Source: a virus (lineage: Duplodnaviria > Caudoviricetes). Taken from it: a stretch of DNA of 50,058 bases. Positions 1-50,058 of the stretch are shown here, in pieces. The notes under the pieces were generated by a model. That model was not told where the DNA came from. It was given only the letters and a program-made list of their open reading frames with translations, and did not search any database. A program made the translations under genes and the position numbers. The stretch covers positions 1 to 50,058 of IMG/VR virus record IMGVR_UViG_3300025313_000023; one strand, written 5' to 3'. Position 1 is the first letter of the stretch. Each line of letters starts with the position of its first letter.

Positions 1-6
1 CCCCCC

Positions 7-132
7 CCTGCCACTCCTCCGCCGAGACGATCTCGGCCCCGAAGTTGGCGAGGTAGGCGAACTGATCATCAGTCATGTTCAGCAGGATCGTGGCCGCCTT
101 CTCGTCAATCTCATCGCTCCCCTGACCAAGCA
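7..132. repeat. Direct terminal repeat (126 bp), identical to 49933-50058; assembly overlap of a circular or permuted genome
   Basis: cctgccactcctcc...cctgaccaagca occurs at both ends; an ORF reads in frame across the join. Confidence 0.95.
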
Positions 133-397
133 TGAGGGCGGCCGTCTGATAGCGGGCGATCAGCTCCTGCATGCCCTTCTCCCAGGCGGCCTGATCGATC
201 TCGCCCGTGCCGAGCCGTTGCGTCAACTTGGCCGCCTTCTTGCCCATGTCGTCCTGCAGGAACTGGAGGCCATCCAGCGACTGCTTCCGGCGCGGCAGGG
301 CGAGAAAGTAGCCAGCCTTCGTCGCCCGGGCGATCAGGCCACGATCTAGCCCGGGGGCCTCAGAGACGAGATCATCGATCAGTCGGTCAAGTTCCAT
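7..397 (-). CDS. N-terminal part of MuF-like/minor head morphogenesis protein; continues into 49658-49932
   Basis: ATG at 397 gives MELDRLIDDLVSEAPG...ATILLNMTDDQFAY, which joins the ORF-track protein 49658..50002. Confidence 0.6.
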
Positions 398-563
398 TGC
401 GCTTCTGCTTCGGCTTGCGATGCTGCTTGCGCTTGATCGGCGCCGTGTGGATCAGCCCGAACATAAAGCTCTGACCGACGAGGCCCGAGAACGTCATCGC
501 TCCACCGAAGCGACGGACAAGCCTCGTGAACGGCAGGAGCTGGATGCCGCGCATCAACCTCAT
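387..563 (-). CDS. Small basic hypothetical protein (58 aa)
   Basis: GGAGG RBS, ATG overlapping the upstream stop; MRLMRGIQLLPF...KQKRNGT; not in the ORF track. Confidence 0.45.
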   Translation of the reverse strand: MRLMRGIQLLPFTRLVRRFGGAMTFSGLVGQSFMFGLIHTAPIKRKQHRKPKQKRNGT

Positions 564-781
564 CGTTTCCTCCGCGCCTGACGATACAGCCGCTTGGCAG
601 CGTCGAGCTCAGCATCCAGAGCGGCCGCCGCCTGCCGCTTATCCCGACGGTCGGGAGACTCGCTCTCGGGCTCGACGAGCTTCTGCTTCAAGGCGATGGC
701 CATGAAGATCCCAAGCTCATCGGCCGTGATTGCCCGTAGGCTAGCGGCCAACTGTCGGAGCGCGGCGGATCGTCGGCTCAT
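560..781 (-). CDS. Hypothetical protein
   Basis: ATGA-type overlaps with both neighbours. Confidence 0.55.
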   Translation of the reverse strand: MSRRSAALRQLAASLRAITADELGIFMAIALKQKLVEPESESPDRRDKRQAAAALDAELDAAKRLYRQARRKR

Positions 782-1359
782 AGCAGGCCTTTCCGGCGCG
801 CGATGGCCCTTCGATAGGATGCCAGCCTGTTGGCACGGTGACTTGCAGATTGCTTATGGCCTAAGGCATTCCTATTCCCGGTCATCCTTGTTCTCAGGAG
901 GGTTTTGTGGGCCTCCGAAAGAGGCACGCCCGCTTTGTACCTGTTGGAAAGGATGCGGCAGCGGCGTAATTCATTCGAGCCTTCCTCCGTCATTTGGTGT
1001 CGCCTGCCCGTGTTCGCTTCGCTCATTCTCCGTCGCTCTTCTTCCGTGTGCGGTCGACTTGGTCTTCCTATAGCGGCCGCTCTCATCTTCGCCTTTGCCG
1101 CATCCGAGTGAACGAAAGAAAATCCCGCTGCACCTCCAGGGCTACGATTCGTTAGAGGATGACCAATTGCCCTGAGTCGACCTATCCAATACTTTTCTCG
1201 TTCCAGCCCCAATCGGCGGGATAAATAGACACCCAAGACAATCCACTGCCACGTGGGATGAACCGTGCGATGCTTTTTGCGGCGGGCTGCTGCATCGACC
1301 GTGTAGCCGACATACCACACAGAGCTTCCCTCAACAAGGCCGTACACGAAGTGTCTCAT
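778..1359 (-). CDS. GIY-YIG homing endonuclease with NUMOD3-like repeats
   Basis: FVYGL...WYVGYT...R...E...N motif; HSDAAKAKMR and HTEEERRRMS repeats. Confidence 0.85.
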   Translation of the reverse strand: MRHFVYGLVEGSSVWYVGYTVDAAARRKKHRTVHPTWQWIVLGVYLSRRLGLEREKYWIGRLRAIGHPLTNRSPGGAAGFSFVHSDAAKAKMRAAAIGRPSRPHTEEERRRMSEANTGRRHQMTEEGSNELRRCRILSNRYKAGVPLSEAHKTLLRTRMTGNRNALGHKQSASHRANRLASYRRAIARRKGLL

Positions 1360-3971
1360 CAGAAAATGGATAACACCTCCAGATCGTCTTGCTCAATGGC
1401 GTCCAGTTCCTGTTGGAGCATAGCATGAAACGCCGCTTGCCTAAGTTCAAGCTGTTCTCGCAAGCGCTGCTCTTCCTCTTCGGATCGGCGTTGCCACAAC
1501 TTGCGGAAGTACTGCGCCGTCCCCGCGATCAACGTGATCGGCGGAGCGGGGGGACCCACAAGGCCAACCACGTCGGCCGTCAGCCCGATGAGGGCATCCT
1601 GCACTACCAGGACGCCATGTTGTACCAGCGCTACGTTGTCCACCGACAGCGCAATGGTCGCGTCCTGAACGGAGAGGATCCCAGGAACTTCCAGCACGAT
1701 GTTGTCGGCCGCTAGTGCCAAGGCCGCATCGGATACGGCAATGACGTTGTGCTGGGTCAGGACCACGCTATCCGCTGCCAAGGCAAGGAGGGCGTCGGCA
1801 ACGACGAGAAGATTGTGTTGCGTCAGGGAGGGGGCTTCGGCAGAAAGCGCCAGCAACGCGTCCGCGACAGCGAGCGCGTTGTGCTGGGTCAGGACAGGAG
1901 ATTCAGCAGCAACTGCGAATAGCGCATCGGCCACAACCAAGATGTTGTGTTGAGTAAGTGCCGGACTCTCGGCCGCCAACGCTACTAGTGCATCGGCAAC
2001 GACCAGCACGTTGTGCTGCGTAAGAACCGGGGAGTCTGCCGACAATCCGAGAGCGGCATCCTGAACAACGATGGACGCGCCTGGCTCGTGTGCTGTGAGC
2101 GTCGGGCTCTCTGCGGCAAGCGCAATCAGCGCATCCGCAACCGCCAAGATATTGTGCTGCGTTAGCGCGGGGCTTTCGGCGGCCAAGGACAGCAGCGCAT
2201 CCGCCACCGCCAGCGCGTTGTGCTGAGTGAGTGTGGGAGTCTCGGCAGCCAGTGCCAACAAGGCGTCGGCGACTACCAAGACGTTGTGCTGAACCAGATC
2301 GGGACTCTCGGATGCCAGCGCCAAGAGCGCATCTTGCAGAACGAGCCCGACCCCGAGCGTGGGACTGTCAGCGGCCAATGCCAGCAAGGCGTCTGCAATA
2401 GCCAGGAGGTTGTGCTGCGTGAGAGCCGGACTGTCCGCTCCTAGTGCGAGTAGCGCGTCAGCAAGAACTAGAAGATTGTGCTGAGTAAGGGCAGGACTCT
2501 CGACCGCCAGGCCGATTGCCGCGTCTTGGACAACTAGAGCGATCCCTGAGCTGTATTCGATGTGGAGCTTGGCGGCCCAAGTGGTATCGGTTTCATAGTT
2601 CTGCACTTGTAAATCTCGGGCGCTATCGGCGGTGTGCTGCTCATAAATCATCACAAGTGCATTGTTTGACGCCCAACCACCCTGGTCAACGATCTCTTGA
2701 ACTATAGAGGAGAGGTCCGCCCCGTTTCCGGCCCCAGCAATCGTTGCCCCCCATTCCCATAAGGAGCCATTTGCAGCTCCGAGATTAGTAGAGTTCCATT
2801 GCACCGATGCCGTTGTACGAGATCGGGCATCAATATTGTTGGTCCCTGTAGTAAAAGTTCCTGGATTTGCAGCAAGTTCACCACGAAGTCGGTGTTGCGG
2901 CTCATCGCCAGTAGTGGCGGCGATGACAATGCCGACCTGAGCCAGATCAATCGTGGCCCCAACCGGAATACCCACAGTCGTCCATCGATAGCCCCCATGC
3001 TCGGTAGTGGCGTCAATTAGCATCGAGCCGCCGGCCACCGTCACAGTATCGTCGGTTGCCTGAAACGCGTCATCCGATCCCGTGCCCACCTGCTCATCAA
3101 TCGTCACGTCGATCTCAATGGGATAGTCCGCAGCCTGGAGCCATGCAATCGGGATGCGGTGCTCCACGAACAGATTGGGACCAGTCCTGCGTAGTCTGAA
3201 CGTCCCCAGCAACTCATCCTGGGCTTGGTCCTCGACCGGCGCGCCATTGGAACGTGGTAGATTGAACGTCCACAGGACTTCGCCTGTCCCCTGGTGACGG
3301 AATTCAATATAGCCCTGTGTATCGACTGGATTGTTGACCGCCCGATTCCACAGGACGCCGTTTACAAAGACGTTCAGATTGTTTGAGACTTGGAAGATGA
3401 ACTGCAACCGAGCTACAGGATTTCCACCCGCGATGATTTGAGCAGTTGGAGCAGGCCACCGCGAAGCCTGATCTACGACGAGCCGCTTGTCAAGCCTGGC
3501 AGTCTGCGTCTGCCAGCGGATGTCCATACCCGGACCGAATGCGCCCTGCCAAAACAGGACATCCTCGTTCTGGACGACCGCGCTCACCGACTGCGGGTTG
3601 GCGATAGCCTGAATCTGGTCTAGGTCGTTGGTGTACTGGAGCTGTTGCGACTGGAAGGCGACGCTCTCGCCAGTTCCCGGATGGACGTACTTGACGATCT
3701 GGCCGGAGGAGAAGTTGGCCAACGCGAATGCGTTGTAGCCAGCCTGCACCATCTCGAAGTCCCACGGTGCAGTGCCCGGCTGCCAGGCGGTGTTGATCTC
3801 CTGGTCCTCGGCAGGCCCATAGTGCATCGGGCCGATACCGATGTCCAGCATGAACTTACTAGGAATCGTGGGGTGCTGATGCTTGATGGAGTTGCGGAGA
3901 CGCGCAACAACCGTGGCACCAGGCCACAGTAGTTGCGCTCTGTCTCGGGCTTCCTTTGCGGGATGGGCCAT
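1359..3971 (-). CDS. Large virion fibre/decoration-like protein: beta-rich N-terminal domains (one DNRLRE/CBM96-like) plus ~15 x 22-aa repeats
   Basis: IPVGATID...DLSSIVQEIVDQGGWASNNAL...AAKLHIEY segment; TQHNxLxVADALLALAAESPxL repeats; lies in the head gene block. Confidence 0.6.
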   Translation of the reverse strand: MAHPAKEARDRAQLLWPGATVVARLRNSIKHQHPTIPSKFMLDIGIGPMHYGPAEDQEINTAWQPGTAPWDFEMVQAGYNAFALANFSSGQIVKYVHPGTGESVAFQSQQLQYTNDLDQIQAIANPQSVSAVVQNEDVLFWQGAFGPGMDIRWQTQTARLDKRLVVDQASRWPAPTAQIIAGGNPVARLQFIFQVSNNLNVFVNGVLWNRAVNNPVDTQGYIEFRHQGTGEVLWTFNLPRSNGAPVEDQAQDELLGTFRLRRTGPNLFVEHRIPIAWLQAADYPIEIDVTIDEQVGTGSDDAFQATDDTVTVAGGSMLIDATTEHGGYRWTTVGIPVGATIDLAQVGIVIAATTGDEPQHRLRGELAANPGTFTTGTNNIDARSRTTASVQWNSTNLGAANGSLWEWGATIAGAGNGADLSSIVQEIVDQGGWASNNALVMIYEQHTADSARDLQVQNYETDTTWAAKLHIEYSSGIALVVQDAAIGLAVESPALTQHNLLVLADALLALGADSPALTQHNLLAIADALLALAADSPTLGVGLVLQDALLALASESPDLVQHNVLVVADALLALAAETPTLTQHNALAVADALLSLAAESPALTQHNILAVADALIALAAESPTLTAHEPGASIVVQDAALGLSADSPVLTQHNVLVVADALVALAAESPALTQHNILVVADALFAVAAESPVLTQHNALAVADALLALSAEAPSLTQHNLLVVADALLALAADSVVLTQHNVIAVSDAALALAADNIVLEVPGILSVQDATIALSVDNVALVQHGVLVVQDALIGLTADVVGLVGPPAPPITLIAGTAQYFRKLWQRRSEEEEQRLREQLELRQAAFHAMLQQELDAIEQDDLEVLSIF
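1560..2545 (-). repeat. Coding tandem repeat, ~15 copies of a 66-bp/22-aa unit
   Basis: Counted in the translation; nucleotide copies are diverged, including at synonymous sites. Confidence 0.9.
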
Positions 3972-3990
3972 CTTTGTTGGGCCCGGACGA

Positions 3991-4362
3991 CTAGGTCGGG
4001 TCGGCTACTTCAACGTCCCACACCGGAACGTCCACCGTACCGCCGCTCGTCAGCGCCTGCGAGGTGCAGGTCGTGACGAAGAGAAGGGTGGAACTGCCCG
4101 AGATGGCCAATGCAACGTGAGTTGCCGTTCCGGTGGTGTCAATGGGAACGGCTGACTTGGCGGACATCCGAACCTTGCGGCCGTTCGTGTCTCCATTCGA
4201 GATGGTGAAGTCACCGCCCGCCATCACGACATCCGCCAACTTGAACGTGGCCGACATCTCAGTATAGGTCGTCGGCTCGGCATTGCAGACCGTCATCAGC
4301 GTGGAATCGTTGATGATCTCCAGTAGTCCATCCAACACCACATCAGCTGCTGACTTCGCCAT
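3991..4362 (-). CDS. Small beta-rich virion structural protein (possible fibre base/adaptor)
   Basis: AAGGAG RBS; Thr/Val-rich; resembles a small structural family I recall upstream of fibre genes. Confidence 0.55.
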   Translation of the reverse strand: MAKSAADVVLDGLLEIINDSTLMTVCNAEPTTYTEMSATFKLADVVMAGGDFTISNGDTNGRKVRMSAKSAVPIDTTGTATHVALAISGSSTLLFVTTCTSQALTSGGTVDVPVWDVEVADPT

Positions 4363-4540
4363 CGCTGTTCTCCTTGGCCTCTTCCTGGCCCTGTATCTCG
4401 GATCTTCCTCGGATGGTCACGCTCTGCACCTCCAGAACGTAGTGCATGTCCCCGGAGATGGACTCCAATACGGTGGTGCTACTGTCCGGCGACGTGCTCT
4501 CCGAATCTGGAGACTCCGTCTTGCTGTCGCTGTCGCTCAC
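4343..4540 (-). CDS. Ser/acid-rich hypothetical protein
   Basis: GTGA overlap with the portal stop and AAGGAG RBS. Confidence 0.4.
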   Translation of the reverse strand: MSDSDSKTESPDSESTSPDSSTTVLESISGDMHYVLEVQSVTIRGRSEIQGQEEAKENSDGEVSS

Positions 4541-6498
4541 GTCTGCTCCTTGCGCCTGATGCGCTTTGTGGCCTGCTTCACTCGGCCCTGTCCGTCCCGG
4601 GCCGTGACTTCCAACTCCTCGACCATCTCTGGGAATTCTACCTGGATTGCCGGGAGGTTGATAACCGGCACAGGGATCTCTCGCATGGCCGCGGTGCTGA
4701 GCGCCTCCGCCGCACCCGACAGGACCAGAGCAGCGGAGGCGATGCGATCCGCAGCCTCCTTCTGGTCCGCCATGAGCCCGAGCTGATCGTCCGACGGGCG
4801 AAGTTCAACCACGACCGGCCAGCCGGCGACCTCCATCATCGCCTTGCCGAGCCGACCCAGTTCGCCGAGGGCCTTCGCCTGCTCGGGTGCGAGCTGAACA
4901 ATCCTCGGCTCATCCTCAGCATCGGCCATCAGCTCAAGGTCCTCCGCCGCCTTCCTCATCGACGCCAGTGCGGAGGCTTGCCCGCTCGAAGCCTCGACGA
5001 ACGACAGGGCGCTGGTAATGGCCTCGTCCACGATGGTGTTCTTCACCTCTTCCTCGCTTTCCTTACCGATCATCTGGCGGACGATCTCCGGCGTGACGTC
5101 GGCGGCCGTCGCAGTTTCTGGAGCAGCCGGCCCCGGCGGTTCGGCGGCACCGGGCACGGTCTGAGCCTCGTCGGTCGGCTTCTCCTCGTCGGCCAGACTC
5201 TCGTCGACCGTGGTGTCCTCCTCAATGAACTCCCGAGGCAATTCGTCCTTGTCCACGAGAAGCTGGCGCCCCTGGTCCGGCTTGATCACGAGCCCATTGA
5301 CCAGAGCAACCGTAGCTGTCGCGTCGTTCAGGAACATCGTTGAGCGCCGCTCCATCTCGGTCAGGTCCTTCTCCTGGAAGGCGAACGTCGTCTTGTCGTC
5401 CAGCACCCATTCGTTGATCTCGTGCGTGAACTGCTTATCCCATGACGCGAGGCCGAGCGCCTCCGCCTTCTCTGCGATCACCCTCGACTGCGCCCCCGTC
5501 CCGAGGGCCCGCGTCGCGACAAGATCGGGGTCGAGAAGCTGTGGATCGATCCCGATGGCGTTGGCGTAGATCAGATAGGCGTTGCGGCGCTCCTTCTCGG
5601 CATCGAAGCCATCGGGGATCTCAGCGAAGGGGATCGATGCCACGCTCGGCGTTGATGTCGGATCGATGGCACCCATGACCACCGAACCCATGTAAGTGAC
5701 GTAGCCTTCATCGGCCCGCTGTTCCTTCGCCGAGGTGATGACCTCCTTGATCTGCTTCGTTGACACACCATTGACGATGTGCAGGCCGAGGACACGCGAG
5801 CCCGTAACCTTCTCCAGCAAATATCGCTCTATCGCCTCCATCTTGCAAATCGTCCTGTATGCGCGCGCGGAAGCGCTGTGGCCGACCCCGTTCCAGAGCT
5901 CGGCCTGATCTGGCATATCCGAGATGGCGATGATCTCTTCCGTCTTCAGGACATGCTCGACACCGCGCCTGTCACGGTAGATGGCAGGATAGTCGGGGTC
6001 GCCTGTGCGCACGACCCTAAAGGTGTCGAGGTGGACGAGCCCAATGATCCGGCCCTTCGCCCGGACGATCTCGATGAACGCTCCATTCTCGGTGAGCAAG
6101 AACGCCTGCAGGTGCTTCGCCAGGCCATGCACCCAGCCGCGGCCGGCGTCGAACTGCAGCAGAAGCTCCTGGGCCCTACGACTTCGGGCCGGGATCTCGC
6201 TGTCGATGTCCCAGCTCTTCGCCGCCATCTTCGTGATCGCCTTCGAGATGGCATTGGCCCACTGGCTCTCTCGGAAGAGCGTCTGCCAAAGCTGCCAGTC
6301 CCGCCCGGGTGTCCAGTACGGGAGGAGCGCCGGGCCCTCGCTGCCGGCGAGCGGGAAGTAGAAATGCAGGACCCCCGACTGGGCGGGCATGACATCGTGA
6401 GCTGTGACGCTGCGTTTGATAACTTCGGGGTCAGCCGCTTTGGCGGCCGCAACGCGGTCCGACTGCACTCTGCCCGATGCTGATCGAGACATCGCCAC
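4537..6498 (-). CDS. Portal protein with long acidic C-terminal extension
   Basis: Directly follows terL; size and LLTENGAFIEIVR...GVGHSA motifs are portal-like. Confidence 0.8.
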   Translation of the reverse strand: MAMSRSASGRVQSDRVAAAKAADPEVIKRSVTAHDVMPAQSGVLHFYFPLAGSEGPALLPYWTPGRDWQLWQTLFRESQWANAISKAITKMAAKSWDIDSEIPARSRRAQELLLQFDAGRGWVHGLAKHLQAFLLTENGAFIEIVRAKGRIIGLVHLDTFRVVRTGDPDYPAIYRDRRGVEHVLKTEEIIAISDMPDQAELWNGVGHSASARAYRTICKMEAIERYLLEKVTGSRVLGLHIVNGVSTKQIKEVITSAKEQRADEGYVTYMGSVVMGAIDPTSTPSVASIPFAEIPDGFDAEKERRNAYLIYANAIGIDPQLLDPDLVATRALGTGAQSRVIAEKAEALGLASWDKQFTHEINEWVLDDKTTFAFQEKDLTEMERRSTMFLNDATATVALVNGLVIKPDQGRQLLVDKDELPREFIEEDTTVDESLADEEKPTDEAQTVPGAAEPPGPAAPETATAADVTPEIVRQMIGKESEEEVKNTIVDEAITSALSFVEASSGQASALASMRKAAEDLELMADAEDEPRIVQLAPEQAKALGELGRLGKAMMEVAGWPVVVELRPSDDQLGLMADQKEAADRIASAALVLSGAAEALSTAAMREIPVPVINLPAIQVEFPEMVEELEVTARDGQGRVKQATKRIRRKEQT

Positions 6499-6528
6499 TC
6501 CTGGGAGGACCTGACCGCGTCTCCGCTA

Positions 6529-6544
6529 AGGATAGCACAATCGC
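6529..6544 (-). promoter_or_regulatory. Putative extended -10 promoter (TGTGC-TATCCT) upstream of the portal
   Basis: Intergenic; GCGATTGTGCTAT is identical to 41163-41175. Confidence 0.45.
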
Positions 6545-6574
6545 GCGCTGCCGCGCAACGTCAGGGAAGAGAAA

Positions 6575-8071
6575 TCACAGGGCGAGCCTCGCCGCGGTGT
6601 GGCAGGCCATGCTGAGGCACACTGCCAGGTCCACCTTCAGGTCCGGGTCGCGCTGCACGATCCGCATGCGCCGGCCGTCCGTGTCCAGCTTGCGGCCAGC
6701 GTTCTCGAGGTGCTGGCGCAGATCAGCATTGCCATCGTGCATGACGCCGCGCGCCAGGATGCGATCGAACAATGCACGATCGGCCTCAATCCGGTCGGCC
6801 CCTTGGCTGAACTCCATGAACCACGCCAGCCCTTCCTTGGCGAGCTGGGTGCAGTCCGAGTGGAGCTGGTAGGGATCGTAGGGCACGGCGGCCACAGCGT
6901 GAGTTTCGCACAGACGGCGGAGGGTTGGAATAGGACCATTGGCCGCGTGGAAGTCAAGCTTCTTGCCGGGCTCCGCCTGCCATTTCCGCACGATCCGGAC
7001 CATGACATCGTCCGGCCGCTGCGGCTGCATCGAGACACCCACCAGGCCGAAGCAGTCTGGCATCCCTGACGTGCGGCCGATGGCGGCGTCGAGAGCGATG
7101 ACGATCGGCGTCCGGTCGTCCAGCGGCGGCACGACGCCCCGGCACTCGTCCCACAGGCTGATCGTTGGCAGGAAGGCCTCGGTGTCCGCCACGTCTACCT
7201 GGACGCCTTCGAGTAGGAGCTGGATCTCCGACTCGCTCAGGACCTGCGATCGCTCCTCGATGAACCCAGCCGTCAGGTGGGCCAGGTTGTCTCGGGTCGG
7301 GAGGTTTACCATCCGGCGGTCGAGCTTGTAGCGGAGCCTCGGGTCCTGCAGGCGCTGCTCCTTATCCTCGGGGATCGGGCCAGTGTACTTGAACATCCAG
7401 CTGCCGCGGGGAAGCGGCGTCGTCGTGTACCATCGCTGCGGCTTCTCGCCATTCGGCCCGGGCACGCGCACCCGGCCATGAATGACCTTGAGCGCCGCGT
7501 CCGTCCTGTGCCGCCGGATCTCATCGAAGTGCCAGAAGTTCAGGTTCGGTCCCTCCCACGCCTGGACGTCCGATTCCTGCATCCCGCCGATGAAGACGGC
7601 CGCCCCTGTCAGGAAGACGAGCGTAAAGGGTTTCTGGGGCTCCCAGCTCGCAGAGGCCCGATAGCGGTGCCGCTGGATCACCAGGTCCCAGGGGATCCAC
7701 CTCCGGAGCTCGGGCCATAGACTGCGCTTTAGGTGCTCGAAGTCGGGGGAGGTCAGGGCACCATCGCAGCCAGCCTTGCAACGCTCAAGGTCACGGATGA
7801 TGCCTGAAACCGTTTTCCCCCCTCCTTCTCCCCCGAGTGCCCAGAGGTTCGTGACCGCCCCGTCCTGCACCCAGCCGAGCTCGGCCTCGGAGTGCGGCTC
7901 ATACGCGTAGCCCGTCTCGCTGTTGCGGTAGTCGCTGATCGTGGGCCAGGAGATGCCGTGCTCAGCCTTCTCCTTCGTCTCGCGGATGCGCTTCTTGGCC
8001 TCGACCCAAGCCTCCGCCATCATCTGCTCCCAGGCGTGAGGAGACAGGCCGAGGTTGATAGGGGCGGTCAC
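6575..8071 (-). CDS. terL: Terminase large subunit
   Basis: Walker A GGEGGGKT, Walker B WHFDE, TTTP motif, RNase H-like IALD...KVDLAV. Confidence 0.92.
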   Translation of the reverse strand: MTAPINLGLSPHAWEQMMAEAWVEAKKRIRETKEKAEHGISWPTISDYRNSETGYAYEPHSEAELGWVQDGAVTNLWALGGEGGGKTVSGIIRDLERCKAGCDGALTSPDFEHLKRSLWPELRRWIPWDLVIQRHRYRASASWEPQKPFTLVFLTGAAVFIGGMQESDVQAWEGPNLNFWHFDEIRRHRTDAALKVIHGRVRVPGPNGEKPQRWYTTTPLPRGSWMFKYTGPIPEDKEQRLQDPRLRYKLDRRMVNLPTRDNLAHLTAGFIEERSQVLSESEIQLLLEGVQVDVADTEAFLPTISLWDECRGVVPPLDDRTPIVIALDAAIGRTSGMPDCFGLVGVSMQPQRPDDVMVRIVRKWQAEPGKKLDFHAANGPIPTLRRLCETHAVAAVPYDPYQLHSDCTQLAKEGLAWFMEFSQGADRIEADRALFDRILARGVMHDGNADLRQHLENAGRKLDTDGRRMRIVQRDPDLKVDLAVCLSMACHTAARLAL

Positions 8072-8571
8072 TTCTCCGCCGCCCGCTGCTGGTCATAGAA
8101 CATGCCGACCATCTGCTCGAACTGCTCGGTTGCCGGCAGACCCTTCTCCTTGGCCTCTCGGCGCCAGTCGAAGATCATCGGCGCATCCAGACCGAGCAGG
8201 CGGGCCCGGCGCTCCATGATCCGCAAGCAGCGGTCCATCGCCTGCATTCTGATCTTCTCATCCGGGGCGGGTTGCTTGAGAAGGGCGAGCGCCATGGGGT
8301 AGGCCACATCGAATAGAGCATCCAGGCGCTCGACCTCCAGGGTGCGGAGTTCCTTGGCCGGCTCCTGGATCGTCGCGGCGAGAAGGTCACTGACCGCCTT
8401 CCAAGACGCCTGCGGAGAGTTGTAGCCAAGTTCGTCCGCGATCGCCGCGTAAGACCGGCCCGACTTGCGCAGCTCGAGGGCCCGAGTCGCTCGCTCTTTG
8501 GCCGCCAATCGGCGGGGTGATGTCGGACCCTCCCCCCCGCGCCGGCGGCTCTTGCGCTTCAACTTAGCCAC
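8068..8571 (-). CDS. terS: Terminase small subunit (HTH)
   Basis: ALELRKSGRSYAAIADELGY...ERRARLLGLDAP, immediately upstream of terL. Confidence 0.8.
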   Translation of the reverse strand: MAKLKRKSRRRGGEGPTSPRRLAAKERATRALELRKSGRSYAAIADELGYNSPQASWKAVSDLLAATIQEPAKELRTLEVERLDALFDVAYPMALALLKQPAPDEKIRMQAMDRCLRIMERRARLLGLDAPMIFDWRREAKEKGLPATEQFEQMVGMFYDQQRAAEK

Positions 8572-8923
8572 GGTTCAACCCGCCTTCAGGCGGTGGATTC
8601 CACTCCATCGCGCCGACGAGTTCGTCCAACGTCATGGGAACCTTCGCCGGCAGAGAGCGGATGATCTCTGCCATGCGGTCCGCCCCATATTGGCGGCATC
8701 GTTTGTGGAGCAGAAACCGCCGAGCCTCCTTGGCATCAGCCTGCTTGCCATTGTGACGAAGGCAGACCCACGCTAGGAGTTCTGGCCGTTCGGTTGCAAG
8801 GCGCAAGTCCTTGGAGCCCTGAGTTTTGGCGCGGTTGATGATGTGGTGAAGCGTGCTGCGCCCAACGCAATTGCCATAGAGCGGCTTGAGTTCGCATTCG
8901 GTCACGGGCGCTGGGAGGTTCAC
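8564..8923 (-). CDS. Hypothetical Cys/His-containing protein
   Basis: Coupled to neighbours; C..C, HH, C..HN pattern (possibly a degenerate HNH). Confidence 0.5.
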   Translation of the reverse strand: MNLPAPVTECELKPLYGNCVGRSTLHHIINRAKTQGSKDLRLATERPELLAWVCLRHNGKQADAKEARRFLLHKRCRQYGADRMAEIIRSLPAKVPMTLDELVGAMEWNPPPEGGLNRG

Positions 8924-9138
8924 TGATCAACCCACCTGATCGTCGTCCGTCCGCCGTGGCCATGCAGGGCTAGGAGGTCACGGATCGAGTCGTAGAGCGC
9001 CGTCGACTTGTGCGCCGTGTTCCAGCGAAGGACGACAAGGCCATCGACGAACTCGACACCCTCGGCCACCATCCCGACGCCGGAGAGGCCAGTCAGGTCC
9101 TCGGTGCGGATCAGCTCAAAACGCCGGCAGCGCTGCAT
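8920..9138 (-). CDS. Conserved phage hypothetical protein
   Basis: RRFELIRTEDLTGLSGVGMVAEGVEF motif; GAGG RBS before ATG 9138. Confidence 0.7.
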   Translation of the reverse strand: MQRCRRFELIRTEDLTGLSGVGMVAEGVEFVDGLVVLRWNTAHKSTALYDSIRDLLALHGHGGRTTIRWVDQ

Positions 9139-9910
9139 CGATAGCCTCGACTGGCAACAACACCGAAATCGCCGGCAGTTCATGGATTTCTGCGATTCGA
9201 CGGATCAGCGCCCCCACGAAGCCCCACGTCGGATCGCGCTTCGGCATCGATGACCGCTTGACCATACGGGTAGTGCCTTTCCGATTGACGTAGACCAGCC
9301 CATAGGGATCTGGGATCTCCGCCGCCTTGATCAGGCCGGCCTGGCAAGCGAAGAAGAAGTGCGAGCAGTACGCCGCAGTCCGCTTGGTCTTTTCTGGATT
9401 CCGCAATTCCCCCAGGAAATCGCTCCGACTCACCTTCACTTCATAACCCACGCACTTGTATTCGTTGCTCATCCAGGCGCTCACGGCTAGGGCGTCGACG
9501 CCACCGGGAGCCTCGGTCAGGAAGATCCAGCCATTCTCCGATTCATGCCGGCGCGCCAGTGCCCGGATGACCTTGGCAGCCTCGCCCTTCACGCTCGGCC
9601 CTGGCTCATGCTTTGGGCTGATGAAGTCCTGTGGCCTCAGGTTCATAATGCTCGCCTGGCCTTCGAGCGTGATACGGTAGTAGGACGGCCCGGCACCCCA
9701 GTCGCTGCTATCTGTGCCAGTTCGATCAAGCCATCCCAAACGGAGGCACGCCATCACGGTAGTACGGGACGTCTCAATATCTGGTCCGGACGTCCGCCAT
9801 CGATCGTTGTCCTCAGCGAGTCTGACGCGGCCGAACAGCACGCGCAGTTTCTTTGTCGGTTCATCCCGCAGGAGCTGAAGTAGGCGCGCCTGAGCCGGAG
9901 TCGGTTTCAT
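9116..9910 (-). CDS. MmcB-like PD-(D/E)xK nuclease with N-terminal winged-helix-like region
   Basis: VDAL...GYEVKVSRSDFLGEL...EIPDPYGL; start at the ATGA overlap 9910. Confidence 0.7.
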   Translation of the reverse strand: MKPTPAQARLLQLLRDEPTKKLRVLFGRVRLAEDNDRWRTSGPDIETSRTTVMACLRLGWLDRTGTDSSDWGAGPSYYRITLEGQASIMNLRPQDFISPKHEPGPSVKGEAAKVIRALARRHESENGWIFLTEAPGGVDALAVSAWMSNEYKCVGYEVKVSRSDFLGELRNPEKTKRTAAYCSHFFFACQAGLIKAAEIPDPYGLVYVNRKGTTRMVKRSSMPKRDPTWGFVGALIRRIAEIHELPAISVLLPVEAIDAALPAF

Positions 9911-10578
9911 CCGCCATCCAGCTTGCCGGCCGCCACGACGCGCCCGAGGAAAGTCTCGTACTGCCCCGGCGTGTCCACATCCGAGCTCCAGTCCGAGACA
10001 CGATGGAAGCCAACGCCGCCAACCTGCTGACTGCCGTACTCCAATCCCGACCATCGCCACCAGAGAGAGCGAAGTTTCCCGATCGCGCCAGCCTCGGCCT
10101 GCTCTACCTCGATCTTCAGCATCCGGCGGAGTTTGGCCTGCTGCGTCCCGACGAAGCTCAGGGCGAAAATCTCCTTCTCATGGCCGAAGAACACCATCGG
10201 CCCGCGATAAGCCATGATCCTGTCGATCACCGGCAGGCTGTAGACCGTGTCGCCCAGCAGGACCACCGTTTGCCCGGTGCGCCCGGACCCGGACCAGACC
10301 GGATCCGTCGACATCAGGGTCTCCACGATCCACCGATGACGGGCGGGCTCGAACAGCGAGCCTTCCAGCCAGGCGTCCGAGAGATCCGCCAGATGCGTCA
10401 CCAGAACCGCCGACGCCCGGGCGATCCCCCGGTCTGCAAGCTGGCGCCGGATGCGGGCCAGGATCGTTTCTCCACCCGGACGGTCGCCATTGAATGTCTC
10501 GATCGGCAGGAGCTGCTTCAGTCCGCCTTGGAAGCGGGTCGCCTCGCCAGCGGCCAGGACCAGCACGACGGGTGTCAT
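9907..10578 (-). CDS. NTP-transferase (sugar/phospho-nucleotidyltransferase fold)
   Basis: VLVLAAGEATRF...KQLL, LLGD, DVDTP motifs. Confidence 0.8.
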   Translation of the reverse strand: MTPVVLVLAAGEATRFQGGLKQLLPIETFNGDRPGGETILARIRRQLADRGIARASAVLVTHLADLSDAWLEGSLFEPARHRWIVETLMSTDPVWSGSGRTGQTVVLLGDTVYSLPVIDRIMAYRGPMVFFGHEKEIFALSFVGTQQAKLRRMLKIEVEQAEAGAIGKLRSLWWRWSGLEYGSQQVGGVGFHRVSDWSSDVDTPGQYETFLGRVVAAGKLDGG

Positions 10579-10697
10579 GGCAGGCGGAGCCCGAAATAGG
10601 CCAAAGCCGCGCAGAGCAGTAGCAAGGCGACCAAACCGGCCCCAAATGCCACCAAAGCCGTCTGAACGGACCGGGGGCCGAGAGGGCTAGGAGGCAT
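10575..10697 (-). CDS. 40-aa single-pass membrane protein
   Basis: GGAGG RBS; MPPSPLGPRSVQTALVAFGAGLVALLLLCAALAYFGLRLP; stop overlaps the next ATG. Confidence 0.5.
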   Translation of the reverse strand: MPPSPLGPRSVQTALVAFGAGLVALLLLCAALAYFGLRLP

Positions 10698-11079
10698 CGC
10701 GCAACCTCCATACAGGATAAGGGCCCCGTATTTTGTTGAGAGTCGGCGTGAGCGACGTAATCATTATCTGCTCAAGGTGGAGCAATTCCATGCCCTCGCA
10801 TTCCCAGGCGGCCACGAACACGCCCCGCTTGAAGATTTCTCTACGCAGTCCCTTCGGACCACTTGGCCATGGGCTGTTCTTCAGACTTTTCCATCGTTCA
10901 CAAAGATTCTTCGAGGCACCCACATATAGGCAACGACCTTCACAGTCGAATATGGCATAGACGGCCTTCATGGTCGGAAGTTGCCGACAGCCTACGTGAC
11001 CCGGGAAGACCCTCGCGCCATGAAGATTAGCTACCGTACCGTCAGCGATCATCCTCGTCGCTCCATCCAGGATCCGCAT
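10687..11079 (-). CDS. GIY-YIG nuclease
   Basis: AVYAIFD...LYVGASKNLCERW...LEQ..I...P.LN. Confidence 0.8.
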   Translation of the reverse strand: MRILDGATRMIADGTVANLHGARVFPGHVGCRQLPTMKAVYAIFDCEGRCLYVGASKNLCERWKSLKNSPWPSGPKGLRREIFKRGVFVAAWECEGMELLHLEQIMITSLTPTLNKIRGPYPVWRLRDAS

Positions 11080-11230
11080 CGAGAATCTGACGAACAGCCT
11101 CGTGGCTTATCCCTAGCCTCTCGCCGATCTGGCGCAAGCTCAGGTGTTCCGTCTCTTGCAGACGCTGGATCTGCCGGCGGCGTTCTATGCGCTCGCTCAG
11201 CGCCTTGGTCAACTCGGCTATGGTACGCAT
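11042..11230 (-). CDS. Small HTH protein (sigma70 region 4-like)
   Basis: LSLRQIGERLGISHEAVRQIL; first gene after the leftward promoter. Confidence 0.75.
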   Translation of the reverse strand: MRTIAELTKALSERIERRRQIQRLQETEHLSLRQIGERLGISHEAVRQILDADPGWSDEDDR

Positions 11231-11246
11231 GTCCTAGGCTGTCTCG

Positions 11247-11275
11247 ATCCTAGCATGGTACCCGTATACCGTCAA
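11247..11275 (-). promoter_or_regulatory. Leftward sigma70-type promoter
   Basis: TTGACG-17 bp-TAGGAT with TGn extension. Confidence 0.75.
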
Positions 11276-11282
11276 GAGGGTC

Positions 11283-11311
11283 TTGACAGCCATCGAATTC
11301 TGTGGCACAAT
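11283..11311 (+). promoter_or_regulatory. Rightward sigma70-type early promoter
   Basis: TTGACA-17 bp-CACAAT with TGn extension. Confidence 0.8.
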
Positions 11312-11336
11312 CGTGCCAGATCAGAGAGGCACCAGA

Positions 11337-11549
11337 ATGAGATTCGCTGTCAAAAGGACATCCTCGTCGGACGATGACAAGAGTCCATGTCCCGGAGCGT
11401 GGCAGGAGAGAGATGCCAAAGGCGCGCCTAAGGGATGGTTTCTGGAGATCGAGGATCTCGCATCCCTTTTGCGATTGGCCGAGGAGGAGGGCACGTTGGT
11501 TGTGAGCAAGAAGCCATCTATTGAGATATACGATGACTACAGAGAGTAG
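11337..11549 (+). CDS. Conserved phage hypothetical protein (C-terminal IEIYDDYRE)
   Basis: GAGG RBS; first gene of the rightward operon. Confidence 0.7.
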   Translation: MRFAVKRTSSSDDDKSPCPGAWQERDAKGAPKGWFLEIEDLASLLRLAEEEGTLVVSKKPSIEIYDDYRE

Positions 11550-11585
11550 TTCGCCGACCGAACTCGAAGCAGGAGAAGGTGCCAG

Positions 11586-11771
11586 ATGAGACTACCGAAC
11601 CGGATCAGCGTCCCAGAACTCAGCCAAGCAGGATCGAGGCGTAGCCGGCGGCAGTTTGGCCGGGGGTCGCTCCTGCACGCCGTAGCATTCCAGATCGGCA
11701 AGGACGAGGGGCTGACGAAGCGGGAAGCCTACGCCCGGGCCGAAGCCTATCTGCGGGCGCGGGAGGCCTGA
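11586..11771 (+). CDS. Basic hypothetical protein
   Basis: AGGAG/AAGGT RBS, operon packing. Confidence 0.55.
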   Translation: MRLPNRISVPELSQAGSRRSRRQFGRGSLLHAVAFQIGKDEGLTKREAYARAEAYLRAREA

Positions 11772-11772
11772 G

Positions 11773-11928
11773 ATGCCCGAGAGTCTGCCGCCCCTGAGCG
11801 AAGACGTCGGCGAGCCAGGAATCGACTACCGTGACATCGATCGAGAGATCGACGATGCCCAAGCCCTCCAGGCCGACCAGGACGAGCGCGACGGCTGGGC
11901 ATCCGACGACTGTGACTACGGAGACTAA
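11773..11928 (+). CDS. Highly acidic 51-aa protein
   Basis: GGGAGG RBS; 18 D/E versus 3 R; fills the gap between neighbours; not in the ORF track. Confidence 0.6.
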   Translation: MPESLPPLSEDVGEPGIDYRDIDREIDDAQALQADQDERDGWASDDCDYGD

Positions 11929-11929
11929 G

Positions 11930-12250
11930 ATGAGAATCTTCTACGACCAATTCCCGGATCACGACGGAAAGGCTGTCTCTGTCATGAGCTCGTCCCTGGC
12001 ATTTGAGGGACCCCATTGCCGGATATACGTCGGCGATACCACCAATGCACACCTCAACCTAGACGGAGCGCGGCGAGTCATAGATGCCCTGACTGCCTTC
12101 ATCAGCGAGGCAGAATCGGGCGAGGCAGTGGAGGATCTGCTTCAACTGACAGCGAGCGTCGCACGGGCGTTCGATGTCCAGAGCAACATCGTGGAGCAGA
12201 ACCTCTTGGTCGAGGAGGCCAAGCGTCTGGCAAAGAAGTACGCCAACTGA
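11930..12250 (+). CDS. Hypothetical protein
   Basis: GGAG RBS before ATG 11930. Confidence 0.65.
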   Translation: MRIFYDQFPDHDGKAVSVMSSSLAFEGPHCRIYVGDTTNAHLNLDGARRVIDALTAFISEAESGEAVEDLLQLTASVARAFDVQSNIVEQNLLVEEAKRLAKKYAN

Positions 12251-12329
12251 TGCCCTGACCACGCCGCTCGGTTCCCGACGGTCGGGAATGGGGCGGCCGG
12301 CGAGCGCACCAGCTCGGAGGAGAGACGCG

Positions 12330-13130
12330 ATGGACGAGGGCAAAGAGATCATCCCGGCGGAGCAGGTCTACCTCGGAACGATTACAGTACCACCCGAGCA
12401 GGTCGTGGCTACCGCGACCCGCGTGGCGACGGCACTCAAGAAAGTCATCGACGACCGCAAACTCTTCAGCGTCATTCAGGGCGGCAAGCATGTGCATGTC
12501 GACGGATGGACCACCCTCGGCGCCATGCTCGGTGTCCTCCCTCGAGAGGTATCGGCCGAGAGGCAGGAGGATGGCGGCTATGTCGCCACGGTCGAGCTCG
12601 TGAGGGTCTCAGATGGGATGGTGATCGGACGGGCCTCGTCCCTCTGCGGCATGGACGAGGTGGATCGGAGCGGGAAGGCGTCATGGGGATCGAAGCCGGA
12701 GTATGCCCGCCGATCAATGGCCGTCACCCGCGCGACCGGCAAGGCCTACCGCCTCGGCTTCGCCTGGATCATGGAACTCGCCGGTTATAAGACCACGCCG
12801 GCTGAGGAGATGTCCTTCGTCGAGGCTCAGTTCCGGGATGAGACGCCGAAGCCCGCCGTGACGGAGGAGTCTGCGGCCGCACAGCCAGGTTGGCTCGAGG
12901 TCCTGACCGCCAAGGACGAGGCCTGGCTGATCGAGAAGAAGATCATCCCGCCAGGCCAGAAGCGCCAGCATGTCGCATCGCTCCTCGACCTGCTCTTCAA
13001 GCCAGGTGAGGATTTCAAGAACGAGCGCGGCCTTCTGAAACTCAAGGCCTACCGCGGCGCCCGTGATAGCGGCCTCAAGTCCTTCGAAGCCGCCGCCAAT
13101 GCCAACGCTGCGCTGAAGGATCAGCCGTGA
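12330..13130 (+). CDS. Single-strand annealing protein (Rad52/Red-beta-like)
   Basis: VDGW...RSMAVTRATGKAYR...TPAEEM; GGAGG RBS. Confidence 0.7.
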   Translation: MDEGKEIIPAEQVYLGTITVPPEQVVATATRVATALKKVIDDRKLFSVIQGGKHVHVDGWTTLGAMLGVLPREVSAERQEDGGYVATVELVRVSDGMVIGRASSLCGMDEVDRSGKASWGSKPEYARRSMAVTRATGKAYRLGFAWIMELAGYKTTPAEEMSFVEAQFRDETPKPAVTEESAAAQPGWLEVLTAKDEAWLIEKKIIPPGQKRQHVASLLDLLFKPGEDFKNERGLLKLKAYRGARDSGLKSFEAAANANAALKDQP

Positions 13131-13402
13131 CCACCACGCTCCGAGAACGCATCCGAGCCATCTTGGACGATCCCTTCCCGTTCGTCGACCTGAATGAGCG
13201 GGAGCGGCTCGCTCTCAGTTTGGCAGTGCGCGGCCAGCCCGTGTCGCAGATCGCCGGCGCCACGAAGCGGCCGAACCGGACGGCCTACCGCATCCTCGAG
13301 GGTGCGTTGGCGAAGCTGGCTTTTCACTACCACTGGCAGGTGACGCGCACGGACCTCCCGGGCCTCGTGCTCGATCGCATCATCGAGGAGTTGGAGAGAT
13401 AA
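13127..13402 (+). CDS. HTH DNA-binding protein (LuxR/sigma r4-like)
   Basis: LNERERLAL...GQPVSQIA...RTAYRILEGALAKL. Confidence 0.6.
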   Translation: MTTTLRERIRAILDDPFPFVDLNERERLALSLAVRGQPVSQIAGATKRPNRTAYRILEGALAKLAFHYHWQVTRTDLPGLVLDRIIEELER

Positions 13403-13404
13403 GA

Positions 13405-13572
13405 ATGACCCCCAGCGCCATATCGGACCTCGTTGAAGTCATAGCCATGCTTTTCGCCTTCTGGGCCGGTGCCGTTGCCATGTACTCAATCCATCACAAC
13501 CACACGGGATATTTCTGGCTTTCGATGGTCCTCTTGGCATTTGGCATAGCCGTACTAGCGTTGGTTCCATGA
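13405..13572 (+). CDS. 55-aa two-pass membrane protein
   Basis: GGAG RBS, two hydrophobic segments, stop overlaps the next ATG. Confidence 0.5.
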   Translation: MTPSAISDLVEVIAMLFAFWAGAVAMYSIHHNHTGYFWLSMVLLAFGIAVLALVP

Positions 13573-13874
13573 AGCGCACGCGTGAGCAACTGCTTCGGAT
13601 CGTGGCCATCCAGGCCGAGCTCGCCCGGCACGACCACACGCTCTATCAGCCCTTCGGCGGCCCGGCAGCCCATCGATCGTTCGTGGTGGCCGGCCGCTAT
13701 GAGCGCCTGCTCTGGGATCTGGCGACGAACGGCGGCCGAGAGACGAGAGAGGACATCGACACGAGGCAGGCCAAGGGCGGCGTCGAAACCGGCGGGCGCG
13801 CACTGCGCGGTGCCGCGTCCGGCGGGCAGGCCGGCGCCGTCCTTGAGCTTCCTCGTGGAGATCTCCATGCCTGA
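13569..13874 (+). CDS. Hypothetical protein
   Basis: Coupled ORF. Confidence 0.45.
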   Translation: MKRTREQLLRIVAIQAELARHDHTLYQPFGGPAAHRSFVVAGRYERLLWDLATNGGRETREDIDTRQAKGGVETGGRALRGAASGGQAGAVLELPRGDLHA

Positions 13875-14241
13875 GCCAGACACTCTCGCCAGCGCCGAAG
13901 ACCTGCGCCAGAGCATCGTCCCACTGGACAACTCCTGGGCGGAGCCGTCGCCTCTAACCTACGGCCGCCGGGCGAGCCTTGGAGCCCTGCTGGATACGAT
14001 CAGCGAGGAGGACGCCCTGCTCATGTCGGATGCCGACCTCCAGGCCGTCCGGGCGGATGCCATCGCCCGCTGGGCTCAGAAGGCGGACATTCCCTACCTC
14101 CAGCGGTCCCTGGCCGAGGTGGCACGGCAGCTCGATTGGATGGAGCGCGAGGAGCGCCGCCGGCGTCGGCTTTGGATCAAGGCGGCCATCGGCCTCGGCC
14201 TAGTTTGGGCCTGGATCATCCTGCTTCTGCACTGCAACTAG
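13867..14241 (+). CDS. Hypothetical protein with C-terminal TM anchor
   Basis: GGAG RBS; RRRRR followed by a hydrophobic tail. Confidence 0.6.
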   Translation: MPEPDTLASAEDLRQSIVPLDNSWAEPSPLTYGRRASLGALLDTISEEDALLMSDADLQAVRADAIARWAQKADIPYLQRSLAEVARQLDWMEREERRRRRLWIKAAIGLGLVWAWIILLLHCN

Positions 14242-14272
14242 CCGCAGCCCGGCGGCAGTCTCGAGAAGGAGA

Positions 14273-14863
14273 ATGGACATGAACCGCACCACGATCTTCG
14301 TTCTGCTCGGTCTATCGCTCGCCCTGAGCGGCTGCATCGTCGCCGCCCCCACACCGCAGATCATCGTCGTCACGGCCACCGCGGCACCATCCGCAACGAA
14401 GGCCCCGACAGCTGTCCCTCCAACCGCGACGCCCCGGCCGCTGCACCAAAGCCGGGCCACGTTCGATCCCGGATCGTCTTGGGAGCGGAGTTCTTGGCTC
14501 GATTCGACGTGCGCGAGCAATCAGAATGAATGCGCCGCCTGGGTGTTCGAGGACCAGGAGCTCGTCGGCGCCGTCTACGATGACGGCATAGGCTTCACCA
14601 TAACGCTACAGGGAACAGGGGACATCGACAAAGAGAGCTACGCTCTCCAAGCCGCCGCGAGTCGCTACGGCGTCTCAGATAAGGCCATTTTGGCGGCCGT
14701 CGACAGCGCCGCGAATTACAGCCAAGACACCCAGTTCGTCGGCGACTGGGGCTGGTCGGTGACCATCAGCGACGAATACCTGACCATTGTGTTCATCTTC
14801 GGACTCGATGTCATCGACAGTGGCAGCAGTGGCGGCGCGCCTGCCGACCAAGTCCAGGGCTAG
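14273..14863 (+). CDS. Lipoprotein with Pro/Thr-rich linker
   Basis: Signal peptide with lipobox LSG-C, then APTP...PTATPRP linker. Confidence 0.8.
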   Translation: MDMNRTTIFVLLGLSLALSGCIVAAPTPQIIVVTATAAPSATKAPTAVPPTATPRPLHQSRATFDPGSSWERSSWLDSTCASNQNECAAWVFEDQELVGAVYDDGIGFTITLQGTGDIDKESYALQAAASRYGVSDKAILAAVDSAANYSQDTQFVGDWGWSVTISDEYLTIVFIFGLDVIDSGSSGGAPADQVQG

Positions 14864-14866
14864 GAC

Positions 14867-14895
14867 TTGTACAGGACCGCCAAGCATGCTACTAT
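14867..14895 (+). promoter_or_regulatory. Sigma70-type promoter of the replication operon
   Basis: TTGTAC-17 bp-TACTAT with TGn extension. Confidence 0.65.
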
Positions 14896-14899
14896 GAAC

Positions 14900-15033
14900 G
14901 TGCCAGTTGTCTCCCCACCCCAAGGGCAAGGCGCATTGGCGAGCCGGGAATCAGGGGCGCGAGCCCCGACCTCCCTGCACAGACGACTGGCACCGACTGG
15001 CCATGCGCCTTGGCCTCGAGGTGGGGAGAGACA
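14900..15033 (+). ncRNA. Candidate structured leader RNA
   Basis: Several 10-13 bp complementary segments between the promoter and the RBS. Confidence 0.5.
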
Positions 15034-15047
15034 GGGAGGCGAGCTCG

Positions 15048-15404
15048 ATGTCACCAGCAGCATCCACATCACGAGAGGCCTACCGAGATCATGCAGTCTC
15101 CGGCAGGGCCACCACCCAGCGGGAGCGGATCTTGGCTTTCGTCCGCCGGGCAGGCCAGCCAGTCTCCAGGGCCACGATTGCTCACGCCTTCTCGTTCAGC
15201 TACCGAAACGGGATGTGCTTCGACGCCGGCTTGGACATTCCCCTCGCCTCGGTCTGTGGCCGAGTGAACGCCATGATCGAGGACAAGAGCCTGCGAGTGC
15301 TATCCGAGCCAGCCCGGGACCCATCCACTGGCCATCTCGTCGAGCTGCTCGAGGCGGTCTGGCCGGCGCCCAAGCAGCGGACCTTCGAGGACTTCATGCG
15401 ATAG
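15048..15404 (+). CDS. Winged-helix DNA-binding protein
   Basis: TSREAY...QRERILAFV...SRATIA...SVCGRVNAM; GGGAGG RBS. Confidence 0.65.
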   Translation: MSPAASTSREAYRDHAVSGRATTQRERILAFVRRAGQPVSRATIAHAFSFSYRNGMCFDAGLDIPLASVCGRVNAMIEDKSLRVLSEPARDPSTGHLVELLEAVWPAPKQRTFEDFMR

Positions 15405-15413
15405 GGGCCACTG

Positions 15414-15758
15414 ATGACAACAAGAACCGCCCTTCGTTCCATCACGTCTTGTTTCTACTGCGGAGTTCCTATCTCGCCAACTCCGGTTGTCCAGGAAACA
15501 GAAAGACTCGAACTGGATCATTTCTCGCCGCTTTCATGTGGTGGCCCAGATGTCGTCACGAATCTCGTTCCAGCGTGTCAACGTTGCAACCGGGCCAAGA
15601 AGGCTATGCAGCCACAAGAATGGGCCAACGAATGCTTCGATGCCTCCTACGATGCGATTCGTCGCCTACGATGGCTGATAGGCGATTCCGCCTATTGGCA
15701 ACTCATAAATCAACTCAATTTCGTTCAGGCGAACGCCAGTCTAATCGAGCAATCATGA
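15414..15758 (+). CDS. HNH endonuclease
   Basis: CFYCG...LDHFSPLSCGG...NLVPACQRCNRAK. Confidence 0.88.
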   Translation: MTTRTALRSITSCFYCGVPISPTPVVQETERLELDHFSPLSCGGPDVVTNLVPACQRCNRAKKAMQPQEWANECFDASYDAIRRLRWLIGDSAYWQLINQLNFVQANASLIEQS

Positions 15759-16603
15759 GCATCGAGGCCTGGAAGGCCGTCTTGCACGCGACTGGATTCA
15801 CGCCTACGGAGAAGCTCGTCCTACTGGCTCTCGCCAATCATGCCGACCCCCTCGGAAGACAGATCCGTCCCGGTGTTCCACGTTTGATGGTCTATACCTC
15901 GCTAGCAGAGCGGACCGTTCGCCGCACAATCTCTGATCTTGTCGTTGCCAGCATCTTGCGGCCGGTCGGAGAGAGAAGCCGATATGGATTCGTAGAGTAC
16001 GAGATGGATCTTGGCCAACTGTCAGATGTGGCGTCTCAAGACCTGCAGGACATGCACCTCTCAAAGAGCAACGGGGTGCCAGTCCGTCCCTCCAGGGGTG
16101 CACCTGAGTCCGCCAGGGGTGCACGTGAATCCCGATCTTCCATTAAGGAACCATCAATTAACCATCATCAGGAACCATCATATCCATCCACTCCAGCCGA
16201 GGCCTATTCGGCACGACCAGATGGCAAGCATCAGAAGGCCATTCTGAGAACTGCTCAATTGACATTCCAGGAATGCACGAAAATCACGGAACCATCAATC
16301 GGGACAGATAGCGAACGGAAGGCAGCTGGCCGACGTTGGTGGATTCCACTCCGCCGAATCTGCGAACTCGCCAAATGGGACGGAGAACGAGTCTGTTGGA
16401 TCATCACTGAGGCTGTAAAGCGACTTGATGGAAGGGTGACAATCGCCGCTCCGGGATCGATCCTGGCCACTTGCGAAGGAATTATCGGGGAATCCAACCG
16501 CGGCACGCTGCCCACGGGCACCATGACAAAGGCAGATCGGGACGCCAAAATGCTGTCGGAGCAGGAGCGGTTCCGGCGCCTGAAGAACGGGGAGCGAAAG
16601 TGA
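15755..16603 (+). CDS. Replication initiator (HTH_36, lambda O-like)
   Basis: TEKLVLLALANHAD...ERTVRRTISDL; internal iterons; followed by a DnaC-like gene. Confidence 0.8.
   Translation: MSIEAWKAVLHATGFTPTEKLVLLALANHADPLGRQIRPGVPRLMVYTSLAERTVRRTISDLVVASILRPVGERSRYGFVEYEMDLGQLSDVASQDLQDMHLSKSNGVPVRPSRGAPESARGARESRSSIKEPSINHHQEPSYPSTPAEAYSARPDGKHQKAILRTAQLTFQECTKITEPSIGTDSERKAAGRRWWIPLRRICELAKWDGERVCWIITEAVKRLDGRVTIAAPGSILATCEGIIGESNRGTLPTGTMTKADRDAKMLSEQERFRRLKNGERK
16071..16190. repeat. Putative replication origin: iterons plus A-rich repeats
   Basis: CCAGGGGTGCACSTGARTCC at 16092 and 16113, degenerate copy near 16071; AACCATCA at 16149, 16160, 16173. Confidence 0.65.
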
Positions 16604-17484
16604 CAACTTGGCCCTGGAACATCGCCGCCATCGCCGACGGGAATCTGATCGGCGCAGAGCTTAGAGCGATTGAAGTGGGAGCTATGGTCGGCTGCCAGCC
16701 GGAGATGGTGCCCGGCGCGTGCACGAACTGCGGCGGACGCGAATTCATGGCGGCCTGGCGGATCGAGATAAATGGCAATCGTCACTATTTCGGTCCAGGA
16801 TGGGGTGACTGGCGACCGGCCAGCTTGCAGACACAGCCATGCCCCGTATGCCAAGGCTCGGTCCGGATGGAGGCGCTCCAAGACATTTCTGGCTTGGGTG
16901 GCCTCGTCCTTGACGGCAAAGCCGCTGGCAGTCTGCGCCTTGATGCTTTCCGCCCAGAGACCGGCCAAGTTGACGCGCTGGAAGCATGCCGACGGCTACT
17001 CGTTGAGCTCCCCAGTCCGCGCACCTGGGCTCTGTTCTTCGGTGGGTACGGAACGGGAAAGACGCATCTGCTATGTTGCTTGGTGAACGCCTGCCTGCTG
17101 ATGGACGTCGCGGCCCGATACACCACCGCAGAGGGCATCCTGCGTAGCCTTCGGGCCACGTTCGATGGGCGGCACGGCACAGAGGCAATTCGCCAGGAAC
17201 TCGAGAACATCCGCGTGCTCGTCGTCGACGAGATCGATCGCGTGAAGCTCAGCGATTGGGCTGGCGAGACCTTATTCGGCATCCTGAATGCACGATACAC
17301 GCACGGCCTCGCGACTTGGTGCGCGACCAACAAGGCACCCAATGAGCTGGAGGCCTCCGAGGTCTATGGAGCCTTGGTAAGCCGTCTCTCCTCTGGCGAG
17401 ATGGTCGCTATCACAGGGGACGACATGCGGCCAATGGCCCAGACACAGCTTCCCGACCGTCGGGATGGAACGGCGGCGGGGTGA
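16600..17484 (+). CDS. DnaC/IstB-like AAA+ helicase loader
   Basis: CxxC pairs, Walker A GGYGTGKT, Walker B VLVVDE, RY...ATN...SRL...GDDMR. Confidence 0.88.
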   Translation: MTTWPWNIAAIADGNLIGAELRAIEVGAMVGCQPEMVPGACTNCGGREFMAAWRIEINGNRHYFGPGWGDWRPASLQTQPCPVCQGSVRMEALQDISGLGGLVLDGKAAGSLRLDAFRPETGQVDALEACRRLLVELPSPRTWALFFGGYGTGKTHLLCCLVNACLLMDVAARYTTAEGILRSLRATFDGRHGTEAIRQELENIRVLVVDEIDRVKLSDWAGETLFGILNARYTHGLATWCATNKAPNELEASEVYGALVSRLSSGEMVAITGDDMRPMAQTQLPDRRDGTAAG

Positions 17485-17936
17485 TCTTCAGAAACGCACT
17501 CGCCCAGGCGATCCTGGCCGGCCGCAAGAGCCAGACGAGACGCATCGCCCGCAAAGGTGAGCTCCTCTCCAGGAATGGTCACGGCCATCCAGCGGTCGTC
17601 GTTCCCGGGCCCAACGGATCCCGCATCCGATACCAAGTCGGCAATGTCTACGCCGTCCAGAACGGGCGCGGACTGAAGGCGATCGGCCGCATACGTCTGA
17701 TGTCGATCTCGTCGGAGCACCTGCAGGAGATCAGCCCGATTGAGGCGGCGATGGAAGGGGTGGAGCCAGACTACATGCCGAGCCCGTGGGGCTTGCAACC
17801 TGCGTATCTACCGCCGTTCCGCCGACTCTGGGATCGTATCCATCCGAAGCGGCCCGAGCGATGGGAGGACGATCCCCTCGTCTGGGCACTCACATTCAAA
17901 CTTGAAGGAGAAAATGATGCCCGACATGAAACCTAA
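17481..17936 (+). CDS. ASCH-domain protein
   Basis: AILAGRKSQTRR...EHLQEIS...AAMEG...VWALTF. Confidence 0.82.
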   Translation: MIFRNALAQAILAGRKSQTRRIARKGELLSRNGHGHPAVVVPGPNGSRIRYQVGNVYAVQNGRGLKAIGRIRLMSISSEHLQEISPIEAAMEGVEPDYMPSPWGLQPAYLPPFRRLWDRIHPKRPERWEDDPLVWALTFKLEGENDARHET

Positions 17937-18186
17937 GACACCGGCTGAGGAGTGGCGAATGGGCCGTCAGGAATTCTACGGTGAGGATTCGATGTATGCC
18001 ATCGGTGATAGATTGGCAACCGCCCTCTCGGCCTCGCAGGAGCGGGTGCGGGAGCTGGAGGGAAGAATCGACGCGGCAGTCGCATACATCTATGGGGAAG
18101 ACGATCCAGATATGCCGGGTATGCCCTGGGCCATTCAGCATATCGTCCGCATTCTTGACGAGGCAGAGCGAGGAGGCCAGGGATGA
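17914..18186 (+). CDS. Hypothetical cassette gene with coiled-coil SQERVRELEG motif
   Basis: AAGGAG RBS; ends in connector copy 1. Confidence 0.65.
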   Translation: MMPDMKPKTPAEEWRMGRQEFYGEDSMYAIGDRLATALSASQERVRELEGRIDAAVAYIYGEDDPDMPGMPWAIQHIVRILDEAERGGQG

Positions 18187-18506
18187 GTGACACCAAGACG
18201 GTTCTACTGAGCGAGATGATGCACGCAGCGGAGAAGTCGGATGAGTGGCACTTCCCGATGAGCTGGACCGATAAAGTCGCGGAGCTAGAGATCACCCTCG
18301 CGGCCTCGCAGGAGCGGGTGCGGGAGCTGGTGGAAGGGAGAGCCCTGGCGGAGGCTTTGGTTTTGTCCCACGAGGGACACATCGCTACCCTAGAGAAGCA
18401 GATGCGTGAGCTGGAGGGGAAGTTGATTTTGATGACCGCCGAGCGGGATGCTGTTTGGTCGGAGCTGCACGGCCTACTCGGGCAGTTCGACAATACTGAC
18501 GCGTAG
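18183..18506 (+). CDS. Coiled-coil hypothetical cassette gene
   Basis: Starts in a connector; ASQERVREL and MRELEGKL motifs. Confidence 0.65.
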   Translation: MSDTKTVLLSEMMHAAEKSDEWHFPMSWTDKVAELEITLAASQERVRELVEGRALAEALVLSHEGHIATLEKQMRELEGKLILMTAERDAVWSELHGLLGQFDNTDA

Positions 18507-18522
18507 AGCGAGGAGACCAGGG

Positions 18523-18690
18523 ATGAAACGTAAGCATGTGACACACTACTCCACGCTGGGCCTTGTCATCTGCACCAATCGCGAGCCCGGCCCGCGCCAA
18601 CATGCCGTTTGGGGAAACATGAGAGTGACCTGCAAGAAATGCCGTGACATCCTAGGATTGCCCCAGCGGAGCAAGGAGGCCGGGGGATGA
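18523..18690 (+). CDS. Small Zn-binding hypothetical cassette gene
   Basis: H...C...VTCKKC; starts and ends in connectors. Confidence 0.65.
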   Translation: MKRKHVTHYSTLGLVICTNREPGPRQHAVWGNMRVTCKKCRDILGLPQRSKEAGG

Positions 18691-18872
18691 AACCTGACTG
18701 GCCAGAAATCGTACGCAATCTATTGACCGCCCTTCCTGACAGTCGTGGTCTGGGCGGGACCGACAACCGATGGTGGAGAAGTCTCACTCTTGAGAATCGG
18801 CGCTATGTAAAACGAATGCGGCGCGAAGCCGAGGCCGCTATCCGCAAGGCAGAGCGAGGAGGCCAGAGATGA
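18687..18872 (+). CDS. Basic hypothetical cassette gene
   Basis: Starts and ends in connectors. Confidence 0.6.
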   Translation: MKPDWPEIVRNLLTALPDSRGLGGTDNRWWRSLTLENRRYVKRMRREAEAAIRKAERGGQR

Positions 18873-19285
18873 GTGACTTGAACGAACGTAGAGCCGGGTT
18901 CGTGTACGATGCCGCTCGGCTTGCGGCGGCTGCTGCAGGCGCTCCTATCGTCCCAGTTGCATGGGCCGAGCGGGAGGATGCCTTTCGCAGTCAGTTTCTC
19001 CAGGTGATTGAGCGACAGTGTGGAGAGCAGCGTTCGAGATCGACGGAGGAATTGCACGGCTCCTGGATGCAGGCGTACTTCGCAATGGGATGGACTTATG
19101 GCCTTATCTACGACCGCGAGTCATTGACCCATCCCGACCTTGTGCCCTATGCCGAGCTTGGCCAACTCGAACAAGATAAGGATGCCGTCTTTATCGCCTT
19201 GTGTGAGATTGCGCGCCAATGGATACGAGGGAGCGAGGAGGCCAGGGATGAGCATCATGCCGGGCGTGATGATAGATCTCCATGA
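18869..19285 (+). CDS. RyR-domain protein
   Basis: HGSWM...GWTYG...HPDLVPYAEL...QDKD. Confidence 0.8.
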   Translation: MSDLNERRAGFVYDAARLAAAAAGAPIVPVAWAEREDAFRSQFLQVIERQCGEQRSRSTEELHGSWMQAYFAMGWTYGLIYDRESLTHPDLVPYAELGQLEQDKDAVFIALCEIARQWIRGSEEARDEHHAGRDDRSP

Positions 19286-19463
19286 GTATGAGCACGCGCT
19301 AATCAGGGCGGTTCTGAATGGCCAGGTATTTCCGCCGGTCAGCGCGCTACCAGCATCGCTCGGATACGATCCGTCTGAGTGGCTGGCCATCATCGCAAAC
19401 AGGGCGAAGGCCCAATCCATCTATGACCAATTCGCCCTCAAGAACCGAAAGGAGGGCGGATAG
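19248..19463 (+). CDS. Hypothetical cassette gene
   Basis: Starts in connector 5. Confidence 0.55.
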   Translation: MSIMPGVMIDLHEYEHALIRAVLNGQVFPPVSALPASLGYDPSEWLAIIANRAKAQSIYDQFALKNRKEGG

Positions 19464-19524
19464 GCAAAAGTCATCAGCACGCGCATCAATCCGCCGAACC
19501 ATTGAGAAGCAAGGGAGAGACAGA

Positions 19525-20232
19525 ATGCGAAAGATGATTATCGTACTCAGCCTGACGTTGGCGCTCCTCAGCTTGTTTGGCCTGACGGCGGCCGTCATGG
19601 CCGATCCGCCTCCGAGCTGCCCAGATGGCCAGCATTATGACCAGCAGTCGCAGCAATGCGTGGACAACGGTCCGCCGGAGGAGCCCACGGCCGAGCCGAC
19701 CACAGAACCGACGGCCGAGCAACCGACAGCCACGGCAGTAGTCGATCCGACCGCCACTGACCAGGGGCCGGAGAGCCGTGCATACTGCCACGCCACTAGT
19801 GACCCAAGCGGGACGCACTACCAGTATCTTTTCAACCCGGCCTGGGTGCAGCACTTCGAGAACAACGGTACCCCGAAGGATGGCCACGAATTGGACTTCT
19901 TCACGTTCGAGGGCAATACCGACTGTGTGCGGGACGAGCCCACGGACGATCCGACCGCCACTGAGATCGTTGAGGCGACTGCCACGGATGTCATCGAACC
20001 TACGGCGACCGAAGAGGGCCAGCCAACGGCCACTGAGGAAGGCCGACCAACACCAACGGATGATTGCATCCCTGGAGGCGGCACAGAGTTCGCCCCGTGC
20101 GCAACCGTGACGCCCAAGCCTCCGTCTCATCCTGGGACGGGCCCGGAGGAGTCGTCCGCCGTCCTGGGATGGCTGACGACGATGGGAATCGGACTGGCCT
20201 CCGCCGGCATCGCTGGGATGCGCAGGCGCTAG
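19525..20232 (+). CDS. Secreted Pro/Thr/Glu-rich surface protein with LPXTG-like sorting signal (HPGTG)
   Basis: Sec signal MRKMIIVLSLTLALL...AVMA; EPTA repeats; HPGTG followed by a hydrophobic segment and terminal RRR. Confidence 0.75.
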   Translation: MRKMIIVLSLTLALLSLFGLTAAVMADPPPSCPDGQHYDQQSQQCVDNGPPEEPTAEPTTEPTAEQPTATAVVDPTATDQGPESRAYCHATSDPSGTHYQYLFNPAWVQHFENNGTPKDGHELDFFTFEGNTDCVRDEPTDDPTATEIVEATATDVIEPTATEEGQPTATEEGRPTPTDDCIPGGGTEFAPCATVTPKPPSHPGTGPEESSAVLGWLTTMGIGLASAGIAGMRRR

Positions 20233-20234
20233 CC

Positions 20235-20501
20235 ATGTTCAAGTTCGATCAGCACGAGAAGGTGAAGGACATCATCTCCGGCTTCACTGGGTTGGTGGTA
20301 GGACGCACCGAATGGGACAACGGCTGCATCAGATACACCGTCGCATCCCAGAAGCTCGACAAGGACGGGAAGGTGATCGCGAGCGAGGCATTCGATGAGT
20401 CTAATCTCGTGAGCCTTCACAAGCCCAACCTCGTCGATCCTGACGAGGGCAGGGCGCGCCCGGGTGGGCCTCCAGTGTACGGAGATCCGAGGCCTCGGTG
20501 A
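20235..20501 (+). CDS. Conserved phage hypothetical protein (SH3-like)
   Basis: KVKDIISGFTGLVVGRTEWDNGC...FDE...PGGP. Confidence 0.7.
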   Translation: MFKFDQHEKVKDIISGFTGLVVGRTEWDNGCIRYTVASQKLDKDGKVIASEAFDESNLVSLHKPNLVDPDEGRARPGGPPVYGDPRPR

Positions 20502-21334
20502 AACCGATCTGGCCGCCGTACTTCCTGGCGGTAGGCCTGCTGATGATCCTCAGCGGGGCGGGCCTCTATCTGCAGCGATACATGCCGCAGAAGCCGAGGG
20601 CCCGACACGGCATGGCGGCGGTAGTGCCCAAGGCTACCGTCGCCGTGCCAGTGTCCATCCTGGCCATCGAGGCGGCCGGGATGCCTACGCCTCTCCCGAC
20701 GGTCTGGATTGAGCCAACGCCCAACCAGCACGCCGCCTGGACCTACGACGGAGTGGACCTTGCCTCCAGCCAGGTGACGTTCGTGACGGTTGGAGGCATC
20801 GCCCTCAATCCAGTCACGCCCTACCCTTGGACACCGGACTCCCTCGGCTCCGGCATCTTCGACTGGGGCCATCGGACCGGGCTCGCCTGGGCTGACGATC
20901 ATGGGCGGGTCGGATTCTGGATCCACTCGGGCGAGGACGAGACCGCCTATCCCCTCCAACTCGTCCTTGAGCGGACGCCACAGGGATACCTCGTCTCCGC
21001 TGACGAAGGCGAGGCCCGGTTGGCGGCGCTCATCGGAGCACCCGTTACCATCGATCAGGCGGGGTGGGCGGAGAACTCCATCGTGGTGGCCGCCGTGCGC
21101 GTCCCACCGCTTGAGGTTCCGAGCCTCGATGGCCACGTCGAGGACCTAGCCGAGTACCTGGCTGAGCACTATCCCGGTCAGGGATGGGAGCAGATCGTCG
21201 CTCGGGACGATGCGCTGATGCTCTTCTTCTGCGGCCTCCGTCTCGCTGGCGAGGAGAAGAATCCGAGAGAGAACTTCTATCGCCAGGCAAGGTTCATCAT
21301 CGGACTTCTACCAGAGCGAGGAGGCCAGGGATGA
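20498..21334 (+). CDS. Putative divergent sortase
   Basis: N-terminal TM; His (GRVGFWIHSG), Cys (LMLFFCG) and Arg (ARFIIGL) in sortase order; substrate-like gene upstream. Confidence 0.6.
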   Translation: MKPIWPPYFLAVGLLMILSGAGLYLQRYMPQKPRARHGMAAVVPKATVAVPVSILAIEAAGMPTPLPTVWIEPTPNQHAAWTYDGVDLASSQVTFVTVGGIALNPVTPYPWTPDSLGSGIFDWGHRTGLAWADDHGRVGFWIHSGEDETAYPLQLVLERTPQGYLVSADEGEARLAALIGAPVTIDQAGWAENSIVVAAVRVPPLEVPSLDGHVEDLAEYLAEHYPGQGWEQIVARDDALMLFFCGLRLAGEEKNPRENFYRQARFIIGLLPERGGQG

Positions 21335-21642
21335 GTGACATGACAGAGAAGGAGCGCGCCGACCGCCTGGAGGCTATGGTAGATCGCCTGTTGGGGACGA
21401 TTGTCGAGTTGAAGTCCGAACTCTCCGCCTCGCAGGCTGAGCTTGCTGTAGCCAACATGCGACTGCAAGCGTCTGAGGAGCGGGTGCAGGATCCGGCGGG
21501 CAAATTAGCGGTATGGCAAGACATTCATACGCCAGGGCAGACAGCCGAACCATACACGGTCACATGGACGAGTAGCGATGGGACGAGGGGCGAGTTCATC
21601 GTGGGTGGCCGGTCGCAGAGCGAGGAGGCCAGGGATGAGTGA
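21331..21642 (+). CDS. Coiled-coil hypothetical cassette gene
   Basis: Starts and ends in connectors; LSASQ and ASEERV motifs. Confidence 0.65.
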   Translation: MSDMTEKERADRLEAMVDRLLGTIVELKSELSASQAELAVANMRLQASEERVQDPAGKLAVWQDIHTPGQTAEPYTVTWTSSDGTRGEFIVGGRSQSEEARDE

Positions 21643-21892
21643 CATTCGATGGACGAATGAATTTTGCCCACCGGCTACGAAGATTGCCCGCGTTGCCTGT
21701 AGACTTTTCGGCCATTCGATCTTCCGTGAAACAAGCGAGATGATCTACTGCCTGCGATGCTGGCGGATCGGATGGGTCATAGAACGCCCACGCAAATTGA
21801 TGGGCTACCCTCGCCGATTCGTGAACGAGCGTCCAGATCCAACGAGCGACCCACCGACCCACCGGTCATTGAGAGAGGAGACCAAGCAATGA
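21635..21892 (+). CDS. DUF1660-like small Zn-binding protein
   Basis: CRLFGH...CLRC. Confidence 0.6.
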   Translation: MSDIRWTNEFCPPATKIARVACRLFGHSIFRETSEMIYCLRCWRIGWVIERPRKLMGYPRRFVNERPDPTSDPPTHRSLREETKQ

Positions 21893-22518
21893 TCGGCACA
21901 GCCACATGGTTCGATTTGGATGATCGTGGTCTCAGCATTGAGGCCGCGCCTGACAAGCCGCCTGACTTCGAGGACGTCGGCCTTCTCTTCATCGAGATCC
22001 TCCGCATGGGAGAGAGCTACCATTGGTCGCTCGGTGATCTCTATATCTACGCTGAAGAGCGGTTCGGAGAGCAGGCGGCGCAGCTCGTCGATGCCGCCCA
22101 CGTCCGCCCTAAGACGCTGCAGAACATCCTCTACGTCTGCCGGCGCTTCCCGAAACTCAATCGGGTCCAGGGACTTCGGTTCTCCCACCACGCGGCGGCC
22201 GCCTCGCTCTTCGGCGTGGCGGAGCATCCTGAGTGGGAGGAGGCCGGCTGGCTCCTCCTGCAGGACGCAGTTCACCAGGGCCTGACCGAGGATGATGTCA
22301 CAGAACGATCGAAGCTCATCCGTGGTGTCGAACCGAGAGGCGAGTCAGTGTCCTTCGAGAAGCGGCCGCTCCCCGACAGGATTTCGATCCTCATCAAGAA
22401 GGTCGAGGGCGTCATCGCCGACCTTCCAGATGACTGGGATGCCGAGCTGGAGCTCCTCAACGACGCACTGGACAGCCTCACGAAGTGCGCTACGGCAGCC
22501 AAGGACCATCCCGCATGA
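21889..22518 (+). CDS. LmbU-like DNA-binding protein
   Basis: WSLGDL...V.RRF...R...LRFSHHAAAA. Confidence 0.65.
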   Translation: MIGTATWFDLDDRGLSIEAAPDKPPDFEDVGLLFIEILRMGESYHWSLGDLYIYAEERFGEQAAQLVDAAHVRPKTLQNILYVCRRFPKLNRVQGLRFSHHAAAASLFGVAEHPEWEEAGWLLLQDAVHQGLTEDDVTERSKLIRGVEPRGESVSFEKRPLPDRISILIKKVEGVIADLPDDWDAELELLNDALDSLTKCATAAKDHPA

Positions 22519-22730
22519 ACGAGCTGGCCGCCTCCGCCATGAAGGCCCAGGTCCTGCATGCGCTCTCCATCCTGGACCGCGTCGAGGTCAAGCTCCTCCG
22601 CCTCGGCCGCTTCGATGCCGAGAGCCTGAAGCGGACACAGGCCCTCGAGCGGGCGACGATGACATGCCCTTCGTGCGGCTCGATTCTCCGCTGTGGTTTA
22701 TGCGGACATTCTTCAAAGGTGAAGACGTGA
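22515..22730 (+). CDS. Zn-ribbon hypothetical protein
   Basis: CPSC...CGLC; ATGA coupled. Confidence 0.6.
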   Translation: MNELAASAMKAQVLHALSILDRVEVKLLRLGRFDAESLKRTQALERATMTCPSCGSILRCGLCGHSSKVKT

Positions 22731-22831
22731 CAAACTGGCGGGTCTTATCCATGCTCTTCGGTTGGGGTCTCTTCTCAATTGTGATGACCATGCTCATCGT
22801 CTTCGCTGCCTGGGCCCTCGGAGCGAAGTGA
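22727..22831 (+). CDS. 34-aa membrane peptide
   Basis: GTGA/TGATG overlaps on both sides; hydrophobic. Confidence 0.45.
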   Translation: MTNWRVLSMLFGWGLFSIVMTMLIVFAAWALGAK

Positions 22832-23019
22832 TGGCATCCAAGAGAGCGGTCAGGCGAAAAGCGTGTCGAGGCAAGGTCGCATATACCGATCTCGATGGCG
22901 CCAAGCACGCGGCCAGCCGGACGAGTAAGAGACTCGACACCCCGATGTGGGCGTATGCCTGTAAACATTGTGGAAAATGGCACATCGGGCATCCCGGCCG
23001 GCGGAGGGGCGAGACATGA
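22831..23019 (+). CDS. Small basic Zn-finger protein
   Basis: C..K..Y...AYACKHCGKWHIG. Confidence 0.7.
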   Translation: MASKRAVRRKACRGKVAYTDLDGAKHAASRTSKRLDTPMWAYACKHCGKWHIGHPGRRRGET

Positions 23020-23447
23020 CCGATCCAATCCTCTACTTCTCCGTCAAGGGAACGCCGGTCCCCAAGCCCAGGATGAGTCAGCGTGATCGCTGGCAACATC
23101 GTCCAGCGGTCGCGCGCTATCGTGAGTATGTGGATGAGATCCGGGCTGGTGGGGTCGATGCCAAGCGCGCCGCGCACCTAGGGGACTTCTTTCACCTCGC
23201 TGGCCCGCTACGCGTGTCAATGACCTTCACGTCGACGGAGACCTACCTGACTGTCGCTCGGGCGGAACTCCCCTATCGTCGTCCGCCCGGCTTGCGGTTC
23301 GATCTGGATAACGGTGTCAAGGCAGTGCTTGAGGCACTGCAGCCGCAACATGGCATCCTGTCCGCGTCCATCCTGAAGGACGACAACCAGGTGGTGGCCC
23401 TGGAGGCCGCCTTCCTGGATCCCGATCACATGCAGGCAGTGCTATAA
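23016..23447 (+). CDS. rusA: RusA-like Holliday junction resolvase
   Basis: GTPVPKPR...DLDNGVKAVLEAL...DDNQV. Confidence 0.85.
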   Translation: MTDPILYFSVKGTPVPKPRMSQRDRWQHRPAVARYREYVDEIRAGGVDAKRAAHLGDFFHLAGPLRVSMTFTSTETYLTVARAELPYRRPPGLRFDLDNGVKAVLEALQPQHGILSASILKDDNQVVALEAAFLDPDHMQAVL

Positions 23448-23448
23448 T
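23440..23448 (+). promoter_or_regulatory. Extended -10 promoter TGCTATAAT
   Basis: Perfect TGnTATAAT upstream of the XRE gene. Confidence 0.55.
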
Positions 23449-23502
23449 CGGCATGTAATGCCTACACAGGACAGATGCTATCGGCTCGGTGGGTTGCTTT
23501 AG

Positions 23503-23874
23503 ATGGCCGTGACGTCTGACGCCGCAAACCAGCCATTTCTTCCCGACTTCGATGTCACGGGGGCAGAGCGCATTCTGACGTTCAGACGTAAGCTGGGATG
23601 GAGCCGGACGCGCCTAGCAGTCGCCCTCGGATACAGCTACTCCTATATCGCCAACATCGAGAAGCAACTCCAGCCGATGAGCGACCGATTCCTCATCCGG
23701 CTCGCGGCAATCGAGCGCAGACATGACGGCAAGCATTTCGTGGACTTCTATCCGACGCACCAGGCCGCAACGTCATCGGCCAGGGAGTGCATTGAGTGTG
23801 GCAGCCCGTTCCTGGCGAACACCCCGACCCGCCGCCTCTGTCTGATCTGTTCGCCCCCTAGACTCAAAGCATGA
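23503..23874 (+). CDS. XRE-family HTH protein with C-terminal Zn ribbon
   Basis: RRKLGWSRTRLAVALGYSYSYIANIE; CIEC...CLIC. Confidence 0.8.
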   Translation: MAVTSDAANQPFLPDFDVTGAERILTFRRKLGWSRTRLAVALGYSYSYIANIEKQLQPMSDRFLIRLAAIERRHDGKHFVDFYPTHQAATSSARECIECGSPFLANTPTRRLCLICSPPRLKA

Positions 23875-23878
23875 ATCG

Positions 23879-23908
23879 GACGGGCCCGACCGTGAGGCCG
23901 AGCCCGTC
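23879..23908 (-). terminator. GC-rich hairpin at the convergence of the two arms
   Basis: GACGGGCTCGGCC-TCAC-GGTCGGGCCCGTC, 13 bp with two G-U pairs; no clear U-tract. Confidence 0.45.
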
Positions 23909-23963
23909 ACCCTGAAGGAGTGTGCCCGCAACGGGAGGCGTGGACTCCCGATGGGACCTTGGG

Positions 23964-24347
23964 TTATGGCGACTGCGGCCTCGGATTGAGAGCCTTGTAG
24001 ACGTAGGTCACAGTCGCCAGGAAGATGAAGGAGGCGGCCAGGATGTTCTCGGCGGTGGCCTGGAAGCCCAGGAAGTAGCCCCCAATCAGCATCGCTACGC
24101 CCGCCACGATCACCGAGATCAGAAGCACAACACGGAATGCGGCGAGGCCTTCGACGCCCAGCACTTTCTTGATCCAGTCGATCAGGCCTGGGGCGACGAG
24201 GCCGAGCACCAGCGTCACGAGAAGCGTGGCCGCTGACAGGACGGCCTCCGGGATCTCCTGCAGCAGCACGGCCGCGATCAAGAGCGGCACCAGCAGAAGG
24301 ACGAGAGCGGTCAACGCGAGCCGACGGTACAGAGAGCTTTTGTTCAT
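23964..24347 (-). CDS. Multi-pass membrane protein, holin-like
   Basis: AGGAGG RBS, four hydrophobic segments, end of the lysis region; possible own promoter TTGACC-16-TATTAT. Confidence 0.55.
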   Translation of the reverse strand: MNKSSLYRRLALTALVLLLVPLLIAAVLLQEIPEAVLSAATLLVTLVLGLVAPGLIDWIKKVLGVEGLAAFRVVLLISVIVAGVAMLIGGYFLGFQATAENILAASFIFLATVTYVYKALNPRPQSP

Positions 24348-24409
24348 TTTGCTGTGTTCCTCCTGGGGAGAATAATACACCCCGAGGCCTATTGGTCAAG
24401 CCCCGTCGG

Positions 24410-25651
24410 TCACGAATCAATCAAGCGGAAGTCAATCCTCGGATTCTCAAGGAGCCTGAGTAGGGCGTCCTCATCGGCCTGCCGAAAGTGTAGGAGTACG
24501 ATGTCTCCCTCAGAAACGGGTGCGCCCGCATTTAGGTCGGATGTATCGATGTCCCAGAGATACGGCGTCAGACCATCCTCGCGCGCGAACGTCTCGAATG
24601 CGCGGGTGTCAAGGCCGTAAGGCGGTCGGGCAGCGAAGATGAGACCATCATCAAGCGGGCCCGCCAACTCGATCATCGTTCCGTTCCAGCTTGAAAAATC
24701 ACGACGCCAATCCCCGGCGATCCATAGGCCAATCTCGCCCATGTCTGGGTGATGCATCGTGTGGTAGGCAATCTGATTGCCCTGGCTAATCGCCATCTGA
24801 ATTCGATCTGGCCCCAGAGATTTTGCCGCATCGCCGATGAGGAAGAAGGTCGCGACCGCATTGTGATCTCGGAGCATGGCGAGCATCCGGTCAAAGCTAA
24901 CCACACTCCATCCGTCGTCGATCGTCAGATAGACGGACACGGTTCGTGACGAGATCTTGAAGTCTTGAATGACCCCATCGATTCGCCACCGAGAATTTCC
25001 TAGATAGAGAGGCGCTCGCTCGTAGTGATCCGTGAAATGGACTTGGGAAAGCCACCAGTCTGGATAGTCAACCACCTCGACGGGGCCCTCCTCGCGGAAG
25101 CGAGCTGGGTTCATCTTTGAGATTGTCACGCCATCGATAGGATCATCCATGCTCCAGCGTTCCTTAGTCTCCCAGCTGACCTCGACGACCTCCCGGCGGT
25201 ATTTGACAATGGCATAGATGTCATCGCCCTGCGCGCAATCGACGGTGAGGAATGGCCCTTCCCAGGCCTGTCGGGGACGGAGGATCCAGACTGGCTTTCC
25301 GAGATCCGCGCAGGACATCATGGCCACGCCTCCAACGTAGCCGGGCGTCGCGGGCATCATTCCTGGGGCATACCATACGGCCCGGCCGATACTAACGGGC
25401 GGCGCCGGCGTCATCCAGCTATCGACGGATACCATGCCCGGCACCCAGCCGCCCCACCACCAGTACCCATCGAACTTGTTCTCGTTGTTGCAGATGACGG
25501 CCGCCTGTTCGTAGGGGCATTCATCGCCAGCCGAACCGGGCGTGGTGACGGCCAACATCCAGATGGCGATGCTGATCCCGACCGCAGCTGACATAGCAGA
25601 GCCGAGGGGTCGTTTCGTTTTGTCCTCCCTATGACGGGCTGGCATCCTCAA
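24410..25651 (-). CDS. Secreted fusion: DPBB/RlpA-like domain plus CE4 (NodB) polysaccharide deacetylase; true start probably downstream of 25651
   Basis: Signal-like segment; GRAVWY...VDCA; LTIDDG, ATFF, HTMHH, RPPYG, WDIDTSD, IVLLH. Confidence 0.8.
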   Translation of the reverse strand: MRMPARHREDKTKRPLGSAMSAAVGISIAIWMLAVTTPGSAGDECPYEQAAVICNNENKFDGYWWWGGWVPGMVSVDSWMTPAPPVSIGRAVWYAPGMMPATPGYVGGVAMMSCADLGKPVWILRPRQAWEGPFLTVDCAQGDDIYAIVKYRREVVEVSWETKERWSMDDPIDGVTISKMNPARFREEGPVEVVDYPDWWLSQVHFTDHYERAPLYLGNSRWRIDGVIQDFKISSRTVSVYLTIDDGWSVVSFDRMLAMLRDHNAVATFFLIGDAAKSLGPDRIQMAISQGNQIAYHTMHHPDMGEIGLWIAGDWRRDFSSWNGTMIELAGPLDDGLIFAARPPYGLDTRAFETFAREDGLTPYLWDIDTSDLNAGAPVSEGDIVLLHFRQADEDALLRLLENPRIDFRLIDS

Positions 25652-25652
25652 T

Positions 25653-25681
25653 ATTATGGCCTAACCCTGCCACATGCGCAA
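25653..25681 (-). promoter_or_regulatory. Putative promoter of the deacetylase gene
   Basis: TTGCGC-17 bp-CATAAT in the intergenic gap. Confidence 0.5.
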
Positions 25682-25731
25682 GGCGTAAGGTGGCCTGATT
25701 TGGGATGGCTTGGGGCGTACTTTAGACCTAT

Positions 25732-26109
25732 TCAAGCGGCCCGCTTGCGGCGGTCCGGACCTACCCGGATGGCCTCTAGGGTACGCCCGTGCCGCTTCTC
25801 GGCCAGGGCCTCGTGGCGAGCTATGGCCTCCGTCAGGCCGGCCATGGCATCGGTGAGGCTAGCGAGGCTGGCCTCCCCGTGCTCCATGCCCTCCCTGCGC
25901 TGGGAGCGGTCGAGGGCGAGGGCCTCCTTCATGGCCGCGTCCCGGTTATCCATCGATTTGGCGAAGGCTTCGGTCAAGTCCTTGATGGTCCTATGGAAAA
26001 GGATGTCCCTGGCCTCACGCTCCTTGCTGTCCAGGCGGCGCCACACGATCGCGAAGATGATGAACGCGCCGACTGCGCCGGCCTGAAAGAGGATCTGCTC
26101 GATCGTCAT
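25732..26109 (-). CDS. N-terminal TM plus coiled-coil protein (holin/lysis-associated)
   Basis: ATGA overlap with the endolysin; AGAVGAFIIFAIVW. Confidence 0.6.
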   Translation of the reverse strand: MTIEQILFQAGAVGAFIIFAIVWRRLDSKEREARDILFHRTIKDLTEAFAKSMDNRDAAMKEALALDRSQRREGMEHGEASLASLTDAMAGLTEAIARHEALAEKRHGRTLEAIRVGPDRRKRAA

Positions 26110-27140
26110 GGGATGTCGTGGACCTTGTAGGCGGGCGCCCACATCCAGCCGACTTCGACGCCCATGCCCACGCGCCACCAGTCGCCGCCAATGCCGCCGC
26201 CCGTCTCGAGCCGTTCGAAGACCGTGCCTGCCGGAAGCAGCCGGATCACCGGGTAGGAAACGCCCGGCCCGGTCCGCAGGTTGGCCTGCAGCACGAGCGA
26301 CCAGTAGTCATGGCCAGAAGGCGGGATGGGAAGATCGCCCCAGGTGAAGTTGGCGATCGCCGACTTCTGCTCATCGGTCGCCAGGTCCAGCGCCCACACG
26401 CTCGCCCCCGCCAGCCCCAACTCCACGGAGCGGCGGAAGAACGCCGTCAACTGCGCTGGCGTGGCCCGCCAGGGGCCGGCCGCTAGGTAGGTGGGGGCGA
26501 CCCCGATGTAGGGCAGCAGCCGTACCTGGGCGTATTGCTTGACGCTCATCTCAAGCTGGATCCCCCCGCCGTTGATCCGGTTGTCGCCCAGGAAATAGAC
26601 CTGCGGGGACCACCCGTCCATGGCGGGGGCGAAGATCCGCACCGGGAAGTCTGGCTGGTGGGTCAGCGGCCAGCGATAGGAGCACAGCGTCAAGAACAGA
26701 CCCGGCCCGATCCGGTTAGCCTCTCGAGCGTACTCGTCCGCCCATCCGGGCTTGTTACGGTATTGCGCTTCGGCGTCGACCTGGTAGTGCTCCATGCCGT
26801 GCTTCCGCGCGACCTGGATAGCCTTGACAGCTTCCTTGGCCGGCGTGCAGGAAATCGGCACGGGGATGCTGGGGACGTAATCCCAAATGATCCGGCGCCC
26901 CCACAACCATCCCCAGCCATCGACTGCGATGCCGGCTTCCTTCAGTGCGCCGACCGTCGCCGGAAGCAGTTCGTAATTGGTCCGGCTGCCCCCCTCCCAC
27001 TTCTCGCGGTTGCCGTCAACGATCTTGATGGACACCCGGCTGAGGCCGAGCCGCTTGGCTTCGGCGACCTGCCAGCGCGGATCCCCGCCCTGCCAGTTCC
27101 GCAGCTTCCACACCATCGCCTGCTTGCCAGTTGGGATCAT
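26106..27140 (-). CDS. Endolysin: glycoside-hydrolase-like barrel plus SH3b
   Basis: VDAE, PQVY motifs; ANLRTGPGVSYPVI...WWRV...GWM; position after tail genes. Confidence 0.75.
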   Translation of the reverse strand: MIPTGKQAMVWKLRNWQGGDPRWQVAEAKRLGLSRVSIKIVDGNREKWEGGSRTNYELLPATVGALKEAGIAVDGWGWLWGRRIIWDYVPSIPVPISCTPAKEAVKAIQVARKHGMEHYQVDAEAQYRNKPGWADEYAREANRIGPGLFLTLCSYRWPLTHQPDFPVRIFAPAMDGWSPQVYFLGDNRINGGGIQLEMSVKQYAQVRLLPYIGVAPTYLAAGPWRATPAQLTAFFRRSVELGLAGASVWALDLATDEQKSAIANFTWGDLPIPPSGHDYWSLVLQANLRTGPGVSYPVIRLLPAGTVFERLETGGGIGGDWWRVGMGVEVGWMWAPAYKVHDIP

Positions 27141-27147
27141 GCTTTCC

Positions 27148-27375
27148 TCACAAGGCCTCGGCCAATAGTACCATCAGCTCCGGATCGTAGACAAATACAT
27201 GACCGCCGATGTTCTGTGTCCCCCGTTGAGCGCTGATGGAGGTCGCACGCTTTCCCTGGTAACGCTTGGCTACAGCGCCCTGGCCGCTTCCTGTGGGCGT
27301 GGGTGTCGAAGTGACCGCTTCGTAATACTCCTCCCACTGCTTCTCAGTCAAGCTGGTTCCCGGTTCGACCATCAT
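27148..27375 (-). CDS. Hypothetical protein
   Basis: GGAGG RBS. Confidence 0.5.
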   Translation of the reverse strand: MMVEPGTSLTEKQWEEYYEAVTSTPTPTGSGQGAVAKRYQGKRATSISAQRGTQNIGGHVFVYDPELMVLLAEAL

Positions 27376-27379
27376 GCGC

Positions 27380-28894
27380 CTATCCTCCGCCTAGCCTCTT
27401 CATGACGCTGCTGAACAGACTCTCCCGCTCAACGGTGACGGCCAGCCGACCGCCCCGAACCGCCAGGGTCTCAATGTAGTGCAGGTGATTCTCCTCGATG
27501 TTGCTGTGGCGCTTGACTGGCGTCGGTAACATGAAGGCCGCCGAGAAGAGATAGTTATCCACCTGGATTTCCTCCATGGGAAGCTCCCGCCCCTGGGCCT
27601 CATGAATGACCGTCCGGCCTTCGGCCCGATCGACATAGGTGTTGTGATGATACTTCACCAACCGCTGCCGGGCCTTGATGACCGGAGGCCCGTGGACGAT
27701 CAGGAAAAAATAGAACTGGGACGGATCGGCGTCGTCATGGACGAGCGTCACAGTGTCGGCTGTGAACGCCACGCTGACATCGATCAGACCAAGCTGAAGC
27801 GGAGGAGCCGCGCCGCTGATCGATGCGTAGACCTCATCGAACTCATGCTGGTAGACTTCCCGGCTGGCACCCGCGTTGCCATCGAAGTTGAAGCGGGTGG
27901 CGATGACAGCCCGCTCCGTCGGCCCCGTCGCAAATCCGTCCGAGAACCCGAAGCCTTGAGTGTTGCCCACGTCAGTAGAGACAACGTCCTGTGTGCTCTC
28001 TGTCAGGGCAGCCGAGACCATCTCAATCGCCTCCGGGGTCCAGGTCATCCCGGTCAATGTGAAGGGATTGAGATTCGTCTGCGTCAGGCCGTGAGCGATG
28101 AAGTGTCGGCCCGTCATCACGATGAGCACGAACTTCCGGCTCCCGTTCCGCTCCAGCCAGTTGAGCTCGACGTCCATGTCGTTGAAGGCTTCGACCCGGG
28201 CACGGACGAGGGCCGCCGTGTCGCTGATGATCGCCAAGCACTCCGTCCGGCGACAGTACATGGCGGCATTCGATGTTCCCGCAGCGCTGTCCTCGAAGTT
28301 GGCCCATACGGCATTCTGGTCGGCGGCCGCCCCATAGGAGGCACCGAGACAGACCTCGACGTCCGCGCTCGTCGTCTCGAATGCCGTCTTGCCTGATCCG
28401 AGGACCTCGACGAAGGTTGGCCTGAATGGCGTGGTGTAGGTCTGGACACCCGTCGCTCCGGGCTCTGTGATTTCGATGGCGTCGACCTCAACCCCGGAAA
28501 TGGCCTCGACGATCACGGCCATGTCGGCCGTGAACTGCTGCAGAATCTCATATTCGAATCCGTCGTCCAACATCCGCACGATGGCCAGCTTGCCCGTGGT
28601 GGTTGTCGGGCCGCTCTGGCGCACAACGCACGACGTATTCCAGAGGGCCGAACCAGTGTTATAGGGATCGGCGGCGTCGGTCCGGTGGGCGCTCCAGCAG
28701 TAGTTCTTCCCATTGTCGAGCGCGACGCCGCGGCCCTCCATGAGGGTCGTGCGGGTCGGGCCAGCATCCACAATGAAGTTGGCGACGGACCATCGAGTCT
28801 TGACGATGGTGGGGCGGAAGCCAATGGTGTTGACCTGGACGAGTGTCCCGACTACCGCTGTTCCTGGCTGGAAGACCGTTACCTTTGTCGCCAT
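27380..28894 (-). CDS. Tail fibre/receptor-binding-like protein
   Basis: Beta-rich with internal repeats (IGFRPT, TPFRPT, MTWTPE); last tail gene. Confidence 0.6.
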   Translation of the reverse strand: MATKVTVFQPGTAVVGTLVQVNTIGFRPTIVKTRWSVANFIVDAGPTRTTLMEGRGVALDNGKNYCWSAHRTDAADPYNTGSALWNTSCVVRQSGPTTTTGKLAIVRMLDDGFEYEILQQFTADMAVIVEAISGVEVDAIEITEPGATGVQTYTTPFRPTFVEVLGSGKTAFETTSADVEVCLGASYGAAADQNAVWANFEDSAAGTSNAAMYCRRTECLAIISDTAALVRARVEAFNDMDVELNWLERNGSRKFVLIVMTGRHFIAHGLTQTNLNPFTLTGMTWTPEAIEMVSAALTESTQDVVSTDVGNTQGFGFSDGFATGPTERAVIATRFNFDGNAGASREVYQHEFDEVYASISGAAPPLQLGLIDVSVAFTADTVTLVHDDADPSQFYFFLIVHGPPVIKARQRLVKYHHNTYVDRAEGRTVIHEAQGRELPMEEIQVDNYLFSAAFMLPTPVKRHSNIEENHLHYIETLAVRGGRLAVTVERESLFSSVMKRLGGG

Positions 28895-28895
28895 T

Positions 28896-30518
28896 TCAGA
28901 CCGTCGGCGGTATCACGGGCGGAGCCGCCTGCTTCAGGAAGAAGGCCCGACCGACAGCCGTGGTGCAGCGCCTCCCATATATCTGCGGCAGCCATCGGAA
29001 GCTCTGGGCGTCCCCAAGTTTCGTCATGTCCACAATGAGGTCCCACGGCCGGCGATCAGCGTCCAGTACCCGGGCGACGACGGTCGTGTTGGCATCCCGC
29101 TTCTGGCTTCCGACGTACTCACCCTGGTCATCAAGAATGTCGCGCACTTCGGCGGTCATCGATTGCGTGCCAGTCACGGCCGTCTGATTGTAGATCGAGC
29201 GCGAGAGCGTCCACACGAACCCTCGGACGAAGACCTCCAGGTATTCATCCCCGCTGCCGCCGCCGAGCGTCATGCTTGGCCGCGGAAATGCTCGCAGGTC
29301 GAGGTACTGCTGGACCGTCTGGTCGGCCACCGGATTTCCCTGCACCTCGCCCCCGCCAAGAACGAGCTGCGAGATCGGATATTGTTCTTGGCTCGGGACA
29401 TTCTGCAGAAGGGTCGATCGATCAACAGTGCCATCCCCGTCCACATCGGCCCGCATGATCCCCTTATTGACGACCGGCTCCAGGCTGATCGTGAATCGGT
29501 CTGGGGGAAGGTTGTAGGTCATCTCGACAATCATGCCTTCGAACTCAGGTTCCAGCCCATATCCCCATGCTTCGATCCACCGCCCTAGACCGCGCTCAAA
29601 CATCTCCTTCAACACGGTCTCGCGGCTTCGGATCTTGAAGCGGCAGCTGTAGTATCCGCCCTCGGCATGCTCCTCGGGAGCGAACTCCGAGAACACAGCA
29701 TCGATGAAGCCCGGCTGGTTCTCTTCGACGAGGTTGAGCAGGAACTTGTAGCCGGTCTCCTCTGTAGCCACCTCGTTCGTTGCAACTGTGCCAGAGTCGT
29801 CGTCGAGCATCCAGTAGGCGATTGGACCCAAGGACATGATGGCCTTCCTCATGTCAAGGTTTCTAGCGTTGAAAACGCCGAGTAGATCCGAGGCCGACAA
29901 TACCTCATCAAAAACTGCGGCATGGGCGAGGAAGCCGCTGTGGGGGATAATCGGCGTTGTGTTGTAGGCTCCGAGCGTCGTTAGTGTGCTGGTCAGCGGG
30001 TTAGCAACCGCCCCGAGCGCGGTCTGGGTTGCCCCTACCTGGGCGCCATTCAGGTATGCTTTGAATTGATCGGCTGCCTCATCCCACGTCATGGCCATGA
30101 GAAACCAGTCCGTCGTTGCTCCAAGACTGGTATCGATCACCAAATCGGTGATCCCACTACCAACATGTAAGAATCTCAACTGATTGGCGACGCTTGTTTT
30201 CTCAAGGCTCATCCCGTCGGCGGCTGCATTTCGGAGGTTTATGAACATTCTCTCCGTTGCATCGGCCCAGACTGCAGCGCTGGCCATCTTGACCCAGATA
30301 AGAGCAGAGCCTTTCGCAAGGTTCAATTCCGAGGCGAGCTTCGTTGTGTAGATGGTGACATAGTCACCGCCGTCGAAGGAGAACGCGCTCCGCCCGTCTC
30401 CGATGCCAGCCGCGCCGAGCGTCGGTGCGGCAGCCCCAGCACCTAGCGCGCCATCAAATGCACCGGTGATCAACCTAGTTTTGACCTTGTCGTTCCGGAG
30501 CGTGATTGAATGGATCAT
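28896..30518 (-). CDS. Tail tip protein with N-terminal LamG/concanavalin-like domain
   Basis: FSFDGGDYV...WFLMAMTWD...YLNG...AVFDEVLS...YWMLDDDSG. Confidence 0.75.
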   Translation of the reverse strand: MIHSITLRNDKVKTRLITGAFDGALGAGAAAPTLGAAGIGDGRSAFSFDGGDYVTIYTTKLASELNLAKGSALIWVKMASAAVWADATERMFINLRNAAADGMSLEKTSVANQLRFLHVGSGITDLVIDTSLGATTDWFLMAMTWDEAADQFKAYLNGAQVGATQTALGAVANPLTSTLTTLGAYNTTPIIPHSGFLAHAAVFDEVLSASDLLGVFNARNLDMRKAIMSLGPIAYWMLDDDSGTVATNEVATEETGYKFLLNLVEENQPGFIDAVFSEFAPEEHAEGGYYSCRFKIRSRETVLKEMFERGLGRWIEAWGYGLEPEFEGMIVEMTYNLPPDRFTISLEPVVNKGIMRADVDGDGTVDRSTLLQNVPSQEQYPISQLVLGGGEVQGNPVADQTVQQYLDLRAFPRPSMTLGGGSGDEYLEVFVRGFVWTLSRSIYNQTAVTGTQSMTAEVRDILDDQGEYVGSQKRDANTTVVARVLDADRRPWDLIVDMTKLGDAQSFRWLPQIYGRRCTTAVGRAFFLKQAAPPVIPPTV

Positions 30519-30808
30519 GGGAATGTCTTAGAGACATCCGCCAAGTTGGCAGCTATCGCGGCGCACCGGGCCAGCAAGTCAAGTTGTTGCTGCTCATCAT
30601 AGTCATCCCCAGCGACATCGCGGACCTGCTGGATGAGATCGGAGCGGATCTCGGCGTTGGTCTTCGTGACGCCGTATCGTTGGCTGATGCTCTTGACGAG
30701 CGCCCCATTCCGCATGACATCGAACGTGATCTGGATGAGCTGACCTTCATCGGGATCACGAAGGAGAGGCTCGACGACGACGTTGGCAAGCGCGTAGACC
30801 GTGCTCAT
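30515..30808 (-). CDS. Hypothetical tail-region protein
   Basis: ATGA coupled on both sides. Confidence 0.6.
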   Translation of the reverse strand: MSTVYALANVVVEPLLRDPDEGQLIQITFDVMRNGALVKSISQRYGVTKTNAEIRSDLIQQVRDVAGDDYDEQQQLDLLARCAAIAANLADVSKTFP

Positions 30809-32853
30809 GCCGCACCCCTCAAAAACAAGAAGCGATAGTGCATGAAGACCTCGACGGCCATTGCTTCGCCCAAACTAGCGACCAAAGGCTCAATGGCCCA
30901 TCCTTCCGTGGAGAAGTGCTCCATCAGGAAGTAGAGCCGAGTGCGCTTGCCCAGGTTGCGGAACTCGATCGGCTTATTGAAGCGCGGCCACTCCTCGGAG
31001 GGCGAGATCGTGCTATCGGCATGGTACTGGAACTTCACGGTCCGATTGGCGATGCAGCCGTTGTCGAGTTCCAGGTAGCTCCCGCCACGCAGGGCCGAGC
31101 TACCTCGACTGGAGTCCGTGACCGGATCGTCGACCCCGACGCTACCCTCCTGCACCGGAAAGAGGTACAGCCAAGCCCAGTCAAGGACGGCTGCCGATCC
31201 GCCGGCGCGCTCGGCCAGAAGATGAATGGCGACATTCAATGGCTCGAGCGGATCGTTGGCGTAGACCCGGGAGCGCGGAATCTGGATCAGCCCAAGGTCG
31301 GCGACCTCCAAGCCAAGATCGGCCGACAGGCTGCTGAACTCAAGGATGTCCGTGTGGGGATCGAAGTCCAGTTCCTCTCCGACGAAGACCCTTGCCGTCA
31401 TTGTGACATCGCCAGCCACGCCCCCGACCTGCTGGAAGGCGACGAGGACTCGATACTCGCCGCGGTAGGCCTGGACGACGTCGGTGCCAGTGAACATGAC
31501 CCTCGTTGTCAGGGTGCCGTCCGTGGCGAACGTGGTGCGGGCCTTGGCGCCGCCGGGATAGCCGATGTCCGAGACAGCCGAAGTGTCCGTGCCGTAGGTG
31601 ACGGCCCACGCGCCCGGGTTGTCCTGGTTCCCGGCATTCAGCATCGGCTCGAAGTCGTCGAGATCGACGACACCATCCTCTGAGTCTGACTTGGCCCCGA
31701 TGAGGATCCTCGAGATGTTCGGCTTGTCGGGAGTCTCATCACCCCCGCTCGGCGCCCACATACGGATGCAAGTCAGAGGATAGGTGTCTCCCTCGAGCGA
31801 AGCCGCAGGAACCTCGACGTAGGGCGTCCGCTGGGCATAGATCGTCGCTCCGTTCTTCTGGGGCAGGGTGGTCGTCGAAGTCACGGAGACAATGATGATC
31901 CGGATCCAATAGGCGTTCACGCCGTTGATGACCGTCTTGGCCCAGCCCGTCAGACGGTCGGGGAATAGATTGATGGCGAAGTCTCCGCCGTCCTGACTGG
32001 CGAAGAAGTCATCGTCGTCGATTGCCTCGCCGCCCTCAATGCGGTTGATCGTGTATTCGGTTCCGAGCGTCAGGTCCGTCCAGGCGGCACCGCTCCAATA
32101 CTGGAGCTTGGTGTCCCAGTTCGTCACTGCCCCGATCTTGAGGCCGTAGCAGACGTGCTTGAAGGCGATGTCCGTCGATCCGGCGTAGTGCAGATCACTC
32201 GCCGCCGGCGCGGCGGGCCACAGAGCGGTGCCATCTGCGGCGCTGATCAGGTTGGCGCTGAAGGTCCCTGCGCTATCGTCGAAGGCGAAGACGTGGGTGA
32301 CGTCGCCATCGTCACGGAAGTTGGCGACCCAGACGATCTGAGGTGAGGCGGGGCCGTTGCTCGGACCGAGCGTGATCGCCGGCCGGCCGAGGACGGTCGT
32401 GTCGGTGCTCCCGAGCTGTCCAGGTGGCTTGGTCCGCCAGGGATGCTCACGGACGAGCGTCATTTGAACTGGCGTCAACACATGGCCAGCCCGGGCGGGC
32501 TGATCAAAGACGCTCGGGAAGTCGAGCTGGGATACCTCGCGGACGAACGCATATCGTTCATTGCTCTCGCAGTCGCCTTGCTGGTGGATGTAGACGTGCC
32601 GTGTCCACATCCCAGTCTGCGAGAACTCGTTTGCGCGATTGATGAGTCTCTTGAGACGCTGGATTTTCACTGCCAGCCCATCGGGCGATTGCGCCGCCAG
32701 CGAGAAGCGCCACTGCTCCGTGATGGCAGGCTCGTCCCCAAGCGGGAGCGCGGTGCTCTTCGAGCCGTCTGGCAGGATGCAAAGCGATCGAGGATCGAAC
32801 AGGTCGATTTCCTCGTTGCCGTCGCTCAGGACGAAGACGGGGATCTGGCTCAT
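30805..32853 (-). CDS. Distal-tail-like protein with inserted domains
   Basis: Immediately after tape measure; LVREHPWR. Confidence 0.6.
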   Translation of the reverse strand: MSQIPVFVLSDGNEEIDLFDPRSLCILPDGSKSTALPLGDEPAITEQWRFSLAAQSPDGLAVKIQRLKRLINRANEFSQTGMWTRHVYIHQQGDCESNERYAFVREVSQLDFPSVFDQPARAGHVLTPVQMTLVREHPWRTKPPGQLGSTDTTVLGRPAITLGPSNGPASPQIVWVANFRDDGDVTHVFAFDDSAGTFSANLISAADGTALWPAAPAASDLHYAGSTDIAFKHVCYGLKIGAVTNWDTKLQYWSGAAWTDLTLGTEYTINRIEGGEAIDDDDFFASQDGGDFAINLFPDRLTGWAKTVINGVNAYWIRIIIVSVTSTTTLPQKNGATIYAQRTPYVEVPAASLEGDTYPLTCIRMWAPSGGDETPDKPNISRILIGAKSDSEDGVVDLDDFEPMLNAGNQDNPGAWAVTYGTDTSAVSDIGYPGGAKARTTFATDGTLTTRVMFTGTDVVQAYRGEYRVLVAFQQVGGVAGDVTMTARVFVGEELDFDPHTDILEFSSLSADLGLEVADLGLIQIPRSRVYANDPLEPLNVAIHLLAERAGGSAAVLDWAWLYLFPVQEGSVGVDDPVTDSSRGSSALRGGSYLELDNGCIANRTVKFQYHADSTISPSEEWPRFNKPIEFRNLGKRTRLYFLMEHFSTEGWAIEPLVASLGEAMAVEVFMHYRFLFLRGAA

Positions 32854-34403
32854 TGTCTCTGCACTTCTTGTCTCATGGATTCGAGCATGGCGATCCCGTC
32901 AACGTCCCTCGTGATCGTCGGCTGGAAGATGATCGTCTTCGTCTGATAGCTCTGGTTGGCGTTGTTCGTGATGCCAGGACTACCGATCTGCGGCACCATC
33001 TGCTGTGCTGGCGTCTGAATGATCACGCGCTCTCCAGAGGAGGCCCCGAACGTAAATCGGTCGTTGGGATAACCCGGCGGCACCCTCACGTCCAGGCCGT
33101 GCTGGCCCGTCAGCGCGACGAGCGGCGCCCCGATTGTCATCCCCTCCAACTTGCGGGCAAGTTCGATCGCCTTCTTGAGCCTGCCGATGATGTCATCGAT
33201 GTCGCCCCCATACTGCTGGACGAGCTTTCGAGCCGTGCCCCACAGTGGCTTGTCGCCAGCCGCCACTGGTACGGCGGCCGCGGCGATGACCGTATTGTCG
33301 AACTCCTGCCTGAGTTTGCCAGCCTCTTCGGTGACCGGCGTCAGAGCGTCCCGGGCAGCAGTGAAGCTGGCAGGCGCGCCCTCAAGCGGAACACGGCCGA
33401 CGATCTCTCCCGGCTGGGGGCCCTGGATGCTCCCTGCCTGAAGGAGCTTTAGACCCTCTATGCTGGCCACCTGTGATTTGTAGTAATTGTCGCTGGCAGC
33501 CTGAAGGTCGCCAAGGCTTCTCTTGGCTTCGTCAAGCCCCTCAGAGATGTCTCCTCCAGCTGTCTTTACGGTGCCTCCCAATGATCTCATCTGGTCTTCC
33601 CAGGATCCTGTGGGCGCTTCCAGATCGAGGAGGCTAATTCTCAATGCTTCTAATCTGTCCGCTGCGTCTGTCAGGCCCTTCCCCTCTGCGAGATCAAGGG
33701 CCGCCTCGGCTAGGAAGTTAAGGAACATGGCCCCTTGACTGAGTGCCGGGACGGCCTCCAAGCCGACCGTATTCTTCAGGACCGTCCATGAGTCGTTGAG
33801 AGTGTCGAGCTGCAGCCGGAGCGTCTCCGTCTTTTGAATCTCCTCCTCGGTCACGACAAGACCATCACGGACAGCTGCGGCGTTGGCCCTGATCGCGTCT
33901 CCGCCCTCCTGAAGTAGCGGATCGAGGGCGGCCCAGTTGCGTCCGAATATCTTGGCCGCCTGAGCCGCTCTCTCGGTCGGATCCTGTATGGCATTCAGGC
34001 GATCAGCAAGGTCCGCGATGCTATCAACGGATGGGGCAAATCCATTCTTCGTCGCCAGCGCAAGCGCGGTCTCGACGGATCCCATGCTGATGCCGAAGTC
34101 GTCGGCGATCTGGACGATGCGACTGAAGTCTTCAGCCGTCGTTCCAGTGGCCCGGGAGGCATCAAGAATGGACTTGTTGTAGGCGATGAGGGAGCCGACC
34201 GTCTCATCGAAAATCCCTTTGGCTGTCCTGAATGCCTGGCCGACGATTTGCATGGCCGCATTGAAGCCGGTGAAGGCCAGCGCGACCTTCGTTCCAGTGT
34301 CGCCGAAGCCGCTGAGTGCCTTCTTGCTCTTGGCTATGTCGCTCTGGAACTTGGCTGAATCCTTCGCGACCAACTTAACGCCGGTCTCTTTCAGCTCTGC
34401 CAT
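32850..34403 (-). CDS. Tape measure protein (517 aa)
   Basis: Ala/Gly-rich helical; ERAAQAAKIFGR...LDPLL; follows the chaperone. Confidence 0.85.
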   Translation of the reverse strand: MAELKETGVKLVAKDSAKFQSDIAKSKKALSGFGDTGTKVALAFTGFNAAMQIVGQAFRTAKGIFDETVGSLIAYNKSILDASRATGTTAEDFSRIVQIADDFGISMGSVETALALATKNGFAPSVDSIADLADRLNAIQDPTERAAQAAKIFGRNWAALDPLLQEGGDAIRANAAAVRDGLVVTEEEIQKTETLRLQLDTLNDSWTVLKNTVGLEAVPALSQGAMFLNFLAEAALDLAEGKGLTDAADRLEALRISLLDLEAPTGSWEDQMRSLGGTVKTAGGDISEGLDEAKRSLGDLQAASDNYYKSQVASIEGLKLLQAGSIQGPQPGEIVGRVPLEGAPASFTAARDALTPVTEEAGKLRQEFDNTVIAAAAVPVAAGDKPLWGTARKLVQQYGGDIDDIIGRLKKAIELARKLEGMTIGAPLVALTGQHGLDVRVPPGYPNDRFTFGASSGERVIIQTPAQQMVPQIGSPGITNNANQSYQTKTIIFQPTITRDVDGIAMLESMRQEVQRQ

Positions 34404-34404
34404 C

Positions 34405-34630
34405 TCACTTCACCCTATCGTGGCGCGCGGCGACGGCCTGCGCGTACATCTGGATGCGGTACGCGGCGATGGTCACGGCCTGATCGCTTCCCTCAAGGTC
34501 CAGGAAAGTATGGAGCGGATAGCCCGCCCATCTTGCAGCGAGCATCCGCTCCATTTCCATCGAGAACATCACGCCCGACTTCGGGACCGGCCAGGAGAAA
34601 AGATCACGGCCTCGGTAGAGTGGCCGGAAA
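34405..34630 (-). CDS. Tail chaperone extension (gpT-like), probably reached by +1 frameshift
   Basis: Open +1 frame ends 1 nt before the TMP start; CGC TTT CCG site. Confidence 0.6.
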
Positions 34631-35107
34631 GCGCTCCACCGCGGATGCGATGGATTCCTCCGAGGGCTCGACGCGCTCGAACACCGCCCGCCTGAGCAGG
34701 AGAAGGTCCTCGAGGTCGGGGAGCAGGATCCGGCTGACGTAGACGACCTTGTCCTCCGCCGGCAGAATGACGGGCGGCGTCTGCCTTCCGGCCCATTCTC
34801 GCAGCTCCTCGACCTGGCGGATCCACATCTCGTCTGGGGGAAGCACGACTCCTCGGTCGATGGCGAAGTCGATCGCCAGGAGGCCGATCCGGTAGTCGTA
34901 GTCGAGCATCTCGGCCTGGTAGGCCGGATGCGCGGGATTCGATTCCATGCGCTTCTGGCCGCCATAGTCGATCTCCTGAGTCGGAGGCAGGGGTGCCTTC
35001 GGATGCGTGGCCCGCCAGTCCTGGACGAGGAGAGTCGGGATCCGCCTCACCTGGAGCGTCAGCCCCAGGTGAGGGAACTCTACAGGCCGCAGGTCACTCG
35101 CGCTCAC
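34604..35107 (-). CDS. Tail assembly chaperone (gpG-like)
   Basis: Between the tail tube and tape measure genes. Confidence 0.7.
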   Translation of the reverse strand: MSASDLRPVEFPHLGLTLQVRRIPTLLVQDWRATHPKAPLPPTQEIDYGGQKRMESNPAHPAYQAEMLDYDYRIGLLAIDFAIDRGVVLPPDEMWIRQVEELREWAGRQTPPVILPAEDKVVYVSRILLPDLEDLLLLRRAVFERVEPSEESIASAVERFPATLPRP

Positions 35108-36663
35108 AGAACTCCAGCCTTGCCCAGCAGGACCACACCGTCCGTCCCGTTGGCGGCTAGGCCGACGCAGAGGATGTTGTTGGCATCGATCGCCGCTCCG
35201 GCGTGCGGGACGGCGATGCGATTGATGCGGTCCACGACAGGCCAGTTGATGATCCGGCGGCCGCCGCTGTCCTGGCGGGCCCAGTCTGCTCCACCGTTCC
35301 AGGTGCAGAAGATGCGACCGGTCGGGGTCGCATCGTCGTGGACGAAGAAACCGACCTCTTCCGTGGCGAACACGATGTCCCTAACCTGACCGGCGCCTTC
35401 GCCCGAGAAGTGCTTTTCAGTCCAGCTCGCTCCGCCGTTCAGGGTGTAGTAGACCCGGCCGCATCCCACGCCGCATCCGACCCAGATCTCGTCCTTGCTC
35501 TTGACGGCATGCGAGATGATGTCGACAGCTAGGCCGACGGGCGAATCTGTGGTCGTTCCCCAACTCACACCCCGATCAAGGCTGCGGATCACAGTGTCGC
35601 TGGCGCCGACCGAGACGATGACCTCATCCTTGTCGCCGTCGATCCGGAAGAGATTGGATGTGGTCGCGTCGCCGGCGTCCATGACGCTGACGCCCGCCGT
35701 GATGTCCGTCGATCGGTAGATGTATCCGCCCTCGCCGCAGAAAAAGACCTCACGCGGCGAGAGAACGTACATATCAAGCGGGTCCTTGTTGGCGACGAAG
35801 CCAGTCGTGACCTTGGTGAACGTGCCGGGGATGCCAGTGTCGGCGTCGATCACCGCCCAGTAGTAGGCTCCATCGCCGAGGACCACGACCTTGTCGCCCA
35901 CGATGCCGATGGCCAGCGGATCTTCGGTTGCCCCAAGGCCGCTGATATTGACCTGCGACCAGTTCAGGCCGCTGTCCAGCGTGTAGATCAGTTCGGCTGG
36001 AAGACCGGGCGATCCGCCGCCGCTGGACTTCACGATGACATATGCCTTCTGGGTCCCATCGTCGGCCGGGCCGCAGTTGCCGCATTCAACCTCGGAACCG
36101 AAGACGCCGTCGACCGCTTCGTTGTCGACCTGCGTTGAGGCTTCCTCGGAGATGTTGATCGGACCGACGGGATAGATCTTATCCAGCGTGATGGAGATCG
36201 CGTCCTCGACCTGATTGTCATCCGCCCAGGCCGTGCGCGCTCCCATATCGACCTCGGTCGCCTCGGCCAGGCTGTAGATCTCGACCCAGTCGCCCCAGCC
36301 GTTGAGGAAGTCCGATAGGTCTTGGCATTGACCGCTCAGAAGGTAGACGTTGAACGGACATGGAATCTCGCCGAGTTGCCAGGGCAGGGGCCCGTGCTTC
36401 TCGAGGGCATGGAGCGTGGCTGTCGGGAGAGCCGGTGCCGTGACCTTGCGGCCTACGCTACGGAAGGCCTTGATGCGGAATGGATCCGGAACCTGGATGC
36501 TCTCGATGCCGCCCGAGATCGGACGGGTCACGCCATCGAGCATGAGGTACTGCGCATCTAGGCCTGCATATCGAACTGGATTGTTGGGCGCTGGCCCGCC
36601 CGGCTGCAGGAAGAGACGGCGCGCTTGCTGGGTACTGATCACATCGCCTGAAATCTTGGGCAT
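35104..36663 (-). CDS. Probable tail tube protein fused to a BNR/Asp-box beta-propeller
   Basis: Position, GGAGG RBS, own promoter motif; YTLDSGLNW, RSLDRGVSW, YTLNGGASW, TWNGGADW. Confidence 0.6.
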   Translation of the reverse strand: MPKISGDVISTQQARRLFLQPGGPAPNNPVRYAGLDAQYLMLDGVTRPISGGIESIQVPDPFRIKAFRSVGRKVTAPALPTATLHALEKHGPLPWQLGEIPCPFNVYLLSGQCQDLSDFLNGWGDWVEIYSLAEATEVDMGARTAWADDNQVEDAISITLDKIYPVGPINISEEASTQVDNEAVDGVFGSEVECGNCGPADDGTQKAYVIVKSSGGGSPGLPAELIYTLDSGLNWSQVNISGLGATEDPLAIGIVGDKVVVLGDGAYYWAVIDADTGIPGTFTKVTTGFVANKDPLDMYVLSPREVFFCGEGGYIYRSTDITAGVSVMDAGDATTSNLFRIDGDKDEVIVSVGASDTVIRSLDRGVSWGTTTDSPVGLAVDIISHAVKSKDEIWVGCGVGCGRVYYTLNGGASWTEKHFSGEGAGQVRDIVFATEEVGFFVHDDATPTGRIFCTWNGGADWARQDSGGRRIINWPVVDRINRIAVPHAGAAIDANNILCVGLAANGTDGVVLLGKAGVL

Positions 36664-36695
36664 GATGCCATCCTCCGATGAATGCTGTCAGCGGC

Positions 36696-36706
36696 GATTA
36701 TACAGC
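36696..36706 (-). promoter_or_regulatory. GCTGTATAATC motif upstream of the tail tube gene
   Basis: Identical 11-mer upstream of the capsid gene (47023-47033). Confidence 0.5.
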
Positions 36707-37990
36707 AACGCCTTCTGCAAGGCGCGTCTGTTTCACGAATTTCCAGGCCATCATCTGCCCTCGCTTCGTTCCGAACGGGCTCAGGAGATCCTCCCTCGCC
36801 ACCAATCCGTAGCTCTCATCATTCGCACCGGCGGTCCTGGCCAGGTCGAACTGCCAATGAGCGATCTGGTGCCGGGCCTGCTCACATGCTGGGAGAATGC
36901 GGCCGAGCTCGGCCGCGGCCAGCCGGGCGACAAGCTGCTTCATCGTCGGACTGACCTGCCCGCCCGACAAGGGATAGCCGCTCAGAACCCGGACCGTCAC
37001 ACGGTCCGGCTCCTTGATGGCGCTCCAGCTCGTCGACTCGGACCAGATGCCAGTCGTCGTGTCAAGGATGGCTTCCCCTGGCGTGACGATTCCAAGCCGG
37101 GAGTCTCGGATGCCGACGCGGGCGACGGCCCGGGCCTCGGCTCCAGGATCGGCGAAGCTATTGGGCGGCGTCGTGACAGCGCAGGTGTTGCAGCAGCACC
37201 ACGTCCCATGCTTGGGGAGCGTCTCCCACAGCAGCGCCGCCTGCGATGTATCGGAGACCACGCCGTCCGGATCGATCCAGAGGCGATAGATGTCCAGCAG
37301 CGTCGGAAACTTCGTCGTGTCGGCCGGATCGATGTCCCCAAGATTCGCTGGCTCATAGAGGACAGGCCGGACGAGGAGCCAGCGTTTTCCCCTGATTGTC
37401 GCCGTCCCGCCGCTAATCGTTACCTTCACTGGTCGGATGCGCCAGCGCTCATCCTCAATGCTCGAGCCGTCGAAGCGTTCGGTCGATGTGAAGTAGACGG
37501 CAATCTCGTCCGGGTCCGTGACAGTCGTGGCCACCGAGACCGTGAAGGTGTCATTGAGACTGTCGCCATCCTCGTCGGAGTAGGTGATGGCCGCGCCGAC
37601 GCTGAGAGCCGTGCGCCGCTGATAGCCGAGTTTCTGGATGTAGCCCTTGCCTAGCTGCAGGCCGATCCGGTGCCAAGGAGCGCGGATGTTCGCCACTCGG
37701 ACATCCGAGAGATCGAAGAAGCGCTGCCAACGCTGAGTGATGACCTCATAGCGGGGGGCGACGTTGTAGCCCAGCCACTCCGCAAGTAGTGCCTCGGCCC
37801 GATCGATGGCCTGCTGGATCTCATCGCGCCCGACCGCATCCACGCCCTGCCATGTGTAGCGGCGAAGTATGTCGTTGCAGCTCGATGTGACTGGCAGGTT
37901 CCCGTTCACAAGGCCGTTAAAGTGCCATGGGTGAAGGCCCATGAGCGCGCGAAAGTCGTCGATCGGGAGAAGTGTCTCTGGGCTGTTCAT
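36698..37990 (-). CDS. Head-tail adaptor-like protein with insertion
   Basis: IQQAIDRAEALLAEWLG...VTVRVLSGY...LVARLAA. Confidence 0.6.
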   Translation of the reverse strand: MNSPETLLPIDDFRALMGLHPWHFNGLVNGNLPVTSSCNDILRRYTWQGVDAVGRDEIQQAIDRAEALLAEWLGYNVAPRYEVITQRWQRFFDLSDVRVANIRAPWHRIGLQLGKGYIQKLGYQRRTALSVGAAITYSDEDGDSLNDTFTVSVATTVTDPDEIAVYFTSTERFDGSSIEDERWRIRPVKVTISGGTATIRGKRWLLVRPVLYEPANLGDIDPADTTKFPTLLDIYRLWIDPDGVVSDTSQAALLWETLPKHGTWCCCNTCAVTTPPNSFADPGAEARAVARVGIRDSRLGIVTPGEAILDTTTGIWSESTSWSAIKEPDRVTVRVLSGYPLSGGQVSPTMKQLVARLAAAELGRILPACEQARHQIAHWQFDLARTAGANDESYGLVAREDLLSPFGTKRGQMMAWKFVKQTRLAEGVAV

Positions 37991-38232
37991 CTGGCCTTCT
38001 TGTTGTCATGTGATGCACGTCTGGCCGGGGACCATTCGTGCTTCGTCATATCATAGGCGGCACGTCTCTCGTCTGACCATCGATGGGCCGCCTTATCGTA
38101 TGCGATCCGTCGCTTGGATGTCCATTTGTGGTCACTCCCCTCATAGGTGGCCCACCTCTTGACTGACCAAGGTTTGCCCTTTCGGTCCACTAGCGCATAG
38201 ACGATGGATCGCCTTTGGGGTCCGCTAGCCAT
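37987..38232 (-). pseudogene. Possible GIY-YIG/NUMOD3 endonuclease remnant
   Basis: IVYALVD without the YIG half; three HxWS/T..RR.. repeats. Confidence 0.35.
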
Positions 38233-38518
38233 TGCCAGCTCTATGCGCGACGAGGATCCCGCCGGCGATGCCGCCCCAGACAAGCAGGAAGTCAATCAGC
38301 GGCGGCGCGGCGGATAGGGCGACGATGGCGGCTGGCAACGAGATCCAGAACGAGAGGCATAGCACGCACCGAAGGCCCCGGCCGACCCAGCTATTCTGGT
38401 CGACGCGCTCACGGAGGTTGGCCAGAACATCGAAAGGTCCATCCTCTCTGGCGATGGCGAACGCAAGACGATAGGAGGCGAGCCCAGCGAGGATCAGCCG
38501 CAGTGTCTCAGTCAACAT
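38225..38518 (-). CDS. DUF1360-like membrane protein
   Basis: LASYRLA...DGP...LRCVLCLSFW. Confidence 0.75.
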   Translation of the reverse strand: MLTETLRLILAGLASYRLAFAIAREDGPFDVLANLRERVDQNSWVGRGLRCVLCLSFWISLPAAIVALSAAPPLIDFLLVWGGIAGGILVAHRAGNG

Positions 38519-38717
38519 CTGCCTCCTGCCCCCACTCTATCACGACCGGGATCCTGATCTTAGACTGCTCGTAGTCTGAACTGGCATGGAATGGCCAAGT
38601 CGTTAAGAGCCACGTCCGAGTCCTTTCGCTGAACCTCTCTACGCACAGGCCAGCGACATAGAGATGCGGCACCGGCCCGAGCATAGCGCTCCTATGTGGC
38701 CGATAACAGGGCGGCAT

Positions 38718-41153
38718 CTACGCTGCGACCGCCTTGCGCCGCTTGCGGGCCGCCTTCCGTTTGACGGGCGCCTTCGCCTCCGCCTTCGGCTTCTGGCCAT
38801 TGTTCAAGACGCCTTCAAGGACGATGGACAGCCCGACGGCCTCAGCCTCGGGCGGGATCGTCTCGATCTTGGGCACGATCGGCGCTGGCGGCATCGGCCG
38901 GACGGGAACTGCTTCTACGACCCTCCAAAGGCCAAGCCGGACGAGTCTCGTGACGTCGTCCGGATGGACGCTGGCGAACTTGTGAACTGGGTTGTTGCCG
39001 CCCCGATACATCCGGCCTTCGGCCCCGTGGTAGGTGACGGCGCCGCTCCGTGTGCCGACGAACTCCATCCTCACCCAGCCAGTCGATCCCTCGCGCACGG
39101 CCGTGGCCGGCAGGGGGAGATCAGTCCCTTCGACGGCCTGGCGTGCGACGTTCTGGTCCCCCTTACCGTCTCCGCAGCCTCCACCACATCCCATCGGATT
39201 CTCCTTCAGTTTGGACTTCGGACCCAGCCTGCCTTCGGCCAGGATACGGAGTTCGCTCTCAAGCATGTCGGGCAGGAGCGCCTCGCCTGCCTTGACATCG
39301 ACCGTGAAGCGGCCACGCGCTTCCGTTGGTTCCTTCGGCGCGACCTGTCGCACGAAAGGATACACCCGAAGGACCTCGGCGGAAAGTGCTGGCGTGACCG
39401 CGATAGCCTCCCATGCCCTCACTGTCTGGCCCAGGATGTCCTCGAGCGTCTCCTTCCAGTCGCTCTCGATGCGTCCGTGAATGAGGAGCGACACGACTGG
39501 ATCAGCGTAGCTCATCACGTCCGGCATGTCGCTCGCCGGCGCTCCCATTGGATAGCGGTCGTCTCGCATCCAGGGGTGATGCTCGTCCGTGGCAACATAC
39601 TTCTTCATGCGGGAGGCCGATTTGCTGTGCGCCCGGTAGAGGAAGAGCCTGTGGTCGCTGGCGCGTTTGGCCCGGAAGCCAACCGAGAGGCCGCGCGTCC
39701 AGAACTCAGCATCCTCACCCGGGGCGTAGTGCTGCTCGTAGCCGCCAGCGCGCTCCCACATCGATCGACGGAACATAGCCGCGGAGGGAACGCAGTTGGA
39801 GGGCGGGACAGTCGCTTTGGACTGGATCTTCCAGTCGAATGGCGGCGGCCAGTTGTACCACTCGACCCGCTGGTTCTCCTCGTAGTGGACCTCGAGGCCC
39901 GTGTAGACGATCCCGAGCCCTCGGTCCCGCTGCATCTCCTTCGTGCAGGCCTCGAGATAGCGGGAGGCAAGGCGGTCGTCTGCGTCGAGGCAGACGATCA
40001 GGGGGGACTTGGCTTCGGCGATGCCATTGTTCCTGGCAGCTGCCACGCCCTGATTGGCCTGCCAGATGTAACGGACCTTGGAATGATGCTCCGCCAGTCG
40101 GCGCCCGACCGCCTCGCTATCGTCCGTGGATCCATCGTCAACGATGATGATCTCAGACGCCGGCACTGTCTGGGCCAGGACGCTCTCGACGCATTCGATC
40201 AGATAACGGCCGTAGTTGAAGCACGGGATGATGACCGCGACGGCCTCGCCCTTCTCGAAGGCCAGGCGAGCGGCATACGCCGCCCGATAGATTTCGGCAT
40301 AGCGCGCGGCGACCCGATCCCAGGTGAATTCCCTCGCCCTCTCCCGAGCGTTGTGGCCCAAATCCCGACGTCGGGAAGCGACCCAGTCCACCGCGGCGTT
40401 CAGGCCCTCGATGTCCCCCGGCTGGACAAGGAAGCCGTCGATCTCATGGCGCACGATGTCGGCCGTCCCGCCCCAGCGATAGCCGAGCACAGGCACGCCA
40501 GCCGCCATCGCCTCAAGCGTCCCGAGCCCAAAGGTCTCCCGTGTCGTCGCCAAGTAGATGTCGGCCTTGGCGACCATGCTCATCATCTCGTTCCACGGTA
40601 TGGAACCCGTCACCCACATATTTCCCGGGATGTCGGCCGCGCTGTGCGGAGCGAAGGTCGAGATCACCTGCCGACCGCGGCGGGCCAGCTCGAGCGCCGG
40701 TGTCGGATCGCAGACATCCTGCGCCCGGTTCTTGTTCCAGAGGATGTAGCCTCCGTTCACGTCCTCGACGAAGCGCTCGGCTTCGATCCCGTGGGGAACG
40801 ACATCTGGGCTGATACGCATGTCCCGCTTGAAGGGCTCGGCGACCCATTCGCTCGGGACCGTCACCCTGAAGGCCTGTCGGGTGGCCTCGATGATGGAGG
40901 CGTTAGCCTGCTGGTGCCAGCTGGCATATTGAGCATGATGAATATCCTGGAAATATAAGCCGTGGCACCCGAGGACGTCCACCCTCGGCATGTTGCCCTG
41001 CTGCGTATGGCAGAAGATCAAATCGGCCTCGTCTGGATTGTCAGTTACCTCAATGCCGACCTGCGGGAGATACCGATACTGTGCATGGACAACCCGCCCG
41101 ATGCCGCTCGACAACTGGCTCCCACTCGGCGATGGCCAGATGCAAACCCTCAC
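38718..41153 (-). CDS. Glycosyltransferase fusion: GT4 (GT-B) + GT2 (GT-A) + C-terminal domain
   Basis: ETFGLGTLEAMAAGVPV; VIIPCFNYG, IVDDGSTD, CLDADD, GED. Confidence 0.9.
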   Translation of the reverse strand: MRVCIWPSPSGSQLSSGIGRVVHAQYRYLPQVGIEVTDNPDEADLIFCHTQQGNMPRVDVLGCHGLYFQDIHHAQYASWHQQANASIIEATRQAFRVTVPSEWVAEPFKRDMRISPDVVPHGIEAERFVEDVNGGYILWNKNRAQDVCDPTPALELARRGRQVISTFAPHSAADIPGNMWVTGSIPWNEMMSMVAKADIYLATTRETFGLGTLEAMAAGVPVLGYRWGGTADIVRHEIDGFLVQPGDIEGLNAAVDWVASRRRDLGHNARERAREFTWDRVAARYAEIYRAAYAARLAFEKGEAVAVIIPCFNYGRYLIECVESVLAQTVPASEIIIVDDGSTDDSEAVGRRLAEHHSKVRYIWQANQGVAAARNNGIAEAKSPLIVCLDADDRLASRYLEACTKEMQRDRGLGIVYTGLEVHYEENQRVEWYNWPPPFDWKIQSKATVPPSNCVPSAAMFRRSMWERAGGYEQHYAPGEDAEFWTRGLSVGFRAKRASDHRLFLYRAHSKSASRMKKYVATDEHHPWMRDDRYPMGAPASDMPDVMSYADPVVSLLIHGRIESDWKETLEDILGQTVRAWEAIAVTPALSAEVLRVYPFVRQVAPKEPTEARGRFTVDVKAGEALLPDMLESELRILAEGRLGPKSKLKENPMGCGGGCGDGKGDQNVARQAVEGTDLPLPATAVREGSTGWVRMEFVGTRSGAVTYHGAEGRMYRGGNNPVHKFASVHPDDVTRLVRLGLWRVVEAVPVRPMPPAPIVPKIETIPPEAEAVGLSIVLEGVLNNGQKPKAEAKAPVKRKAARKRRKAVAA

Positions 41154-41194
41154 GCTTCACCAGCGATTGTGCTATATTTACATGGGCGATAGAC

Positions 41195-41884
41195 ATGAGA
41201 CGGGGAAGGATCGTCGAGTGTGCAAGGTGTCGAAGAGTGCGTCGGAATAATGGCCACGGACTGTGTTCCTCCTGTTTCGCGGCTTGGAATCGAAAACGGA
41301 CGACGCCGGGCTTCGTCTGTGGGCGATGCCATAGGGCGGGCCACCATGAAGCCAGAGGCCTTTGTGTCTCCTGCTACCGATCTGTTTATCAGACCGCTCA
41401 TCTTGCGCAGCATGCGAGCTATGAGCGCCAACGAAGGCGCGAGCAGAGTGCCCATATCAGGGAGCTTGAGAAGCGCCGGGCCAGAACCGATAGCCGCCGC
41501 GCCTGGAAGAAGGCTTACGGTCGCGCGTATTACGTGATCAACAAGACGCGGCTTCAGGCCTACAATCGTGCCTGGCTCCGCGCGCATCGTGAACAGATGA
41601 ACCACTACTCCGCGGTATATAGCACGCGAAAGCTCGGCTTGCCTCATACCCTTTCCATCTCTGAATGGAATGCCATCCTCGATCACTTTGATCACCGTTG
41701 CGCCTACTGTGGCAGGAAGGCTCGCAGGCTCTGTCGCGAGCACGCAATCCCAGTCAGCCGAGGTGGCGGCTATACGGCCGATAACATCGTGCCCGCGTGC
41801 GGATCCTGCAATTCGAGGAAGCATAACAAGACGCCAGAAGAGTTCGCCGCGTATCTCAAACTCCATCCTGAACCATTTGGCTAG
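41195..41884 (+). CDS. HNH endonuclease, inverted insertion with Zn-finger N-terminus
   Basis: EWNAIL...CAYCG...EHAIPVSRGG...NIVPACGSCNSRK; TGTGCTATATT upstream. Confidence 0.88.
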   Translation: MRRGRIVECARCRRVRRNNGHGLCSSCFAAWNRKRTTPGFVCGRCHRAGHHEARGLCVSCYRSVYQTAHLAQHASYERQRRREQSAHIRELEKRRARTDSRRAWKKAYGRAYYVINKTRLQAYNRAWLRAHREQMNHYSAVYSTRKLGLPHTLSISEWNAILDHFDHRCAYCGRKARRLCREHAIPVSRGGGYTADNIVPACGSCNSRKHNKTPEEFAAYLKLHPEPFG

Positions 41885-41889
41885 CTTGC

Positions 41890-42474
41890 TCACAGGAAGA
41901 GTCCCGATCCAGCGGGGCCAGCGCCGCGCTTGAAGGCCGCCGTGATGGATACGATGCCGACAGCCTCCCAGTCGGGGTCGGTCTCAATCAGGTCTCGGAC
42001 AACACCCTTCACGTCGCCCCAGGGAGCGTTGTCATAGTCATGGAAAACGAGGAAGCCGCCCGTCCGGATGTGCTGGCCCCACGCCCGCACGTCGCCCGAG
42101 CAGCCTTCGTAGGAGTGATCCCCGTCGATGAAAACGAGGTCGACTGGCCCGCCTTCCCATGTGCGCCCGACCTCCTTCGAGTCTCCGTGGATCTGGATGT
42201 GCCGCCCGAGGCCCCACAGCCCGGCGGCCTCAAGGGCATTTCGCTCGCTCTGGAGACCCCCTAGCGGGGACGCATCGGCCTGTATATCTACTGTAATCAC
42301 GTTCAGATCGTCCCGGGCTTCTAGGAATGCTAGGCAGGAGGTTCCCGCCCCCGCCCCGATGTTCACGATCTTGGCCCGCGGCGGCAGTTGGCGGGCCAAG
42401 TCCTGCAGGAACTCGACCTCTCCGTCCAGCAGATAATGGAACGCTGCCCGAACGTCCTGGGCGGCATGGCTCAT
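41890..42474 (-). CDS. Class I SAM methyltransferase (Methyltransf_24-like)
   Basis: NIGAGAGTS; DLVFIDGDHSYEG; GGFLVFHDY. Confidence 0.88.
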   Translation of the reverse strand: MSHAAQDVRAAFHYLLDGEVEFLQDLARQLPPRAKIVNIGAGAGTSCLAFLEARDDLNVITVDIQADASPLGGLQSERNALEAAGLWGLGRHIQIHGDSKEVGRTWEGGPVDLVFIDGDHSYEGCSGDVRAWGQHIRTGGFLVFHDYDNAPWGDVKGVVRDLIETDPDWEAVGIVSITAAFKRGAGPAGSGLFL

Positions 42475-43184
42475 GGATTTCTCTCCTTCGGGAAGAGTAG
42501 CCAATTGTTCGGGTTGCCACCGTCGAGAACCAGATGATCATAGCCCCAGACCTCGATCAGGTCGGCCACGTCCTGCATGGAGTGGGCACGCCAGGCAAGC
42601 GCGTGATTGACCTCCGAGATGATGAACGGCCTATGTTCCTTCACGATCTCTGCCGCGCCCACCAGCGCCTCCAGGTCCCAGCCGTCCACGTCCGTCTTGA
42701 TCAGATCGACGCGCGGCCAATGCTGGCAGATGGCGTCGATCGTCGTGAAAGTGTAGCGCCCTGGCGTCCGGCCTTGGTCAGCGCCCCTGCCCGTTAGCCA
42801 GAGCGTCTCATCGGCCACTCCCTGAACTGCTCCGACCGCCATCTGCAGGACCGTCGGCTCTATCATCTTCCATCCGCCAGCGACCGCCATGATGTTGTGC
42901 CAGATGTTCACCCGCAGCTTGGCCGCCGTATGCACCGATGCCTCGACGCCGACGACATGGCCATCATGGGCCAGCCGCGAGAGGAGGATCGTGTAGTAGC
43001 CGACGTGGGCACCGACATCGAGGCACCACCAATCAGGCTTGACGTGATCGGCCATCCAACGCTCGGTCTCGCGCTCGGCCGTCTGGTAGGTCCCGTTCTC
43101 AGCGTATTCCGGATAGAAGTCGATCAGTTCCGTCATGCGTCCGTCGGCTGCCATCCGTTGAATGATCAGCGCGGGGAGCGTCAT
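42471..43184 (-). CDS. FkbM-family methyltransferase
   Basis: LDVGAHVGYY; LIKTDVDGWD. Confidence 0.88.
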   Translation of the reverse strand: MTLPALIIQRMAADGRMTELIDFYPEYAENGTYQTAERETERWMADHVKPDWWCLDVGAHVGYYTILLSRLAHDGHVVGVEASVHTAAKLRVNIWHNIMAVAGGWKMIEPTVLQMAVGAVQGVADETLWLTGRGADQGRTPGRYTFTTIDAICQHWPRVDLIKTDVDGWDLEALVGAAEIVKEHRPFIISEVNHALAWRAHSMQDVADLIEVWGYDHLVLDGGNPNNWLLFPKERNP

Positions 43185-43723
43185 GCCCACGGTTCCTTCC
43201 CGGGCGGGCACTGGTAGCCACGGACGAGAACCATCTTCATCTGCTCATCCTTCTTGTCATGCCATCGGAAGTCGAATGGCTCGAAATCCCCGCGGCACCA
43301 GGCGCTTCGATGGATCTCGGTCTCATAGCCGCCAACGGCGAACTGGGGCACCCCCACGGGAAACACCGCCATCAGGACGTGACAGCGATGGACGGCCTCA
43401 TGCAGGAGATCAAGGCCATCGCTCTTGGTGAGGTGTTCTAGGAAATCGCCGAAGATCACCACGTCGGTCAGATAATCTCTCGACCTGGCAAAGAATCCCT
43501 GCGCCCACTCCTGAAAGACATGGTCGTAGATGCTGCGGAGATTGAACTGCTCGACGTAGTCGGGCTCGACCTCGACGGCGCTGACGACGGCCCCGGGCTT
43601 GACCGCCTTGATCATCCGCCCGTACTTCCCAGATCCGGCGCCGAAGTCAAGGAACCGGAGGTAGGGCCAAGAGGCGATCATGTCAGCGATCTCGGCATCG
43701 AAGGCAGTGGAACTGCTCGGCAT
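43181..43723 (-). CDS. Class I SAM methyltransferase
   Basis: LDFGAGSGKYG; FGDFLEH. Confidence 0.85.
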   Translation of the reverse strand: MPSSSTAFDAEIADMIASWPYLRFLDFGAGSGKYGRMIKAVKPGAVVSAVEVEPDYVEQFNLRSIYDHVFQEWAQGFFARSRDYLTDVVIFGDFLEHLTKSDGLDLLHEAVHRCHVLMAVFPVGVPQFAVGGYETEIHRSAWCRGDFEPFDFRWHDKKDEQMKMVLVRGYQCPPGKEPWA

Positions 43724-44595
43724 CAGAGGACCACCACGCCCGCCATCATCTTGGCGATGATCTCATCCCAGTCAGGCGGCCCGAGACCTTCGAAGATCAG
43801 ATGCTGGTTCGCTCGGTCGCCGGCGGCCCGCACCGTCTCAAGCAGGGCGGGATAATTGTTGGCATCCCCGACCCCGATGTCATGCACGCCATACTTCTCC
43901 CGCCAGAAGGTCGCCGCCGCCTCTATTGCGTGACCTGCCCGGTCCGCTCGCTCATTCGTGACCGGGTCGCTGGCCGGCCGGAAGCCGTGCCGATAGTACG
44001 CCTGCTTCCCTATGATGGCAACGCTCGGCCTCTTGAGCAGGACCCGGACGCGGTGCTGATACTCCACCTCTGTGAAGTAGGTCAGCGGTGCCGTCGGAAG
44101 GCTGTCCGGAAGGCCAGCGTCCAGAACGACATCCCACGGAATGAACAGCGAATTCCCGTCTAGCCAGCCCATCTCAAGCGTGTCGCCCACGCGCTCCTGG
44201 ATCTGGCCCGGCATGTCCTCATAGTTGTGGGAGCTGCTGTTGAAGGTGGCGACCCCAAAGCCGGTCTCGAGCTGGGCCCGGTCAAGTTCGCCAAGAAGGT
44301 CGGCGCTCTCGGCCGTGAATTCCAGGTCGTCATCGCAGGAGCAGAGATAGGCAGGCTCCATGCCCTCCCGCATTGCGTAGAGCGCGGCGATCGCCCGACA
44401 TGCATAGCTGTTGTTGATCGGCGAGACGAGAGAGGCGAACTCGCTCATGGACGATAGATCCTCGATCTCGCTCCTGATCGGACCACACAGGACGAGCTCA
44501 CAGCGGCCGCGGATGCGCCCGATGCTGTTGGCCATCGTCCGGGCGTGCTCGACGGAGCGATATGTGGAGGCCGTGAAGAGGATGTCGAGGCTCAT
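43723..44595 (-). CDS. GT-A fold glycosyltransferase-like protein
   Basis: LCSCDDD (DxD-like), DGNSLF, YFTEVEY. Confidence 0.6.
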   Translation of the reverse strand: MSLDILFTASTYRSVEHARTMANSIGRIRGRCELVLCGPIRSEIEDLSSMSEFASLVSPINNSYACRAIAALYAMREGMEPAYLCSCDDDLEFTAESADLLGELDRAQLETGFGVATFNSSSHNYEDMPGQIQERVGDTLEMGWLDGNSLFIPWDVVLDAGLPDSLPTAPLTYFTEVEYQHRVRVLLKRPSVAIIGKQAYYRHGFRPASDPVTNERADRAGHAIEAAATFWREKYGVHDIGVGDANNYPALLETVRAAGDRANQHLIFEGLGPPDWDEIIAKMMAGVVVL

Positions 44596-45332
44596 GCCGG
44601 TTCGACCATGCTAGGTTCGATCAGCCCGAGCTTGAGGAGTTCAGCGGTATCGGCCGCCGTGAGCTGGACTGGCGGATACTGCCAAAGGCCCTTCACGCTC
44701 GCCCGGCCCTGGCGGATCCCGATGACGTAGCGCACCGGGGCCTGGCGCGTTCCGAGGACTTCGAAGCGATCATCATTGGCAATCTCTGCGCTTCCTCGCC
44801 CTTCGAACATCCACGGAGACTCGCCCGGCCGCAGGACTTCCAACAGGATGTCGCGCTTCCAGATCGCCGCTTGCAGGCTCACCTTGTAGGGTGCCGTCGC
44901 CGGTGCCTTGATGATGTCCAGGAAGGCGAGGTACGCAACGTCCACAGCCCCCCGCTCGTTCGCTCGGTCGAGCGTCAGGTCAAGGCGCAGAAGACGCGGC
45001 CGCTTCATCGCCCAGTCCGCCAGGACGTCGACGATCGGCCACGAAGCCTGGCGCATCAGCCAGTAATCCGAGAGCAGGAGAGCGAAGACATCGGCTGGCC
45101 TGTGCCCGCCCTTCAGCCATCCGATGAGAGCGTCCGACCAGCGATCAATGGGATAGTCGGCCTGCTCCCCAATGCTTAGGAAGGTCCACAGCGGCGGCAG
45201 GTCGAAGTCCGGTGGACTGAACCCCAGGACGGTGACCGGACGGTCCTGGCCGCCATGCTTACGGAAGAGATGCGCGCAGACCCGGACCGTCCATAGGTCC
45301 CGATCGCTCGTGAGCACGAAGGTTTCAAGCAT
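44592..45332 (-). CDS. Putative GT-A glycosyltransferase-like protein
   Basis: VLTSD...WSDAL...LLLSDYWL...SLQAAIW...ESPWMFE. Confidence 0.55.
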   Translation of the reverse strand: MLETFVLTSDRDLWTVRVCAHLFRKHGGQDRPVTVLGFSPPDFDLPPLWTFLSIGEQADYPIDRWSDALIGWLKGGHRPADVFALLLSDYWLMRQASWPIVDVLADWAMKRPRLLRLDLTLDRANERGAVDVAYLAFLDIIKAPATAPYKVSLQAAIWKRDILLEVLRPGESPWMFEGRGSAEIANDDRFEVLGTRQAPVRYVIGIRQGRASVKGLWQYPPVQLTAADTAELLKLGLIEPSMVEPA

Positions 45333-45405
45333 CGGGGAAGTTCAGCACGCCATCCGTCGACTCGTCGATGATGGCGTGCTTTCCGCGTGGGAGTTCGATT
45401 TCCAT
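45325..45405 (-). pseudogene. 26-aa internally deleted HNH-AP2 endonuclease remnant
   Basis: AGGAGG RBS; MEIELPRGKHAIIDE (HNH-AP2-like N-terminus) joined to LNFP (AP2-like C-terminus). Confidence 0.55.
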
Positions 45406-45435
45406 GGTGTCACTCCTCCTGTGACCCTCTGAAGT

Positions 45436-45492
45436 AGCTCGGGCAGGCGGGAGAGGTATCCCCGCTTTTCGGGTGCGACCCTAGCCCGAGCT
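45436..45492 (-). ncRNA. Candidate three-way-junction RNA downstream of the capsid gene
   Basis: 9-bp closing stem enclosing two hairpins linked by GAAAA. Confidence 0.45.
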
Positions 45493-45516
45493 TGTTTCTC
45501 CGTCACGCCGATCCGA

Positions 45517-46980
45517 TCAGGCCGTCGGCGAGTAGTACGAAAGATCAAGCGCGTCTCGGTTGGTGCCTCCACCGTCGACGTAGTAGCTGTTGTCGGTGAA
45601 CGGGCTCCGCTCATGGCCGACGCTGCAGAACTTCACGTCGTCGATGCGCGCCGCGAGGTGCGGCGTCTCAAGGATGGTCCGCCACTCAGTCTTGGCGAGC
45701 AGCTGGACGCAGAAGTTCGTGGGCGGCTTGGCGTGCCAGAGGTAGCGCCCACCGTTGGTGGTGAAGTACGAGCCGGTGGGGGCGAGTACCTTGGCGGCAT
45801 CCATCGCCGCGCCGGGCCCGTCGTAGTTGAAGTATTCGAGGAAGCTGACGGGCCGGCCGCCGAGGACGGTCAGAGGGACGAAGTAGATGTCGCTCTGCTG
45901 GCAGGAGCCGACCAGCTCGGTCTCGGGGATCCCGTCGTCCAGCACGACCGGGAACTTCACACCGTCGACGAGCAGGTACTGGTTCGCCCGCATGTCGTCG
46001 CGCATCTCGTTCATGCGCCCGACATCGATATTACCCTGGACGTTCGTTCCGGCCACCGAGCATCGGTAGCTCTCATAGCTGCAGGGCCAGAACTCGGTGA
46101 TCTCCCAGAAGAGACCCCAGGTCATGGCGAAGACCCAGTTGACTGGCGAGAGGCCAGCGCGGTCGGCGATGTAACGGCGGTTGCGGACCACGTTCGTGAT
46201 CAGCCGCAGGAACTCGGTCTCGTTGCCGCTCAGGAACTTGTTGAAGGTCCGGACATCCGAATCGGCGGCCGGGCAGGCAACGCCGGTCTCGGCGTCACGA
46301 TAGCCGTCGTTGATCAGGATGTCGAGGCCGTAGGGCTCCTTGTAGCCCTGGTCGAGGTTGTTGGTCGGGTTGCCGGTGTAGAGCTGGTCGGCGAAGTCAC
46401 GACCCCACGCCACGGCCATCTCGAAGAGCGCCTTGGCGAGCTCGTTCCGGAGAGCTGCGTCCGGGCTTGCTCCGCCCGGCATCGTCGGGATCCAGAAGTT
46501 CATCCCGGCCGCCAGGGGATCGCCGATCAACTGCAGATCAGTGAAATCCGAGCGGTCACGGACGCGGCCGAAGCGGTCGAGTTCGAAGACCCGGCTCATG
46601 CGGCTGAAGCGGCCCCAGACGAAAGCATGCGTACACATCTTCATCAGGCCAGCGACGGGCGGGTCGATGCAGGGCCCGGTCGGCTCTTCTCCCGAGGAGG
46701 CCGTCACGCCCGTCATCAGGCCGTAGAGCGGATTGTCTGTGTTGGCCGTGCGGCTCGGCAGGAGGTCGAGCAGGCCGAGCTTCGGCATGACCATCGCGTT
46801 GATCACGTCGCGTTCGAGGCCGGGGAAGGAGAAGGCTCCCGCCTGTCCGTAGATCCCGCCGTGACCGTACACGGTCGTCGGTGTCGAGCTAACAGCCTTG
46901 TGACGCGCTCCGCCGGCCTGCGCGCCGATCTGGCCAATCAACTGTGCGGCGAGCTTCTGATAATCAATCGTTGCTTCCAC
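45517..46980 (-). CDS. Major capsid protein
   Basis: Follows protease/scaffold; GGGAGG RBS; LYTGN...GL; size. Confidence 0.78.
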   Translation of the reverse strand: MEATIDYQKLAAQLIGQIGAQAGGARHKAVSSTPTTVYGHGGIYGQAGAFSFPGLERDVINAMVMPKLGLLDLLPSRTANTDNPLYGLMTGVTASSGEEPTGPCIDPPVAGLMKMCTHAFVWGRFSRMSRVFELDRFGRVRDRSDFTDLQLIGDPLAAGMNFWIPTMPGGASPDAALRNELAKALFEMAVAWGRDFADQLYTGNPTNNLDQGYKEPYGLDILINDGYRDAETGVACPAADSDVRTFNKFLSGNETEFLRLITNVVRNRRYIADRAGLSPVNWVFAMTWGLFWEITEFWPCSYESYRCSVAGTNVQGNIDVGRMNEMRDDMRANQYLLVDGVKFPVVLDDGIPETELVGSCQQSDIYFVPLTVLGGRPVSFLEYFNYDGPGAAMDAAKVLAPTGSYFTTNGGRYLWHAKPPTNFCVQLLAKTEWRTILETPHLAARIDDVKFCSVGHERSPFTDNSYYVDGGGTNRDALDLSYYSPTA

Positions 46981-47022
46981 GTTTCAGTCCTCCCAAAGCT
47001 GGGAATGAGTCCGGTTCGTCGG

Positions 47023-47033
47023 GATTATACAGC
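47023..47033 (-). promoter_or_regulatory. GCTGTATAATC motif upstream of the capsid gene
   Basis: Identical to 36696-36706. Confidence 0.5.
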
Positions 47034-47038
47034 GATTC

Positions 47039-48928
47039 TCAGGACTGCTTCGGTCCACCTCCGAGGACGAGCGTCTCAACGCCCGCGCCGCTGGACGACT
47101 TGATGGCGCCCAGGAACTTGTCGGTGAAGTGCGCGTCGACGGTCGGCATGGCCGCCTTCAGCTCCTCTTGCTTCTCGGCCGGGAGATTGTCGATCTTCGA
47201 CTTGTCCTGCTCCGTGACGCGCTCGCCGCGCTTGATTGCCCGCGGCGTCAAATCTCCAAGGTCGGCCACCTGCGCCTTCACAGTATCGAAGGATGCGGCC
47301 AGGTCCTTGACGGTCGCGGCGACGGCCTCGATGCTCGTCTTGGTCTCCTTGGAGGCCGAGCCCATCATGTCGCTCACGACGGCCGACATCAGCTTCGTCA
47401 GCTCGCCCAGCGTCATGTCGCCGATCTTCGTGTTCTCATCCGGCTGGGCTGGGGCGGCGTCCGCGGCCGGCTCGGCGGGTGCGTCCTGCTTCGTGGCTTC
47501 GTCGAGCAGGTTCTGCGCGTGAGCCTGAACCTCGTCCTTGTTCAGCCCGGCAGCGGTCGACTGCGGGATCCGACCGATGGCGTTGCGGAGGTGCGGCAGG
47601 TCGACTGCGCCCTCCGAGTTCTTGTAGGGGAAGTGGCGTAGGCTGCGGGGAACCGTCTTGCCTGCCTCGTCCTTCTCGCCGCCAGCCTCGATGAAGAGGA
47701 ACGATTCGTCAGCGAGATCATTGATATAGCTGACATCCCATTCGGCGCGGGTCGTGGCGGCCACGGCGTCATCCTTCGCTTCCGCCATCGTTGCCTCTGG
47801 AGCCGGCGCTGCGGCCGCCGCTGGGGCTGCCTCGGGGGCTGGGGCCGCTGCGGCTGGCACCCACTCCTGCTTGACCTCGATCCAGGTCGAGATGTCGCCG
47901 ATCATCGCCGCCTCGCCGTCGTCGGTGTATGGCGCGCTGTAGGTCTTGCCGTCCAGCGAGATGATGACGTGATCATCGAAGATGACACTCGCCCACATTT
48001 CCGATGACATCGGCCCATAGGCAGGATAGAGCTTATGGACAGCGGTCCGCACACGACCGGGCTTCGCCTCGAGGTCCTCTTCCTGCTTCGTCTCGGCTGT
48101 GCCCGGCGGGTGATCGAGCGCCACCGGCGCAGGGGATACTCCTTCCTTGTGCCGAACGCCGGCATCCAGGGCGCGCTGCTCGATGCCGGAGACGTCGGTC
48201 AGATAGTCCTTGACCGCCTCAGGATCCCCGATGAGTTCGCCCAGCTTTTTCACTTTGGATTCGTCCATGCCCTGCTCCTCCTTGGAGACCAAGAGCGTGA
48301 TCCAGGGGTTCGAGGCCTTGTCCTTCGGCAGCAAGGACCGCTCGAACCGCTCAACCGAATTGTACACCCCATCCTGATCCGGGTCGCGCACCGGATGGAA
48401 GAAGCCAAGTGATCCGGACAGATCTCCGATGTGCGCCTCGACAGCCTCGGCGATCCTGGCATCCTTGAAGGTCCCGCTCTCGATGAGCATCTTGCCGTGC
48501 ATGGCGTTGAAGTCGCAATCGCCAATGTGCGTCTCTTCGACGTGCCACCAGCGGAGCGGGCCATATGTCCCGAGCGCGTCCGCCCGGGCAACGTCGGCAG
48601 TCAGCGCCTTCTCCGACAGGATCTCACCGTCCCGATCTTCGAAGGCGTTGGAGGTGGACATCACCCAACGATAGGAGCCGTCCGCCTGCTTGATGACCGA
48701 TAGCCGAGTGGCGTTGGCCTTCGAGGCAAGGATCCACTGATCGCCCTTCGCCTGGCGCAGGATGGCAGCCGACGCCTTGGCGACCGCGGTCTCGTCCGCC
48801 TTCACGACGCTCTCATGGCAGATGGCGATGGCGGACTCCTTGTCGAGGCTCGAATCGCCCGCCATCACCTTCTCAACGCAGGAATCCATCTTGGGCCACA
48901 GCGCCTCGTCAACGTTGGGATAGGGCAT
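47039..48928 (-). CDS. Prohead protease/scaffold fusion
   Basis: DRDGE...WWH...SLGF...ERSL...ASNP protease pattern; acidic Ala/Pro-rich C-terminus; internal RBS-ATG at 48268. Confidence 0.78.
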   Translation of the reverse strand: MPYPNVDEALWPKMDSCVEKVMAGDSSLDKESAIAICHESVVKADETAVAKASAAILRQAKGDQWILASKANATRLSVIKQADGSYRWVMSTSNAFEDRDGEILSEKALTADVARADALGTYGPLRWWHVEETHIGDCDFNAMHGKMLIESGTFKDARIAEAVEAHIGDLSGSLGFFHPVRDPDQDGVYNSVERFERSLLPKDKASNPWITLLVSKEEQGMDESKVKKLGELIGDPEAVKDYLTDVSGIEQRALDAGVRHKEGVSPAPVALDHPPGTAETKQEEDLEAKPGRVRTAVHKLYPAYGPMSSEMWASVIFDDHVIISLDGKTYSAPYTDDGEAAMIGDISTWIEVKQEWVPAAAAPAPEAAPAAAAAPAPEATMAEAKDDAVAATTRAEWDVSYINDLADESFLFIEAGGEKDEAGKTVPRSLRHFPYKNSEGAVDLPHLRNAIGRIPQSTAAGLNKDEVQAHAQNLLDEATKQDAPAEPAADAAPAQPDENTKIGDMTLGELTKLMSAVVSDMMGSASKETKTSIEAVAATVKDLAASFDTVKAQVADLGDLTPRAIKRGERVTEQDKSKIDNLPAEKQEELKAAMPTVDAHFTDKFLGAIKSSSGAGVETLVLGGGPKQS

Positions 48929-49392
48929 CAGGACCTCGCTTGCCGCGCGGCTTCGCTGTCGATCGCTCTCTGCAGTTGCCTCGGGAACTCGTCGTGCCAC
49001 TTGGCTCGGATGGCCTCGTCGAATTCCCGGGCCTCGATGCCCGGCCGGACGATCTTCTTGCTGACGATCACGACGCCGCCTTGCCCTTTGTTGGCGCCGA
49101 TGTAGCGCCGGCGACTCTTGGGGCGGAAGCCAGGTTCCATGAGCGCGTGTCTGACCGCAGTGCCTCGGTTGACGTAGCCGTAGATCTCATTGTCCGTGAA
49201 CACCTTGCGCTCGCCCGTATGGCTCTCAATCGTGAAGTCCGGCCGGTCCGCCCAGCTGCTCGTCGTCGTGTCGAAGTCGACCTTGATGGCGCGGGCCGTC
49301 TCGGTGAGAGAGTTCTCCACGACACGCAGGTAGCGGCGGGGATCAAGCAGGTCCTTCGGGGGCAGGATGACCTTGATGAACTCATCGGCCAT
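48928..49392 (-). CDS. HK97 gp10-like neck/tail-completion protein
   Basis: YVNRGT...KKIVRPGIEAREF. Confidence 0.6.
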   Translation of the reverse strand: MADEFIKVILPPKDLLDPRRYLRVVENSLTETARAIKVDFDTTTSSWADRPDFTIESHTGERKVFTDNEIYGYVNRGTAVRHALMEPGFRPKSRRRYIGANKGQGGVVIVSKKIVRPGIEAREFDEAIRAKWHDEFPRQLQRAIDSEAARQARS

Positions 49393-49422
49393 GTCGAGGG
49401 AAGTGTAGCACAGGTGGGAGCC

Positions 49423-49665
49423 TCACTCAACAAGCGCACTAGCCTTGGCGACAACCTGAATATCCCATCCGTCGACGATAACCTCCAACGTCAGGCGGCC
49501 AAATGGATCTAAGCTCTGCCTATCGATGTTGTCGGCGATCTCCCGAAGCAGATCAATCTCGGCCTGACGCATCTGTGAGGCTGGATCCTCGGCAGGGCTG
49601 AGATCGAATGAGCGAGATCGCCAACTCCAAGGCACAGACCAGGGTGTTTCAGCATCATCACTCAA
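49423..49665 (-). CDS. Hypothetical acidic protein
   Basis: GGAGG RBS; overlaps the upstream stop. Confidence 0.5.
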   Translation of the reverse strand: MSDDAETPWSVPWSWRSRSFDLSPAEDPASQMRQAEIDLLREIADNIDRQSLDPFGRLTLEVIVDGWDIQVVAKASALVE

Positions 49666-50058
49666 GTAGACCTCCCCTGATTTTCACCGGCGACCACTGC
49701 GCCTCCCTTTCCAAACATGTATCGCACGAGTCATCCTTCGAGCGCTCCCAGTAGCAGTCGTAGTCTCCCTCGGCATCGTCGATGACTTCGATCCGCCAGG
49801 AACAACCGCAGTTCGTTCGGCACTGTGTCCCCTGCGCTGGCATCGCCGGCAGCGGGAGGAAGTCAACCTCGCCAGTCCAATACGGTTCCTTGATGGCGCC
49901 GGCGTAGCCCTCAGCCCGGGCCTCATAGCCCGCCTGCCACTCCTCCGCCGAGACGATCTCGGCCCCGAAGTTGGCGAGGTAGGCGAACTGATCATCAGTC
50001 ATGTTCAGCAGGATCGTGGCCGCCTTCTCGTCAATCTCATCGCTCCCCTGACCAAGCA
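49658..50058 (-). CDS. C-terminal part of MuF-like/minor head protein
   Basis: P...QC..NCGC and W...SCDTC motifs; continuous with 7-397. Confidence 0.6.
   Translation of the reverse strand, partial: LGQGSDEIDEKAATILLNMTDDQFAYLANFGAEIVSAEEWQAGYEARAEGYAGAIKEPYWTGEVDFLPLPAMPAQGTQCRTNCGCSWRIEVIDDAEGDYDCYWERSKDDSCDTCLEREAQWSPVKIRGGLLE
49933..50058. repeat. Direct terminal repeat, second copy
   Basis: Identical to 7-132. Confidence 0.95.

What the first reader, a model, noticed from the sequence alone, without database searches (positions are those of the whole stretch)
19525..21334. Putative phage-encoded sortase plus dedicated cell-wall substrate
Seen: 19525-20232 has a Sec signal, P/T/E-rich stalks, a small Cys/His domain (CHATSD...H...H.LD) and a C-terminal HPGTG + hydrophobic segment + RRR. 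Two genes on, 20498-21334 has an N-terminal TM and His (WIHSG), Cys (LMLFFCG) and Arg (ARFII). Known: sortases use His, TLxTC-Cys and Arg to anchor LPXTG-TM-basic-tail proteins. Inference: the phage brings its own transpeptidase, with divergent active-site and sorting motifs, to display a protein on the infected host (receptor masking, exclusion or adhesion). I know of no characterised equivalent in a phage early region. The block lies between connector copies 19231 and 21314.
Basis: partly seen in the sequence, partly recalled or inferred. Interest (0 to 1): 0.85.

Follow-up and report, generated by a model that had tools for sequence, protein, structure and literature searches.

The report
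Divergent sortase–substrate pair in a phage
A 50-kb phage of Chloroflexota-type bacteria carries an unannotated enzyme with the fold and catalytic residues of a sortase, next to a secreted protein ending in a matching anchoring signal, so the phage probably brings its own kit for fixing a protein to the host cell surface.

Summary

**Substrate gene (A, 19525-20232).** It encodes a signal peptide, P/T/E-rich stalks and a small Cys/His domain. It ends in HPGTG, a 21-residue hydrophobic segment and RRR.

**Enzyme gene (C, 20498-21334).**
- It has an N-terminal membrane helix and matches no Pfam, NCBIfam or PHROG model.
- Its AlphaFold model (pLDDT 90.9) matches only sortases. In an exhaustive comparison with 48,161 PDB chains, the top 18 are sortases of classes A-F (Z 8.9-6.7). 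The next chain scores Z 3.6.
- H143 and C245 are invariant in 69 relatives, and R265 is kept in at least 90%.
- Profile alignment places all three residues on the sortase His, Cys and Arg, though the sequence signal is weak.

**Gene neighbourhood.**
- The family is rare and otherwise found in Anaerolineaceae and other Chloroflexota.
- In 16 of 18 distinct enzyme genes, the gene just upstream on the same strand ends in xPxTG or PTVG, a hydrophobic segment and a basic tail.
- The passenger domains of these upstream proteins differ.
- A second phage-like contig carries the pair with HPPTG.

**Open points.** Catalysis, the cleavage site, the acceptor and the benefit to the phage are untested.

**Novelty.** An October 2026 preprint reports canonical sortase B modules in huge gut phages, so the concept is no longer unprecedented. 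This enzyme family is.

The parts
19525..20232 (+). Gene A: secreted candidate substrate (235 aa) with stalks, a Cys/His domain and a C-terminal sorting signal
   Evidence: Translation. Homologues and alignment. It is the only ORF in the window with P.TG + hydrophobic segment + basic tail.
19525..19602 (+). Sec-type signal peptide (residues 1-26, ...AVMA|D)
   Evidence: Read directly from the sequence. The AF2 model has a helix at 2-22. No signal-peptide predictor was available.
19777..19926 (+). Conserved Cys/His passenger domain (residues 85-134). C88, H89, H110, G120, H121, E122, D124 and C134 are kept in at least 90% of relatives.
   Evidence: Alignment A2. No Pfam or NCBIfam match. AF2 pLDDT 64-76 here only.
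20128..20142 (+). HPGTG, the proposed sorting motif (xPxTG type)
   Evidence: Kept as PPSHPGTGP in a 67%-identical relative whose linkers have diverged. PRHPPTGP occupies the same place in the partner of the nearest enzyme relatives, L077 and L078.
20158..20229 (+). Hydrophobic segment (residues 212-232) and RRR tail (233-235)
   Evidence: AF2 helix at 210-226.
20235..20501 (+). Gene B: 88-aa phage protein of unknown function lying between A and C. Probably not part of the system.
   Evidence: phrog_16275, E 6.3e-10, unknown function. No gene lies between substrate and enzyme in the cellular loci or in L077/L078.
20498..21334 (+). Gene C: membrane-anchored sortase-fold cysteine enzyme (278 aa)
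   Evidence: AF2 pLDDT 90.9. Fold matches. Family alignments. Profile alignment to canonical sortases.
20516..20581 (+). N-terminal membrane helix (residues 7-28), a signal anchor
   Evidence: AF2 helix at 7-28. A hydrophobic N-terminus is present in the full-length relatives.
20924..20926 (+). His143 codon (WIHSG), directly after strand 138-142
   Evidence: Invariant in 69 sequences. Aligned to the invariant sortase His in the global hhalign.
21098..21100 (+). Arg201 codon (AAVRVPP), at the end of strand 190-202. Role unknown.
   Evidence: Invariant in 69 sequences.
21230..21232 (+). Cys245 codon (FFCG), near the end of strand 240-246. Proposed nucleophile.
   Evidence: Invariant in 69 sequences. 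Aligned to the TLITC Cys of 30 canonical sortases.
21290..21292 (+). Arg265 codon (QARFII), in strand 264-272
   Evidence: Kept in at least 90% of 69 sequences. Aligned to the invariant sortase Arg. Not kept in the two most distant loci, L021 and L022.
19233..19252 (+). Connector copy upstream of the block (stop, ribosome-binding site and ATG junction)
21316..21335 (+). Connector copy at the end of gene C. It holds C's stop codon and the next gene's ATG.

Best explanation
Genes A and C form a self-contained sortase-type surface-anchoring cassette carried in the early (replication) region of a 50-kb phage.

Proposed mechanism:
1. Protein A is exported through Sec.
2. It is held in the membrane by its C-terminal hydrophobic segment and RRR tail.
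3. Protein C sits in the same membrane by an N-terminal helix, with a sortase-fold domain outside the cell.
4. C attacks the HPGTG motif of A with Cys245, assisted by His143 and by Arg265 and/or Arg201.
5. By analogy with sortases, it cuts after the Thr and passes the protein to an amine acceptor, most likely a peptidoglycan precursor.
6. The Cys/His domain is thereby left on a P/T/E-rich stalk at the cell surface.

Shown here: the fold, the conservation and order of the catalytic residues, the tripartite signal, and the conserved gene pairing with signal types that track enzyme clades.

Inferred: catalysis itself, the scissile bond, the acceptor, and any benefit to the phage (exclusion, receptor masking or adhesion).

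The enzyme belongs to a small, unannotated family of Chloroflexota (mainly Anaerolineaceae) that existing sortase profiles do not detect.
For: **Fold.**
- The AF2 model from 69 sequences has mean pLDDT 90.9.
- Foldseek against PDB gave 46 matches at E<=1e-3. Every row shown is a sortase, the best at E 1.0e-5.
- VIA-align of Foldseek's top 998 chains: 129 have Z>=5, and all 50 rows shown are sortases. The best is 5b23_A, with Z 8.9, rmsd 3.8 A and 150 residues aligned.
- VIA-align against all 48,161 representative chains: the top 18 are sortases of classes A-F (Z 8.9-6.7). The 19th scores Z 3.6.
- The model has eight strands in the sortase order. His follows strand 4, Cys lies near the end of strand 7, and Arg lies in strand 8.

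**Catalytic residues.**
- H143, G145, R201, C245 and G246 are invariant among 69 sequences. S144, E158, E252 and R265 are kept in at least 90%.
- Global hhalign against 30 canonical Chloroflexota sortase domains gave P=1e-4. It pairs H143, C245 and R265 with the invariant His, Cys and Arg. The reversed-template control gave P=0.87.
- The tool's local hhalign gave E=0.0021 and pairs C245 and R265 with the sortase Cys and Arg.

**Partner genes.**
- 16 of 18 distinct enzyme genes have, directly upstream on the same strand, a gene ending in xPxTG or PTVG + hydrophobic segment + basic tail.
- These 16 are the only such ORFs among the 470 examined.
- The motifs include canonical LPETGG, LPGTGG and LPDTGG.
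- Passenger domains differ: Ice_binding-like PF11999 in 3 of the 10 partners scanned, and no known family in the others.
- Motif classes follow the enzyme tree with 4 changes, the minimum possible. None of 200 shuffles was as low.
- The nearest relatives, L077 and L078 (51% and 49% identity in the best aligned segment), have a different passenger but the signal TPKPPRHPPTGP. The window has TPKPPSHPGTGP.

**Phage context.**
- The window is a whole virus record.
- It carries terminase, replication initiator, DnaC-like loader, RusA and tape-measure genes.
- L078 also has methyltransferase, ParB-like and terminase genes within about 7 kb of the pair.
- Canonical sortases occur in 80 of 121 sampled Chloroflexota genomes, so wall sorting is usual in the phylum.
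Against: - No sequence profile recognises the enzyme. PF04203 found nothing in the window or in any of the 69 family members at E<=0.1. NCBIfam found nothing at E<=10.
- The profile-profile signal is weak: hhalign probabilities are only 13-30%.
- The TLxTC signature is replaced by (Y/F)FCG.
- The Foldseek TM-scores are modest: 0.36-0.55 normalised by target length, with rmsd 6-8 A.
- The tool's own notes say that Z near 8 can reflect a common arrangement, although the gap down to Z 3.6 argues otherwise.
- R265 is not invariant and is lost in L021 and L022. R201 is invariant, so which Arg is catalytic remains open.
- The 3-D proximity of the triad could not be measured.
- A matches neither the Pfam LPXTG-anchor model (E<=1) nor any NCBIfam model (E<=10), and its motif starts with His, not Leu.
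- In the phage, an unrelated gene (B) separates A from C.
- 3 of 5 genomes carrying the family also have a canonical sortase that could in principle serve these substrates.
Confidence: 0.7

Rival explanations
1. Same chemistry, different outcome. C is a sortase-fold enzyme that cuts the xPxTG signal. It then either releases the protein by hydrolysis (shedding or maturation) or joins substrate molecules into a fibre, as class C pilin sortases do. It does not link A to peptidoglycan.
For: The fold and residues fit any sortase-type reaction. The acceptor is not addressed by any result here. The enzyme resembles classes B, C and E about equally (Z 8.9-8.1, tied).
Against: No second pilin-like gene lies beside the pair in the loci read. 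The long P/T-rich stalks of A and its analogues are typical of wall-spanning surface proteins (the generalisation is from recall).
Confidence: 0.15
2. A is a substrate of a host canonical sortase. C has another, unknown extracytoplasmic role, and the adjacency is a linkage without an enzyme-substrate relation.
For: Canonical PF04203 sortases occur in 3 of 5 genomes that carry the family and in 80 of 121 sampled Chloroflexota genomes. Relatives of A's Cys/His domain elsewhere carry LAATG-like signals typical of ordinary sortase substrates (the class E assignment is recalled).
Against: The signal-bearing gene is upstream of 16 of 18 enzyme genes whatever the passenger domain. The signal type tracks the enzyme clade. 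2 of the 5 genomes show no canonical sortase, though MAGs may be incomplete. A phage would have little reason to carry both genes.
Confidence: 0.06
3. The pair is an inert passenger or an assembly artefact: host DNA captured in or chimerically joined to the phage contig, with no role in infection.
For: The family is otherwise mostly chromosomal in MAGs. No RNA data are available.
Against: Contigs with no differences from the window cover the A-B-C block in four further runs. The genes are tightly packed with the phage genes: a 2-nt gap between A and B, an overlapping stop and start between B and C, and C's stop inside the phage's own connector motif. All catalytic and signal residues are intact. 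A second phage-like contig carries a diverged pair.
Confidence: 0.05

Closest known systems
Class B sortases with dedicated neighbouring substrates (for example C. perfringens SrtB 5b23, S. aureus SrtB 1ng5)
   Same: Best structural match: Z 8.9, rmsd 3.8 A, 150 residues aligned. Both have an N-terminal membrane anchor, a long helical insert between strands 6 and 7, a wide His-to-Cys spacing (102 residues here), and a substrate gene next to the enzyme gene. SrtB spacing and neighbourhood are from recall.
   Different: About 12% identity. No PF04203 match. The signature is FFCG rather than TLxTC. There is a 20-residue gap between Cys and Arg, and an extra invariant Arg201. The signal is xPxTG rather than the NP(Q/K)TN type (recalled).
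Class E sortases of Actinomycetota (S. coelicolor SrtE1 5cuw, T. fusca SrtE), which recognise LAXTG
   Same: Statistically tied structural match: Z 8.7-8.2. Both tolerate a non-Leu/Pro start of the motif. In this family many partners read A-P-x-T-G.
   Different: Class E enzymes are housekeeping, with many scattered substrates (recalled), and are found by PF04203. This family is paired one-to-one with an adjacent gene and is not found by that profile.
Sortase B plus upstream PXTG-substrate modules in huge gut phages (bioRxiv 10.64898/2026.10.24.761521)
   Same: A phage-encoded sortase with the candidate substrate immediately upstream. [quoted passage not shown]
   Different: Those are canonical SrtB enzymes (retained by PF04203), related to Bacillota enzymes, in phages over 200 kb from animal guts. 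This one is an unannotated family, in a 50-kb phage from sediment, groundwater and soil metagenomes, with Chloroflexota relatives. The preprint's supplementary tables were not seen.
Prophage-encoded LPXTG surface proteins anchored by the host's sortase (for example SasX of S. aureus; recalled, no call)
   Same: A phage supplies a wall-anchored surface protein that changes the host's surface.
   Different: Those phages rely on the host enzyme. Here the phage carries the enzyme as well.
Dedicated sorting systems such as exosortase/PEP-CTERM, archaeosortase/PGF-CTERM and rhombosortase/GlyGly-CTERM (recalled)
   Same: The logic is the same: a short motif, a transmembrane segment and a basic tail at the C-terminus, read by a co-inherited processing enzyme, sometimes as a one-enzyme, one-substrate pair.
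   Different: Those enzymes are polytopic membrane proteins of unrelated folds. This one has a sortase barrel on a single anchor.

Membership tests
Sortase superfamily (MEROPS C60; Pfam PF04203) | Eight-stranded sortase beta-barrel fold | tested here: met
   AF2 pLDDT 90.9, with eight strands in order. Every Foldseek row shown is a sortase. In the exhaustive VIA-align, the top 18 of 48,161 chains are sortases at Z 8.9-6.7, and the next is Z 3.6.
Sortase superfamily (MEROPS C60; Pfam PF04203) | Significant match to curated sortase sequence profiles (PF04203; NCBIfam class A-F models) | tested here: not met
   P0002 has no PF04203 hit at E<=1 and no NCBIfam hit at E<=10. The window has none. 0 of 69 family members match at E<=0.1.
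Sortase superfamily (MEROPS C60; Pfam PF04203) | Conserved His, Cys and Arg in that order, at the equivalent strands | tested here: met
   H143 and C245 are invariant and R265 is kept in at least 90% of 69 sequences. They pair with the invariant His, Cys and Arg of 30 canonical sortases (P=1e-4, E=0.0021; reversed control P=0.87). The sequence signal is weak.
Sortase superfamily (MEROPS C60; Pfam PF04203) | TLxTC active-site signature | tested here: not met
   The motif is (Y/F)FCG(R)xLxGE across the family. Only the distant L021 and L022 read ETCG.
Sortase superfamily (MEROPS C60; Pfam PF04203) | His, Cys and Arg side chains co-located in one pocket | not testable with these tools
   The tools return no model coordinates and no residue-level structural alignment.
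Sortase superfamily (MEROPS C60; Pfam PF04203) | N-terminal membrane anchor with an extracytoplasmic catalytic domain | tested here: met
   Helix at 7-28, followed by a low-confidence linker and then the domain at 76-278. Topology (domain outside) is inferred, not predicted by a tool.
Sortase superfamily (MEROPS C60; Pfam PF04203) | Genetic association with proteins bearing a tripartite C-terminal sorting signal | tested here: met
   16 of 18 enzyme genes have such a gene directly upstream. These are the only 16 such ORFs among 470 examined.
Sortase superfamily (MEROPS C60; Pfam PF04203) | Cleavage after Thr of the motif and transpeptidation to an amine acceptor | not testable with these tools
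   Needs biochemistry.
LPXTG-type cell-wall sorting signal proteins (Pfam PF00746) | N-terminal signal peptide | tested here: met
   MRK + hydrophobic core + AVMA, read by eye. Helix at 2-22 in the model. No dedicated predictor was run.
LPXTG-type cell-wall sorting signal proteins (Pfam PF00746) | LPXTG pentapeptide | tested here: not met
   The motif is HPGTG, so only the P-x-T-G core is kept. Partners of other family members read LPETG, LPGTG, LPDTG, APxTG, SPxTG and PTVG.
LPXTG-type cell-wall sorting signal proteins (Pfam PF00746) | Hydrophobic segment followed by a positively charged tail at the C-terminus | tested here: met
   Residues 212-232 are hydrophobic and 233-235 are RRR.
LPXTG-type cell-wall sorting signal proteins (Pfam PF00746) | Match to the curated anchor profile | tested here: not met
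   P0001 has no PF00746 hit at E<=1 and no NCBIfam hit at E<=10.
L,D-transpeptidase (YkuD) - considered | His and Cys within about 20 residues (HxxxxxxxxxxxxxSxGCxR-type motif, recalled) and a profile match | tested here: not met
   His and Cys are 102 residues apart. P0002 has no Pfam family other than a weak hit to its membrane helix.
Clan CD caspase-like peptidases - considered because of the 'hydrophobic strand-H-(S)-G ... hydrophobic strand-C-G' pattern | Caspase/hemoglobinase alpha/beta fold | tested here: inconclusive
   No such chain appears among the listed structural matches, and the model is a beta-barrel.

The most novel reading that the evidence does not exclude
This is a previously unrecognised class of sortase, the Anaerolineaceae-type 'HSG/FCG' enzymes, missed by every curated sortase profile. 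Each enzyme works one-to-one with the protein encoded just upstream through an xPxTG signal. Phages of Chloroflexota have captured the pair and swap the passenger domain. The result is a portable two-gene cassette that lets the phage decorate the wall of the infected cell with a protein of its choosing.
Probability: 0.55. Interest if true: 0.8.

Novelty: new variant of a known kind. Interest (0 to 1): 0.68.

Why it matters
- **Annotation.** It would add a structurally clear but sequence-invisible branch to the sortase superfamily. It would give a function to about 70 protein clusters (at 50% identity) that are now hypothetical, along with their partners.
- **Phage biology.** Phage-borne sortase-substrate modules would no longer be confined to huge gut phages of Bacillota. 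They would also occur in an ordinary 50-kb phage of an environmental, poorly studied phylum, pointing to surface remodelling as a wider phage strategy.
- **Testability.** The one-enzyme, one-substrate arrangement, with signal variants HPxTG, APxTG, LPxTGG and PTVG that track enzyme clades, is a natural experiment in sortase specificity. It could be tested directly with peptides.
- **Application.** It might yield enzymes orthogonal to SrtA for protein ligation.

Tried and rejected
**Sequence profiles for A, B and C.** Pfam, PHROGs and NCBIfam gave nothing useful for A or C. The weak CBM_14 hit on A (E 0.012) and the Gram_pos_anchor hit on C's membrane helix (E 0.035) are both below cut-off and were set aside.

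**PDB by sequence profile.** Only four chance-level hits, with E>1.

**Similar DNA or protein in GenBank phages.** blastn of 19200-21400 found no match. tblastn of P0002 found no match in 50,697 records.

**IMG/VR scans.** Scans with A1, P0002 and P0001 found no relative. The window's own record may be left out by design.

**Metagenome scans.** The scan with P0002 found nothing.

**BFVD viral structures.** 0 matches at E<=1e-3.

**ESM Atlas.** Its own model of this protein is poor (pLDDT 0.31) and there was no usable feature hit. The nearest structural row was a class B sortase cluster at TM 0.32, which I do not count as evidence.

**Complex prediction.** C residues 66-278 with A residues 186-235 scored 0.02. 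The verdict was 'no answer'. This is not evidence either way.

**AF2 model of protein A.** Mean pLDDT 52.6, too poor for a fold search, so none was run on it.

**Third homologue search.** Restricted to the Cys/His domain, it gave only 6 proteins.

**Expression.** No RNA holder was listed. All runs laid are DNA contigs.

**Temperate lifestyle.** No integrase appeared among the 40 ORF translations of the window scanned. Not all ORFs were scanned, so this stays open.

**Clan CD (caspase-like) reading.** I considered it because of the H-S-G and C-G motifs that follow hydrophobic strands. I dropped it because the model is a beta-barrel that matches only sortases.

**L,D-transpeptidase reading.** I dropped it on residue spacing.

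**Phylum survey.** 71 of 301 genomes scored E<=1e-3, but 65 of these match only the N-terminal helix and P/T linker (model positions up to about 140, one up to 174). I did not count them. Six genomes (G001, G081, G153, G189, G207, G271) match the catalytic part.

**Rows left out.**
- For alignment A3, I left out 8 of the 70 representatives (P0040, P0077, P0081, P0091, P0093, P0099, P0100, P0104) as fragments.
- For A4 and the hhalign run, I left out 5 of the 35 canonical-sortase loci where my motif filter found no clean domain (L014, L062, L063, L069, L072).
- From the tree, I dropped three duplicate loci (L017=L010, L018=L007, L019=L011) and the split gene of L009.
- L079 holds only the enzyme's C-terminal end at a contig edge and was not counted.

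**Literature.**
- 'phage-encoded sortase': 1 paper (passages read; supplements not seen).
- sortase + Chloroflexi + LPXTG: 4 papers, listing only, none on this family by title.
- sortase + prophage + LPXTG + phage-encoded: 18 papers, 15 listed, listing only.
- 'sortase-like' + Anaerolineae: 0 papers.


Full report
**What is in the sequence.**

Three tightly packed genes lie on the + strand.

Gene A (19525-20232, 235 aa) has these parts:
- It starts 6 nt after an AGGGAGAG ribosome-binding site.
- Residues 1-26 are a Sec-type signal peptide.
- A short Cys-bounded hairpin follows.
- Residues 50-83 form a linker that is 65% P/T/E.
- Residues 85-134 form a conserved Cys/His domain.
- Residues 138-197 form a second linker that is 53% P/T/E.
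- The C-terminus reads HPGTG (202-206), a seven-residue spacer-like stretch, a 21-residue hydrophobic segment (212-232) and RRR.

Gene B (20235-20501, 88 aa) starts 2 nt after A's stop codon. It matches only a PHROG of unknown function (phrog_16275, E 6.3e-10).

Gene C (20498-21334, 278 aa) starts at a GTG that overlaps B's stop. It has an N-terminal hydrophobic helix and the motifs WIHSG, FFCG and QARFII. Its stop codon lies inside one of the phage's 'connector' repeats.

**The setting is a phage.**
- The window is a complete virus record of 50,058 bp.
- Its genes include terminase large subunit (6575-8071, -), a replication initiator (14867-16603), a DnaC-like loader (16471-17484), RusA (22968-23447), a tape-measure protein (32850-34403, -), a large glycosyltransferase (38718-41153, -) and methyltransferases.
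- It also carries a polysaccharide deacetylase and an SH3_3 protein.
- A-B-C sits in the rightward replication and recombination block.
- The same DNA is held by 20 DNA runs labelled sediment, groundwater or soil metagenome, in 17 coded studies. Nine of these runs may be sources of the record.

**Gene C has a sortase fold.**

No curated profile recognises it:
- Pfam at E<=1, PHROGs at E<=1 and NCBIfam at E<=10 gave nothing relevant.
- None of 69 family members matches Pfam Sortase at E<=0.1.
- A PDB sequence-profile search gave only chance hits.

An exhaustive HMMER search of 1.84 billion cluster representatives found just 70 relatives at E<=1e-3. An alignment of 69 sequences gave an AlphaFold2 model with mean pLDDT 90.9.

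The structural comparisons agree:
- Foldseek against the PDB returned 46 matches at E<=1e-3, and every row shown is a sortase.
- VIA-align on Foldseek's top 998 chains gave 129 with Z>=5, and all 50 rows shown are sortases. The best is C. perfringens SrtB, with Z 8.9, rmsd 3.8 A and 150 residues aligned.
- The decisive control was the Foldseek-independent run against all 48,161 representative chains. The top 18 rows are sortases of classes A, B, C, D, E and F (Z 8.9 to 6.7), and the 19th row drops to Z 3.6.

The model has eight strands in the sortase order, with a helical insert between strands 6 and 7 as in class B enzymes (the class B comparison is recalled).

**The catalytic residues.**
- Across the 69 sequences, H143, G145, R201, C245 and G246 are invariant. 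S144, E158, E252 and R265 are kept in at least 90% (motif variants).
- H143 directly follows strand 138-142, C245 lies near the end of strand 240-246, and R265 lies in strand 264-272. These match the places of the sortase His, Cys and Arg.
- I built a reference alignment of 30 canonical sortase domains from Chloroflexota genomes (loci; alignment A4).
- Global hhalign of the family against it gave P=1e-4 and pairs H143, C245 and R265 with the invariant His, Cys and Arg. A reversed-template control gave P=0.87.
- The tool's local hhalign gave E=0.0021, probability 13%, and pairs C245 and R265 with the sortase Cys and Arg.
- The sequence signal is thus weak but consistent with the structural result.

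Departures from canonical sortases:
- The TLxTC signature is replaced by (Y/F)FCG.
- The Cys-to-Arg spacing is 20 residues.
- An additional Arg (R201, AAVRVPP) is invariant, whereas R265 is lost in the two most distant loci.
- The spatial proximity of the residues could not be measured, because the tools give no coordinates.

**The partner gene.**
- In GTDB genomes, the family was found in 11 loci, all in Chloroflexota MAGs: Brevefilum 3, Anaerolineaceae 5, 'Chloroflexia' 2 and Chloroflexota 1.
- In a sample of 301 genomes of the phylum, 6 had a match to the catalytic part.
- After removing duplicates there are 18 distinct enzyme genes, counting the window. [quoted passage not shown]
- The gap between the two genes is -47 to +187 nt in the cellular loci. 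It is 469 nt where the enzyme gene is split, and 265 nt in the window, where gene B intervenes.
- The motifs are LPETGG, LPGTGG, LPDTGG, APTTGA, SPTTGA, APVTGP, APATGS, APATGP, SPVTGA, PPTVGP, LPTVGP, HPPTGP and, in the window, HPGTGP.
- As a control, only 16 of all 470 six-frame ORFs of 90 aa or more in these sources combine such a motif with the hydrophobic segment and basic tail. They are exactly these upstream genes.
- Protein A is therefore the only candidate substrate in the phage.
- The passengers differ. They are Ice_binding-like beta-helix domains (PF11999) in the LPxTGG group and unnamed domains elsewhere.
- The motif classes map onto the enzyme tree with the minimum possible number of changes (4; 0 of 200 shuffles as low). 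Relatives share labels by descent, so this shows clustering rather than independent co-evolution.

**Related phages.**
- The nearest enzyme relatives came from metagenome contigs L077, L078 and L079 (49-55% identity in the best aligned segment).
- In L077 and L078 the upstream, 8-nt-overlapping gene has a quite different passenger but ends in TPKPPRHPPTGP + hydrophobic segment + basic tail. This is almost the same signal as the window's TPKPPSHPGTGP.
- L078 (a 59.8-kb contig) has DNA methyltransferases, a ParB-like protein and a terminase large subunit within about 7 kb downstream. It is probably another phage or prophage.
- A 67%-identical relative of A keeps PPSHPGTGP and the whole anchor while its linkers have diverged.
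- The 83% enzyme relatives and the 67% substrate relatives sit on contigs of the same two lengths, 9,565 and 5,192 bp. This suggests, but does not prove, that they are neighbours there too.
- Relatives of A's Cys/His domain in other organisms carry LAATG-, MASTG- or LGATG-type anchors instead. The passenger and the signal are therefore separable modules, and the signal goes with the enzyme.

**Most likely mechanism.**

A is exported and held in the membrane by its C-terminal anchor. C, anchored by its N-terminal helix with the barrel outside, attacks the Thr-Gly bond of HPGTG with Cys245. It then transfers A to an amine acceptor, most likely a peptidoglycan precursor. This leaves the Cys/His domain on a P/T/E-rich stalk at the cell surface.

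The fold, the conserved residues, the signal and the gene pairing are shown here. Inferred by analogy are:
- the chemistry,
- the scissile bond,
- the acceptor,
- the topology,
- the role in infection.

Wall sorting is plausible for the host group. Canonical sortases occur in 80 of 121 sampled Chloroflexota genomes (one of these, G043, is an unpublished genome). The phage itself carries wall-directed genes, a polysaccharide deacetylase and an SH3_3 protein.

Rivals are hydrolytic release or polymerisation instead of wall linkage, anchoring of A by a host sortase, and an inert or artefactual cassette. The Rival explanations section weighs them.

**Comparison with what is known.**
- By fold, residues and genetic logic, this works like a sortase with a dedicated substrate. 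It is closest to class B in architecture and tied with class E in structure score.
- It fails two sequence-level membership criteria: the profile match and the TLxTC signature.
- I therefore file it as a divergent branch of the sortase superfamily and not as a member of any described class.
- Phage-encoded sortases were reported in a preprint of 24 October 2026 (10.64898/2026.10.24.761521; passages read, supplements not seen). It describes 24 canonical SrtB genes with upstream PXTG substrates in huge gut phages. [quoted passage not shown]
- The present case differs in enzyme family, phage size, habitat and host phylum.
- I found no match to this family in 50,697 GenBank phage records, in IMG/VR scans or in BFVD structures.
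- A literature search for 'sortase-like' together with Anaerolineae found no paper.

**Verdict.**
- Novelty: a new variant of a known kind.
- Confidence that A and C are a sortase-type enzyme-substrate pair: about 0.7.
- Interest: 0.68.
- The biochemical demonstration and the biological purpose remain open.

Noticed in passing
window 18168-18187, 18508-18527, 18854-18873, 19233-19252, 21316-21335, 21620-21639 (+): A 20-nt 'connector' (GCGAGGAGGCCAGGGATGAG) occurs six times with at most 3 mismatches, against 0.03 expected. Each copy holds the stop of one gene and the ribosome-binding site plus ATG of the next. In contigs of four other runs, loose ends, joints and depth peaks pile up at these copies. 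A joint 18191->18848 (skipping 656 nt) appears in 4 of 4 runs. One weak joint, 18644->21615, skips the A-B-C block (X10 only, side 25 nt, depth 2.9). The copies look like module-boundary sequences shared among related phages, at which cassettes are exchanged.
   Followed up: partly
window 20235-20501 (+): Gene B (88 aa) is translationally coupled to C by an overlapping GTGA. It matches phrog_16275 and phrog_8618, both of unknown function. No equivalent lies between substrate and enzyme in any other locus read.
   Followed up: partly
window 19777-19926 (+) and proteins P0026-P0035: The Cys/His passenger domain (YCHA...H..NNGTPK.GHELDFF...DC) is a rare, unnamed module. Only 6 proteins were found with the domain alone as the query. 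In other proteins it is joined to LAATG-, MASTG- or LGATG-type anchors. The conserved Cys/His/Glu/Asp pattern suggests metal binding, but that is a guess.
   Followed up: partly
window 24410-25651 (-) and 26106-27140 (-): A polysaccharide deacetylase domain protein (PF01522, E 7.7e-15) and an SH3_3-domain protein (E 8.5e-7) lie side by side. They are probably wall-directed, lysis or wall-modifying functions.
   Followed up: no
window 38718-41153 (-): An 811-aa protein with two glycosyltransferase-type matches, including GtrB-like O-antigen conversion PHROGs. This is a second candidate surface-modifying gene in the same phage.
   Followed up: no
window 778-1359 (-): A homing-endonuclease-like ORF (phrog_314, E 7.1e-11) lies next to an 870-aa ORF without matches.
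   Followed up: no
L004 3683-4663, L006 3730-4803, L007 25-1137 (+): In the LPxTGG clade of the cellular family, the dedicated substrate is an Ice_binding-like (PF11999) protein on a PT-repeat stalk.
   Followed up: partly
L007 1325-2212 (+) and 2397-3260 (-): One Anaerolineaceae contig carries two convergent enzyme genes of the family. Each has its own upstream substrate, and the signals differ: LPGTGG and PPTVGP.
   Followed up: partly
L077 2456-4458 and L078 1411-3767 (+): Upstream of the substrate-enzyme pair in the related phage-like contigs lie two larger membrane or secreted proteins. By eye, their sequences resemble TadE/TadG-type pilus-assembly proteins. No profile search was run on them.
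   Followed up: no
alignment A3 members: 7 of 69 family members match the Pfam TAT_signal model at their N-terminus (best E 8.4e-4). Some of these enzymes may be exported folded through the Tat pathway.
   Followed up: no
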